64,000 nt of DNA. Origin: Pecten maximus. Its lineage: Eukaryota. Shown piece by piece: positions 1 through 64,000 of the stretch. The notes under the pieces were generated by a model. The model was given only the letters and a program-made list of their open reading frames with translations, made no database searches and was not told the DNA's origin. Where the stretch lies: positions 12,338,001 through 12,402,000 of the forward strand of contig NC_047030.1 of NCBI RefSeq assembly GCF_902652985.1, in the 5' to 3' direction. The position numbers and the translations under genes were made by a program. The number at the start of each line of letters is the position of its first letter. Within the stretch, counting starts at the first letter, position 1.

Positions 1-459
1 AAATGTTATTAGAAGGTGGTGACAAAAAGATGTCATTTCTCTGTTTCCTATTGCCTATTTCCTATTTTCAAAATATCGTGCTCTCACGCGATCTTTCATT
101 CTAGTGTGGTCATGTGATCTTTCAATCTCGTACAGTCACGTGATCTCTAAACTCCCCCTACCACGCGATATTTCAATCTCTATCTAACACTTAATCCCTT
201 AATTTCTATTAGTACCCATTATATAGTACACATGTACGTCATCTCTCAATATTAATTTTGTCTCATGACCGCTAAATCAATTCCGGTCATATGACCTCTC
301 AATATCCACCAGACGCAACCTCTTTCGAATCCCACCTGGCACGCGATCTCGTAATATCCACCAGTCAAATCATCTCAGTTTCAATCTATCACTTATCTGA
401 TCTCTAAATATCTTTCTGTCAGATGATCTAACAATATCCACATAATATCTCGTTTGCCA

Positions 460-1005
460 TCTGTCGCGTGATCTCTTAATCTCTACCTGTAACGTGATCT
501 CTCAGACTCTATCTGTCACGTGATCTCTCAATCTCTATCTGTCGCGTGATCTCTTAATCTCTACCTGTCACGTGATCTCTCAGACTCTATCTGTCACGTG
601 ATATCTCAAATCTACACCTGTCACGTGATCTATCAGACTCTATCTGTCACGTGATCTCTCAATCTCTACCTGTCGCGTGATCTCTTAATCTCTACCTGTC
701 CCGTGATCTCTCAGTCTCTACCTGTCGCGTGATCTCTCAATCTCTACCTGTCGCGTGATCTCTCAATCTCTACCTGTCGCGTGATCTCTCAATCTCTACC
801 TGTCCCGTGATCTCTCAGTCTCTACCTGTCGCATAATCTCTCATTCTCTACATGTCGCGTGATCTCTCAATCTCTACCTGTCGCGTGATCTCTCAATCTC
901 TACCTGTCGCGTGATCTCTCAATCTCTACATGTCGCATAATCTCTCATTCTCTACATGTCGCGTGATCTCTCAATCTCTACCTGTCGCGTGATCTCTTAA
1001 TCTCA
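460..1005. repeat. 26-bp minisatellite (tctacctgtcgcgtgatctctcaatc), decaying towards ~80
   Basis: About 20 tandem copies. Confidence 0.92.
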
Positions 1006-2127
1006 AATAGTCACAGAATATCTCAATGTACATATGTCACATAATCCTTCGTTTTCCACAAGTCACATGATCTCAAAATCTTCACTTCGCAAATCATCTC
1101 TCATTCTCAATCTTTTACCTGCTATACCACGTGACGACACCTGTAAAACACATGCAAGTGCGTACGTATATGCAATATCAGAAAGCTAACGATATCCTGA
1201 ATGAAAGGAAACTCGTGTGGTCTGTAAATATTGTTATCGATATTCAGTCTTTTAAGCACAACTAACGATAAAAACGTAGATAAAATGTGTACAAAATAAA
1301 TTTGATTGACGTATAATTAAGTCGATAACATTGACAATCTCCAAAATAAAATGCATGTTATAACGACCAAATGGAAGTTCTATGTATCATTCTTATGACA
1401 CACGATCATTGAAAATGTCAAATAATGTTATGTTTCGCCATTAATAATTCAATGGTCTACACACATCAATAAATATAATGTGATTTCTCACATTTAGCGG
1501 GAGTTCCCCCAGGAAAAGCAACTTTGATATAGTTTTACATAAAATAGATTACACGATGAGAGAAATCAAAACCAAGGTCATTGTGTACAATCTCTATCGA
1601 TCAAGCTGGGATTTTAATTTTATTATTTTTTCAAATTTCATCAATTTACACCACTGCTATTATTCAAATTCAACATTAATGGAGTTAAAATACATTTGGG
1701 TCTTAACTTACGTCAGTGATTGACGTATAATGGACCCGGCCCGAAAAATCATGGACGGCGGAGCAATCCCCGAATTATTGTATAAGCCTGGGGTACACAT
1801 CCACAGATTAGATGTCCCCTGTCATAAGTCCCAGTGACGTCAAACAGTTTTTTGAAAACAACGAAGAAATTTTTTTTCACAGATCTCAAAATTCTATTAC
1901 ACCCTTACAACCTCGCACTTAATGTCTAAGGGCAAATTAATCAAGACTGATTTGGTCTTGTATCAGGGGATTCAGTAGACTTATTTTCCATTACAATGCT
2001 GTTAATGTCGTTGTTATGGTGTGTCTGTATATATTATTATTATAAAAGGATACCGGCCATCTATCTTGTTAACCATCAACAGTAACAGCTGATACATGTT
2101 ATACAAGGAAAGTTTATCATTGAACCG

Positions 2128-2225
2128 CAATCGGAAAACCACTCGGGCCTTTCCGTCATATCTTCGGAAAACACCGACTGTTTTTCGGAAGATATGACGG
2201 AAAGGCCCGAGTGGCTCTCCGATTG
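2128..2225. repeat. ~100-bp palindrome/hairpin, probably within a small non-autonomous element (~2043-2352)
   Basis: 2139-2165 is the exact reverse complement of 2188-2214; outer CAATCGGA/TCCGATTG also pair. Confidence 0.85.
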
Positions 2226-4309
2226 GTTTGACCGATCTCGTCACAACTCGGCGGATTCCGTGCTGAAGAAAGGAGCTGCAGCTGAAGCTGGAGCAATTAG
2301 AGATTACCCGATATGCTTCAAATCGATATGAAATAATAATAATAAATCCTTTGAAATAGTGGAAATCCCCGAAAAGTTTTTGAATTTTTGAGTCTGGGGA
2401 CGCCAGTGAGCAGTTATGCATATAAGTGAGTGTCCTAAATTTCGTAAATTAACAAGTGTGCTCTCAATCGTCGGAGTTTGCCAACATAGAAATGCTAAAA
2501 CGGACTTGTCCGACTCAGGTGCCATTTCCGGCTCAAGTGCTAAATCCGGCTCAGGTGCTACATCTGGCACCGGCTAAGTATGATTTTAATAAAGACGCTT
2601 ACTTTCCTGGGACACCTGGTCTTATTCTCCTTTTCAAATGCCTTCATGTAAATCTGTTTTTATATGTTCGTATTTTGCCCTCGGTTTTATCGACGTCGAG
2701 TTAGAGACACGAGTTCGTTATTATGTCGGTATTCTCTGTTCGATTTTTGTTTCTAATTAGATTGAGGCAAGAAGGGTGTTCAACTTACGGCTCCCCGACC
2801 AGAGATAAAGCCCTAATAAACAGACAGATGACGTTTCTGGTAGATTTTGAATCGTATTCAGAGGATAATCCAACAATAAGGTTGTCTAAAACTCAAAGCC
2901 ATACAGATGTCGGAGCTCGTGTCAACCTGTCTAACGAAAACGAATACTCCAACAGATTTAAGGTTTTCGTCAAAAGTTAACGAATATTGGAACTGCCAGA
3001 AAGACCTTTACCCATGCCATATAGAGTGATCCCTTGGACATGCTGCCCGGACAGATTTCCTTAATACATTGTATCGAGTAGTTACTACAGGTCATCACAA
3101 TACACAACCTGAGTAGTTACTACAGGTCATTACAATACACAACCTATCAACTCCAAGGACGGACTCACTCTGAAATCTAATCAAACCGCGCGCTCTGTTC
3201 CCAGAGCTACATCCTCTAACAGATACCACAATGCCAGTGTTGTCTTGTAACCTTCAAATTCTGAGAAAAATATCAAATGAAGCATATCATCTCTGGGTTT
3301 ACAAGCTTTCTATCTCAATCTGGCTGGTCGAGACTTGGACCCAAACAACACCATTACTCCATCGCCCATTCGCGATATCGCTCAAAATGACACAAAGCAA
3401 AGAATTCTGTTTTATTTTTATCACAGTTATCGTAGCAATCCTTTTACAAATGCTGCATTTCAGGTTTGAGTCGTAAACATTTCGTTATTTAAGCAATGAA
3501 CAGTAGTTTTGATGTTGTTATAGTCAATATGGCAGCAAGATGTATGGTGGGCAAATGCAGCATGGGCACCCACTGTTTAATACTTATATTTACATTGTAC
3601 ATGCTTACCATTTTCGTCAACTTTGAAAAAAAAACTAAACCAACCAACAAACAAAAAAATCCCGCCTTTTTTAATGTCACATGACCCACTGGGTGTTATA
3701 GCCTGAGGCGCTGGGTGTTATAGGCGTATGGTGGCAACTGCCTCTTAGCATTGTGTCAATGAGGAAATGCGGAGCAAATGTAAATACTGTCATTATTATG
3801 TAAGAAATATATAAATTAAATTTTGGCACTATCATGTACAAAAACAAATCTAAACTAAAACGTTATGAAAGAAGCGTTCGATAGGGCTTGCCAATTTTGA
3901 GAAATACGCTCATTATAACTTTTCAAGTTCTATGGCAACGTAATCTCCGTTTCTTAATGCTACATATTTTAATCTGATATTTATGAAGATTAATTGGAAT
4001 TTTTAAATAACGCATAATAAAATTTAAATGTTAATTTGTGCAAATCATGGTAAAAATGGGAGTTTCCGCTCAAATAATGAAGATTGGTCGGTGCAAAGGA
4101 GAATGAATTTACTTAGTAGCAAACATTTGAACATTTTATCTGTTATTATTGTGTTTAAAGCATCTATTTAAACATGCTATTTTTCTTCATCCCGTACAAA
4201 ACCGTCATTCCAAACTTTAGAAATGAAACAGTTCTCTTGCAATGAGAGATTTCGTTTTCAAGAATGGCGAAAGACCACACGGTAGATTATACCGGAGTGA
4301 TCAAAGCGT

Positions 4310-5235
4310 GTACGTAACGGCGCAGCAACATGTAGGAGTCATAATGGTCAAACGGAGCGTAACGGCCCAGCAACATGTAGGAGTCATAATGGTCAAACTG
4401 TGCGTAACGGCCAAACAGCATCTAGTTGTCATACTCATAAAGGTCTAACGGAGCGTAACGGCCAAACAACATCTAGTTGTCATACCCATAAAGGTCTAAC
4501 GGAGCGTAACGGCCAAACAACATCTAGTTGTCATACCCATAAAGGTCTAACGGAGCGTAACGGCCAAACAGCATCTAGTTGTCATACCCATAAAGGTCTA
4601 ACGGAGCGTAACGGCCAAACGACATCTAGTTGTCATACTCATAAAGGTCTAACGGAGCGTAACGGCCAAACAGCATCTAGTTGTCATACTCATAAAGGTC
4701 TAACGGAGCGTAACGGCCAAACAACATCTAGTTGTCATACCCATAAAGGTCTAACGGAGCGTAACGGCCAAACAGCATCTAGTTGTCATACCCATAAAGG
4801 TCTAACGGAGCGTAACGGCCAAACAGCATCTAGTTGTCATACCCATAAAGGTCTAACGGAGCGTAACGGCCAAACAACATCTAGTTGTCATACCCATAAA
4901 GGTCTAACGGAGCGTACGACCAAACAGCATCTAGTTGTCATACCCATAAAGGTCTAACGGAGCGTAACGGCCAAACAGCATCTAGTTGTCATACTCATAA
5001 AGGTCTAACGGAGCGTAACGGCCAAACATCATCTAGTTGTCATACCCATAAAGGTATAACATAGCTAACGGCACAGCAATATGTAGGAGTCATACTCATA
5101 AAGGTCTAACGGAGCGTAACGGTCCAGCAACAGGTAGGAGTCATACTCATAAAGGTCTAACGGAGCGTAACGGCCCAGCAACATGTAGGAGTCATACTCA
5201 TAAAGGTCTAACAGAGTATAGCGGTCCAGTAACAT
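4310..5235. repeat. 51-bp minisatellite
   Basis: aacggagcgtaacggccaaacagcatctagttgtcatacccataaaggtct in tandem; explains ORF 4400..4957. Confidence 0.95.
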
Positions 5236-6370
5236 CTACTCATAAAGGTATAATAGAGTTATGAACGGGAAAGTAGCAAAAACCATAAATGAGTGGTTTC
5301 AAAATATACATAGTATAAAAAAAGTTGCACTCAGACACACTGTGTGCAACAAGAGGTCAACAAAAATGACAACAGCGTAATACAAGAAATAATTATGTAC
5401 AGAATAGTGAAACACATATTTCTGATATACATGTATTTAGATAATTTTTTTTATTATACGGTATAAACCACACAAAAGTAGGTTAAATACAGGATGATAT
5501 ATTCAACCATATAAATAGTTGATATAGCATACTATGGGCTTAGTATATTGTTTAACTACACACACATGTATGTTTTGGAATACATGTATATTATTTCAGT
5601 AATTTTACAATACATACTTTTTACGAATTTGTTTGAAAATCACATATCATTTTTAAATGTCTTTCTAGTAATTGGATGAACATGGAAAGATTTGATAATA
5701 CATTATACTCTAACATTGGATAATAATCCTTTCATTTTATGAATAGACTTGCATATATGTATATATATTTGAGCATATATTTGACGTTCCAGTCATCGCC
5801 CTGAACTACAATGTATACCAGGGTATTACCGGTTCTGAATTTACATATACTTATTCTACCATTTTACATAGGTAAAGCTAAATATTTTTCAATCTGAAAC
5901 TGGTGTTTAAAAACTGCATAATTATGATCAGCATATCACTGTTGTATAAATTGATCTTGTAGAATGGTTTTTAACGAACTTTGAGGTATTCTTCGGCAAC
6001 CATACATATCCATTTGAAATCAGCAAAATCATTTACACTGTACATTAAAAAGTCTTCTAAATCATTACATATATAAAATGGGGAGAGATTTCCCCCTTGT
6101 TTTACCCGACATGACATGTGAAGAAATCGGTGATACTATTGCTAGTTTTTACACATGATTTAGTGTTGTCATAAAGACCAATTATTGCATTAAATATTTC
6201 CCCCGTAATATTGATTTTTAACAATTTCTTCCATAAACCTACCCTCCAAACAGTATTGAACGTTTTTCTGAAGTCCATAAATGAACAAAATAGCTTATTA
6301 TTATTTTTGGAAAGGTATATAGATATTAAAACGTGAAGGATAAAAAACTTTTTCTAAGGCCACCTTGGAC

Positions 6371-6569
6371 ATTTGGTTTGTTTTTGTTTAACGTCCTATT
6401 AACAGCCAGGGTCATTTAAGGACGTGCCAGGTTTTGGAGGCGGAGGAAAGCCGGAGTACCCGGAGAAAAACCACCGGCCTACAGTCAGTACCTGGCAACT
6501 GCCCCACGTAGGTTTCGAACTCGCAACCCAGAGGTGGAGGGCTAGTGATAAAGTGTCGGGACACCTTAA
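6371..6569 (-). mobile_element. tRNA-derived SINE with V-domain-like core, 5' truncated
   Basis: Minus strand carries a B-box GTTCGAAACC, core ggtttttctccgggtactccggctttcctcc and tail gacgttaaacaaaaacaaacc; near-identical to 27649-27847. Confidence 0.85.
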
Positions 6570-6629
6570 ATATTTGACAGAGACAAGAGACTAGTGTAAT
6601 TGCTCAATAGTTATCGAGGTCATCCTTCT

Positions 6630-8046
6630 TTTTAGTCCCCTGCCGTTTGAAAAACGGGGGGACTATAGGTTTACCCTCCGTCTGTCTGTCTGTCTGTATG
6701 TCCGTCTGTCTGTCTGTCACGCAATAGTTGTCCGGACAACTCCTTCTAAAGTACTACTCCGATTTTAATGAAACTTGGTATACATGATCAGTATAACATG
6801 TAGTTGTGCATCCCACATTTTTTTTTCTCGAAAAACCAATTTTCAAAATGGCCGCCGACTTCTCATTGGTTCAGACTTGTCCGGACAACTCCTTCTAAAG
6901 TACTACTCCGATTTTAATGAAACTTGGTATACATGATCAGTATAACATGTAGAGGTGCATCCCACATATTTTTTTCGAAAAACCAATTTTCAAAATGGCC
7001 GCCGACTTCTCATTGGTTCAGACTTTTCCGGACAACTCCTTCTAAAGTACTACTCCGATTTTAATGAAACTTGGTATACATGATCAGTATAACATGTAGT
7101 TGTGCATCCCACATTTTTTTTTTTAAATTCATTTTTCAAAATGGCTGCCGGCTTCTCATTGGTTGAGGCTTGTCCTGACAACTCCTTCTAAAGTACTACT
7201 CTGATTTTAATGAAACTTGGTATACATGATCAGTATAACATGTAGTTGTGCATCCCACATTTTTTTTTCTTCAAAAATTCATTTTTCAATATGGCTGCTG
7301 GCTTCTAATTGGTTGAGGCTTGTCCGGACAACTCCTCCTAAAGTACTACTCCGATTTTAAGTTAACTTGGTATACATGATCAGTATAACATGTAGTTGTG
7401 CATCCCGCATTTTTTTTTCTTCAAAAATTCATTTTTCAATATGGCTGCTGGCTTCTAATTGGTTGAGGCTTGTCCGGACAACTCCTCCTAAAGTACTACT
7501 CCGATTTTAACGAAACTTGGCATTCATGATCAGTATAACATGTAGTTGTGCATCCCGCATTTTTTTTTTTTAGAAAAACCAATTTTCAAAATGGCTGCCA
7601 ACTTCTCATTGGTTGAGGCTTGTCCGGACAACTCCTCCTAAAGTTCTACTCCGATTTTAACGAAACTTGGCATTCATGATCAGTATAACATGTAGTTGTG
7701 CATCCCGCATTTTTTTTTTCGAAAAACCAATTTTCAAAATGGCTGCCAACTTCTCATTGGTTGAGACTTGTCCGGACAACTCCTCCTAAAGTACTTCTCC
7801 GATTTTAACGAAACTTCGTACACATGATCAGTATAACATGTAGTTGTGCATCCCAATTTTTCTTTTCGAAAAAAAACATTTTTCAAAATTGACGCCGGCT
7901 TCTCATTGGTTGAGGCGTGTCCGGACAACGAAACTTGGTATATGTCATCAGTATAACACGTAGTTTAAAAAATGGGAAATAAAAAGTTGCACTCCTGGTT
8001 CAGGCAGGAGACTTTGTATTACTGTTGCAATACTATCCATCCTTGT
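6630..8046 (+). mobile_element. Non-autonomous Helentron-associated element (HINE/DINE-1-like) with internal ~149-bp tandem array
   Basis: subTIR agtcccctgcc 6634-6644 vs ggcaggagact 8003-8013; 5' hairpin tagtcccc..ggggacta; (GTCT)n microsatellite; 8 x ~149-bp units; 3' stem-loop gtattactgttgcaatac; T-rich flanks. Confidence 0.85.
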
Positions 8047-8424
8047 TTTTTTTAACACAGCCCGAGTTAATCAAAGTGCCGAGGCCACTTATAGGTGCTG
8101 TGCATGAGGGATTGAAATACAGGAGAAAAGCAAATATTATATAAATATAAAATGTCATGTAATATTATAGAAGACATTTTTATTGTTTTTGAAGTGCATT
8201 TCAGAATATTTTACTGATGAGTGTCATTTTTAAGGAATTTTATTTACTTAAAAAAGGCTCTAGTTGCGTTAAATTTGTGCTTAACAGTGATCGAAGAATT
8301 ACGTTTTTAAACCTCACTTATAAGATATATCGACCTCGCCGTTACTATTACTTCGTTTTGATTTCAAATGTTCAATTTATATACATTATAACTCTTCTTT
8401 AGGACTTTTTTTATATTCCCTAGC

Positions 8425-8695
8425 TTATGTTTTCATATTTCGTCTATTGATATCAGTTTTGTGACTTGTGTATATACTTTTAGCATCATGGAAGTCTCGC
8501 CTTCTGGTGGCACACTCAGCTGTAAACCACGGTTTGTTATTAGACATTATTTGTATTCTAGGGCGATTTTTTTGGTATCGAGCTGCCGTTTTGAATAGAT
8601 TAGATACTTGGTTAACTACCTCATTCACTTCAAATTTACTAACAGAAGCCTTTTCCGACAAAACATTGAGTTTAGTATTTATAGAATTTAATTGA
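8425..8695 (-). mobile_element. LINE (non-LTR) ORF2 fragment, endonuclease-RT linker
   Basis: NKPWFTAECATRRRDFHDAK fits the KPWF..EC...R..F..A+ motif typical of LINE ORF2 linkers. Confidence 0.65.
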
Positions 8696-8841
8696 TCAGT
8701 AGAACAATTGTGTACTTCATTTGCAATCTACGTCATCACCATTTTTTCAACAAACCTTGAAGTGTAAAGATGATTCTACAATATATGTCGGAGAAGGTTC
8801 AATCAAAATCAATAACTTCAAAGTCGTGTAAAAAAGTAAAG

Positions 8842-9205
8842 GTTCTTGATACAATAGAAGCGTCTCTGTACACCCCCCCCCCCCCCCCCCCCCGTCTTGA
8901 TACAATAGAATCTTCCCTGTACCCCCCAGTCTTGATACAATAGAATCTTCCCTGTACCCCCAGTCTTCATACAATAGAATCTTCCCTGTACCCCCCAGTC
9001 TTGATACAATAGAATCTTCCCTGTACCCCCCAGTCTTCATACAATAGAATCTTCCCTGTACCCCCCAGTCTTGATACAATAGAATCTTCCCTGTACCCCC
9101 AGTCTTCATACAATAGAATCTTCTCTGTACCCCCGTCTCGATACAATAGAATCTTCCCTGTACCCCCGTCTCGATACAATAGAAGCTTCCCTGACCCCCC
9201 AGTCT
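8842..9205. repeat. 33-35-bp minisatellite with C-runs (gtcttgatacaatagaatcttccctgtacccccca)
   Basis: About 10 copies, including a C21 run. Confidence 0.92.
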
Positions 9206-9477
9206 AAGGTGTATACATTAACAGTCGACTTCTAGCTCCTTTGGCCTTTCTAAACTCACGGCTACCGGGCTACCGCAGCCTTAGGCTGCTACCGGCATAA
9301 ATGTTGACTGTTTATGACGGATGGTTAATGAGATACACAAGTATGACATCATGGCCAGGAAGGAGGGTTTATGAGTTGCAGAGGTATGATATCATGACCG
9401 GGAAGAAGCACAAAGTCATAACTATACCTATCAACATCACAAAGAACAACCAAAAGAGGAGACAGTTTTACATATAC

Positions 9478-9483
9478 TTTATT
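9478..9483 (-). terminator. Polyadenylation signal AATAAA
   Basis: tttatt on +, followed on the minus strand by a GU/U-rich element (tcttttggttgttctttgtgatgtt). Other AATAAA hexamers exist upstream, e.g. near 10323. Confidence 0.5.
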
Positions 9484-9537
9484 TCCCACCACTTGGGTGG
9501 ATTAATGTTTCATTAGAATTAGGCAAATCATCAATAA

Positions 9538-9937
9538 GTAATGACACAGGACTTTGTCAACTGACCAGCGTCCTTAGTAATGACACAACACAGGACCTAG
9601 TCAACTGACCAGTGTCCCTAATAATGACACAACAGAGGACCTAGTCAACTGACCAGCTTCCCAAGTATTGACATGACACAGGACCTAGTTAACATGATCA
9701 GCATCCCAAGAAATGACACAGGACCTTGTCAACTGACCATTGTCCTAAGTAATGACACAGCACTTGACCCTGAGTCCTGAGTAATGACACAGGATCTTGT
9801 TAATTGATCAGTATCCTCAGTAATGACACAGGACCTTGTTAACTAACCAGCATCAAGATAAATGACACAGGACCCAGTCAATTGACCAGTATCCCACATA
9901 ATGACACAGGACCTTGCCAACTGGCCAGCGTCCCTTT
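9538..9937. repeat. Degenerate ~39-bp tandem repeat (aatgacacaggaccttgtcaactgaccag...) in the distal 3' UTR
   Basis: About 10 diverged copies. Confidence 0.85.
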
Positions 9938-12662
9938 AATGATGTTATATGATTACAGCACTACACCTAGGTCACACCACAGGTATATAAATATATTGCA
10001 GACTACTGGCATTGCTAAAAGACATTCTGGTCATTCAGAAGGTAGTGGCAGTAATGAAACATATATTTATATGTTATACTAACAAGGCTTTCAAAGATGT
10101 TTTAATGTTAGAAATCTTCAAATATGCCTGCTTTGAAAGTGTAAATGTACACAAGTTTAAAGCATGTTTACTCCAGAACTGATGTGAAGAAACAAATACA
10201 TCACTTTTACAATCTCCTTCAATACAATAATTCTAGACACCACTTTACAAGACAACAGAAGTGTTAAAATGCTATTATTTAAACATGTCTGTTTTAATGT
10301 CGGAAGTGCTCTCAATAAATTTTTTATTGAGAATGCCAGCAAGAAATAGTTTGCTAATCCTCGGTTTTGAATTGGCTGTTTCAGGATATGTTCAGAAAAA
10401 TGTTACACCATGTATAATTCAATTTATTTCCTACAATCAACATCCTGTGTGAAAAATTGCTGCCTTGGCTCCCCTGTTTGACCAGAATGTCCTTCAGCAC
10501 TAATACTATACTGGGGTTTACTGGTAACACCGCAGTACACGTCACAATACAAACATAGCAAATCTCTGGGGTTCTGTTTGTTACCAGCTCTCTCTATTTA
10601 CATCGGAAGTAAACGCTAAATGTCATCCACATAACATCGGATACTCTCCGACAAACATGGTGTCCCCTGTACTAATAATCAAAATTCATTACCAATAATT
10701 TACAAAGATAAAAAAAAAATAATACAAAACTTATTTCTTTGCATTTTTGTAAGCAACTTCATACAATATGCTCCAGTACAGGAAATATCCCTATATCCAA
10801 CTGGTTTTGCAGCTTTTCAACTTTGATCTTTGATCAACATGTTGCTAATTTTCAGTAAAGCTATCAACATTTTTTCAGGATATTTGTGTATTTATATATA
10901 TATATTGTCATGGTTAAAAGATACAAATTGATCCCCAGACTGGAGACACCACTACCGTACCTACAGGAAGGTGGCCAATGGAATGTTCATGTCAGCTACC
11001 TCATAATCCTCCTTCACACTCAGGAGAGAGACTAAGGGGAGACAACCTACCTGTACTTTACATGCTAGAAGATTTAGTTGTATCAAACGGTTTTTTTCTG
11101 TATGAATAAAACATTATGAAGAAAAGATTCCAGTATGAAATCTTGGTCGCTCTTCTTATTGCGAAATTTCACATAAATATTCTTTTAAAACTGCTGTTTG
11201 AAATACTTTTCAAATTCTTGTCATATTTATCATGAGGATGGCACCATTTCTAGGGAAATAAATAAACTCGATGAAATTAAGAAATTCTGAATCCTTATTG
11301 AACTATGGCTTGACTTAATGTTTGGTTCTTATATGTAGTTCAACAAAGCAGTATGCTTGACTAAAGCCTTACACAAAAAGTTAACGAACATATTTTAATT
11401 AATTAGCAAAATATTGAACTAGAGGTTGGTAACCCTACAACATCATTCCCTGAAACTTCTACTACTAAAGGCTATATAATATATCAAGGAGAATAGATAG
11501 TGGTGTGCTGCCATATATACTGTGGATGTGGGCTTACCTCCCTTTGTTCTGAACTCTCACACTCTTGTCACAAATTACAAGTGTATCTGTAAATAACCTC
11601 TCTCTCTCTCTTTCTCTCTCTCTCGAACACATGACTAAAACAAACACTCCCTTCTCATACAATTAATTGTTCACTCTCTAAAATGATAATTCTCCTTGTT
11701 GCATTGATCATGATCTATTGATAGTCTGTTTTATTTTGACTCTCAGACGCCCATTGCTGAAAATGTTGACAGATGATATAAACATCATCAAAGATAAACA
11801 TGATCAGCGAAAAAAGTCACGAGTCCACTTGGTCCAGTCACATGATCACATACAATGTGGTCACATGACTATATACCGGATTGTCACATGACCTAACAAA
11901 CGCTCAGAAATGCATCATTCCTCACACTCTAACTCATGCATACCTCAAACAATTGTTTATAAATTACAAAATGTAAACACAGCATGAGCATATATGAAAA
12001 TGTCACAAAGAAAATCAAAATAGCCACATAATACTGTACAATGGAATTTGCCTGTTAACAGAAGGATATACCCTCTCCCATATGATACTGGGCAAGGAAT
12101 CCCACTTTTTATTCATTTAAATATGTTTCATTTTCACAAAAAATCTATACAAAATTGAAGATTGCACAAGGATTGGCAGACCTTGAGAGATCATGCCACT
12201 GATGTGGCCACATTGTTCAGGCGTTGTCCATTAGGTCACCAGAGCCACCCACACGTGCCTGGGGCCACACCCCTCATAGTCTGGGGCCACATATAACACA
12301 TGGGTCCTGCCCATAAAAGTCTTGAGCAAGCCCAAGAGGAAAACACCAGGATTTCATTAATAGTCTCCTCCCCTTCCTGATTGTCAGAGTTACAATCAAA
12401 CTCCACAGAATATGGACACAAAATTGTCTCCCTTTTCTCACGAGAAATAATGCTTCAACCATGAAAACTAATTATTCACACAAGTCGGTAACTGCTGCCA
12501 CTGTGACAACACATGCTGAACTACCCTCTTAAAGAAAGGTATGTTGTGTGTTGTCAAATATCATACGTTTACTTCTATACACGCCTGTGGGTTCTACACA
12601 ATCATCACAACCAAGGTCATAAGGTCATACAACGGTAGCCATGGAGATCACAGTGGGGGAGG

Positions 12663-12755
12663 TCAATGGTGGAGATGACCTCCAGGACCAAAGCGTTCAC
12701 GATCCATAGCTAGCTGACGTTGTATCGCCTCCTGGTGAGCAGCCTGGGCAGACAG
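12663..12755 (-). CDS. RERE: RERE last coding exon ([30 protein letters not shown])
   Basis: ctctctttgtag| acceptor, phase 0, TGA at 12663-12665; resembles the atrophin C-terminal SA..Q...LQRLA motif. Confidence 0.9.
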   Translation of the reverse strand: MSAQAAHQEAIQRQLAMDRERFGPGGHLHH

Positions 12756-15700
12756 CTACAAAGAGAGATAATTCAAATTTAAAACATAAACAGAAAGTCA
12801 AGAAGTTTCTTGTTTAAAAATGGAGCAAGTGCCACAATCTAACTTAACTGAATTAGCTGCTTTAACAAAAGTTTAACACAGACATATTTGAGGGGAATCT
12901 TTCATAAAATAGTAAATTTAGTGTTAATACTAAAAACTTTCATCCATGTAAAAATGATAACTGTATTTTTATTGAAAACAAATACATTGTACAGCATTTT
13001 CTTTTTAATTAGCAATGTAAATTTGTAAGATATAGACCCAATTGAGGTCATTAAAGCTTCGTCATTTGACTAGTTTCTTGTTTAAATGCTGAATTCGCAA
13101 ATGACAGATTAAGAGGCTCTGATCATTGACCCATTGGTGAAAGTTTAATACCGAAATAGCTGGTTTTGTCAAAATTTAATGTAGTCATAATTTTATGAGG
13201 GGAAATATTTTTTAAGATAATAAGTGCAGTATTATACTGGAAACTTTCACCTACCTGGTGAGCAAATGCTGGATCAGCATATGCTCGTCTGTAGAGGTCA
13301 CTCTGAAGCATCTCCTGCTCACGGCCTGCCAGCAGAGCTGCATGGTGAGGCAGTCCCTGGGGCAGGGATTGCAGGTGTTGCCCGGCGCTGGACGTCGGAG
13401 GGTTAGAGCTGCTCATTCCCGAGGCTAGAGGATCAGCTCCTGAAAAGCACCAATCAGAGAATGTGTTACAGTTTGTGTAGATGCTACCATAGAAACTAAA
13501 ATTCTTAAGGATGCGAACCATTCATTCAACAAGAATTCTATAATATTTTTATAGAAAACAATGAAAAAATATTTGCTATGTAATTCTAAGAATCAGATAT
13601 TGTGATGGTAACATATTTTCAACAAATGTCATAATAAAAGTATCAATGTAACAAATTATCTCAAAGCATAAAAGAGGTATTTTCTTTTACGAAAAAAAAC
13701 CCCAGTACCATAAAAAGCATTGCCTCCAATAATTATCTACAAACATGCCACTCATAGATCAAATGGCAGTATCTATTAATAACTTTTATCTAGGTCAATA
13801 TTGATAAATTGTGAGCTTGCATAAATCCCATCCCTGATGTTTTTACTAGGTACTAGGACATATATACATAAATGTCAGATCTTTACTTGTTGTAATTAAT
13901 CTTTTCAAGAAGTTTTGATATTGATCGTGTACTTTGTCACACGTAAACTTTAATCAATACATTAAATAACACAATTTATCAAATTTAGATATGCTAAAAT
14001 TATATCAATATAACCTTTTTAGATTAATTCCTCTGGCTGGTTTGAGGTCAACATGGAACTTATACAAACAAGGATAAATTCAAACACTACTGATGATATC
14101 AGTACTTGATCCCACCCACGTAATATATAGATAAACATTATATTGTGGTCTCACCATAACAGGTTTACAATAAACACAAGGTACAATGTCATTATTACTG
14201 TACCTATATACTGTATACAGGTGTGCTGGTGACAGTGTATTTCCATAGTAACATACAATGTAATTTTATATTTATACATTTGAAAAGTTAAATGGCCAGG
14301 TTATCAATTTAATGATAAGAATAGATCATATAGATAGTAGTATACCTGTCAAAAGGTCCAAACAGTAAAAACGGAGATCTCGATCTAGTATGGAAAGTCT
14401 TTCAAAAATTTTGGTTTAATATTTTATTGCTTAAATATTTTCTTATCAGCAACTGTTTTAAAGATAGGAAAAGTAGAAATGATGGATTTAAAAAACAAAA
14501 GTGTTAGAAAAATATTTTAGCTGGACATTGCTTTACTTTATTTACTAACATGTTTCCAAATGGTATCTCTGGTCCCAACTGTAAACAACTTGACAGGTAT
14601 GTAGTTAAAGAGTAATTCCATCACATTTCATGAAAGTATCACTGCCAGAGGTCACACACATGTATACAGTAGTGGGCATGCCATATCGAGAATCATCCAT
14701 AAGAAGTAGTATAGTAATTGCATGATAAGAGTATGCTGTCACTCAAAAAGTTTATCTTTTTAATTTTGGTTTTCAAAGTCTCCAACATTCTTGTCAAATT
14801 TGATTTGATGAAGTTCAGCACACACAAGAAATGGAAAAAAGACAAGAACACAAGCAGAAGATATTTCCAAGTAAAATTATTTTAAACTTTTTAGATAAGT
14901 GCATTCATTTTATTGAGAAAGTATACATACATGTTAAAGCATACAATCATGCTTTACATCAAAGTTTCTGAGAAATGTTTTTTGATATCATGTACACAAG
15001 TTTACACAGGTACAGCTTCATAACAAACATTCTTCTACATAATTCAGTTATAAAAAAAATATACAAAAAAATAAAAATACTTCAAAACAACAAAAGGATA
15101 GGAATAAAAAGCATCTAAGTTTGAAATAAAATAAAAAGGAACAAAAAAGGAGATAGGAGGAAGCAGGAAAAAAACTAATTGGGAACTAAGGCAAACAGGA
15201 AAGCAGAGGAAACCACGGACAATAATTGGACATGGCGGTCTTTCTTTAGAACGCACTTACTAGAAAACTGATAGGCCAAATGTGAGGTCGGATCAAGCAT
15301 ACCCCTATCATGCTTTGAGCGGAGGATGCACTCGTTAGAAACCCTTTGCATGTAGATTTGCTCATTTGTAAGGCGCTGAGTGTAAAATTGGTATATCATT
15401 CTTCCGGTCAATTGATCAGAATGTAGAATATCTGTAACGACAATTAGAGGTGTGATTAATTATGAGAGACGACGACGGCTTACCTGGGGGCAGGGGAGGG
15501 AGGAAATGGTGAGGCAGACCATGCAGCGAGGGGTGGTATGGAGCCCCTGATGCTGCTGCTGCTGCTGCTGCCGCTGCTGCTGCATCCTGCTGATGAAGGT
15601 GGAGATGCGTGTGCGAATGTGCGTGTGTGTGGGTGTGGCCAGACGGTGACACGCCCAGGTTTCCCATCTGCAGTCGAACCATCGGGTCGGTTGCGAGGGC

Positions 15701-18700
15701 CATACGCTCTGCATGTAGCCGCTCGGCCGACAGTCGCTCCACTGTGTTGGAGTATGCAGCCATGTCAGCACCAGGGTGCATAAGATGACACTGGGAGAGG
15801 CCTACACGTAAACAGGTAAAGAAAAGTCACTTGTGGAGTCAACCACAGTATTACCCGGCTACTGAAAACAATGGCTGTCTTCTCGATTTGTGCCTTCAAC
15901 TTACCTTCTACAGCTCACACAGCCAGGAAAACATTACACAGGAAGGCTAACAGCTATATCTATGAGATTTATTTCAAAAACTCCAAAGATTTTAAAAGAC
16001 AAATTTCTGAAAGGAAGCAGATTTCTGAACTCAATTTCTAGATTTTATCACAAATTTGTTTTTTATCCAAATATTTATATAAATATGTTAATCAATACAA
16101 AAGTTTGATGGTATAATAAATAAATGTGTCAGAGCTTTCAGGAGTAAAATTTTTCTTTGAAATATAAGAATTGTCTCCCTTGCTCTGTTGACAGGGCTTG
16201 GTAATGTTATTGTTTCCAGAAATGCATAGGTAAAAAAGAACTTCATTTTAAACACAAGACAAAACAGTGACATGAATAAAAACATATATCTACATACACA
16301 TTTTGTTTCTATCTTACTGGCAGTTCTTTTTTCCCTTTCAATTGAAGAAATCATCACAGGGTGGTTTCATTATATTTCAATTTCTTTTTTTTTCAGGTAA
16401 AAAAATCATACAGTACACAGAATCAATTCAATTATTTTTCATTCGATTATGGGAGAAATAGTGGTGTGAAATACCTTACTATAAACATGAAAATTTACGC
16501 AATTTAAAATAACTCACACACATAGAGTTTGTCTATGAAAATCGCAAAATTAAACCCCTGTGGAAATAACCATATTTACAGTAATGTCGGATGTACCTTA
16601 TATCCCCGGATTCTTAATTTGTGAACTTTTTTTTTCTATTGAAGATTGAACTTTTGAAATAGTCAGTAATGAATAAGCATTCCCCGATTATAATTTTTCC
16701 TCTCTCTGACACATTATATGAAAATAAACAACTGCACCAAACTAACAGTGTATCAAACAAAAGATTAAAAAAATCTAATCAGCCTACCTAGTCGCTCCAT
16801 CCTTTCCCGTTCTCGCTGTAAAAGGTCGCTGGCCAGACTTGTGGGTGGGTAGACTCCAGGGATATGGTGCCCCCCTCCCGGACCTCCTACATTAGCTGCC
16901 GACGGTAACACGTGACTGCCAGGCTGACAGAACCGTCGCTGTAGTTCCAGCCAATTGGAGTCTATCCCTGGCCCATGTGGTAGTATTCTGTCCAATCCTA
17001 AACAGACAGATTTTTATTGACACTTTAAATATACTGAAATTATTTCTTCTGAGTAAGTTTTGATAAACATTTTTTATCTATAAATCTAATTTCAGAATTT
17101 ATTTATTTTGAAATGAAAGTTATTTTAAAAACTTCGATCAACAGAGTTAAGATATTTCCCATTCACACTTCATATTCCCGGTTGTCTAATCCTGTTATCT
17201 TACACAAAGAATCGTGTAGTTTTTGATGAAAAAATTTCAAGTCCCGATGGTTTAGCTTCAAAAAAATAACTTTCAATCCCCAAGGAATCTGAAGCCAGGA
17301 CAATAGACTAAATCAGGAGATAGCATTAAAACGTATAGAAAATTACCTGGTTTACTAAGCTCTAAATCTGCTTTTAATTTTTCTCTCATTTCCATTTCTC
17401 GTATCTCTCTTTCCCGCAGTTCTCTCTCCCTGGCATCTCGTTCTCTTTTGTCCCGCTCGAGTTCCAATTCTAACCTGAAATATAAACATCAATATAAAAT
17501 TTTTAACAGTGATTATTTATTGCATATACATATTTTTTTTAAACTGGTATTATTTTCGTTTTATGCTATTCATGTACAAATGAAGTTTTATTTCTCGGAT
17601 TTGTTACAAAACAATTCATGACTTTAATTCAATTATTTTGATTTAGATGGAAATTTTCCTATTTCAGATTCTCTATCGGCTGGTACCTTTCGCGGGAGCC
17701 TGGTGGATACATAGCTGCCATTCGGTAGTCTAACAGGTGGTCCATACTATGTGGCATGCCTGCGTAGGAAAGAGATCGTGCAGGATCTGGGCCTGTCAAA
17801 ACACAAATTATTAACAGAAAAATTTTACCAAACTGTCCACAACAAAGAAATCAAGTTATAACTTACTGTAAATTTCTTGAAATATCAATGGAGAATGTGA
17901 ATGTTCTAAATCTAAGCACCTGAAAATTACACATATGGTACAATATATGAAATTTATTGAAATTACTCGTCTATTACATCTCATCCAGATTGTGACATTT
18001 CTTTTAACCTATATCTCGAGTTTGTTGGTTGCATTCTATGATCATGTTAGGCCCGAAGCATCACTGACGAGTCCTAGAAGGACAAAACAGCTGTATGATG
18101 TCCCTATTATCATTGGCGAGTACTGTAAGGACGAAACAGCTGTATGATGTCCCTAACATCACTGACCAGTCCTAGAAGGACGGAACAGTTGTATGATGTC
18201 CCTAACATTACTGACGAGTCCTAGAAGGATAAAACAGTCGTATGATGTCCCTAACATCACTGACGAGTCCTAGAAGGGCGAAACAGCTGTATAATGTCCC
18301 TAACATCACTGACCAGTCCTAGAAGGACGGAACAGTTGTATGATGTCCCTAACATTACTGATGAGTCCTAGAAGGACGAAACAGCTGTATGATGTCCCTA
18401 ACATCACTGACCAGTCCTAGAAGGACGGAACAGTTGTATGATGTCCCTAACATTACTGACGAGTCCTAGAAGGACAAAACAGCTGTATAATGTCCCTAAC
18501 ATCACTGACGAGTCCTAGAAGGACGAAACAGCTGTATGATGTCCCTAACATTACTGATGAGTCCTAGAAGGACGAAACAGCTGTATGAGGAACATCACTG
18601 ACGAGTCCTAGAAGGACGAAACAGCTGTATGATGTCCCTAACATTACTGACGAGTCCTAGAAGGACGAAACAGCTGTATGATGTCCCTAACATTACTGAC

Positions 18701-21700
18701 GAGTCCTAGGACGAAGCAGCTGTATGATGTCCCTAACATCACTGACGAGTCCTAGAAGGACGAACAGTTGTATGATATACCTAACATTACTGACGAGTCC
18801 TAGAAGGACGAAACAGCTGTATGATGTCCCTAACATTACTGACGAGTCCTAGGACGAAGCAGCTGTATGATGTCCCTAACATCACTGACGAGTCCTAGAA
18901 GGACGAACAGTTGTATGATATACCTAACATCATTGACGAGTCCTAGAAGGATGAAACCACTGTGTTACACAGTTCAATTCAGCTTGGCTCTGCTGTATCT
19001 GTTTCCGATTTGTTTGAATGGAGCCAATACCTTCTGTGTCGTTTGTACAATCCTTCCAATTTCTACTGAGGTATTAATCACTGGTGTTCAGTATACAAAA
19101 CTATCTCTAACTTTATCAATACTTTAAACTTCCAAAAATACTCTTATTTCTAAATACTTATACACCAACATTTGGGGGTTCATTTGGATTACTATCACAA
19201 CTCATACGGACTCATTCCAGAAGGAAGCCCGGCAATGTAATTGATGTCAAATTTGATTTTCTTCTCTGTTGACAAGTAAACTTGTACTTTACTAGATGTT
19301 CACAGAATATTTTTGTCAAACACAGAATCGTCTCCCTTTACCTAATTATATGCGAACACAACTTACCGTTTCTTCTCTGTTGACAAGTAAACTTGTACTT
19401 TACTAGATGTTCACAGAATATTTTTGTCAAACACAGAATCGTCTCCCTTTACCTAATTATATGCGAACACAACTTACCGGAACCCATAACATGAGGTTTT
19501 GCATATTCGCTGAGCTGGCGTAGGGCAGGAGTGTCGGGGTAGGATGAGCGAGGTGTATGGCGTTCATATGGGTTGTTTGGTGTTATACTGCTGGTGATCT
19601 GAGCATCTGCTGTCGAGTTTGGAGGAGGTGTTTCTGGTTTTTTCTGCACAATAATGACATAAATAGCATAAGATTTCATACAAGAGACCAAAAAGACAAA
19701 AGAAAAAAAGCATAATTCCAAAATAAAACAAAGGTTTCCACTTATTGTTATCAATGAAATAAATCATAATTAAATTAAGAAATTTCATGTTTCGGTTAAG
19801 TCTGTCTATTAACTGTTTTATGTCCGATTTCCTTAGTCAGTGAATACTGATGGTAAAAACATGTACAACATGTAGCTGTAGATGGGTAAGGCTACTTTTT
19901 ATTTTTAATTACTTAATCAACAACAAATTTATTTTACTGATTTAAAAGCAAAATATCAAAGTTACTGTAGTTTGCATACTGTATAATGGGAAGCTGTTAA
20001 TAGCATTAAACTTTACCACTTTCATCATATAGGAAAAGGGCAAATTTAACAGTGAGTCAAAAACAAACATTTTGCAAAAGATGGTGGGAAATTTTTGCAA
20101 AAACAAACATTTTGCAAAAGATGGTGGGAAATTTTGACTGGATCAAAAATATTGGCTTTTTATTGTCAGAAGGTGAAAGTTTCCTGGGGCAAAAGTTTCC
20201 CATCACACAGTAATTTTGTTCTTTGTAGAAAAATATAGATTAAAGCCGAGAGCTAGATAATGCCAAGACCTGGGTATTTTAGTACCGAAGATCAGGGTCA
20301 CTACTAACTTACAGCGCTAACAACCTTCTCTTCTGTCTTAACCGGGGTGTGAGTCGGTGCTGCCCTCTTACGAGCCAGTTTGGAATCGGGATGCGGTCTG
20401 AAGACAATATCACAACGAGAGCAGCAGTTGTTTTCTCCTCTGTTCAGCACTTTCATTAGTCTATGGGGTGAAATGAATCGTAACATGTCAAACTGGGTAG
20501 CGTATTATCAAACATTCGGAAAGATTTCCTTTTTTAAGTTTTAAGAGAAGTGATATTGTTTTCGACAAGAACAGCAAATGGTGTCTTCTTTCAGTTACTG
20601 GCCAATGGTTTACAGCCAACATATGATTTAACCAATTATAATTATGTTGTGTCTTATATTTGCTTACATATTCGTCGAAAATCAACTCCTTTACAAAAAT
20701 GGCCAGAGGAGCTAAATTTATATTCAAAACAAGATCATAGTTATCATAACTGGTTTCATGACACATGTATCGAAGCATTTGATTTTGTATAGAAATGACC
20801 AGATTCTGATTTAAAAGACTGACAATATAAACAAATGACTTTTAGGTATAATTGTACTTACAATGCATTTTCAGACTTATACATTTCTAAGCTACATCGC
20901 GTCGGGTCTGGCCCTGGCGTGGTCGTTCCTCCTTCGTGGTCCGATTCTTCCTCTTCCTCCATCACAACACTGGTCTCACACACAGGAGTGGCCGGCTCAG
21001 ACTTGACCCCCACCCCTGGGGTCAATTTCTCTATCGAGCTTGCATCCACAGTAGAAGAGGGAGAAATCAGTTCTTTTGGGGTGGTGGGCGGTTCATGAAT
21101 GTGTGGATGGGGCCCATGAGGTGTAGCCCCATGGGGGATGGGCCTAAGAGGAGAAGGTCCATGTGATAGAGGTCCATGAAGGGAAGGCCCATGTGATGAT
21201 GATCCATGTGATGAAGGTCCGTGTGAGGGAAGCCCATGTTGGGGAGGGCCATGGGGGGAAGGTCCATGTGGGGAAGGTCCATGTGGGTGTGGAGGTCCAT
21301 GTAGGGAAGGTCCGTGGGGATTGATTCCATGGGAAGAAGGCCCATGGGGAGATACTCCGTGAGAATGTCCATGTGAGGGAGTTATGTGTGGGGGAGGTCC
21401 ATGTGGGTGAGATACATGGAGGGGAGGGGTTTTATTGTCCGATCTACTACTCACAGAGTCTAACACTCGACTGTTTGATACCACTGTACTACTAGCACTA
21501 GACTCCAATCCAGGTTTAGAGAAATCAAATGGTTGAAATGACTCTGGCCGGTTTGAGAAACTAGACAAAGGTTCTGACTTGACTATTACACTATTCATGC
21601 TAGATTTCTCCTCAACTGCACTAGGCCGAGAGGCTGGATTGTCCATTAGCAGCTTGGTAGCCCCGAAGCTGTGTTTAGGAGATGGCGGTGGAGACAAAGG

Positions 21701-24700
21701 CTCCTTCTTAATGGGAACTGTATTTGTGTGGAGGTCATCGAGGCGGACAGGTGTTGACGAGGTACTGGAAGTGCTGACCTGAGGTAATGATAGCGGTGCC
21801 CTCGTGTGCAGCGATGATAATGATGGCGATGTGAAAGGTGACGTTTCTCGGTGGAAAGCAAGATCCTGAGGAGTGCTGCATTGGAGTGACAGCGGCATGG
21901 ATGGCGTTGTTGTGGGCAACAGCTTCTCCGATGGTAATTTCTGTGATGACGGTAGAGAAATCGAAGATGACAATGGTACGAGTGGGGGACAGGACGACAC
22001 AGGGGAGAGAGGGTGTGAATGGTGGGGGAGGTGATGAGTAGGAGGGGGGAGAAGTTGTGACACAGGAGGGGGTGACGTATGAGGATGGTGGATATGTGCT
22101 GGCTCCGGCCGCACAAGTGGCACCTTATCGTGAAGGTTGGCCACGGTGGCGGTGGAAGTAGGAGTGACAACAGTTGTCACCGGAGACTGAACAGAGGTGC
22201 TGGTTGTAGAACTTTGTGAGGACACCGGAGGTTTACTGGACTTGAAGTCGGTGTCTACAGAGCGCGGAGTGCTGGGAGGTGAGGACGAGCTAAGGTCATC
22301 CTGGAACAGACAGACAGACAGGGTCAGCCACTTGTCTACCGTGTAATAACCCACACCTAGCACAACCTTATCACCATAGGTTTAATATCAACCTAAGTCA
22401 TACCCAGTACCCTGATCCTATAATAACCCTATATCTTACATTAACCCAGTAATGTAGCACCCTTATGTTGTAATAACCAATAACCAACTACCCTGATATT
22501 ACGTTAACTCAGTAGCCTAGTACAATTCTTCTAGTACCCCAATTTTACAATAACCCAGTAACTTGATCATACTAAAACCCAGAAAACCAATAACCTGATT
22601 GTACTATAACCCAGTAACCAGAACTTATAAACACCCAGTATCCTAGTACTAACTGTACCCAGAAGTTGAATAACCCAGTAACCTTCATTTGTATAGTTCC
22701 ATTAATTTGCAACAACCCAATAATCTAGTATCTTAATTTTACATACAATAACCTAAGTACATCCATGACCTACCTCACAGTTATTCTATCAATACATTAT
22801 CCACATCCCCTATCAACAATCACCTGGCTCAAGAAACAATGGTAACCCTGGTTACCAATCTCTGTAGACCACCATTAGCCCTATAAACTCTGGTTACCAA
22901 TCTCTGTAGACCACCATTAGCCCTATTAACCCTGGTTTCCAATCTCTGTAGACCATCATTAGCCCTATAAACCCTGGGTACCAATCTCTGTAGACCACCC
23001 CCTGGTTACCAATCTCTGCAGACCATCATTAGCCCTATAAACTCTGGTTACCAATCTCTGTAGACCATCATTAGCCCTATTAACCCTGGTTACCAATCTC
23101 TGTAGCCCATCATTAGCCCTATAAACCCTGGTTACCAATCTCTGTAGACCACCATTAGCCCTATTAACCCTGGCTACCAATCTCTGTAGACCACCCCCTG
23201 GTTACCAATCTTTGTAGACCACCATTAGCCTATTAACCCTGGTTACCAATCTCTATAGACCACCAATAGCCCTATAAACCCTGGTTACCAATCATTAGCC
23301 CTATAAACCCTGGTTACCAATCTCTGTAGACCAACATTAGCCCTATAAACCCTGGTTACTGATCGCTGTAGAACTCAATTAGCCTAGTAACCCCGGTTAC
23401 CAATCTCTCTAGACTACCATCAGCCCTATAAACCCTGGTTACCAATCTCTGTAGATCTCTTTTAGCCACATTCCCAACACACGGCTGTATAGTAAAGTGC
23501 AGAAAATATCTCTTAAAAAGTGAGTTGTGTTAGGTGCAGATAACATAGTAGAGAGCATATACAGACATCAGACACATAGTAGACAGTCTTACTATAATAC
23601 ACAACAGATGTACAGTAGATGTTATATACCACATTACACTAGTAGACAGTCTTACCAAACACACAACAGATTATAGAAACAGAAAAACCTGACTTTACTG
23701 ACACACTGGGGGGACCGCATCAATGTGTCGGATATGAGAGTGGAACATATGTACATCACAGTTGGATGATACAGTCACAGTTCTGATGGATACGGTCGGA
23801 TGATACAGTCACAGTTCTGTATGGATACGGTCAGATGATACAGTCACAGTTCTGTATGGATACGGTCGGATGATACAGTCACAGTTCTGTATGGATACGG
23901 TCGGATGATACAGTCACAGTTCTGTATGGATACGGTTGGATGATATAGTCACAGTTCTGTATGGATACGGTCGGATGATACAGTCACAGTTCTGTATGGA
24001 TACGGTCGGATGATAGTCACAGTTCTGTATGGATACGGTCGGATGATAGTCACAGTTCTGTATGGATACGGCCGGATGATATAGTCACAGTTCTGATGGA
24101 TACGGTCGGATGATATAGTCACAGTTCTGTATGGATACGGTCGGATGATACAGTCACAGTTCTGTATGGATACAGTCGGATGATATAGTCACAGTTCTGT
24201 ATGGATATGGTCGGATGATACAGTCACAGTTCTGTATGGATACGGTCGGATGATACAGTCACAGTTCTGTATGGATACGGTCGGATGATACAGTCACAGT
24301 TCTGTATGGATACGGTCAGATGATATAGTCACAGTTCTGTATGGATACAGTCGGATGATAGTCACAGTTCTGTATGGATACGGTCGGATGATAGTCACAG
24401 TTCTGTATGGATATGGTCGGATGATACAGTCACAGTTCTGTATGGATATGGTCGGATGATAGTCACAGTTCTGAATGGATACGGTCGGATGATAGTCACA
24501 GTTCTGAATGGATACGGTCGGATGATATAGTCACAGTTCTGTATGGATACGGTCGGATGATATAGTCACAGTTCTGAATGGATATGGTCGGATGATATAG
24601 TCACAGTTCTGTATGGATACGGTCGGATGATAGTCACAGTTCTGAATGGATACGGTCGGATGATATAGTCACAGTTCTGTATGGATACGGTCGGATGATA

Positions 24701-27700
24701 GTCACAGTTCTGTATGGATACGGTCGGATGATACAGTCACAGTTCTGTATGGATACGGTCGGATGATACAGTCACAGTTCTGTATGGATACGGTCGGATG
24801 ATACAGTCACAGTTCTGTATGGATACGGTCGGATGATACAGTCACAGTTCTGTATGGATACAGTCGGATGATACAGTCACAGTTCTGTATGGATACGGTC
24901 GGATGATACAGTCACAGTTCTGTATGGATACGGTCAGATGATACACTATGTTGTTAAAGTTGGTGGTCAGTAAAGTCAGGTTTCACTTAACATAGTAGAC
25001 ATTCTTACCAAAATACATCAGATAATTAATACATAGTAGACAATAGATTTATAGTAGACAATAGATTGGTAGTAAACAATAGATTTATAGTAGACAATAG
25101 ATTGGTAGTAAACAATAGATTTATAGTAGACAATAGATTGGTAGTAAACAAAAGACACATAGTATAATTCTATATCACATTACACTATAACAGTAAACAT
25201 ACTAAAATATCAGATATATCATACAACTGATATGTTACATCCTATATACAAAATGTAAATACATCACAATATTATCAATATTATATACATTATACATTTA
25301 AACATTTACAAAATACTAAATCAGCAGATATATGAATTTTCAGACATGAAATTAATCATCAAGAAGCTGCCAGCTAGTTTAAATTTGATTTTATCCCTAT
25401 GACTCGACCTTGGATAGGACTTCTGACCTTGACCTTTGATCCATACCTGATTGTTCTCTATATCTCCCTCGTTACCATTCTCTTCATCATTCCCAGATAG
25501 ACTGCTGCTGTCAGATACTGACTCAGAATCAGACCGGTCCTGTGAATAAACAATTTATATGATCAAAGCCTGTCTCTATATCAGACAGCACTTCTAGACA
25601 TGCCTTTGACATTGTTATGGTGTTTTGGATTGAACTGACGGGTAAATGTCTAATAAACTTTGACTCAGTACTAACATCAATATATAATACCTCAGCTTTC
25701 TTCTTCTTGTTGTGTTTGTCCTCGGAATCGGAGTTAGCCTGTCGCTTCTTGCCCTTGTTCTGGGCCTCAGCTGTCTTCTGTAATGAAAATGTTATAGCAA
25801 TTATGGTGTCACTTTCCTGTTATCACCTGTTTAATCTCCATTTCTATAACACATGGCCTACATAAAACTGATTTTATGACCTAGATATACTAACCTTGAC
25901 CTGTAAACCCAATCTCTATAACACATAATCTTGATATAACCAATTCCTATGACCTAGTTTTACCAACCTTGACCTTTACCTGTAAACCCAATCTCTATAA
26001 CACATAACCTTGATATAACCAATTCCCATGACCTAGATATACTGACCTTGACCTGTAAACCCAATCTCTATAACACATAACTTTGATATAAACCAATTCC
26101 TATGACCAAGATATACTGACCTTGACCTTCCTCTGTGTGTCTGTGCTACTATTGCTGCAGGTACTACCAGTACTTGGAGACTTACGACCGCGTGCCAGTG
26201 GAGCTAGTGTATTCAGTGGACTGTCCACAATATCCGGACTACTAGTACTATTATTTCTTTCCTTTCTTTTGCCTTTTGTCTGCAACAAAAAACAATTTAA
26301 AATTCATTTAAATCGTTCTCAATTCAAATTTGAATTTTGCCTTATTAACATAAATGAAGCAAAGGAGAATATGATGGTGTAATTGTTATTTCTCTTATTT
26401 AACTTATCAATTTATTTCAACACAATAAATAGTGAATGACTATTACTCACCGATTCCCGAGTCTGTCGTGTTCGCATATTGTGTCGACCGTTGACAGAGT
26501 CCTCTTCCTTGACTGGCTGGAAGAGGAAGGGAGATGGGTCGCGGGATGAGGGGTCTCGTGTTGAAGAGTCGCGTGGACTCTCTAAGGGCCGCTCTTCCCC
26601 ATAGCGTTTGAAGTGGAGGCGACATTCTGTACAGCGGAGACTCTTGTCTTTACCAGCATGGTGCCAGTCTTTGGACACTGCAATAAGAATTATATATCTG
26701 TACTAACATAATCCCATTAGTAATGTATATCTACTTAATACTGTACTAACATACAGGTCCAATGTATAATTTAATTTGTACAAACTTAAGGGTTCTGGTT
26801 TATCTAGATTTGAACTATCTATAGGGCCCTGCATGATTTCAATTTCTATTGATCTAAGAGGTCCTAAATGAATTGGAGATATACCCCTCTGATGATCTCA
26901 GGAATCGTGAATGATTTTAATAGCTATAATGTGTGAAGTCATGTTGTGTTGACAAACAAACAAACAAACAAACAAACAGAACTAACTAACTTAGAGGCCC
27001 TATATAATTTTGACCGGTATCAAAGTAAGTAGTCTTGCATGATATACATTAGTATTGATATAATATATAATCTTTATTTGGATTGGAAAACGGGTTCTGT
27101 ATGATTTATATTTGAACTGATCTAAGGGCCCAGTATAATCTTATTTGGATTGGTATAAGGGGTCCTGTATGATTTATATTTGACTATCTACGGGGGGCCT
27201 AGTATAATCTTTATTTGGATTGGTATAAGGGGTCCTGTATGATTTATATTTGAACTGATCTAAGGGGCCCAGTATAATCTTTATTTGGATTGGTATAAGG
27301 GGTCCTGTATTATTTATATTTGAACTGATCTAAGGGGCCCAGTATAATCTTTATTTGGATTGATATAAGGGGTCCTGTATGATTTATATTTGAACTGATC
27401 TAAGGGGCCCCGTATAATCTTTATTTGGATTGGTATAAGGGGTCCTGTATGATTTATATTTGAACTGATCTAAGGGGCCCAGTATAATCTTTATTTGGAT
27501 TGGTATAAGGGGTCCTGTATGATTTATATTTTGAACTGATCTATGGGGCCCAGTATAATCTTTATTTGGATTGGTATAAGGGGTCCTGTATGATTTATAT
27601 TTGAACTGATCTAAGGGGCCCAGTATAATCTTTATTTGTACTGTATGTTTGGTTTGTTTTTTGCTTTACGTCCTATTAACAGCCAGGGTCATTTAAGGAC

Positions 27701-30700
27701 GTGCCAGGTTTAGAGGTGGAGGAAAGCCGGAGTACCCGGAGAAAAACCACCGGCCTACAGTCAGTACCTGGCAACTGCCCAACGTAGGTTTCGAACTCGC
27801 AACCCAGAGGTGGAGGGCTAGTGATAAAGTGTCGGGACACCTTAACCACTGTATGTACTGATCCAACCAGTCCTAATTGTACTGACCTAGCTCTTCCATA
27901 AACGAGGTCTAGCTGGTTCACATTTTTACATTTCTATCTGGTGTACAGTGAGCACTTTAGCACCTTTCACTGCTACTACCAATTCCTCCACCAATTCATC
28001 AGGGAACTTTTCTAACAAACTTGTGTAATTTCACAGGTTGTGTATGACTAAGAGGCCAGCTAAGTGAGCGTTAACTTTTGTTACCAGGTCTCTTGCCCCA
28101 GAAACTGTTCCCCACAGATCAATAGCCATATACTACTGCACACTCCAAAATTAATGTGTCTGCTGCATATGTTGCAGGGACTGTTCTTAAACTTCCCATA
28201 ACCACATCAGGTAAATTTAGGTTTTGCCTTCCTGGGACAGATTAAAAGTCCAATAATTCTCATGGTAGAACATACATCCATGCAGGTACTACAGACTGGT
28301 TGAATTCCCAGACTCAAGTTGTCACACCAATAACAACAGAATTTTATATTGTCATTAGATATACCAGCCCTTCTATTGTCATTAGATATACCAGCCCTTT
28401 GGGAAATGAGACCACACTTGCCCAAATCTCTTCATAAAAGTATCTATTTTATCATCAATGTATCAAAAGAGATTGCAAGAATCACTGTAAGCAAAGGTGA
28501 GAAAATAAAGTTTAAAAACAAGTTCATTATCATATCATATTCTTGTTAACTACAATATACTCGGATACTTATTCTTAACTAGTTATTACATTTATTATGA
28601 AGACTTATTCTTATTAACTACTACATCATCACAAGGACTTATTCTTGTTAACTATTACATTATCACAAGGACTTATTCTTGTTAACTATTACATCATCAC
28701 AAGGACTTATTCATGTCAATTATTACATCATCACAAGGACTTATTCTTGTTGACTATTACATCATCACAAGGACTTATTCTTGTTGACTATTACATCATC
28801 ACAAGGACTTATTATTGTCAACTATTACATCATCACATGGACTTATTCTTGTTAACTATTACATCATCACAAGGACTTATTCTTGTTAACTATTACATTA
28901 TCACATGGACTTATTCTTGTCAACTATTACATCATCACATGGACTTATTCTTGTTAACTATTACATCATCACAAGGACTTATTCTTGTTAACTATTACAT
29001 CATCACAAGGACTTATTCTTGTTAACTATTACATCATCACATGGACTTATTCTTGTTAACTATTACATCATCAAATGGACTTATTCTTGTCAACTATTAC
29101 AGTATTGCAAGGACATACTTGCCACACCAATTTGGGAAGGAGACCCCTGATTTGGATCCCAAGAGAAAATTTCTTCATTATAATTCAGAAACTCCAATTA
29201 GTTCACCAGGAAGAAGAGTTTAAAATACATAGTTCTGGGGTATTAATTTATCGAGGGAAGTCTATATATAAGTGTATTGTTCCAAAGCACATGCATTCTC
29301 CTCAATGGCAATTTTTTGAAAGCTGGCAATCACCTCATGAGAACTTGCGTCTTGGAAACCATTACATTATCACAAGGAGTAATCCTTGTATATTACCATA
29401 TTCAAAGTTAAAAACCATTTCTCTTCTATGTCTTACATTTTATCCTATACTAACTCATGATAAATACCTGTGGTGAGCGAGAATTGTAGCTTGTTCAGAT
29501 GTAGCACACCCTGCCTACTGTAGACAGGGAAGCCTGACAGAGTTTAATTGACATTAGCATTACTTCTGATAGTTCTCTACAGCCTGTAACTTTTATTACA
29601 GACTGACAGGGGAGATGCATATCTCTTAATTTCTGTAAATCCCCGCCTCCTGGCAGCCATTTTGACTCCCCCCTAACACATTAATGAGGCTAGTACAGCG
29701 TTTGAGAGCAGGGACAGCTAGGGAAGCTATTTCTAAGTTGTCATTCCAGACCGATCTAATATGCCTTGCAGAAGCTTCCTAGAATGTATTCAGCTTTTGT
29801 AAGTCACATGATATATATATATATATATCACTGTAAAATGCTCCTTTCTTCATATGAATTTCCACAGGCAGCCTGATCACTGTGGCTGTGAGCTTCACAT
29901 AGGGTAGAGTGTGGAGCGCTGCGAGGGGTGTACAACACAAAACATCTTATCAGGTATGGGCCCACACACCACTATCATCAAATCCACATTAAACTACAAA
30001 GCTAAGTCCTTTACGATAGCTTTATATTTTTTCCACCTCTTTTTCACCAGCAAATTCCTCCCTTTCACAGCTCAAAGCAGTCGTATATCTGTGTTATAGT
30101 GATGCTATCATCAAATTAATAGGGAACCAACCAAATTTGTTAACCATCCGTTTTCACGTGATCTGTCCAATACACGGCTGTGCAAGCAGCATTGTCAGCA
30201 CGATTGATTTGTACACATGACTCTGGCTGTCAGCGCCTTCCCCGTTATAATCAGCTTTTACGCATGGCCGACCCCAAAGCAGTATCAGCCATGGTTGAGC
30301 GGGAACATGACCAGAAATAGGTAAGACTAACTATCTGCCTAGCCTCACCAGTAGCTCATCATTGTGGTATGAGCAGGCTTTGTTCCCTATTTACTCCCAG
30401 TCATCCGTTGCCTACTCTTTTAACATCTAGCTAAAACATTCTGACAGTCGAGCTGTAAAGCTATAGGGTACAACAGTATTTTCTTTATCAAGAATGTGCA
30501 GTGAATGAGGATTTAATGAACACTTTGGTGCAATTACAATATTTATATATCGCAGCCCTCTCGCTATCCAATGTCAGCCCTCTTTTAGCAAAGAAGGGGC
30601 CATCCCTTCCAGTACCACAAGGTTGTCTCCTTCTTTAGTGGCCTAGGGTCCCAAAACCTCCTTCTACAGGGATATTCTCTTCTTTGGTATCTCAAGGTCC

Positions 30701-33700
30701 CACACATATAGTTGTGCAGGACCATCCCCTTTAGTGTCTCAGGGTCCCACACCTATAGTTATACAGGGTCATCCCCTTCTTTAGTGTCTCAGGGTCCCCC
30801 ACCTATAGTTGTACAGGACCATCCACCTTCCTTAGTGTCTCAGGGTCCCCCACCTATAGTTGTACAGGACCATCCACCTTCCTTAGTGTCTCAGGGTCCC
30901 CCACCTATAGTTGTACAGGGCCATCCCCTTCAGTGTCTCAGGGTCCCCACCTATAGTTCTACAGGGCCATCCCCTTCTTTAGTGTCTCAGGGTCCCCCAC
31001 CTATAGTTGTACAGGGCCATCCCCTTTAGTGTCTCAGGGTCCCCACCTATAGTTCTACAGGGCCATCCCCTTCTTTAGTGTCTCAGGGTCCCCACCTATA
31101 GTTCTACAGGGCCACCCCCTTCTTTTGTGTCACAGGGTTCCCCACCTATAGTTCTACACAGCCATCCCTTTCTTTAGTGTCTCAGGGTCCCCACCTATAG
31201 TTGTACAGGGCCATCCCCTTCTTTAGTGTCTCAGGGTTCCCCACCTATAGTTCTACAGGGCCATCCCCTTCAGTGTCTCAGGGTCCCCACCTATAGTTCT
31301 ACAGGGCCATCCCCTTCTTTAGTGTCTCAGGGTTCCCCACCTATAGTTCTACAGGACCATCCCCTTCTTTAGTGTCTCAGGGTCCCCACCTATAGTTGTA
31401 CAGGGCCATCCCCTTCTTTAGTGTCTCAGGGTCCCCCACCTATAGTTCTACAGGACCATCCCCTTTAGTGTCTCAGGGTCCCCACCTATAGTTCTACAGG
31501 GCCATCCCCTTCTTTAGTGTCTCAGGGTCCCCCACCTATAGTTCTACAGGACCATCCCCTTTAGTGTCTCAGGGTTCCCACACCTATAGTTCTACAGGGC
31601 CATCCCCTTCTTTAGTGTCTCAGGGTCCCCCACCTATAGTTCTACAGGACCATCCCCTTTAGTGTCTCAGGGTCCCCACCTATAGTTCTACAGGGCCATC
31701 CCCTTCTTTAGTGTCTCAGGGTCCCCCACCTATAGTTCTACAGGACCATCCCCTTTAGTGTCTCAGGGTTCCCACACCTATAGTTCTACAGGGCCATCCC
31801 CTTCTTTAGTGTCTCAGGGTCCCCACCTATAGTTCTACAGGGCCATCCCCTTCTTTAGTGTCTCAGGGTCCCCCACCTATAGTTCTACAGGGCCATCCCC
31901 TTCTTTAGTGTCTCAGGGTCCCCACCTATAGTTCTACAGGGCCATCCCCTTCTTTAGTGTCTCAGGGTCCCACACCTATAGTTCTACAGGGCCATCCCCT
32001 TCTTTAGTGTCTCAGGGTCCCCCACCTATAGTTCTACAGGGCCATCCCCTTTAGTGTCTCAGGGTCCCCACCTATAGTTCTACAGGGCCATCCCCTTTAG
32101 TGTCTCAGGGTCCCCACCTATAGTTCTACAGGACCATCCCCTTCTTTAGTGTCTCAGGGTCCCCACCTATAGTTGTACAGGGCCATCCCCTTCAGTGTCT
32201 CAGGGTCCCCACCTATAGTTCTACAGGGCCATCCCCTTCTTTAGTGTCTCAGGGTCCCCACCTATAGTTCTACAGGGCCATCCCCTTCAGTGTCTCAGGG
32301 TCCCCACCTATAGTTGTACAGGACCATCCCCTTTAGTGTCTCAGGGTCCCCACCTATAGTTGTACAGGGCCATCCCCTTTAGTGTCTCAGGGTCCCCACC
32401 TATAGTTGTACAGGGCCATCCCCTTTAGTGTCTCAGGGTCCCCACCTATAGTTCTACAGGACCATCCCCTTTAGTGTCTCAGGGTCCCCCACCTATAGTT
32501 CTACAGGGCCATCCCCTTCTTTAGTGTATCAGGGTCCCCCACCTATAGTTCTACAGGGCCATCCCCTTTAGTGTCTCAGGGTCCCCACCTATAGTTCTAC
32601 AGGGCCATCCCCTTTAGTGTCTCAGGGTCCCACACCTATAGTTCTACAGGGCCATCCCCTTTAGTGTCTCAGGGTCCCACACCTATAGTTGTACAGGGCC
32701 ATCCCCTTCTTTAGTGTCTCAGGGTCCCCCACCTATAGTTCTACAGGGCCATCCCCTTCTTTAGTGTCTCAGGGTCCCCCACCTATAGTTCTACAGGGCC
32801 ATCCCCTTCTTTAGTGTCTCAGGGTCCCCCACCTATAGTTCTACAGGGCCATCCCCTTCTTTAGTGTCTCAGGGTCCCACACCTATAGTTCTAAAGGGCC
32901 ATCCCCTTCTTTAGTGTCTCAGGGTCCCCCACCTATAGTTCTACAGGGCCATCCCCTTCTTTAGTGTCTCAGGGTCCCCCACCTATAGTTCTACAGGGCC
33001 ATCCCCTTCTTTAGTGTCTCAGGGTCCCCCACCTATAGTTCTACAGGGCCATCCCCTTCTTTAGTGTCTCAGGGTCCCCACCTATAGTTCTACAGGGCCA
33101 TCCCCTTCTTTAGTGTCTCAGGGTCCCCCACCTATAGTTCTACAGGGCCATCCCCTTCTTTAGTGTCTCAGGGTCCCCACCTATAGTTCTACAGGGCCAT
33201 CCCCTTCTTTAGTGTCTATGGTCCCCCACCTATAGTTCTACAGGGCCATCCCCTTCTTTAGTGTCTCAGGGTCCCCACCTATAGTTCTACAGGGCCATCC
33301 CCTTCTTTAGTGTCTATGGTCCCCCACCTATAGTTCTACAGGGTCATCCCCTTCTTTAGTGTCTATGGTCCCCCACCTATAGTTCTAAAGGGCCATCCCC
33401 TTCTTTAGTGTCTCAGGGTCCCCACCTATAGTTCTAAAGGGCCATCCCCTTCTTTAGTGTCTCAGGGTCCCCCACCTATAGTTCTACAGGGCCATCCCCT
33501 TCTTTAGTGTCTCAGGGTCCCCACCTATAGTTCTACAGGGCCATCCCCTTCTTTAGTGTCTCAGGGTCCCACACCTATAGTTCTACAGGGCCATCCCCTT
33601 CTTTAGTGTCTCAGGGTCCCCCACCTATAGTTCTACAGGGCCATCCCCTTTAGTGTCTCAGGGTCCCCACCTATAGTTCTACAGGGCCATCCCCTTTAGT

Positions 33701-36700
33701 GTCTCAGGGTCCCCACCTATAGTTCTACAGGACCATCCCCTTCTTTAGTGTCTCAGGGTCCCCACCTATAGTTGTACAGGGCCATCCCCTTCAGTGTCTC
33801 AGGGTCCCCACCTATAGTTCTACAGGGCCATCCCCTTCTTTAGTGTCTCAGGGTCCCCACCTATAGTTCTACAGGGCCATCCCCTTCAGTGTCTCAGGGT
33901 CCCCACCTATAGTTGTACAGGACCATCCCCTTTAGTGTCTCAGGGTCCCCACCTATAGTTGTACAGGGCCATCCCCTTTAGTGTCTCAGGGTCCCCACCT
34001 ATAGTTGTACAGGGCCATCCCCTTTAGTGTCTCAGGGTCCCCACCTATAGTTCTACAGGACCATCCCCTTTAGTGTCTCAGGGTCCCCCACCTATAGTTC
34101 TACAGGGCCATCCCCTTCTTTAGTGTATCAGGGTCCCCCACCTATAGTTCTACAGGGCCATCCCCTTTAGTGTCTCAGGGTCCCCACCTATAGTTCTACA
34201 GGGCCATCCCCTTTAGTGTCTCAGGGTCCCACACCTATAGTTCTACAGGGCCATCCCCTTTAGTGTCTCAGGGTCCCACACCTATAGTTGTACAGGGCCA
34301 TCCCCTTCTTTAGTGTCTCAGGGTCCCCCACCTATAGTTCTACAGGGCCATCCCCTTCTTTAGTGTCTCAGGGTCCCCCACCTATAGTTCTACAGGGCCA
34401 TCCCCTTCTTTAGTGTCTCAGGGTCCCCCACCTATAGTTCTACAGGGCCATCCCCTTCTTTAGTGTCTCAGGGTCCCACACCTATAGTTCTAAAGGGCCA
34501 TCCCCTTCTTTAGTGTCTCAGGGTCCCCCACCTATAGTTCTACAGGGCCATCCCCTTCTTTAGTGTCTCAGGGTCCCCCACCTATAGTTCTACAGGGCCA
34601 TCCCCTTCTTTAGTGTCTCAGGGTCCCCCACCTATAGTTCTACAGGGCCATCCCCTTCTTTAGTGTCTCAGGGTCCCCACCTATAGTTCTACAGGGCCAT
34701 CCCCTTCTTTAGTGTCTCAGGGTCCCCCACCTATAGTTCTACAGGGCCATCCCCTTCTTTAGTGTCTCAGGGTCCCCACCTATAGTTCTACAGGGCCATC
34801 CCCTTCTTTAGTGTCTATGGTCCCCCACCTATAGTTCTACAGGGTCATCCCCTTCTTTAGTGTCTCATGGTCCCCACCTATAGTTCTACAGGACCATCCC
34901 CTTCTTTAGTGTCTCAGGGTCCCCACCTATAGTTCTACAGGGCCATCCCCTTCTTTAGTGTCTATGGTCCCCCACCTATAGTTCTACAGGGTCATCCCCT
35001 TCTTTAGTGTCTATGGTCCCCCACCTATAGTTCTAAAGGGCCATCCCCTTCTTTAGTGTCTCAGGGTCCCCACCTATAGTTCTAAAGGGCCATCCCCTTC
35101 TTTAGTGTCTATGGTCCCCCACCTATAGTTCTACAGGGTCATCCCCTTCTTTAGTGTCTCAGGGTCCCCATCCTATAATTCTACTAGGCCATCTCCTCCT
35201 TTGAAGCCTCAGGATTGTCCCTTTGAGGAAAACCTCAGGGTGTTTTAGTGCCTTAAAGTCCCCTTCTTGAAAACCTCACGGTTCCCCACTGCTAACACCA
35301 CACGGTTCCCTACTGCTAACACCACACAGTCGTTCCTACCTAAAGTACATAAGTGTATGGTCTCCCTCCCTGGTACATTCCAATATTACCTCAAAGTTCT
35401 CTTTTTATACTAGGAATGATAAGCCAGATTTACAGTACTATGCCAATATCTGACAGTGACTACATATGTTTGTTCATACATCTTTCCATTTGTATCATAA
35501 ACATAAGTCAAGCAATTAATGGCTAATGGGCTATAACCTAAGATTATTCCAGTTCTCTTAGCATTGGGGAAGATTCTCCAATACTTTCAGCAACTGTTCC
35601 CAGATGGAAATATTTTTGAATATTTTTATTCATTTCAGCTTCCAAGGGATGCATGGAGAATAGCACATAAGCTTCACCTAGAGGTATGTCAAGAGTGTGA
35701 CCCTTGACAAATACTTGAACCATTCAGTCAGTATACCAATATGGCCATTTCCTTCATGAGTGGTGCTGTGCATGGACTAATACAGGTGTCTCCCATAAGG
35801 TTGGAACAATCCATGTACCAATATAGGTGTCCCAGTCTTGTTGGAACAGTCCATGTACCAATAAAGGTGTCCCAGTCTTGTTGGAACAGTCCATGTACCA
35901 ATATAGGTGTCCCAGTCTTGTTGGAACAGTCCATGTACCAATAAAGGTGTCCCAGTCTTGTTGGAACAGTCCATGTACCAATATAGGTGTCCCAGTCTTG
36001 TTGGAACAGTCCATGTACCAATATAGGTGTCCCAGTCTTGTTGGAACAGTCCATGTACCAATATAGGTGTCCCAGTCTTGTTGGAACAGTCCATGTACCA
36101 ATATAGGTGTCCCAGTCTTGTTGGAACAGTCCATGTACCAATATAGGTGTCCCCAGTCTTGTTGGAACAGTCCGTGTACCAATATAGGTGTCCCCAGTCC
36201 TGTTGGAACAGTCCATGTACCAATATGTTTGTTCCCCATCACGTTTAAACAATTCACTTCAAATATGGGTGCCCCATCAGGTTGGATCATTCCATATACC
36301 AATTAAAGGGCAGCCACCGGGGGTCGGACCGTCCATGTACTAATATATAATAGGTAGGTATCCTTGTTCTGTAAACGAGATGACATATATCTTACCTGTA
36401 GAACTACAGTGACGACAAGAGTAACCACTCAGTTCTCGACTAGCACCACTGTCATCAGAATCCTCCGAACACTCACTGGCTGAACAACTCTGGTCACCTA
36501 CAGAACAAAGAGCAAAGGTCATTCAAAGTTAACATACAGTAAAGGTCATCCAAGGTCAACATATACAGTGAAGGTCATCCAAGGTCAACATATACAGTGA
36601 AGGTCATCCATGGTTCACACAAATAGTAAAGGTCATCCAAGTTCAACAGATAGTAAAGGTCATCCAAGTTCAACAGATAGTAAAGAAATCCAAGGTCAAC

Positions 36701-39700
36701 ACACAAATAGTAAAAGTTATCCAAGGTCAACACAAATAGTAAAAGTCATCCAAGGTCAATAAATATAATACCAAATATTTACAAAAGAATCAAATTATCA
36801 ACAAAACTAAAGTCAATGTATAAATTGACTCAAGGCATAAAAAGACAGAAAGTTTATCATTCTGGATAATGCCATTGTGTGTACGACTATAGACAACATT
36901 AATAAAAGAATGTTCATCAATCTCTATGGCCTGTAAACAGTAGCCATGCTAATCCTAAGGGATAGAGGATGCGAGGTATGCTTGTGGAACTTGTACCAGA
37001 TATGTTAAGATGGTCCAGTGTCATTAGATCAGTTGCTCCAACACTTGTCAATTCTGACTGATAGGTGTGGAATATTTCTGTCTGCCTGGTGTCGCCCTGT
37101 CCTGACAGATGAGAGCCCCTCGGCCCGACAGTGTGACTGTTACATTTCAACATTACCGTACATATCTATATGTCCATACTTTACTTACATGCTCCTAATT
37201 AATCATACTTATAGCCTAAAGAATATTTATCAATTATTCTGATCTACAATAAATGATTTAGCATCCATGGTGTAGAAGAGACTCCAAAACCCAGATGTAA
37301 CATAGACTCAACATCTGTATAAGTTTTGGCCGTCGAGAAAAAAATCTACCTGTCTTCTTTGCCACATTCCTCATGAGAGTTGGGCATAATTTTTTGGTGC
37401 AAGAACAGAATGCAAGTGAAACTACATGCAGTTAGAGAACCAAACTGTCAATGTAGAGGTGTGTAATGATAACATAACAGGATTTACATCCATTACATAC
37501 TTTTTTTCCTTTCAGCAGATGAATCTTTTGAATGGAAAGAAAACCAGATATTTCTCATTGGCATCAACAAACAGTGCAATTTGATAATATTTTCATAATT
37601 ATTTTTCAATATTATATAATCCAGTAATAGATCATATAAGATACATAAAACAGATCTCCTCAATCATGTGCCGAAGAACTCAGCAGCATCAAATGAGGAT
37701 CTGTTTGAGTTAGATACTTACAGAAGTCACTTGATGTCGGGCGTTGGGAACGAGTGTTGCGTTTGAAAGCCGGACGTTTGTGTCTTCGGTAGGGCCGATT
37801 TGATGTGGCACCAGGAGTTTTCTTCCAGAAATAGTAGTACTCGACCAGTTCTCCCTGCGAAGAAGGCAGACACATATAATGTGTGTAAATGGCATAATTC
37901 AGTGTGGATAACATATTCCTTCAGGATAACATATCAAGCTTTTGACCGCCAAACTTCTGACAGCTAACTTGTGCAATAAGAAATCCTCTGTAAAGATCCA
38001 ATCTTATAAGGACTCCTAACTGATAAGTAGGCAACAATGACCACCCTTATTGCTTTAATTCCAAAATGTCTCCCCGATTCTCATTTTTTTTTTTTTTTTT
38101 TTGTAATTCCTGGTTGGAATTTTTACCATATATATTATATGATATATACTGTTTTTCCAGGAGTTCCACACTACAGAGAAACTCTAACACATTGATATTG
38201 CTTTAATTTGACACAAATCACAGGTATAATGTGTAAGGTAGCATATAACCTTAACTGTAAAAAAATCACAGGTATAATGTGTAAGGTAGCATAGAGCCTT
38301 AACGCTAACAGAATCACAGGTATAATGTGTAAGGTAGCATATACCCTTAACTCCAACACAAATCATACATGGTTTCAGAATGTGAACTGGAAATAAGGAC
38401 ATTTATATCTCGGTAAACTTTGAATTATCATCTAGACTGCAGTAGCTAGAATAATTTGCTGAAAATTAACATTTACATGTTAAATAAGATATTCACAAAA
38501 CCTGGCAGTAAATATTATTACAGAAAATTTACCGACCAAGGCTATACACAAGTACATCAGCTTGAGTGTAAGTGGCCAGCCCAACTGGTGTCCCTCTGAT
38601 GTTATAACACGGGAATTCTATAATATATTCTAACTATTCCATGCTTGTCTTAAATGTCTTGACATTATATCATGTTACACTACAAGTCTGGTCTGTTACA
38701 AACATCTGTGTGATGTAGGTATCTACAGAAGCTATGGCCATGTCTCTCAACACTGTTGTCAGTTTAACACCTGAGAGTGTCTGGGCATGCACATCTAGGG
38801 TTAGGACACACCAGGTTGTGTTTAGGTCAAAAACAGGAGCTATACAGAAAGTTTCTAACCTCACATGTTCTCAATGGAAAGTATATAACGTAAATGTATA
38901 GTCAACTTTACATAGCAGTAAAATAGTGTTCAGAAAAGTGTAACTCACAAAGTCAAATAGTAAAAAAAAAAAATAGTGGTAAGGAAATTGTATCAAACAC
39001 ACAGTACTTTACTACATTTGTCAAACATATAAACTACTTCATCTAAACTACAAAATAAATCCAGAACATTATAACAGAACATAAAGGTAGGCTAACAGGT
39101 GAACATGGGAGATTCAATAGACTTTCAGGTAGGTGGAAATGAATCACATAATTAGAGTTTGGCATTTGGTCAAGTGAAAGATTGACCAATACAAAAGGTG
39201 GTAAAAGTCCAGACTGACCATTACAACAGGCTGGTAAAAGTCCAGACTGACCACTACAAAGGGCTGGCAGCATCTCTATTGGTTATTGTACAGATTAATG
39301 AACTGATAACTAGCCAGTGGTTTTATAGGAGAATAAATCTAGAAGGAATACATTGTTTTGTGTGGCGACTGTCCATCACCATCAGGCAGTAAAACACCTG
39401 TTCTACACTATGAGGTGTCTTTTCACTTCTGGTGGGCTCCCTAAGGGAGATCTAGGTCTGGTTTGGGCCTCTACTAGAGGTCTAAAGCCTGAAGGGTGTG
39501 TCTGGACATCTCTTGGGGCTCCCTAAAGGAGATCTAGGTCTGGTTTGGGCCTCTACTAGAGGTCTAAAGCCTGAAGTGTGCGTCTGGACATCTCTTGGAC
39601 TCCAGGTCCTCCAGGTCGCCCCGAGATCTAGATCTGTTGGGGCCTCTACTAGTGGTCTAGAGCCTAAAACACCTGTCTCAGACATCTATTGGGGCTCCCT

Positions 39701-42700
39701 AAAGGAGATCTAGGTCTGGTTTGGGCCTCTACTAGAGGTCTAAAGCCTGAAGTGTGTGTCTGGACATCTCTTGGACTCCAGGTCCTCCAGGTCCTCCAGG
39801 TCGCGAGATCTAGATCTGTTAGGGCCTCTACTAGTGGTCTAGGGCCTGAAACAGTACCTGTCTCAGACATCTATTGGGGCTCCCTAAAGGAGATCTAGAT
39901 CTGATTTGGGGTCTCTACTAGAGGTCTAGAGCCTGAAACACCTGTCTCAGACATCTATTGGGGCTCCCTAAAGGAGATCTAGATCTGATTTGGGGTCTCT
40001 ACTAGAGGTCTAGAGCCTGAAACACCTGTCTCAGACATCTATTGGGGCTCCCTAAAGGAGATCTAGATCTGATTTGGGGTCTCTACTAGAGGTCTAGAGC
40101 CTGAAACACCTGTCTCAGACATCTATTGGGGCTCCCTAAAGGAGATATAAATCTGCTGGGGGTCTCTACTAGAGGTCCAGAGCCTGGATTGTGGCCTTTC
40201 ATCTCTTAGGGCTCCCTAAAGAAGATCTAATATATCATATGTAATGTATCTCTTGAACTGTGTGGGCACCTAATACAGATATATGGCCTAATTTCATCTA
40301 GCAATGGTATGTTTCTCTACATCTCTCCGGGGCCGACTCTGAAAGGGAACAAGGATGCACAGCGATCTCACACCTGTGTCCCTTATACCTGTATAAGGTG
40401 TTACAGGTAGACCCTTATAGAACAGAGATCTCACACCTGTGTCCCTTATACCTGTGTAAGGTGTTACAGGTAGACCCTTATAGAACAGAGATCTCACACC
40501 TGTGTCCCTTATACCTGTATAAGGTGTTACAGGTAGACCCTTATAGAACAGAGATCTCACACCTGTGTCCCTTATACCTGTGTAAGGTGTTACAGGTAGA
40601 ACCTTATAGAACAGTGAACTCACCTGCATTCATTGAGGTGTAAATGACATATAGAAGGCCCAGTAATGATGAACAATGATGTTCACATCTGCATGCACAT
40701 GGCCAACAATGATGGGCCATCTAAGGCCAACATAAACTTGTCGGACAGCCTGTCAGATCTGTCATAAATGTAGTTATCTGGTGTGTTGAAGGGCTATCAA
40801 TATTAATATAACAGAGCTTATAATAGCCAGCAGAGCTAAAGACAATAGCCAAAAGGCTGGATGTGGTACATAAACCTGGACCATCCATTGATTTCTGTGT
40901 CAAACAGGGTGTGTGTAGAACTAAGGCCTACCACTAACCTGTCCAGTCAAATAAGTCTTCTGACCTCCACAGGTTAGACAACTATACAACATTTGACCTC
41001 CAAAAAGCCAGCAACCACCTTATTCCCATTACTACTGGCCTTTTTAGGTCAATCAGCTTGTATTTGTGACCTCTGACCTCAAAAGCCAAGATGATGTACA
41101 CCTATAACCTTTGACTTCACAAGGTATAGACAACCACCTGTATCAATAAAGGTCGACCTCAAGGTCAGATAGCCATCCTGATACTGTAACCTTTGACCCT
41201 TTTCAGTTAAGATAACCCAACAGCACTCATGATTTCTGACCAGTAAATATCTGGAAAATGATATAAAGCTACAGAGATTTTGACCTATGACTGCAGAATA
41301 TCGACCATACGATGTATTTCATACACAAACAACCTAGAATTACCTTAAAAATATTTACAGATTAATTATAAGTCGATTTTCATGCAAGCTTTCCAATATT
41401 CCATGATTTTTACTATAGACGTCCATACCAAAAGCAACACACTCCAAATCAATGTACTGTTTAAAAGGGTCCTTCACTTGATATTCTGTGTAATAGCCAA
41501 TATTTAACACATTGGTTGTATAATCTCTGGTATACTAATTATATTGACTTTTAGTAAAAGCCATACAGTCAGTTTAAACAGTCAAAGTACTGTTAATGGA
41601 TGAAAAGGGTCTGATAACTTTGTAACACATAATAGTGATATAACGTATTGTCTATACTCTTTATGCTACATGTCCCTTCTCTAAGCACCTAGCGGAAATG
41701 TTATACATTAAATGGTGCTGTAAACACACAGGTACAGATAGAGACTAAGGTATCAAACTAACTTTACTGATATCCCCTCACCTGGAATATACAGGTGTAG
41801 CTACCACAATATATGTGCTTTCAGGTGTTAACGAGATTTTTTACAGTCTGAGATCAGCAGAGAGCCTATATAAGTTTATCTACATACCTGGTATATCTAC
41901 ATACTTATATTTCAGTTAACACATGCAGTTACATGTCCAGCAAAGCCGGTCTGTATCATATATCACACACATTGCTTTCTATACACGAAGTTACAAAGTT
42001 ACCTACAAAATGTCTACATTCTCTGGATGGACCATGTTACTAACATGTCAAACACTAACTAATCCCCCAATCTATACATTTCCTAACGGGTTTAATTTAA
42101 AACTAAATGTATGTGAGAATCCCAAGAAGGCAGATAGGCTTAAAAGTCAGACTTGTGAATTTGGTTTTTTTTTAACATTTTCCCTTCTAAACATTAACAT
42201 CCTCTGGTACAATTTCCTAGCACACATTGGTAGAACTTTTCTTTTACATCGATCTTTATCGCAAGCACATTGTAAAAGTCAGTGATTGATTTGGTAACGA
42301 AATGTAACATCTTTTACTAACTTATATCAGAATACCTCACGTATGCACTCTAATGAAATTAAAACATTTATTTTTCAGCAACTGCGAAACAAATTATACT
42401 ATGATTCACTCTTGTAGGTCTGGATAGAAATGTGTAAGGATTCTAAGACATAAGGAAACTGAAGTACCCAGAGAAAACCCATATAGACAGGCGACCCCAT
42501 ACCTTCTGATGTCTGATCAGGGAATCAAACCCCAGTCCCCTATAGGTGAAAGGCGAATATGTCACCCAACCAATCTAATCCTACATCACTGCACCCTTGG
42601 TGATATATTGGTATTTCTGACAAACTGCAGATCTATCATATAATACACTACTCTGGATATCCATTGATAAATACATAAATGGCAAGTCGATGCTTGTGGA

Positions 42701-45700
42701 AAGTCAGAATACTGAATGTTTAATATGTATACCAGGCACATGTGTACAAGTGTTGGGATATACTGTAGAATTACAGCGATATGTAAACATGCAATGCACT
42801 ACACAACACGGGTCTATACATGTACCAGTGTGGATTTCTTCTCCAAAAAAGTGTCCTAGGCTCGGTTATAACCGGAACAAGGACGTTAAGCCCCATCAAT
42901 CAATCAATCAATTTCTCCAAATATTACTTCCCTCCCACTTCTCAGAGTAAAATATGGATATAAACATAATCATACAACAGTGATGAAGGGAGGGGTCAGA
43001 AAGAATATCTCATAGCTTACACCAGGAGGGGCAAACATTACCTTGCCCCTGTGAGGGGATTAAGTCCAACCCTTTACACATCCCTGAGAGGGCTGTTTGT
43101 GTCCTTGGCTAGTGCCTAACTGTACACCCCAGTCTCCTATGTCTATAGACATACGGGATTGCCTGTCTCTGATACACATGTCGGCCCTTTAATGCTCTGT
43201 GTTCATACCTTCCCAATACACCAGTGTCTATAATGACATAACAATGGTGGGTCCATTCAGACCACACTGGACTATACCCACAGACATGTATCAGTCTAGA
43301 TAATCCCCCTAAACCATCCAACACACCTACCATCAACAATTCACACAATACTGGACGAAACAGGCAGAAAACAGGTAAAAATAGTCTACAAGCTTAGTAT
43401 ACACAGGGAGCAGCACTTGACAGACAGTATTCTTCTGTCCTAGAGAAGAAAACCCAGGCAACCAACAAATATCTCCCCCAAACAATGGACAAACAGCTCA
43501 CACTTACTCAGTACCGGCCCTGGACACTGCTACATGCTTGTAAAAGTGGTGTTACACGACTTGAAAGTAGTCAAGTGAACGGCTTCCGTTCAATTCAATA
43601 TGGCGGCCTGTTTATAAGAGAGTGTATACAGACAGGCCTGTACGGTATAAAGCCTCACTACCAAACCCAGTGTACACACTGGTGGGTAAGCCTGGCTGTG
43701 TTACACTCGCAAGGCTGGAGGAGAGGGGACACATACGTTATAGTACAACATGCACTATGCACATAGATATTAACATAGCCAATGCACTTACAGACAAAAG
43801 GTGCACCCTCCGATACCATGGGGATATCTGCAAGGGGGTGAGGACAAGGTTACGGGATACACCTAGAGATGAGACACTCGGTGATGTATTCTAATAGCCC
43901 CAGCCCCGGGCACACCACTATAATGTTGAACATCGACTATCAAACAATTGGTATACCCATTGGTATCAGACTTTATTTAAACAAAGCGAAGGCACACCTA
44001 GACTGGTTCAGCAGACATTGTTCAACATAGAGGACTTAAACTGCTCAGAGTATTTGATAGAGCAGATTGATACCATTCGAGTACCAGAGCAGATTCTGTG
44101 AACAACAGCATTAGAGTGTGAGATCAAGTTCTCCAGACAACACCATTAGAGTGTGAGAGATGATTCTCCGGACAACACCATGAGAGTGTGAGAGATGATT
44201 CTCCAGACAACACCATTAGAGTTTGAGAGCAGATTCTCTAGACAACACCATTAGATTGTGAGAGATGATGCTCCAGACAACACCATTAGAGTGTGAGAGA
44301 TGATTCTCCAGATAACACCATTAGAGTGTGAGAGATGATTCGTCGGACAACACCATTAGAGTTTGAGAGCAGATTCTCTAGACAACACCATTAGATTGTG
44401 AGAGATGACTCTTCAGACAACACCATTAGAGTGTGAGATCTGATTCTCCAGACAACACCATTAGAGTGTGAGATCTGATTCTCCAGACAACACCATTAGA
44501 GTGTGAGAGATGATTCACCAGACAACACCATTAGAGTGTGAGAGATGATTCACCAGACAACACCATTAGATTGTGAGAGATGATTCTCCATGGCAGACAA
44601 CACCATTAGAGTTTGAGAGCAGATTCTCCAGACAACACCATTAGAGTGTGAGAGATGATTCTCCAGACAACACCATTAGAGTGTGAGAGGTGATTCTCCA
44701 GACAACACGATTAGAGTGCGAGAGATGGTTCTCCAGACAACACCATTAGAGTGTGAGAGATGATTCTCCAGACAACACCATTAGAGTGTGAGAGATGATT
44801 CTCCAGACAACACCATTAGAGTGCGAGAGATGATTCTCCAGATGACACCATTAGAGTGTGAGAGATGATTCTCCAGACAACACCATTAGAGTGTGAGAGA
44901 TGATTCTCCGGACAACACCATGAGAGTGTGAGAGATGATTCTCCAGACAACACCATTAGAGTGTGAGAGATGATTCTCCAGACAACACCATGAGAGTGCG
45001 AGAGATGATTCTCCAGACAACACCATTAGAGTGTGAGAGATGATGCTCCAGACAACACCATTAGAGTGTGAGAGATGATGCTCCAGACAACACCATGAGA
45101 GTGTGAGAGTTGATTCTCCAGACAACACCATTAGAGTGTGAGAGATGATTCTCCAGACAACACTATGAGAGTGTAATATTAAATGGGATATTGTTTTTTG
45201 ACTGTATCGTCTGTCAAGAGCCATGTAATGGTCATTATGATGAGGAATCCCCCTGTAGTAGCTTGTAGCTACATCACTGAACCAGAGGCCTTTTATATAC
45301 TATCACGATTAAATGGGGGTAATTTGTCTTGTCAAAGGACAAAATATGCCCATAATTTCAGCATTAAATGCAAAATGCCCTGGAAAGTGATAGAAAAACA
45401 TGCCTGGATGACCCTCTACTGACCGGCTATCGATTTCAGGGATTCATGTTTGCTTACAGTTCAGAAACAGAATAAAAACAGGGGTACTCAAAGTTTCTTA
45501 GTTTATAAAATACCTAATTGTACTAATATCAAGCAATACGCCTATTCTTATTAATTTACTCTGATCTACTTTGTTTTTTGCCACTCTTTTTAATATACTT
45601 TTTTAATGGACTCAAATTCATCATCCAATAGGGTGGGATCGGAAAGACTATAACTCTATAAACCAAACCCCAGCTTTGAACAACTTTATCGATAGTGGTA

Positions 45701-48700
45701 GCATGGGCTTACTATACCAGATAATTAATGTCCCTCTTATAAAGTAATTTAACCCCACAACTACTTTATGTATACATCTTGCAGACAAAGTTTCATGAAA
45801 ATAGGTTGGGAAAGTGAAGGGTCCTAACAAACGCCTGTCTGTCAAACGTCACCATTTACCAGGGTTACAGAAGTATGGATGGACAGCCTTTGTGCAGCAT
45901 ATTTTCCATCTAGAGACGGACAGACACCCCACTTCCAGTACACCATGTTTACAGATGGACGGACAGACACCCCACTTCCAGTTCAACATGTTTACAGATG
46001 GACGGACAGACACCCCACTTCCAGTTCAACATGTATACAGATGGACGGACAGACACCCCACTTCCAGTACACCATGTTTACAGATGGACAGACAGACACC
46101 CCATTTCCAGTTCAACATGTATACAGATGGACGGACAGACACCCCACTTCCAGTACACCATGTTTACAGATGGACAGACAGACACCCCATTTCCAGTACA
46201 TCATGTTTACAGATGGACGGACAGACACCCCACTTCCAGTACACCATGTTTACAGATGGACGGACAGACACCCCATTTCCAGTTCAACATGTATACAGAT
46301 GGACGGACAGACACCCCACTTCCAGTACATCATGTTTACAGATGGACAGACAGACACCCCACTTCCAGTACACCATGTTTACAGATGGACGGACAGACAC
46401 CCCACTTCCAGTTCAACATGTATACAGATGGACGGACAGACACCCCACTTCCAGTACACCATGTTTACAGATGGACAGACAGACACCCCATTTCCAGTAC
46501 ATCATGTTTACAGATGGACGGACAGACACCCCACTTCCAGTACACCATGTTTACAGATGGACGGACAGACACCCCACTTCCAGTATCCCATGTTTAAAGA
46601 TGGACAGACAGACACCCCATTTCCAGTACATCATGTTTACAGATGGACAGACAGACACCCCATTTCCAGTACATCATGTTTACAGATGGACGGACAGACA
46701 CCCCACTTCCAGTATCCCATGTTTACAGATGGACAGACAGACACCCCACTTTCCAGTACACCATGTTTACAGATGGACGGACAGACACCCCACTTCCAGT
46801 ACACCATGTTTACAGATGGACAGACAGACACCCCACTTCCAGTACACCATGTTTACAGATAGACAGACAGACACCCCACTTCCAGTACACCATGTTTACA
46901 GATGGACGGACAGACACCCCATTTCCAGTACACCATGTTTACAGATGGACGGACAGACACCCCACTTCCAGTACACCATGTTTACAGATGGACGGACGGA
47001 CACCCCACCATGTTTACAGATGGACAAACAGACACCCTATCATGTTTACAGACGGATTGACAGACACCCCACACCCAGTGTTGTATCTTCTGTTCAAAGA
47101 TTACCTTAATTCTACAGTGTACTTTCGTTAGGGTGGTCAGTTGATGCAGTGGTAGTACATTCGGTTTCTCTTCCTGAGTGGTGCCTAAAAAGGTATTGGG
47201 GTCACTTTCCTGTAGCATGTGGGTTTTCTAGTACTCCATATTGTTGATATCATATATATTACAGGTATTATTGATATAATTGTCAAGTAGTAATAACGAC
47301 AGTACAGACTAGTAAATTGTCGAATTTTCGAGGCAATCCTCCCCTTTATCAAGACACAGGTAAATTACAAACGATCACATATAAACATAGAACATGTATT
47401 ATTGATATACGTATATATATATTACCAGTTTCACAAATACATAAGATATTGCTGAATATTGATGTTAATCCTTCTAATTAGTTCATTGCCATTTTGCTCT
47501 GGAAAGAAATCCCAAGCAAGCCATCCAAATAAGGAAGTAGTGTGTGGAATTTCTAGTTTGGTTGGTCCACTAGAACTTCAGTTATTGCCGGGATACTAAA
47601 TTTCTTAGCATTTGACCCTTTTGATCCAAAAAGAAGAAGCCCTAAGAAACCATTCCCAATAAGAAAGCAATGTATGGAGTTTGAGTTTGATAGGTCTACT
47701 TGAACCTGATAGAGTTATATCGTCCATTAACCAATATTCTATTTATAGTAATAGTAACCTCGATCTCCGACTCTTTGAGCCAGATGGAAACTCATAAGGA
47801 TGTAGTATGTGAAGCTTGAGTTTGATTAGTCCTCTTCAACTATTTCCCAGAAATGGTCCCCTTCTGATCTTCAATCAGGGATAATAAAAAGTTGTTATCA
47901 CATGTTATTGTGACTTATAATGATATTGTGTTGTTGATGGCTGACAATAGTTAATTGTTAATAGAGGAATTGAAGAATTATTTTAGTATATTGAATATTT
48001 TTAACAAATTACTATCGGGCCATGGCACTCACAATACTCTGAATGCCATCACGATTTGCTATGGTTAAGATGTATTATGGAAAATAATTTAAGAATAACA
48101 TCACAAAATACTTAATGTCATTTGAATAATTTCCTATTTACTTAACATTTCGCTATTAGTTCCATATATAAAATTGACAGGTGCTGTTTTGTCCTGAAGA
48201 CAAGTTGTTTGACATAGTTGATAAATCACCTTGTCATCATTATAAACCAAAAATGATTTCCAATAAACGATAATCAAAGCCTTACTTTCAGGTCGACAGA
48301 AAGTCATCAAGCACCAAGAGGTTTATTGTGCCCCGTGATTTATGAGCTACAAACAAGACTCCGGGCTATCAGCACTTCTCCACCATCAGAAAAATGTGAT
48401 TTTTTTCATTTTATCTTGGTAGAAACCATATCACAGAAGACCTTAGGTACTATTCTATATTCCTGTAATAATCCTACTGACGGCCTCTAGGTGTAGCTTT
48501 CATCACCTCCTAGTTGTCAAGGACAGACAGATGATTACAGTCGTCCCTACTGTAAGCATCAATAACAGCGACACCTTCATAAAAATAACTAAAAAACAGA
48601 AATGATATATAAACTTGGAAAATGGCTCCTTTTGACTTAGAGACTGAAATAGTTATTACATATTTTCCAATAAAAAATCTATAAACTTTGGAAGAGAGAA

Positions 48701-51700
48701 CATTAAACAAAGAAAGGACTCTGTCTAAGTTCTATTGGGTCTTATTACACTGCTTACAAAGTCTAGTAATGTTCTGGTGATAAAAACCTCGCATGAAGAC
48801 TATCCCAGATATATACACAGACGCCATATTTGCATGATGGATATGGAGTTCATGTTCTGCACGACAAAAAAATAGTGTGTAATATCTGCATGACATACGT
48901 AGATGTCATGTTCTGTGTGACGCAATTACACATTCTGCAAGACACACAACTAGATACGTCATGTTTTGCTCAACATAATTATTATGGACACATTCTGCAT
49001 GACACACAACTAAATATGTCATATTCTGCTCAACACACATTAAGGACACATGGAATCACATGTAAAAATCTGTCCAATCAAAACTATTCAATCAAAAAGA
49101 TCACCACTAAAAAAATCTGTTAAAATCCCAGTCACCTACAGCCATCCAGTTTGTAATATTTAACGTCCCATCAACAGCTAAAGTCATTTAGGACGGCCTC
49201 TGTGTGTGCAAGATGGTAGAGATGCACATGTATGTGTGTATTAGGAGGCTGCAGCATGTTCATGTTTGTTAGTGCCAGACTGATGGCAGCTTTAAAGTGC
49301 TATCTCACTGAATCACACTGCCGAAGACATCCAGCAGGACACCTCACCCTGCCAGATTATACACTCCCAAAATACTAAGCATTAAGCAGGAGATGTAACT
49401 ATCATTGTTATACTCTGGTATTGTTACAACTCTAACTACCATTGTCATACTCTGGTATTGTTACAACCCTAACTACCATTGTTATACTCTGGTATTGTTA
49501 CAACCCTAACTACCATTGTCATACTCTGGTATTGTTACAACCCTAACTACCATTGTTATACTCTGGTACTGTTACAACCCTAACTACCATTGTTATACTC
49601 TGGTACTGTTACAACCCTAACTACCACTTTTATACTCTGGTATTGTTACAACCCTAACTACCATTGTTATACTCTGGTATTGTTACAACCCTAACTATCA
49701 TTGTTATACTCTGGTACTGTTACAACCCTAACTACCATTGTTATACTCTGGTACTGTTACAACCCTAACTACCACTTTTATACTCTGGTATTGTTACAAC
49801 CCTAACTACCATTGTTATACTCTGGTATTGTTACAACCCTAACTACCATTGTTATACTCTGGTATTGTTACAACCCTAACTATCATTGTTATACTCTGGT
49901 ATTGTTACAACCCTAACTACCACTTTTATACTCTGGTATTGTTACAACCCTAACTACCATTGTTATACTCTGGTACTGTTACAACCCTAACTACCATTGT
50001 TATACTCTGGTATTGTTACAACCCTAACTATCATTGTTATACTCTGGTATTGTTACAACCCTAACTACCACTTTTATACTCTGGTATTGTTACAACCCTA
50101 ACTACCATTGTTATACTCTGGTACTGTTACAACCCTAACTACCATTGTTATACTCTGGTACTGTTACAACCCTAACTACCATTGTTATACTCTGGTATTG
50201 TTACAACCCTAACTACCATTGTTATACTCTGGTATTGTTACAACCCTAACTATCATTGTTATACTCTGGTATTGTTACAACCCTAACTACCATTGTTATA
50301 CTCTGGTATTGTTACAACCCTAACTATCATTGTTATACTCTGGTATTGTTACAACCCTAACTACCATTGTTATACTCTGGTATTGTTACAACCCTAACTA
50401 CCACTTTTATACTCTGGTATTGTTACAACCCTAACTACCATTGTTATACTCTGGTACTGTTACAACCCTAACTACCATTGTTATACTCTGGTACTGTTAC
50501 AACCCTAACTACCATTGTTATACTCTGGTACTGTTACAACCCTAACTACCATTGTTATACTCTGGTATTGTTACAACCCTAACTACCATTGTTATACTCT
50601 GGTATTGTTACAACCCTAACTACCATTGTTATACTCTGGTACTGTTACAACCCTAACTACCATTGTTATACTCTGGTACTGTTACAACCCTAACTACCAT
50701 TGTTATACTCTGGTATTGTTACAACCCTAACTACCACTTTTATACTCTGGTACTGTTACAACCCTAACTACCACTTTTATACTCTGGTATTGTTACAACC
50801 CTAACTACCATTGTTATACTCTGGTATTGTTACAACCCTAACTATCATTGTTATACTCTGGTATTGTTACAACCCTAACTACCATTGTTATACTCTGGTA
50901 TTGTTACAACCCTAACTACCACTTTTATACTCTGGTACTGTTACAACCCTAACTACCATTGTTATACTCTGGTACTGTTACAACTCTCTTAGTCCCAGAA
51001 TAAAATATATAATTATGTAATGCACATCTAAGGACGAACAGATAAAAATACTTAATTGTTAAAAGAAAGACAACAAATTTATCTTATGGACAAAAAATAT
51101 CTGAATAGCCCAGCATCCGACGAAGGTAACTTCTAATTCTCAATATATGTGTGAAATCTGGATAAATCCATTATTAATTGTATTTCTAGTCAATACCACA
51201 AAAAAAAAACTATTTCCATAGCATAGGGGGGGGGGGGATCAAGAACTTTTATGTGATTGTAAATCAGAAATTCTGTTGAAAATAGAACTGCTAGTCACAA
51301 ATAATTTATTTAATTCTGATCTATGTTGTATATTTGATTCCGGTGTAGAGGATCTTAATTGAATCCTGTTCTGGTAATAAACTTTAATACCGCTACTTAC
51401 CATCTTACTGGCTATTAATTTGAACATTTTAGGTTTGTTATCGATTTCAGATTGCAATCTATTATACCAATATTTATGATTTTAATAAATCTGGATTGTT
51501 CACAATTCTCATATGTCAAACTGGAGTGTTTAGCAAGCTTATCATAATGTTTTTTCAAACTTTTACTTTTTCTTTAATTCAAAATCTTTCATCAAATTGT
51601 TCCTGTCAATGTTTACAATTAATTCAAACAAGTTTTAGCAACTGTTTGAACTGGGTCAGAATGTGAGTGCCTGATTATCTTTTGCTTGATGTCAGATCTG

Positions 51701-54700
51701 GAATCTACAACAGCATTATCAACAGTCAAAACAACCAATCTGATGCTAATTGTTTTAGTAAAACAAGGATACCTTTTTATAACAATGCTACGAGCTGTTT
51801 ATCATTACCTTTTAGAATTTGCTGTTGGATATTTATATCATTTACATAAAAAGTTCCCCATATTATGAACACATTTACCTTTTCAGCAAAAAGTGTCTGT
51901 TTTAGCATCAAGGAACATCTTTGATTATCTTTGTATTTGAGGTGTTGGAAGATCTTTTTCATTTTACTACAGATATTTGATAATGCTTTGCATTTATCTA
52001 TTGATTTTATTTTATTTTTCACATAAACGCATGTTGATTGAATTTTGTTTTTGAGTTGTCCTGAATACAAAAGTCTTGAAAAACAAAACCTATTTGTTTG
52101 CCAAAGATAGAGCTAGAGGAAATTTGAAATCTACCAGACCATTTTACAAGAGTTGCTTCCCTTCCATCCTAAAACGAATCCTGTACTTCAGCCGTCCTCA
52201 GACAAAGCTATGATTGACAGATGGTTACAGGTCATGTGACTAGCACGAGTCCACGGAGACAGCTATCACCATGTAAATTATAGAATGACATTAAGTGATT
52301 AGTGTAATTGGGTATGTTAGGAGCCATCACACCCAACAGACAGATGTTTCTGTCCACGTGTCTATAAACACGGCTGTGCACATGTTTAAGGTTTAACTCT
52401 ACTTTTATCTAACAAATTTGTCAACAAATCTCTTCTCTGAATGTTCTCCAACAGTTTATAGCTATATCAATGTTACCAGTCTAAACATCATACATTAAAA
52501 TAACAGTGTATATATCTATAAAATATTACCTTTGTTTAGCAAAACTTTTATATTATTATGTTTTATGAAGTTTATTTCATACTAATATGCATTCAAGTTG
52601 TACCAATAGTTACATAATTAAAAAAAACTTACATTTTAACTGCATAATATGTTTATTAAAAATCTAAAGGGAGCCCATGTATAACGTACATGTCTACAGG
52701 CTAAATAATAAAATATTTATCGCTGACGAAATAACTGAGAGACCTCTGTGTATAGTGGGGATCTGATACCTATATATTAACAGCTATCAACAATGGGATG
52801 CCATTTATGCCTGTACCAGGGTGTTTTATTGTCAACAATAGCTGATGTGGGGAAGATAACAGATATTGGACAGATCTGACAGGGTGACAGCTTGACACTA
52901 CTGCATACATAATACATTATGTTATAGAATATGTATCAAATTAAACACAATTAAAAAAATAAACAAAATAAAACTTGAAAAAAAAATGAAAAAAATTCAG
53001 TGAATGGTTTCTGTTACAACGTTTATAAAACAAACCAATTGGTGTCTGTTACTGAAACGTCTTCTATCATTAAAGCTGCCTTTTAAATATTATGAAGTTA
53101 TGAACCTTTATAATATATTGTATTAAATTACATAAAATGTACTAGTGTCATTTCATGGTTCTATAATGAATATTGTTTTATTTAGATATCAAATTTGTGT
53201 CAAATTTTGTATAAATTATTTCCTTTATTAAACATTTTATCTTCATTTTAAGTCCAATTTTCTCCATAAATCTCCTTGAACACACATCTTAATCACATTT
53301 CAAATATTACAGCTCTTTCTCGGCAATGCTAAAATTTTAAACAAGCAAGCAGATGTGTTAAGTGGCAATATTAAAATGTATGACCATTTCTTCCAGTGAA
53401 ATTGCTGTCAGTTTCGGAGTGTTTTACACTAATTTGATAATGTATTTTGAGGAATGATATCTGTGGATTGGTTGTGTTATACTGATAATTGCTCTAATGT
53501 TGGTTTGATACTGTTCTGTTTAACCTCTACAGTCGAGACGTTTACCAACAATTAACACACAAGAACACACCAGAAAACAAAAAGTGCCTCTTGGAGGGTA
53601 TTAATAGCACACTGTGAATGCAAATGTTATCGCGGGCCGCCAGCGTCAACTTGTCACCCAACCTGGCGTACCTCGCACCACAGTGATGTAGTGCCCTGCC
53701 CCCTGGTGATGGAACGCAGCGCTACGCAGACATTGTCGATGACACACACACCAAACACAAAACAAAGACGCTAATTTTACTATTTTTCTAGCATCCCATC
53801 AAATTGACAGGAGGAAGTGTGTATTGATTAGTCCAATCCACTTCTATCATGTACAAATTACTCCTAACCGCATGTACAGTGACGATTGGATATAGGGAGC
53901 ATGTATACACTGATAACAAACGCAGGCAGGACTCAGAGTCCCCAGGGACGTGCTATAAACTCCACACCAGAGATACGTTTGTATTGGACCAAGTCGCTCG
54001 CCTCACCAGCGCTTGTCACTGACACTTCCTGTCTGAGTGAATCAATAGAGACTGGCAAACACAATGCTAGCGGACCTGGCTTTTTGGTATGTTTAACTGT
54101 GTTTAAAGTGACAAGATATTTTGTGATTGGCTGACCATCAAGTCTGTGGAGAATGTGGTGGCCGTCATCATTACTGATCAATAGACCTCTACCGTCGTAA
54201 ACTGCCGGGCCATCAAGTCGTGGCGGGTGTAAATCTGACATTGTTTCTCTAATACCAGTTTCTGATTGGCCGACCATCATACAAGTTCAAAAATTGACAT
54301 TGTCTTGTCGTCTGACGGAGAAACGGTATGTTTTATCGGAGCTACTGGAAGCTGCTGCCTGCTGTATTTACACAAGCTGGTGATAACTGACCCCGTATTC
54401 CATTGGACAGTATGATGTACCCTGTTTTTACCCTGTATGTACCCTGTATGTACCCCACTCAGTGAAGAGACAACTACCGGCTTTTATAACAATATGATAA
54501 GATTGTTGCTGAAACACAATTATATAAAAATCACGAGTCAGATGCCCTTAATATTGGCCAATAAATCGCAGTAAAGCGCACTTCACCGACACAGAAAAGT
54601 CGATAAGGACCCGAGAGGTGGCAACCTTGGTATAAAGTAAAGCTGCTTGGTCTAGCTGTGCATATACAGGCGTCCGGGCATGGTGCTGAGGAGATGCTAG

Positions 54701-57700
54701 GCACTGTCGCTCACCAAGTCTTAGCGCTGTTTACTCTGATTAAAGGCGAATCCCCCTGTTATGTTGATGGATTACATTCTTTATCCTGCTTATTTTCTCA
54801 AGAACAAAAGACTATTTATTGATCTGATGTCAAGAGGAGCCGAGGCCTCCCAATCATCCCAGCTACATACAGATATGACAGTCAGATCAGAGAGCCATGC
54901 CTCCATGTTCCTAACCTTGTGCACAATGCATGAAAATAAGCGATATGTCGCCATTCAATTACAAAGCCTTATCAAACAGTACAACTACAGCCTTCCGTTG
55001 TGTTCCATGGATCAGACCTTCCCACACTTGACATTCATAGCCAACATATTGAATTCTCAGTGTCATTATACACATCACATCAAACCTCTGGTATCCACAT
55101 CTTACAATGACTGCCATAGGTTGTCATGGTTACTAAAGAAATATCCATACATTTTATGTGATGAAGATCATAAATTTGTTGCCAAACAGTCTATGAGGAA
55201 TCCATATATTTTATTGTCCAACCTATCACTGTTCACGTGTCAATCCTAAATCAATTTTTAAATCAGATTTATGGAACTGAATCATTTAAACTGGCGGGCT
55301 GGTAGGCTCTATGTGAAGAAACACAAGCACTGGGAGTTTGTCAAAAGAAGCATGTCATTCTTATTTTTTTTAACTTTATATCACGATAATAAAATTCATG
55401 CAAATTACATCATAAAGTATTCTGTGTATTAAAGCTCTGGCTGTCCCAATTATCTCATTCAAGAGTCACATAATACCTTACATTTATTGATGTGTGAAGC
55501 AATAAAGAATAACTTATTTCACTAATTAACACAGACAGAACAATAGTCACACAGGAAGATACAAGGTCACAGCAATGTCATGACTGGCAGTAATGTCAAG
55601 GTCAAACCAGCCAACATCCAGGACAATGTCACAGAAGAGGAGGTAAGGGTCAGAAAAGGTCACATAAGCTTAAGGTCAGATAAGGCAGTGAAGATCAGAC
55701 AAGGTCATACAAGGACAGACAAAGTCACACCTGGACAGACAAAGTCACACACGGACAGACAAAGTCACACCTGGACAGACAAAGTCACACACGGACAGAC
55801 AAAGTCACACCTGGACAGACAAAGTCACACCAGGACAGACAAAGTCACACACGGACAGACAAAGTCACACCTGGACAGACAAAGTCACACCTGGACAGAC
55901 AAAGTCACACCAGGACAGACAAAGTCACACCTGGACAGACAAAGTCACACACGGACAGACAAAGTCACACACAGACAAAGTCACACACGGACAAAGTCAC
56001 ACACGGACAAAGTCACACAAGGACAGACAAAGTCACACACGGTCAGACAAAGTCACACACGGACAGACAAAGTCACACGGACAGACAAAGCTACACATGG
56101 TCATATATCAGGTAGCAGTTAAAGCATTGTTTTCAACTTAATAAAATAAAAAAATCTTGTAATTATCTTTTTTTTTCTCTTTTTTTTTTGAGGATGTGAC
56201 TGAACAAATTATTGAAGCACCTGGGCAATTAAAAAAATATGTGCCATAATCAAACCTCCAAAGGTCTCGCACACTTTTTGACTGCAGTCGACCACTGAAA
56301 ACGATAATATCTAACAAGAAAGATGAAATAATTTTTTTGCACTTCATAGTTGAATATAATGGACTGCACATACACTGTGATGACAGTGTTTGATGTGATA
56401 GATGTATGTCTATCAGACAAGGAAATCAGGCACAAACAAGCTTACTATCTCAGCCTAATGTTCTTAATGTTCCTGTTGTATTTTATCAGAGGAGCTTTAA
56501 GTCCCTCAAAAGGATGTAAATAAGATTAAGGACTTACAAATCGTTTTCAACACGATACAACACAAACTCGTGACGATGGGTGTTCATGATATATTGAGTT
56601 AAAAACACTAACATGCCATGTGCTAAATAAAACGCAGAGAACATCAAACTAGGTCTGAGAAACAACATACACCATTAGTAGTAAAGACAAATGAATCGTC
56701 CTCTAGGTGTTGGACAACCTGAAAAGACATTACATCCTTGAGCATGTCCATCCATCATGTCACACTTACCTGGATCTCGCCTCTTACCTGGTCTTACACT
56801 GTGTCTATATCCTACCTGTACTTCTTACCTTTATACTTATCTATTATTACCATGATGAGAAGCAGACTTCACTGACAAATTAGGATTACTAATTAAGACA
56901 TAAGCTGTCAAGTCTGACACAGGTATAATTTGTTACCTGGGCATGACTGACAGATATATGTCACGCTTAAGACACATCTACTGTCAGCATTTTTATAAAG
57001 TACATATCTACCATCAGGGATTTTACCAAATACATATCTACTGTCAGGGATTTTACTGAATACATATCTACTGTCAGGGATTTTACCAAATACATATCTA
57101 CTGTCAGGGATTTTATAATGTACATATCTACTGTCAGGGATTTTATAAAGTACATATCTACTGTCAGGGATTTTACCGAATACATATCTACTGTCAGGGA
57201 TTTTACCAAATACATTTTTACTGTCAGGGATTTTACCAAATACATATCTACCATCAGGGATTTTACCAAATACATTTTTACTGTCAGGGATTTTACCAAA
57301 TACATATCTACTGTCAGGGATTTTACCAAATACATATCTACTGTCAGGGATTTTACCAAATACATATCTACTGTCAGGGATTTTACCAAATACATATCTA
57401 CTATCAGGGATTTTACCGAATACATATCTACTGAATATTTATCTACTGCCAGGGATTTTGAATACTAATACTGTTAGATATCTACCGTTAAAAGTTTGTA
57501 TACCAAATACATATCAATTATCAAGGGTTTAATATATACCAAATATACATCAGATCACACTGTTTAGGTATACGAGTTGGCCAGTCTAGGAGAAATACTG
57601 GGGACAATTCTCTGTAGATATTACAGTCTACTATTGTAACAGGTGTGTGATGGTCATGCAGTCTAGGAAAAATACTGGGGACAAATTAAACAGTCTACTT

Positions 57701-60700
57701 TTGTAACAGGTGTGTAATGGTCAGTCTAGGAGAAATACTGGGGACAAATTACACAGTCTACTATTGTAACAGGTGTGTGATGGTCAGTCTAGGAAAAATA
57801 CTGGGGACAAATTAAACAGTCTACTTTTGTAACAGGTGTGTGATGGTCAGTCTAGGAGAAATATTAGCTACTGTAGGCACTAGAAAGTGTATATACCTGT
57901 GTACTGTTGTATGTGGTAGCTTATCACAATGATCCACCCAACAATGGGTAAGTTATGAGGGCCGGGTCTGATCTGATTAAGGCTGTATACAAACTAACAC
58001 CCCCTAAAGTAGTCTCAATACAAAGTTTACACAATATTACAGTCCTTAGATCAGCATGAATACTGGGCTTATAGCCCACTGTTTGTTAAACGACACAGAT
58101 CAACTAAAACACGTTGAGCAGGGACATTTACGAGACAAACAGCTCAATGAAAGCATTCCTTATCTACTTGATAAAAAGTGTACTCCAAACTTTGAGGGCA
58201 AACAAAGGTGGTGAATAGCTGTGATAACACACAGCCCTGGAAACACAGTACTAGTCAATTGTAGATATTCAAGTGGCCTGGCTGGCCAGGCACCGGTCGG
58301 TTGACATATCAGTTGATTAATATGGAGGCACTATAGAAAGCTACCTATAGTCAAAATGTGCGAGGTGTGATTCCAAGAGTTACTTCCCTTGGTATGGTGT
58401 TGGATTTGGTACACTGATTGCTCCTGAATCCCATTCTGTTGATGTTATACTGTTAGTCTAGGACTACTATATTGTGATATAAAAATGTAACAAAGCAGGT
58501 TTAAAGGAAACAAAATTGGAGAAATTATCTCTTAATTGCTTTAAGTCTACCCAGCCATTCATTTTTAGTTGAAAATCGTACCCTTTCCATATAGGACTCC
58601 TACTCACTGTCAATTGAGATGATGGTATTGTGTGACAATGGGACAACACTCTCTATACCAGGAAAGGGTTGAAGCACTATAGGGATTGTCAGTCTCAACA
58701 GCCAGGAGAAACTTTGGAGATATAGAGGGAGGAAATTTAGACCTATTGTCTCCCAAAAATACCAATATCTACATCCTTAATAATTGGAGGCAGTTCCAGT
58801 CCATAGAGACATTAACAATACTTAAGTTTTGTTCACTTCACAATATCTCTGCCATATTAACTACAGACAGCTGATTTCAGAGACTGACATGCTGTAAATA
58901 GAAAGTCAGACAGCTGATTTCAGAGACCGACATGCTGTAAATAGAAAGTCAGACAGCTGATTTCAGAGACCGACATGCTGTAAATAGAAAGTCAGACAGC
59001 TGATTTCAGAGACGGACATGCTGTAAATAGAAAGTCAGACAGCTGATTTCAGAGACGGACATGCTGTAAATAGAAAGTCAGACAGCTGATTTCAGAGACA
59101 GACTTCTGTATCTAGAGACATTTGATTTCAGAGACAGACTTCTGTATCTAGAGACAGTTGATTTCAGAGACAGCTGATTTCAGAGACGGACATGCTGTAA
59201 ATAGAAAGTCAGACAGCTGATTTCAGAGACAGACTTCTGTATCTAGAGACAGTATCTAGAGACAGCGGATTTCAGAGACAGACTTCTGTATCTAGAGAGA
59301 GTTGATTTCAGAGACAGACTTCTGTATCTAGAGACAGTTGATTTCAGAGACAGACATGCTGTATCTAGAGAGAGCTGATTTCAGAGACAGACTTCTGTAT
59401 CTAAAGAGAGTTGATTTCAGAGACAGACTTCTGTATCTAGAGAGAGTTGATTTCAGAGACAGACTTCTGTATCTAGAGACAGTTGATTTCAGAGACAGAC
59501 TTCTGTATCTAGAGACAGTTGATTTCAGAGACCGACTTCTGTATCTAGAGAGAATTGATTTCAGAGACAGACTTCTGTATCTAGAGACAGTTGATTTCAA
59601 TGACAGACTTCTGTATCTAGAGAGAGTTGATTTCAGAGACAGACTTCTGTATCTAGAGACAGTTGACTTCATTTAGGATTTCAAACCACACTTAAAGCAA
59701 ACAAATGGATAAATCAAAAGATGTTAACAGATTTCATAGAACTATAGTGAGCTGGAAAGTTAGAATGGCCATAGAAAGTTATCCACCTACTCAAATTGAT
59801 TTGATGTAAAATGCAGGCTAGTCATTCCGGCTGTCCCACAGCCATGCTTGTGGCGGTGTTTAGTGTGGTCAGTCAGGTGTGACATGGGAAACCAATGGAG
59901 CATATAGTTCATTAGCTCACCATTAAGATATCAAACGGAGGGCGGAAATCATCAAATTTGATCTCAATGCAAGGCATTAAAGATATGAATGGTGGAGATT
60001 ATACCAATCATTACAAACTAAATCTACCATATATCCAACTGTACGACCATCCGCAATTCTTTATCAGTAAAGGGACATCACTCATGCAACATGTTATTCA
60101 AATTCCCATTTACTGGCTTTCAATACAGCATTTGCATATTACATTCTCATTGATTTGTACAATCTCTTGTGAGCCGTTTGGTTGACAGGACTAAACTCAG
60201 ATTATAAAACGTCTAACCGGCAATTGTTCACAGAGGACGGCCCTGTACTGATGACTATACAAACAGATACTGACACGTCAGTACCACAGGGTTTGTGTAA
60301 CAGAGTCAAAAGACAAAGGGCTTCAAACATCACCTCATGCTGTAACTCATAAACAAGACTCTATATACACACAGGCAAGCATGGCTATCTAAACAAACAT
60401 ATAATGGCCATTTATATAGACAATCTAAATTAAAAATTAAAAATTCATTTCGTAACTAAGAGCATGTTGGCCCACACAACAGATTGTTAATGGGTGTGAT
60501 ATATGATACAGGGACATCAACAGCCAAAGGAGTATAATATTGAATATCTGTGAATATCAATACTATTATACAGCATGCTTTGTTAGATAGTATCATAATA
60601 CACACATCACAGCTTAACTCAATCTACAAAAAATATCTTCAATTTCTTGGACATCAATAGGAAAACATCTGTCAAATATTTGTTTTTCATTGCAATGCTT

Positions 60701-61086
60701 TACGGATATCAAAATATCCCATCTATTGTTATAACCATACATAGGGCTGTGCACTTCAAATCACAAATCAGTATATTCCAGATATGGGGTCAGCATAATT
60801 TTGATTTCAGGAGGAGTCCACAGCAAAGTATAATCAGTGAGAAATACAATATGATCATCAGAGCAAGGGCCAATCACTTGTTCTAGTTTTTGTATGGAAC
60901 TGTTCCAACATGCATTATTAAACAGATTTTCTGTAATGAACTATAACACAGACGGTTGTGTCACTGTGCTTTAATCACGAAACAATATATAACTAAAACA
61001 CTCACCGTTTCTTTATGAGGAAGAAGTTCCTTTCGGATCTTGAAGAAGTTCTTGCCATACTGACGGAGACCTTTGATGAAACGTTT
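12663..61086 (-). CDS. RERE: RERE/Atrophin (Grunge-like) transcriptional corepressor, multi-exon, 5'-incomplete. join(complement): 61006-61086, 37722-37854, 36396-36497, 26451-26677, 26121-26279, 25691-25777, 25447-25539, 20862-22300, 20313-20460, 19478-19643, 17687-17792, 17347-17474, 16788-16997, 15484-15801, 13255-13439, 12663-12755
   Basis: All exons are bounded by AG/GT and all phases are compatible; the sum is 3675 nt ending in TGA. Peptides match the RERE/Atrophin family: [44 protein letters not shown] finger CRHC-x18-[22 protein letters not shown] repeats, [17 protein letters not shown]. Confidence 0.96.
13255..13439 (-). CDS. RERE: RERE penultimate coding exon (ADPLASG...[23 protein letters not shown])
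   Basis: gcttttcag| ... CAG|gtaggt, 185 nt, phase 1-0. Confidence 0.92.
15261..15431 (-). CDS. RERE: Candidate alternative (possibly mutually exclusive) RERE exon: (D)[56 protein letters not shown]
   Basis: Branch-like ctctaat plus ttgtcgttacag| acceptor and |gtaagt donor; 171 nt, open in the phase 1-1 frame; only 52 nt from the preceding donor. Confidence 0.55.
15484..15801 (-). CDS. RERE: RERE exon with [23 protein letters not shown] repeat and poly-Ala
   Basis: tacgtgtag| ... CAG|gtaagc, 318 nt, phase 1-1; conserved atrophin His-X motif. Confidence 0.94.
16788..16997 (-). CDS. RERE: RERE exon ([10 protein letters not shown]...[13 protein letters not shown])
   Basis: ctgtttag| ... TAG|gtaggc, 210 nt, phase 1-1. 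Confidence 0.92.
17347..17474 (-). CDS. RERE: RERE exon, Arg-Glu dipeptide repeats ([26 protein letters not shown]...)
   Basis: atttcag| ... CAG|gtaatt, 128 nt, phase 2-1. Confidence 0.94.
17687..17792 (-). CDS. RERE: RERE exon ([34 protein letters not shown]); not in the ORF track
   Basis: gttttgacag| ... AAG|gtacca, 106 nt, phase 1-2; required to bridge the flanking phases. Confidence 0.9.
18058..18965 (+). ncRNA. Tandem array of 19 minimal type I hammerhead ribozyme motifs (~49-nt unit)
   Basis: Consensus ACATCA-CTGA(C/T)GA-GTCC-tagaa-GGAC-GAAAC-agct-GTA^TGATGT-cccta. Stem I ACAUCA/UGAUGU, core CUGAnGA, stem II GUCC/GGAC, GAAA, palindromic stem III ACAGCUGU, GUA cleavage triplet. A perfect copy is at 18499-18542. 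Confidence 0.88.
19258..19479. repeat. Perfect 111-bp tandem duplication including a RERE splice donor
   Basis: 19258-19368 equals 19369-19479. Confidence 0.93.
19478..19643 (-). CDS. RERE: RERE exon containing the Atro-box ([16 protein letters not shown])
   Basis: ttgtgcag| ... CG|gtaagt, 166 nt, phase 0-1; carries the ALxxLxxY motif known to bind NR2E (Tailless/TLX) receptors. Confidence 0.94.
19977..20212. mobile_element. MITE-like element with TACTGT...ACAGTA imperfect TIRs
   Basis: tactgtataatgggaagctgtt vs reverse complement of the right end tactgtgtgatgggaaactttt (18/22); TA ends; internal 40-bp duplication. Confidence 0.6.
20313..20460 (-). CDS. RERE: RERE exon, atrophin domain ([32 protein letters not shown]...)
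   Basis: ccccatag| ... |gtaagt, 148 nt, phase 2-0; resembles the atrophin RG.NSC.R.D..F.P...SKLA+KR motif. Confidence 0.92.
20862..22300 (-). CDS. RERE: RERE large Pro/Ser/His-rich low-complexity exon
   Basis: ctgttccag|GATGAC ... GCATT|gtaagt, 1439 nt, phase 0-2; corresponds to ORF 20858..22363. Confidence 0.93.
22843..23455. repeat. 42-bp minisatellite (accctggttaccaatctctgtagaccaccattagccctataa)
   Basis: About 14 tandem copies. Confidence 0.93.
23685..24983. mobile_element. 35-bp satellite array (23760-24945) enclosed by perfect 18-bp inverted repeats; MITE-like
   Basis: aaacctgactttactgac 23685-23702 and gtcagtaaagtcaggttt 24966-24983; unit gtcggatgatacagtcacagttctgtatggatacg. Confidence 0.6.
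25447..25539 (-). CDS. RERE: RERE exon, acidic ([31 protein letters not shown])
   Basis: ttattcacag| ... CAG|gtatgg, 93 nt, phase 0-0. Confidence 0.88.
25691..25777 (-). CDS. RERE: RERE exon, Lys-rich NLS-like ([29 protein letters not shown])
   Basis: ttcattacag| ... GAG|gtatta, 87 nt, phase 0-0. Confidence 0.88.
25875..26126. repeat. ~75-bp tandem repeat (3+ copies) overlapping a RERE donor site
   Basis: atgacctagatatactgaccttgacctgtaaacccaatctctataacacataa... repeated. Confidence 0.85.
26121..26279 (-). CDS. RERE: RERE exon, basic/Ser-rich (TKGKRKER...GRKSPST...)
   Basis: ttgttgcag| ... AAG|gtcagt, 159 nt, phase 0-0; an alternative in-frame donor lies 6 nt earlier (26127). Confidence 0.85.
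26451..26677 (-). CDS. RERE: RERE exon, second half of GATA finger ([27 protein letters not shown]...[10 protein letters not shown]...MRTR)
   Basis: ttattgcag| ... |gtgagt, 227 nt, phase 1-0. Confidence 0.95.
27062..27639. repeat. 70-bp minisatellite built from two related ~35-bp halves
   Basis: About 8 copies. Confidence 0.92.
27649..27847 (-). mobile_element. tRNA-derived SINE, second copy, with 9-bp target-site duplication ACTGTATGT
   Basis: A-box remnant tggttaagg, B-box gttcgaaacc, V-like core; TSD at 27640-27648 and 27848-27856. Confidence 0.88.
28600..29100. repeat. 34-bp minisatellite (ttattcttgttaactattacatcatcacaaggac)
   Basis: About 14 copies. Confidence 0.93.
30700..35180. repeat. 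4.5-kb satellite, ~46-50-bp unit (tagtgtctcagggtccccacctatagttctacagggccatccccttctt)
   Basis: About 90 highly similar tandem copies. Confidence 0.97.
35785..36225. repeat. 40-bp minisatellite
   Basis: gtcccagtcttgttggaacagtccatgtaccaatataggt, about 11 copies. Confidence 0.94.
36396..36497 (-). CDS. RERE: RERE exon, acidic stretch and first half of GATA finger ([11 protein letters not shown]...[10 protein letters not shown])
   Basis: ttctgtag| ... |gtaaga, 102 nt, phase 1-1. Confidence 0.94.
36514..36760. repeat. ~29-bp repeat containing AGGTCA-n4-AGGTCA (DR4), abutting a RERE acceptor
   Basis: aaggtcatccaaggtcaac at 36542 and 36571, plus variants. Confidence 0.85.
37722..37854 (-). CDS. 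RERE: RERE exon, end of SANT plus basic linker ([14 protein letters not shown]...RPTSSDF)
   Basis: tcgcag| ... |gtaagt, 133 nt, phase 0-1; follows a 23.15 kb intron. Confidence 0.95.
38215..38345. repeat. Short ~48-bp tandem repeat, 3 copies
   Basis: aatcacaggtataatgtgtaaggtagcata repeated. Confidence 0.85.
39430..40228. repeat. Palindrome-rich tandem repeat, ~84-bp units with ~180-bp higher order
   Basis: ggggctccctaaaggagatctagatctg...ctctactagaggtctagagcctgaa repeated. Confidence 0.9.
40362..40625. repeat. 63-bp minisatellite, 4 copies
   Basis: Explains ORFs 40294..40629 and 40398..40643. Confidence 0.92.
42450..42570 (-). mobile_element. Old degenerate SINE with V-like core
   Basis: ggaaactgaagtacccagagaaaaccc and gggaatcaaaccc are decayed core and B-box reverse complements. 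Confidence 0.55.
44095..45175. repeat. 35-bp minisatellite (ctccagacaacaccattagagtgtgagagatgatt)
   Basis: About 30 copies. Confidence 0.95.
45914..47075. repeat. 43-bp minisatellite (acagatggacggacagacaccccacttccagtacaccatgttt)
   Basis: About 26 copies; stop-free in all three + frames, which produces the 431/327/199-aa ORFs. Confidence 0.95.
49158..49400 (-). mobile_element. Degenerate SINE 3' part running directly into the 37-bp satellite
   Basis: tttaacgtcccatcaacagctaaagtcatttaggacg resembles the tail of the SINEs at 6371 and 27649 (tttaacgtcctattaacagccagggtcatttaaggacg); the body differs. Confidence 0.6.
49397..50986. repeat. 37-bp satellite (aactaccattgttatactctggtattgttacaaccct)
   Basis: About 43 near-identical copies. 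Confidence 0.96.
55695..56095. repeat. 20-bp minisatellite (ggacagacaaagtcacacct/ac)
   Basis: About 20 copies. Confidence 0.94.
56972..57460. repeat. 30-bp minisatellite (tacatatctactgtcagggattttaccaaa)
   Basis: About 16 copies. Confidence 0.94.
57583..57865. repeat. ~63-bp tandem repeat, 4 copies
   Basis: cagtctaggagaaatactggggacaaatt...gtaacaggtgtgtgatggt. Confidence 0.88.
58864..59670. repeat. Composite minisatellite: 44-bp units changing to 36-bp units sharing tgatttcagagac
   Basis: Tandem copies; explains ORFs 59328/59338. Confidence 0.92.
61006..61086 (-). CDS. RERE: RERE exon, SANT domain ([27 protein letters not shown]); not in the ORF track
   Basis: ctttacag|AAACGT...GAAACG|gtgagt, 81 nt, phase 0-0; near-identical to the RERE SANT sequence. 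Confidence 0.96.
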
Positions 61087-62034
61087 CTGTAAAGAGATAG
61101 AAGTAGAATGATCACAATGCTACAAGTGATGGGTGGTGTATTGGTCAGCCATGCGTTCCTTTATTAGCTATAGGTTCATACCAGTTGTATTGGTACAAAT
61201 CTGCTGTATCTATAATGGAGCGTGCCATACCAGAAGAAATGAACAAGTTTGTGTGGTTCATTTTCTGAATCGTACCACATTGATCCAAGATTGCAGAACA
61301 AGGTGCTTCTATGTTTTGCAATTTACTTTTTGTTAAAAACGAGAATCTTCATCAGCCCACAGAATTGTAAAGGTTACATATAAACATATATGATGAAACT
61401 ATTGAGGCATCAGTTTACACCCACTACATTACTAAAAGGCGAAATGATGAATTTTATCTTTGAAACATATATTTGTTGCAAACATAGAAATTAACATGAG
61501 ATTCCGTTTTGTTCCATCACATGGTGCTGTAAATTTCAGCTTTAATTTTTCTGACAGACAGGCCTAGTCTCTTTTAACACACACTATAATAGTGTATACT
61601 ATGTCAATTTTTATTGTGTGCTTTGTTAGCATATATGTACATTACACTTTGATAGTGTTTTAATTTATTCTTAACGAGAGTGAGAGTGAGAGTTACAATA
61701 GTCCATTATTAAACTATTTTTAGTATAAATATGAAACTGTGATAGAGCTATAATTTAAATTTGTTACTATTTATGCATGTACTGTGATCATGTTGATTTT
61801 ACTTTTGTTTGTCGCAAGAATAGCACTACAGTGCTAATGTTGACTTGTTGTATAATATGGGACTTTAAATAAAATTTCTTGACTCTTGACCTATTCAGTA
61901 TAACTGGTACGGCCAGATAAAGGAACACTTAGTATGTAGACAACAAACAAGATGTATCTTCAAAATCCAGTGCTCTGCCCTTGATAAGAATATATTTCCT
62001 AAAATCAAACCCTCCCCAATAAAATCTACAGTAT

Positions 62035-62285
62035 TCCTCCTCAAATAAACCCCTTTCCCTAGCTCTGAGGTTTGGGGAGAGCTGTTCCTCCTTTAATAAA
62101 CCCCTTCTTCTAGCTCTGAAGTTTGGGGAGAGCTTTTCCTCCTCAAATAAACCCTTCCCCTAGCTCTGAGGTTTGGGGAGAGCTTTTCCTCCTCAAATAA
62201 ACCCTTCCCCTAGCTCTGGAGTTTGGGGAGAGCTTTTCCTCCTCAAATAAACCCTTCTTCTAGCTCTGAAGTTTGGGGAGAGCTT
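62035..62285. repeat. ~50-bp tandem repeat, 5 copies
   Basis: cctcctcaaataaacccttcccctagctctgaggtttggggagagctttt. Confidence 0.9.
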
Positions 62286-62944
62286 ATTTGTGTACTACCT
62301 TTTGGTTACTGATATGAAATTCTGATTTGTTCATTTAAAATATGGTAATTTCACACATTGGACTGTCACGGCTAAACATATGCCTTGGCTATGGAAATAC
62401 CAATTCTAAAGAACAAAACTCAAGAAAACGTAGGTAAGGTGATGGCAGAATAGTTGTTTATATAGATATAGGAGTAGGCAATTATTCTAGAGACTGTAGT
62501 AGAATTTCCATAGCCCAACACACTTATATTATATACGATGGTAAACGTATTACTGTTCCAAGGCCAGCAAACAGTAACAGCTAATAGATACAAGGAAATT
62601 GATGAATCATTTCTCCAGCAGTGACACAATGGTTTTTGCATTTATAGCGATGAAACTCAAGCTTATAATCTATTTCCTAACGGATGTTGTCATTTACAGA
62701 ATTAAACATTCGCATTGGAATGAGAATTAATCAACAATCATTAAATATCCCAGGCAGTCTTTAGATGACTGATGATCAAAAGGAATTGGAGATACATTTT
62801 GAGAGAAGATATACATCAGGATTACCAATTTCTTACACAAGACAAACAGTTTTACGTTGTCTTTACAATCTTAACCTTTAATAAAGATGGCATTACCAAG
62901 CTTACACACATATAAAACCTTCCTTTAGCAGTGGATTGGACTGA

Positions 62945-63830
62945 GTGGAGCTCTTTAGTATGGAGGTGTATTTATATTGGGTAATTATTTTTTATGAAGG
63001 AACATTTAGACTTGGTAGAGCTCTTTTTTTATGAGGGTACATTTTGATTGGGTAGAGCTCTTTTTTTATGAAGGTACATTTAGATTGGGATATACAGCTC
63101 TTTAGTACGGAGGTGTATTTGGATTGGGATATAGAGCTCTTTAGTACGGAGGTGTATTTGGATTGGGCAGAGCTCTTTTTTTATGAAGGTACATTTGGAT
63201 TGGGATATAGAGCACTTTAGTACGGAGTTGTATTTGTATTGGGTAGAGCTCTTTTTTATGAAGGTACATTTTGATTGGGATATAGAGCTCTTTAGTACGG
63301 AGTTGTATTTGGATTGGGAAGAGCTCTTTTTTATGAATGTACATTTGCATTGGGATATAGAGCTCTTTAGTACGGAGGTGTATTTGGATTGGGAAGAGCT
63401 CTTTTTTATGAATGTACATTTGCATTGGGATATAGAGCTCTTTAGTACGGAGTTGTATTTGGATTGGGAAGAGCTCTTTTTTATGAATGCACATTTGCAT
63501 TGGGATATAGAGCTCTTTAGTACGGAGGTGTATTTGGATTGGGAAGAGCTCTTTTTTATGAATGTACATTTTGATTGCGGTATAGAGCTCTTTAGTACGG
63601 AGGTGTATTTGTATTGGGTAGAGCTCTTTTTTATGAATGTACATTTGCATTGGGATATAGAGCTCTTTAGTACGGAGTTGTATTTGGATTGGGAAGAGCT
63701 CTTTTTTATGAAGGTACATTTGGATTGGGATATAGAGCTCTTTAGTACGGAGGTGTATTTGGATTGGGAAGAGCTCTTTTAACAAAGATTCATTGGATTA
63801 GGTAGAGCTCTTATTTTGTGATGGTAAATT
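62945..63830. repeat. 78-bp dimeric minisatellite (two related ~39-bp halves)
   Basis: gattgggaagagctcttttttatgaatgtacattt / gcattgggatatagagctctttagtacggaggtgtatttg alternating. Confidence 0.93.
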
Positions 63831-64000
63831 TGGACTGGGCACAACCCTTTATTTTACGGAGGTACATTTGGATCGGGTAGCTAGAACTCTATAGCATGAA
63901 GGTACATTAAGTTGACAGAGCTTAATGCCCCATGTGTTTGTTTGTACATGTTGTGATCGTGATTATTGTGTTGTCGGTGTTTGTTCTCCTGTATACCCAG

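What the first reader, a model, noticed from the sequence alone, without database searches (positions are those of the whole stretch)
18058..18965. Minisatellite made of hammerhead ribozymes: 19 tandem 49-nt minimal type I hammerheads, antisense inside a RERE intron
Seen in sequence: each unit reads ACATCA CTGA(C/T)GA GTCC tagaa GGAC GAAAC agct GTA TGATGT cccta. All conserved hammerhead elements are in order: stem I (6 bp), CUGAnGA, stem II (4 bp with a 5-nt loop), GAAA, a 2-bp stem III inside the palindrome ACAGCUGU, and a GUA (NUH) cleavage site, e.g. after 18536. About 7 units keep an intact core (starting ~18254, 18352, 18499, 18548, 18592, 18641, 18784). Established knowledge: minimal type I hammerheads with a palindromic helix III occur in Penelope-like elements, non-LTR retrozymes and newt/schistosome satellites, and cleave as dimers (double hammerhead). 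Those monomers are typically some hundreds of nt. Inference: here the monomer is almost only the ribozyme, and adjacent intact units (18499-18685) could pair their ACAGCUGU palindromes into double hammerheads. A + strand transcript would cut itself into 49-nt multiples with 5'-OH and 2',3'-cyclic phosphate ends, which RtcB could circularise. This could be an ultra-minimal retrozyme or a self-destruct cassette for antisense transcription. The RERE sense strand has no core, so its pre-mRNA would be spared.
Basis: partly seen in the sequence, partly recalled or inferred. Interest (0 to 1): 0.92.

Follow-up and report, generated by a model that had tools for sequence, protein, structure and literature searches.

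The report
Dispersed 49-bp hammerhead ribozyme minisatellite
The 900-base run of 19 head-to-tail copies of a 49-base self-cutting RNA motif is real, but it is one worn copy of a mobile-element family found at several hundred places in this mollusc-like genome, not a device built for the gene it sits in.

Summary
Observation confirmed. Window 18058-18957 is an 18.6-copy, 49-bp tandem array. Each unit is a minimal type I hammerhead on the + strand only. Two units pass Rfam's Hammerhead_1 gathering score, and 7 of 19 keep an intact core.

A single unit is predicted to misfold. Two adjacent units fold as the classical double hammerhead. The 55-nt stretch across a unit boundary folds as a complete type III hammerhead.

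The locus is not unique. The same unit gives 528 exact 32-nt core matches genome-wide (0 in the control), and I fetched 43 separate arrays.

- Many arrays sit between a conserved head of about 120 nt or more and a tail of about 95 nt. The array is therefore the body of a non-autonomous mobile element.
- Arrays grow at the DNA level. Here a 143-bp block holding two dead units is duplicated exactly.
- The window holds about 25 other minisatellites.

No strand-resolved or locus-specific RNA evidence could be obtained. No partner element was identified, and there is no robust sign of selection on the core.

The closest known kind is the non-LTR retrozyme or PLE-type hammerhead repeat. Monomers as short as 51 bp are already reported.

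First-stage readers of this scan noted the same satellite many times on other pieces of this genome.

The parts
17947..18057 (+). Conserved 'head' of the mobile element, directly upstream of the first unit. Weaker similarity to longer heads of other copies runs back to about 17897.
   Evidence: A profile built from heads of other loci matches 17947-18054, E 1.7e-17. Heads adjoin 14 of 43 arrays. Longer 5' extents occur in some copies. BLAST of 17900-18057 finds 11 other copies at 73-84% identity.
18058..18957 (+). Array of 19 units (18.6 copies) of the 49-bp minimal type I hammerhead.
   Evidence: TRF, Rfam matches on the + strand only, unit parse.
18499..18542 (+). Unit 10 hammerhead, over Rfam's gathering score. 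The GUA cleavage site ends at 18536.
   Evidence: Hammerhead_1, 35.8 bits against 34.
18592..18689 (+). Units 12-13, an intact dimer predicted to form a double hammerhead. Predicted cuts are after 18629 and 18678.
   Evidence: The minimum-energy fold is the double hammerhead: -26.9 kcal/mol, z -3.3, 1 of 200 shuffles as good. Hammerhead_1 scores are 35.8 and 33.1 bits.
18333..18387 (+). Junction 6|7: type III-permuted hammerhead spanning a unit boundary. The cleavage site belongs to dead unit 6 (after 18340) and the core to intact unit 7.
   Evidence: Hammerhead_3, 39.9 bits, E 1.1e-6, below the gathering score of 48.5.
18529..18583 (+). Junction 10|11: 55-nt segment that folds as a complete type III hammerhead.
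   Evidence: Minimum-energy fold has helix III of 7 bp, helix I hairpin of 6 bp with loop CCCUA, helix II, and an unpaired core. Energy -15.7 kcal/mol, z -3.27, 0 of 200 shuffles.
18622..18676 (+). Junction 12|13: same type III-permuted fold.
   Evidence: -15.7 kcal/mol, z -3.27, 0 of 200 shuffles.
18641..18926 (+). Exact duplication of a 143-bp three-unit block (18641-18783 equals 18784-18926). Each block holds one intact and two dead units.
   Evidence: 0 mismatches over 143 bp. The dead units have a helix II loop deletion plus GAAGC, and a GAAA-to-GAA deletion.
18958..19058 (+). Conserved 'tail' of the mobile element. Conservation ends at the motif TTTGTACAATCCTT (about 19044-19057).
   Evidence: Tail profile matches 18968-19099, E 7.6e-26. 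Tails adjoin 18 of 43 arrays. The 3' boundary was located. At least 165 first-look copies of a tail exist in the genome, at 77-89% identity.
15479..15751 (-). Host gene exon with an Atrophin-1 domain (context, not part of the element).
   Evidence: PF03154, 54.6 bits, E 1.8e-12, profile positions 816-901, at G000:C16:12353479-12353751.
20858..22363 (-). 501-aa Pro/Ser/His-rich open frame, probably a large atrophin-type coding exon (context).
   Evidence: ORF list and translation. No Pfam match.

Best explanation
The array is the body of one old, partly decayed copy of a dispersed non-autonomous mobile element. The element is built as head (about 120 nt or more), then n units of a 49-bp hammerhead, then tail (about 95 nt).

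Shown here:
- The family has several hundred arrays on all chromosomes, in both orientations.
- The smallest fetched copy has two units, and others have up to about 50.
- Arrays grow locally by DNA-level duplication that copies dead units as readily as live ones.

Predicted from folding:
- A lone 49-nt unit misfolds, because core CUG pairs with CAG of helix III.
- In a + strand transcript of two or more units, neighbouring ACAGCUGU palindromes pair into a 7-8 bp helix III.
- The 3' helix I strand of unit n and the 5' strand of unit n+1 close into a hairpin over the CCCUA linker.
- The result is a complete type III-like hammerhead at each junction, which is the inner half of a double hammerhead. 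It would cut after GUA.

Inferred, not shown:
- The element moved as RNA. I read it as a retrozyme-like or SINE-like retroposon with a fixed 3' end and variable 5' extent. The partner is unknown, and a Penelope-like element is suspected.
- The ribozyme served to trim its transcript.
- The founder carried about two units, which later expanded as an ordinary minisatellite.

At this locus the copy lies antisense in a probable intron of an atrophin-family gene and has no evident host function.
For: Motif and strand.

Dispersal:
- 168 scored matches and 638 first-look places for one dimer.
- All 29 Hammerhead_1 matches in the genome are this 49-nt family.
- 528 exact 32-nt core matches against 0 for the reversed control.
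- 7.6% of my 748 sampled units match that word, which suggests very roughly 7,000 units.

Cassette:
- Heads adjoin 14 and tails 18 of 43 arrays, and 8 arrays have both, at E <= 1e-3.
- L086 is head + 2 units + tail, about 300 bp.
- One genomic copy has head and tail 100 bp apart.
- The 3' end is sharp and the 5' extent variable.
- There are no terminal inverted or direct repeats.

DNA-level growth:
- Exact 143-bp block duplication, and identical dead units 3, 6 and 8.
- Private variants fill single arrays, for example 22 units in L023.
- About 25 other minisatellites lie in the same 64 kb.

Folding.

RNA libraries hold the repeat and array-to-tail junctions of other copies.

Canonical Penelope-like elements (RVT_1 plus C-terminal GIY-YIG) are present in the genome.

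Published model: local tandem amplification of hammerhead-bearing Penelope-like-element termini by unequal crossover, with family consensus lengths of 51-972 bp (10.64898/2026.07.22.740005).
Against: - No cleavage, strand or end information could be obtained, because all runs were contigs.
- No target-site duplications could be defined, and the 5' end is fuzzy.
- Loci with head only (6) and tail only (10) are both frequent, so 5' truncation is not clear-cut.
- No hammerhead was found within 1.4-1.5 kb of 30 GIY-YIG loci. No head or tail match was found there, and no Penelope-like-element protein match was found beside the 43 arrays.
- There is no robust selection signal. Unit-level divergence is 7% in the core and 11% in loop and linker.
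- The lower variability of core and stems among array consensuses vanishes when only the loci picked by BLAST, not by the hammerhead model, are counted.
- Compensatory changes are nearly all from one array.
Confidence: 0.55

Rival explanations
1. True ultra-minimal retrozyme. The mobile unit is the ribozyme alone. Multimeric transcripts cut themselves into 49-nt (or 98-nt) RNAs. These are circularised by RtcB or by the ribozyme, then copied by rolling-circle reverse transcription into tandem arrays that integrate.
For: - The monomer is almost nothing but the ribozyme, and the junction-spanning fold is complete.
- The family is dispersed in both orientations.
- 19 of 43 arrays show no recognisable head or tail.
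- Retrozyme circular RNAs are established in mussel, coral and axolotl (PMC7229834).
- Penelope-like elements are present.
Against: - Conserved unique head and tail flank most well-preserved arrays, including two-unit copies.
- Array growth copies dead units exactly.
- By geometry, hammerhead-mediated ligation would join two monomers rather than close one (inference).
- No small-RNA or circular-RNA data were available.
Confidence: 0.12
2. DNA-mediated cassette of the bivalve 'pearl'/DTC84 or Helentron-associated type. A non-autonomous DNA element has a central tandem-repeat module that happens to derive from a hammerhead. The ribozyme plays no part in mobility, and the CAGCTG palindrome merely promotes array length change.
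For: - The left flank, tandem core, right flank architecture is well known in bivalves, with a palindrome near each repeat junction (PMC3879986).
- The window and genome are rich in minisatellites.
- There is no poly(A) and no clear 5'-truncation bias.
Against: - No terminal or subterminal inverted repeats: score 23 against shuffles of 19 +/- 3.
- No microsatellite module was seen beside the arrays in the junction sequences printed.
- Hammerheads in eukaryotic repeats are otherwise tied to retroelements (PMC4209133, PMC7761336).
Confidence: 0.15
3. Host-adopted device. The array destroys antisense (+ strand) transcripts through the atrophin-family intron, or yields regulatory small RNAs.
For: Antisense, probably intronic placement. 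Three competent junctions remain.
Against: - 12 of 19 units are dead.
- The same element sits at hundreds of unrelated places.
- The true RNA libraries gave no coverage of this locus's unique flanks.
Confidence: 0.03

Closest known systems
Non-LTR retrozymes of animals (type I hammerhead tandem repeats; Cervera & de la Pena 2020, PMC7229834; Li, Clavereau & Pollet 2026 preprint, 10.64898/2026.07.22.740005)
   Same: - A type I hammerhead in every monomer.
- Head-to-tail arrays from dimers to tens of copies.
- Many dispersed loci and low GC.
- Helix III too weak for monomer activity, so dimers are needed.
- Penelope-like elements are present in the same genome.
- Local amplification by unequal crossover has been proposed for them.
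   Different: - The monomer is 49 bp: ribozyme plus a 5-nt linker, with no body. Typical sizes are 150-450 bp, and the reported minimum is 51 bp.
- Arrays are framed by a conserved unique head and tail.
- Circular RNA was not tested here.
[quoted passage not shown] 2017, cited in PMC7761336)
   Same: Small hammerheads that act as dimers, often two in tandem, in the terminal non-coding part of a retroelement.
   Different: - Here helix I is 6 bp, helix II 4-5 bp, and helix III is a 2-bp stem in an 8-nt palindrome. That is the classical metazoan type I layout, not the form with long helix II and no helix III.
- No Penelope-like-element reading frame lies next to any of 43 arrays.
- No hammerhead lies next to 30 GIY-YIG loci.
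Newt satellite 2, Schistosoma Sm-alpha and Dolichopoda pDo500 hammerhead satellites (as reviewed in PMC4209133 and PMC3088659)
   Same: Satellite or SINE-like repeats that encode type I hammerheads. The double-hammerhead mechanism works through a palindromic helix III (Forster et al. 1988, as cited).
   Different: Those monomers are about 330-500 bp with one ribozyme each. Here the ribozyme is the whole monomer.
Tandem-repeat-containing elements of bivalves (DTC84, pearl; Satovic & Plohl 2013, PMC3879986)
   Same: The flank, variable tandem core, flank 'cassette' plan. A palindrome sits near the repeat junction, and copy number varies from element to element.
   Different: No inverted repeats and no microsatellite module were found. 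The core repeat here is a ribozyme.

Membership tests
Hammerhead ribozyme, type I (Rfam RF00163) | Conserved core CUGANGA ... GAAA, with A15.1-U16.1 and a non-G residue at the cleavage site. | tested here: met
   7 of 19 units here. 220 of 748 sampled family units.
Hammerhead ribozyme, type I (Rfam RF00163) | Covariance-model score at or above the curated gathering score. | tested here: met
   35.8 bits against 34 for two units. Four more score 29.9-33.1 bits. 21 matches elsewhere in the genome are over the cut-off.
Hammerhead ribozyme, type I (Rfam RF00163) | Three helices that form in the predicted fold. | tested here: inconclusive
   Not in the monomer, whose minimum-energy fold pairs core CUG. 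Yes in the dimer and in the 55-nt junction segment.
Hammerhead ribozyme, type I (Rfam RF00163) | Site-specific self-cleavage. | not testable with these tools
   Needs in vitro transcription. Only contigs were available, so no RNA ends could be seen.
Non-LTR retrozyme | Head-to-tail repeats, each with a type I hammerhead, at many loci. | tested here: met
Non-LTR retrozyme | Monomer of about 150-450 bp carrying non-ribozyme sequence. | tested here: not met
   The monomer is 49 bp with only a 5-nt linker. A preprint gives a lower bound of 51 bp.
Non-LTR retrozyme | Monomer-length linear and circular RNAs in vivo. | not testable with these tools
   RNA libraries hold the repeat, but as contigs without ends or strand.
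Non-LTR retrozyme | Co-occurrence with Penelope-like elements. | tested here: met
   150 GIY-YIG places. L034 and L044 have RVT_1 plus a C-terminal GIY-YIG.
Penelope-like-element pseudo-LTR hammerhead | Lies in the terminal repeat next to the RT-GIY-YIG reading frame. | tested here: not met
   No hammerhead in 30 (regex) or 20 (Rfam) GIY-YIG loci. No Penelope-like-element protein match in the flanks of 43 arrays. The sample is limited to 1.5-kb flanks.
Tandem-repeat MITE (DTC84/pearl type) | Flanks with short inverted repeats. | tested here: not met
Tandem-repeat MITE (DTC84/pearl type) | Conserved flanks framing a variable tandem core. | tested here: met
Tandem-repeat MITE (DTC84/pearl type) | Fixed short target-site duplication. 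| tested here: inconclusive
   The 5' boundary is too fuzzy to call.
SINE (small-RNA-derived head) | tRNA-, 5S- or 7SL-like head with an internal Pol III promoter. | tested here: not met
   ARAGORN finds no tRNA in the 43 loci. Rfam at E <= 10 finds only hammerheads in 17500-19500.

The most novel reading that the evidence does not exclude
The family is the smallest self-processing mobile RNA yet seen. It would be a ribozyme-only retrozyme whose 49-nt period is exactly one hammerhead. Tandem transcription turns it into a complete type III ribozyme across each junction. The released 49- or 98-nt RNAs would be circularised and reverse-transcribed. Head and tail would then be remnants of the element that first carried it.
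Probability: 0.1. Interest if true: 0.8.

Novelty: new variant of a known kind. Interest (0 to 1): 0.4.

Why it matters
- It sits at or just under the reported lower size limit for hammerhead-bearing repeats.
- It shows in natural sequence how tandem repetition converts a weak type I motif into a complete type III-like ribozyme with both loops closed.
- It gives a compact test case, a 98-nt dimer and a 55-nt junction segment, for dimer-dependent cleavage.
- It also lets one ask how small a ribozyme-made circular RNA can be.
- For genome annotation, it explains several hundred 'hammerhead satellite' loci in this genome as one mobile-element family. It also warns against reading any single copy as a gene-specific device.

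Tried and rejected
1. Terminal inverted repeats. Head against reverse-complemented tail scores 23, against shuffles of 19 +/- 3 (maximum 34). The direct comparison scores 24. The repeat finder and flank BLAST also found nothing.

2. LTR-like direct repeats: none.

3. tRNA-derived head, a lead from note s1-783940. No tRNA in 43 loci, and no small-RNA family in the head.

4. Link to Penelope-like elements. Regex and Rfam scans of GIY-YIG loci, head and tail profiles against them, and tblastn of their proteins against array loci were all negative.

5. Link to a LINE. A LINE ORF2 C-terminal fragment lies near three arrays (L062, L072, L076). Orientations differ and the intervening DNA is not homologous, so I take it as coincidence.

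6. Selection on the core.
   - Array consensuses seemed 3-fold less variable in core and stems than in loops.
   - That signal comes from the loci I had picked with the hammerhead model.
   - My hand count from the table for the BLAST-picked loci (L001-L030) is 6 changes over 26 constrained sites against 3 over 11 free sites.
   - I rejected it as selection bias.

7. Covariation. The 17U-23A double change is significant by Fisher test, but 22 of 23 cases are in one array. Helix I shows no compensation.

8. Expression.
   - Contigs of four runs, two of them certainly RNA, hold the repeat and array-to-tail junctions.
   - In the two true RNA runs this locus's unique flanks have no depth. Two runs of uncertain type show depth of about 2-5 there.
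   - No strand or ends are visible, and a DNA carry-over origin for short repeat contigs cannot be excluded.

9. A metagenome pattern scan gave 0 hits.

10. Pfam on window ORFs gave nothing useful. ELM2 and GATA searches did not place RERE's N-terminal domains near the window.

Heads and tails found could not be fetched.

Full report
**What is there**

Tandem Repeats Finder reports a single array at 18059-18957: period 49, 18.6 copies, 87% matches. I parsed it into 19 units.

The consensus unit reads, in order:
- ACAUCA (helix I, 5' strand)
- CUGAYGA (core)
- GUCC-UAGAA-GGAC (helix II)
- GAAA (core)
- CAGCUGU (helix III within the palindrome ACAGCUGU)
- A (cleavage-site residue)
- UGAUGU (helix I, 3' strand)
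- CCCUA (linker)

Rfam gives 14 hammerhead matches in 17500-19500, all on the + strand. Two Hammerhead_1 matches at 35.8 bits exceed the gathering score of 34. They are the only gathering-level matches in the whole window.

Seven units keep the whole core: those starting at 18254, 18352, 18499, 18548, 18592, 18641 and 18784.

The others carry specific lesions:
- G8-to-C plus A13-to-G in the identical units 3, 6 and 8.
- G12-to-A in units 1 and 9.
- A loop deletion plus GAAGC in units 14 and 17.
- A one-base deletion in GAAA in units 15 and 18.

The block 18641-18783 is repeated without a single difference at 18784-18926.

**How the ribozyme would work**

- Folded alone, a 49-nt unit does not adopt the hammerhead. 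Its best structure lengthens helix I by pairing core CUG with CAG of helix III (-12.0 kcal/mol, z -1.9).
- The 55-nt stretch from CAGCUG of one unit to CAGCUG of the next folds as a textbook three-way junction.
  - It has a 7-bp helix III, a 6-bp helix I closed by the CCCUA linker, helix II, and an unpaired core.
  - Energy is -15.7 kcal/mol, z -3.27, with 0 of 200 shuffles as stable.
- The 98-nt dimer 18592-18689 has the full double hammerhead as its minimum-energy structure (-26.9 kcal/mol, z -3.3).
- Rfam sees the same permutation as Hammerhead_3 at 18333-18387 (39.9 bits, E 1e-6, below gathering).

In an array, the 'linker' is therefore loop 1 of a type III-like ribozyme that borrows its second helix III strand from the neighbour. 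This is the dimer mechanism known from newt satellite 2 and proposed for repeat-type animal hammerheads (PMC4209133; PMC3088659).

At this locus only junctions 6|7, 10|11 and 12|13 have every required part. Cleavage itself is inferred, not shown.

**The locus is one of many**

- The genome (918,306,378 bases, 3,983 contigs, at least 19 large contigs) gave 168 scored matches and 638 first-look places for one dimer.
- All 29 Hammerhead_1 matches in the genome are this same 49-nt unit, spaced at multiples of 49.
- An exact 32-nt core word occurs 528 times (302 forward, 226 reverse), against 0 for the reversed control.
- Only 7.6% of my 748 sampled units carry that exact word. The family therefore probably has several thousand units in a few hundred arrays. 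This is a rough extrapolation.
- First-stage notes of this scan describe the same satellite on many other pieces of the genome.
- The assembly statistics match what I recall for the king scallop, Pecten maximus. That is memory, not a tool result.

**The array is the body of a composite element**

Among 43 distinct arrays, profiles built from the flanks find two conserved parts:
- A head directly upstream of 14 arrays.
- A tail directly downstream of 18 arrays.
- Both are present at 8 arrays, including the window copy.

Further observations on the element:
- The smallest fetched copy (L086) is head + 2 units + tail, about 300 bp.
- Another genomic copy has head and tail 100 bp apart.
- The 3' end is sharp, with conservation stopping after TTTTGTACAATCCTT.
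- The 5' extent varies, and some copies carry about 100 nt or more of extra head.
- Tails alone give at least 165 first-look places at 77-89% identity. The family is therefore old.
- There are no terminal inverted or direct repeats.
- There is no tRNA-like head.

**How arrays grow**

- Units within an array share private variants.
- Dead units are duplicated exactly.
- The same 64 kb contains about 25 other minisatellites with 20-150-bp units, one of them 4.5 kb long.

Expansion of a short founder (about two units) by unequal exchange is thus the ordinary behaviour of this genome. It needs no RNA step. This matches the model in the 2026 preprint on animal retrozymes, which also reports family consensus lengths from 51 to 972 bp.

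**What could not be established**

I found no autonomous partner.
- Canonical Penelope-like elements exist (RVT_1 plus C-terminal GIY-YIG).
- Thirty such loci have no hammerhead, head or tail within 1.4-1.5 kb.
- No array flank encodes their protein.
- A LINE fragment near three arrays looks coincidental.

Evidence for selection on the ribozyme is weak.
- Within arrays, all parts decay at similar rates: 7% in the core against 11% in loop and linker.
- The apparent constraint among array consensuses disappears when loci chosen with the hammerhead model are left out.
- The one clear compensatory pair is confined to one array.

RNA evidence is limited to contigs.
- Two true RNA-seq runs and two runs of uncertain type hold the repeat and array-to-tail junctions of other copies.
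- In the two true RNA runs this locus's unique flanks have no depth. Two runs of uncertain type show depth of about 2-5 there.
- Nothing shows strand, ends or circles.

**Gene context**

An Atrophin-1 domain exon lies on the minus strand at 15479-15751. A 501-aa Pro/Ser/His-rich minus-strand open frame lies at 20858-22363. The element therefore most likely lies antisense in an intron of an atrophin-family gene. ELM2 and GATA searches did not find RERE's N-terminal domains near the window, so 'RERE' is plausible but unproven.

**Verdict**

The thing itself is a decayed copy of a dispersed, non-autonomous element whose hammerhead dimer has been blown up into a minisatellite. It is closest to non-LTR retrozymes and Penelope-like-element-type hammerhead repeats.

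It is unusual in three respects:
- The monomer is the ribozyme alone.
- Arrays are framed by a conserved head and tail.
- The junction-spanning fold is complete.

I did not find this family described in the papers I could search.

Noticed in passing
window 1-64000 (e.g. 30662-35202, 23764-24945, 49396-50984, 44102-45174): The window is packed with minisatellites: about 25 distinct arrays with units of 20-150 bp. They include a 4.5-kb array of a 50-bp unit (93.5 copies) that explains the GC-rich, skewed stretch at 30-36 kb.
   Followed up: partly
window 19258-19479: A perfect two-copy tandem duplication of a 111-bp unit (100% identity), about 200 bp downstream of the element's tail.
   Followed up: no
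window 15479-15751 (-) and 20858-22363 (-): An Atrophin-1 domain exon and a large Pro/Ser/His-rich open frame with HGPSPHGP-type repeats. This is probably an atrophin/RERE-family gene on the minus strand. No ELM2 or GATA exon was detected nearby.
   Followed up: partly
L023 (G000:C16:34234526-34237621): An array of 53 units in which 22 carry a double change that turns the closing C-G pair of helix II into U-A. This is one compensatory event spread through a single array.
   Followed up: partly
L034 and L044 (G000:C19:28616249-28619503; C7:33873958-33877221): Canonical Penelope-like elements (RVT_1 followed by a C-terminal GIY-YIG) with no Rfam-detectable hammerhead in the 1.4 kb downstream of the reading frame. 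The literature reports hammerheads as universal in such elements.
   Followed up: partly
L047 1999-2139: A long, near-perfect hairpin (MIR2600-like match, 60.3 bits, below gathering) beside a GIY-YIG locus. It is probably an inverted-repeat element rather than a microRNA.
   Followed up: no
G000:C6:8728842-8745981: Four copies of the element's tail with identical match statistics, spaced about 4.3-8.4 kb apart. This suggests a segmental tandem duplication that contains the element.
   Followed up: no
L069 (oriented 1693-1869): The tail occurs twice, separated by the 3' part of a hammerhead unit. This suggests recombination between array and tail.
   Followed up: no
L021 2536-3096: An exon encoding a CARD domain (PF00619, E 8e-22) lies about 360 bp from a 35-unit hammerhead array.
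   Followed up: no
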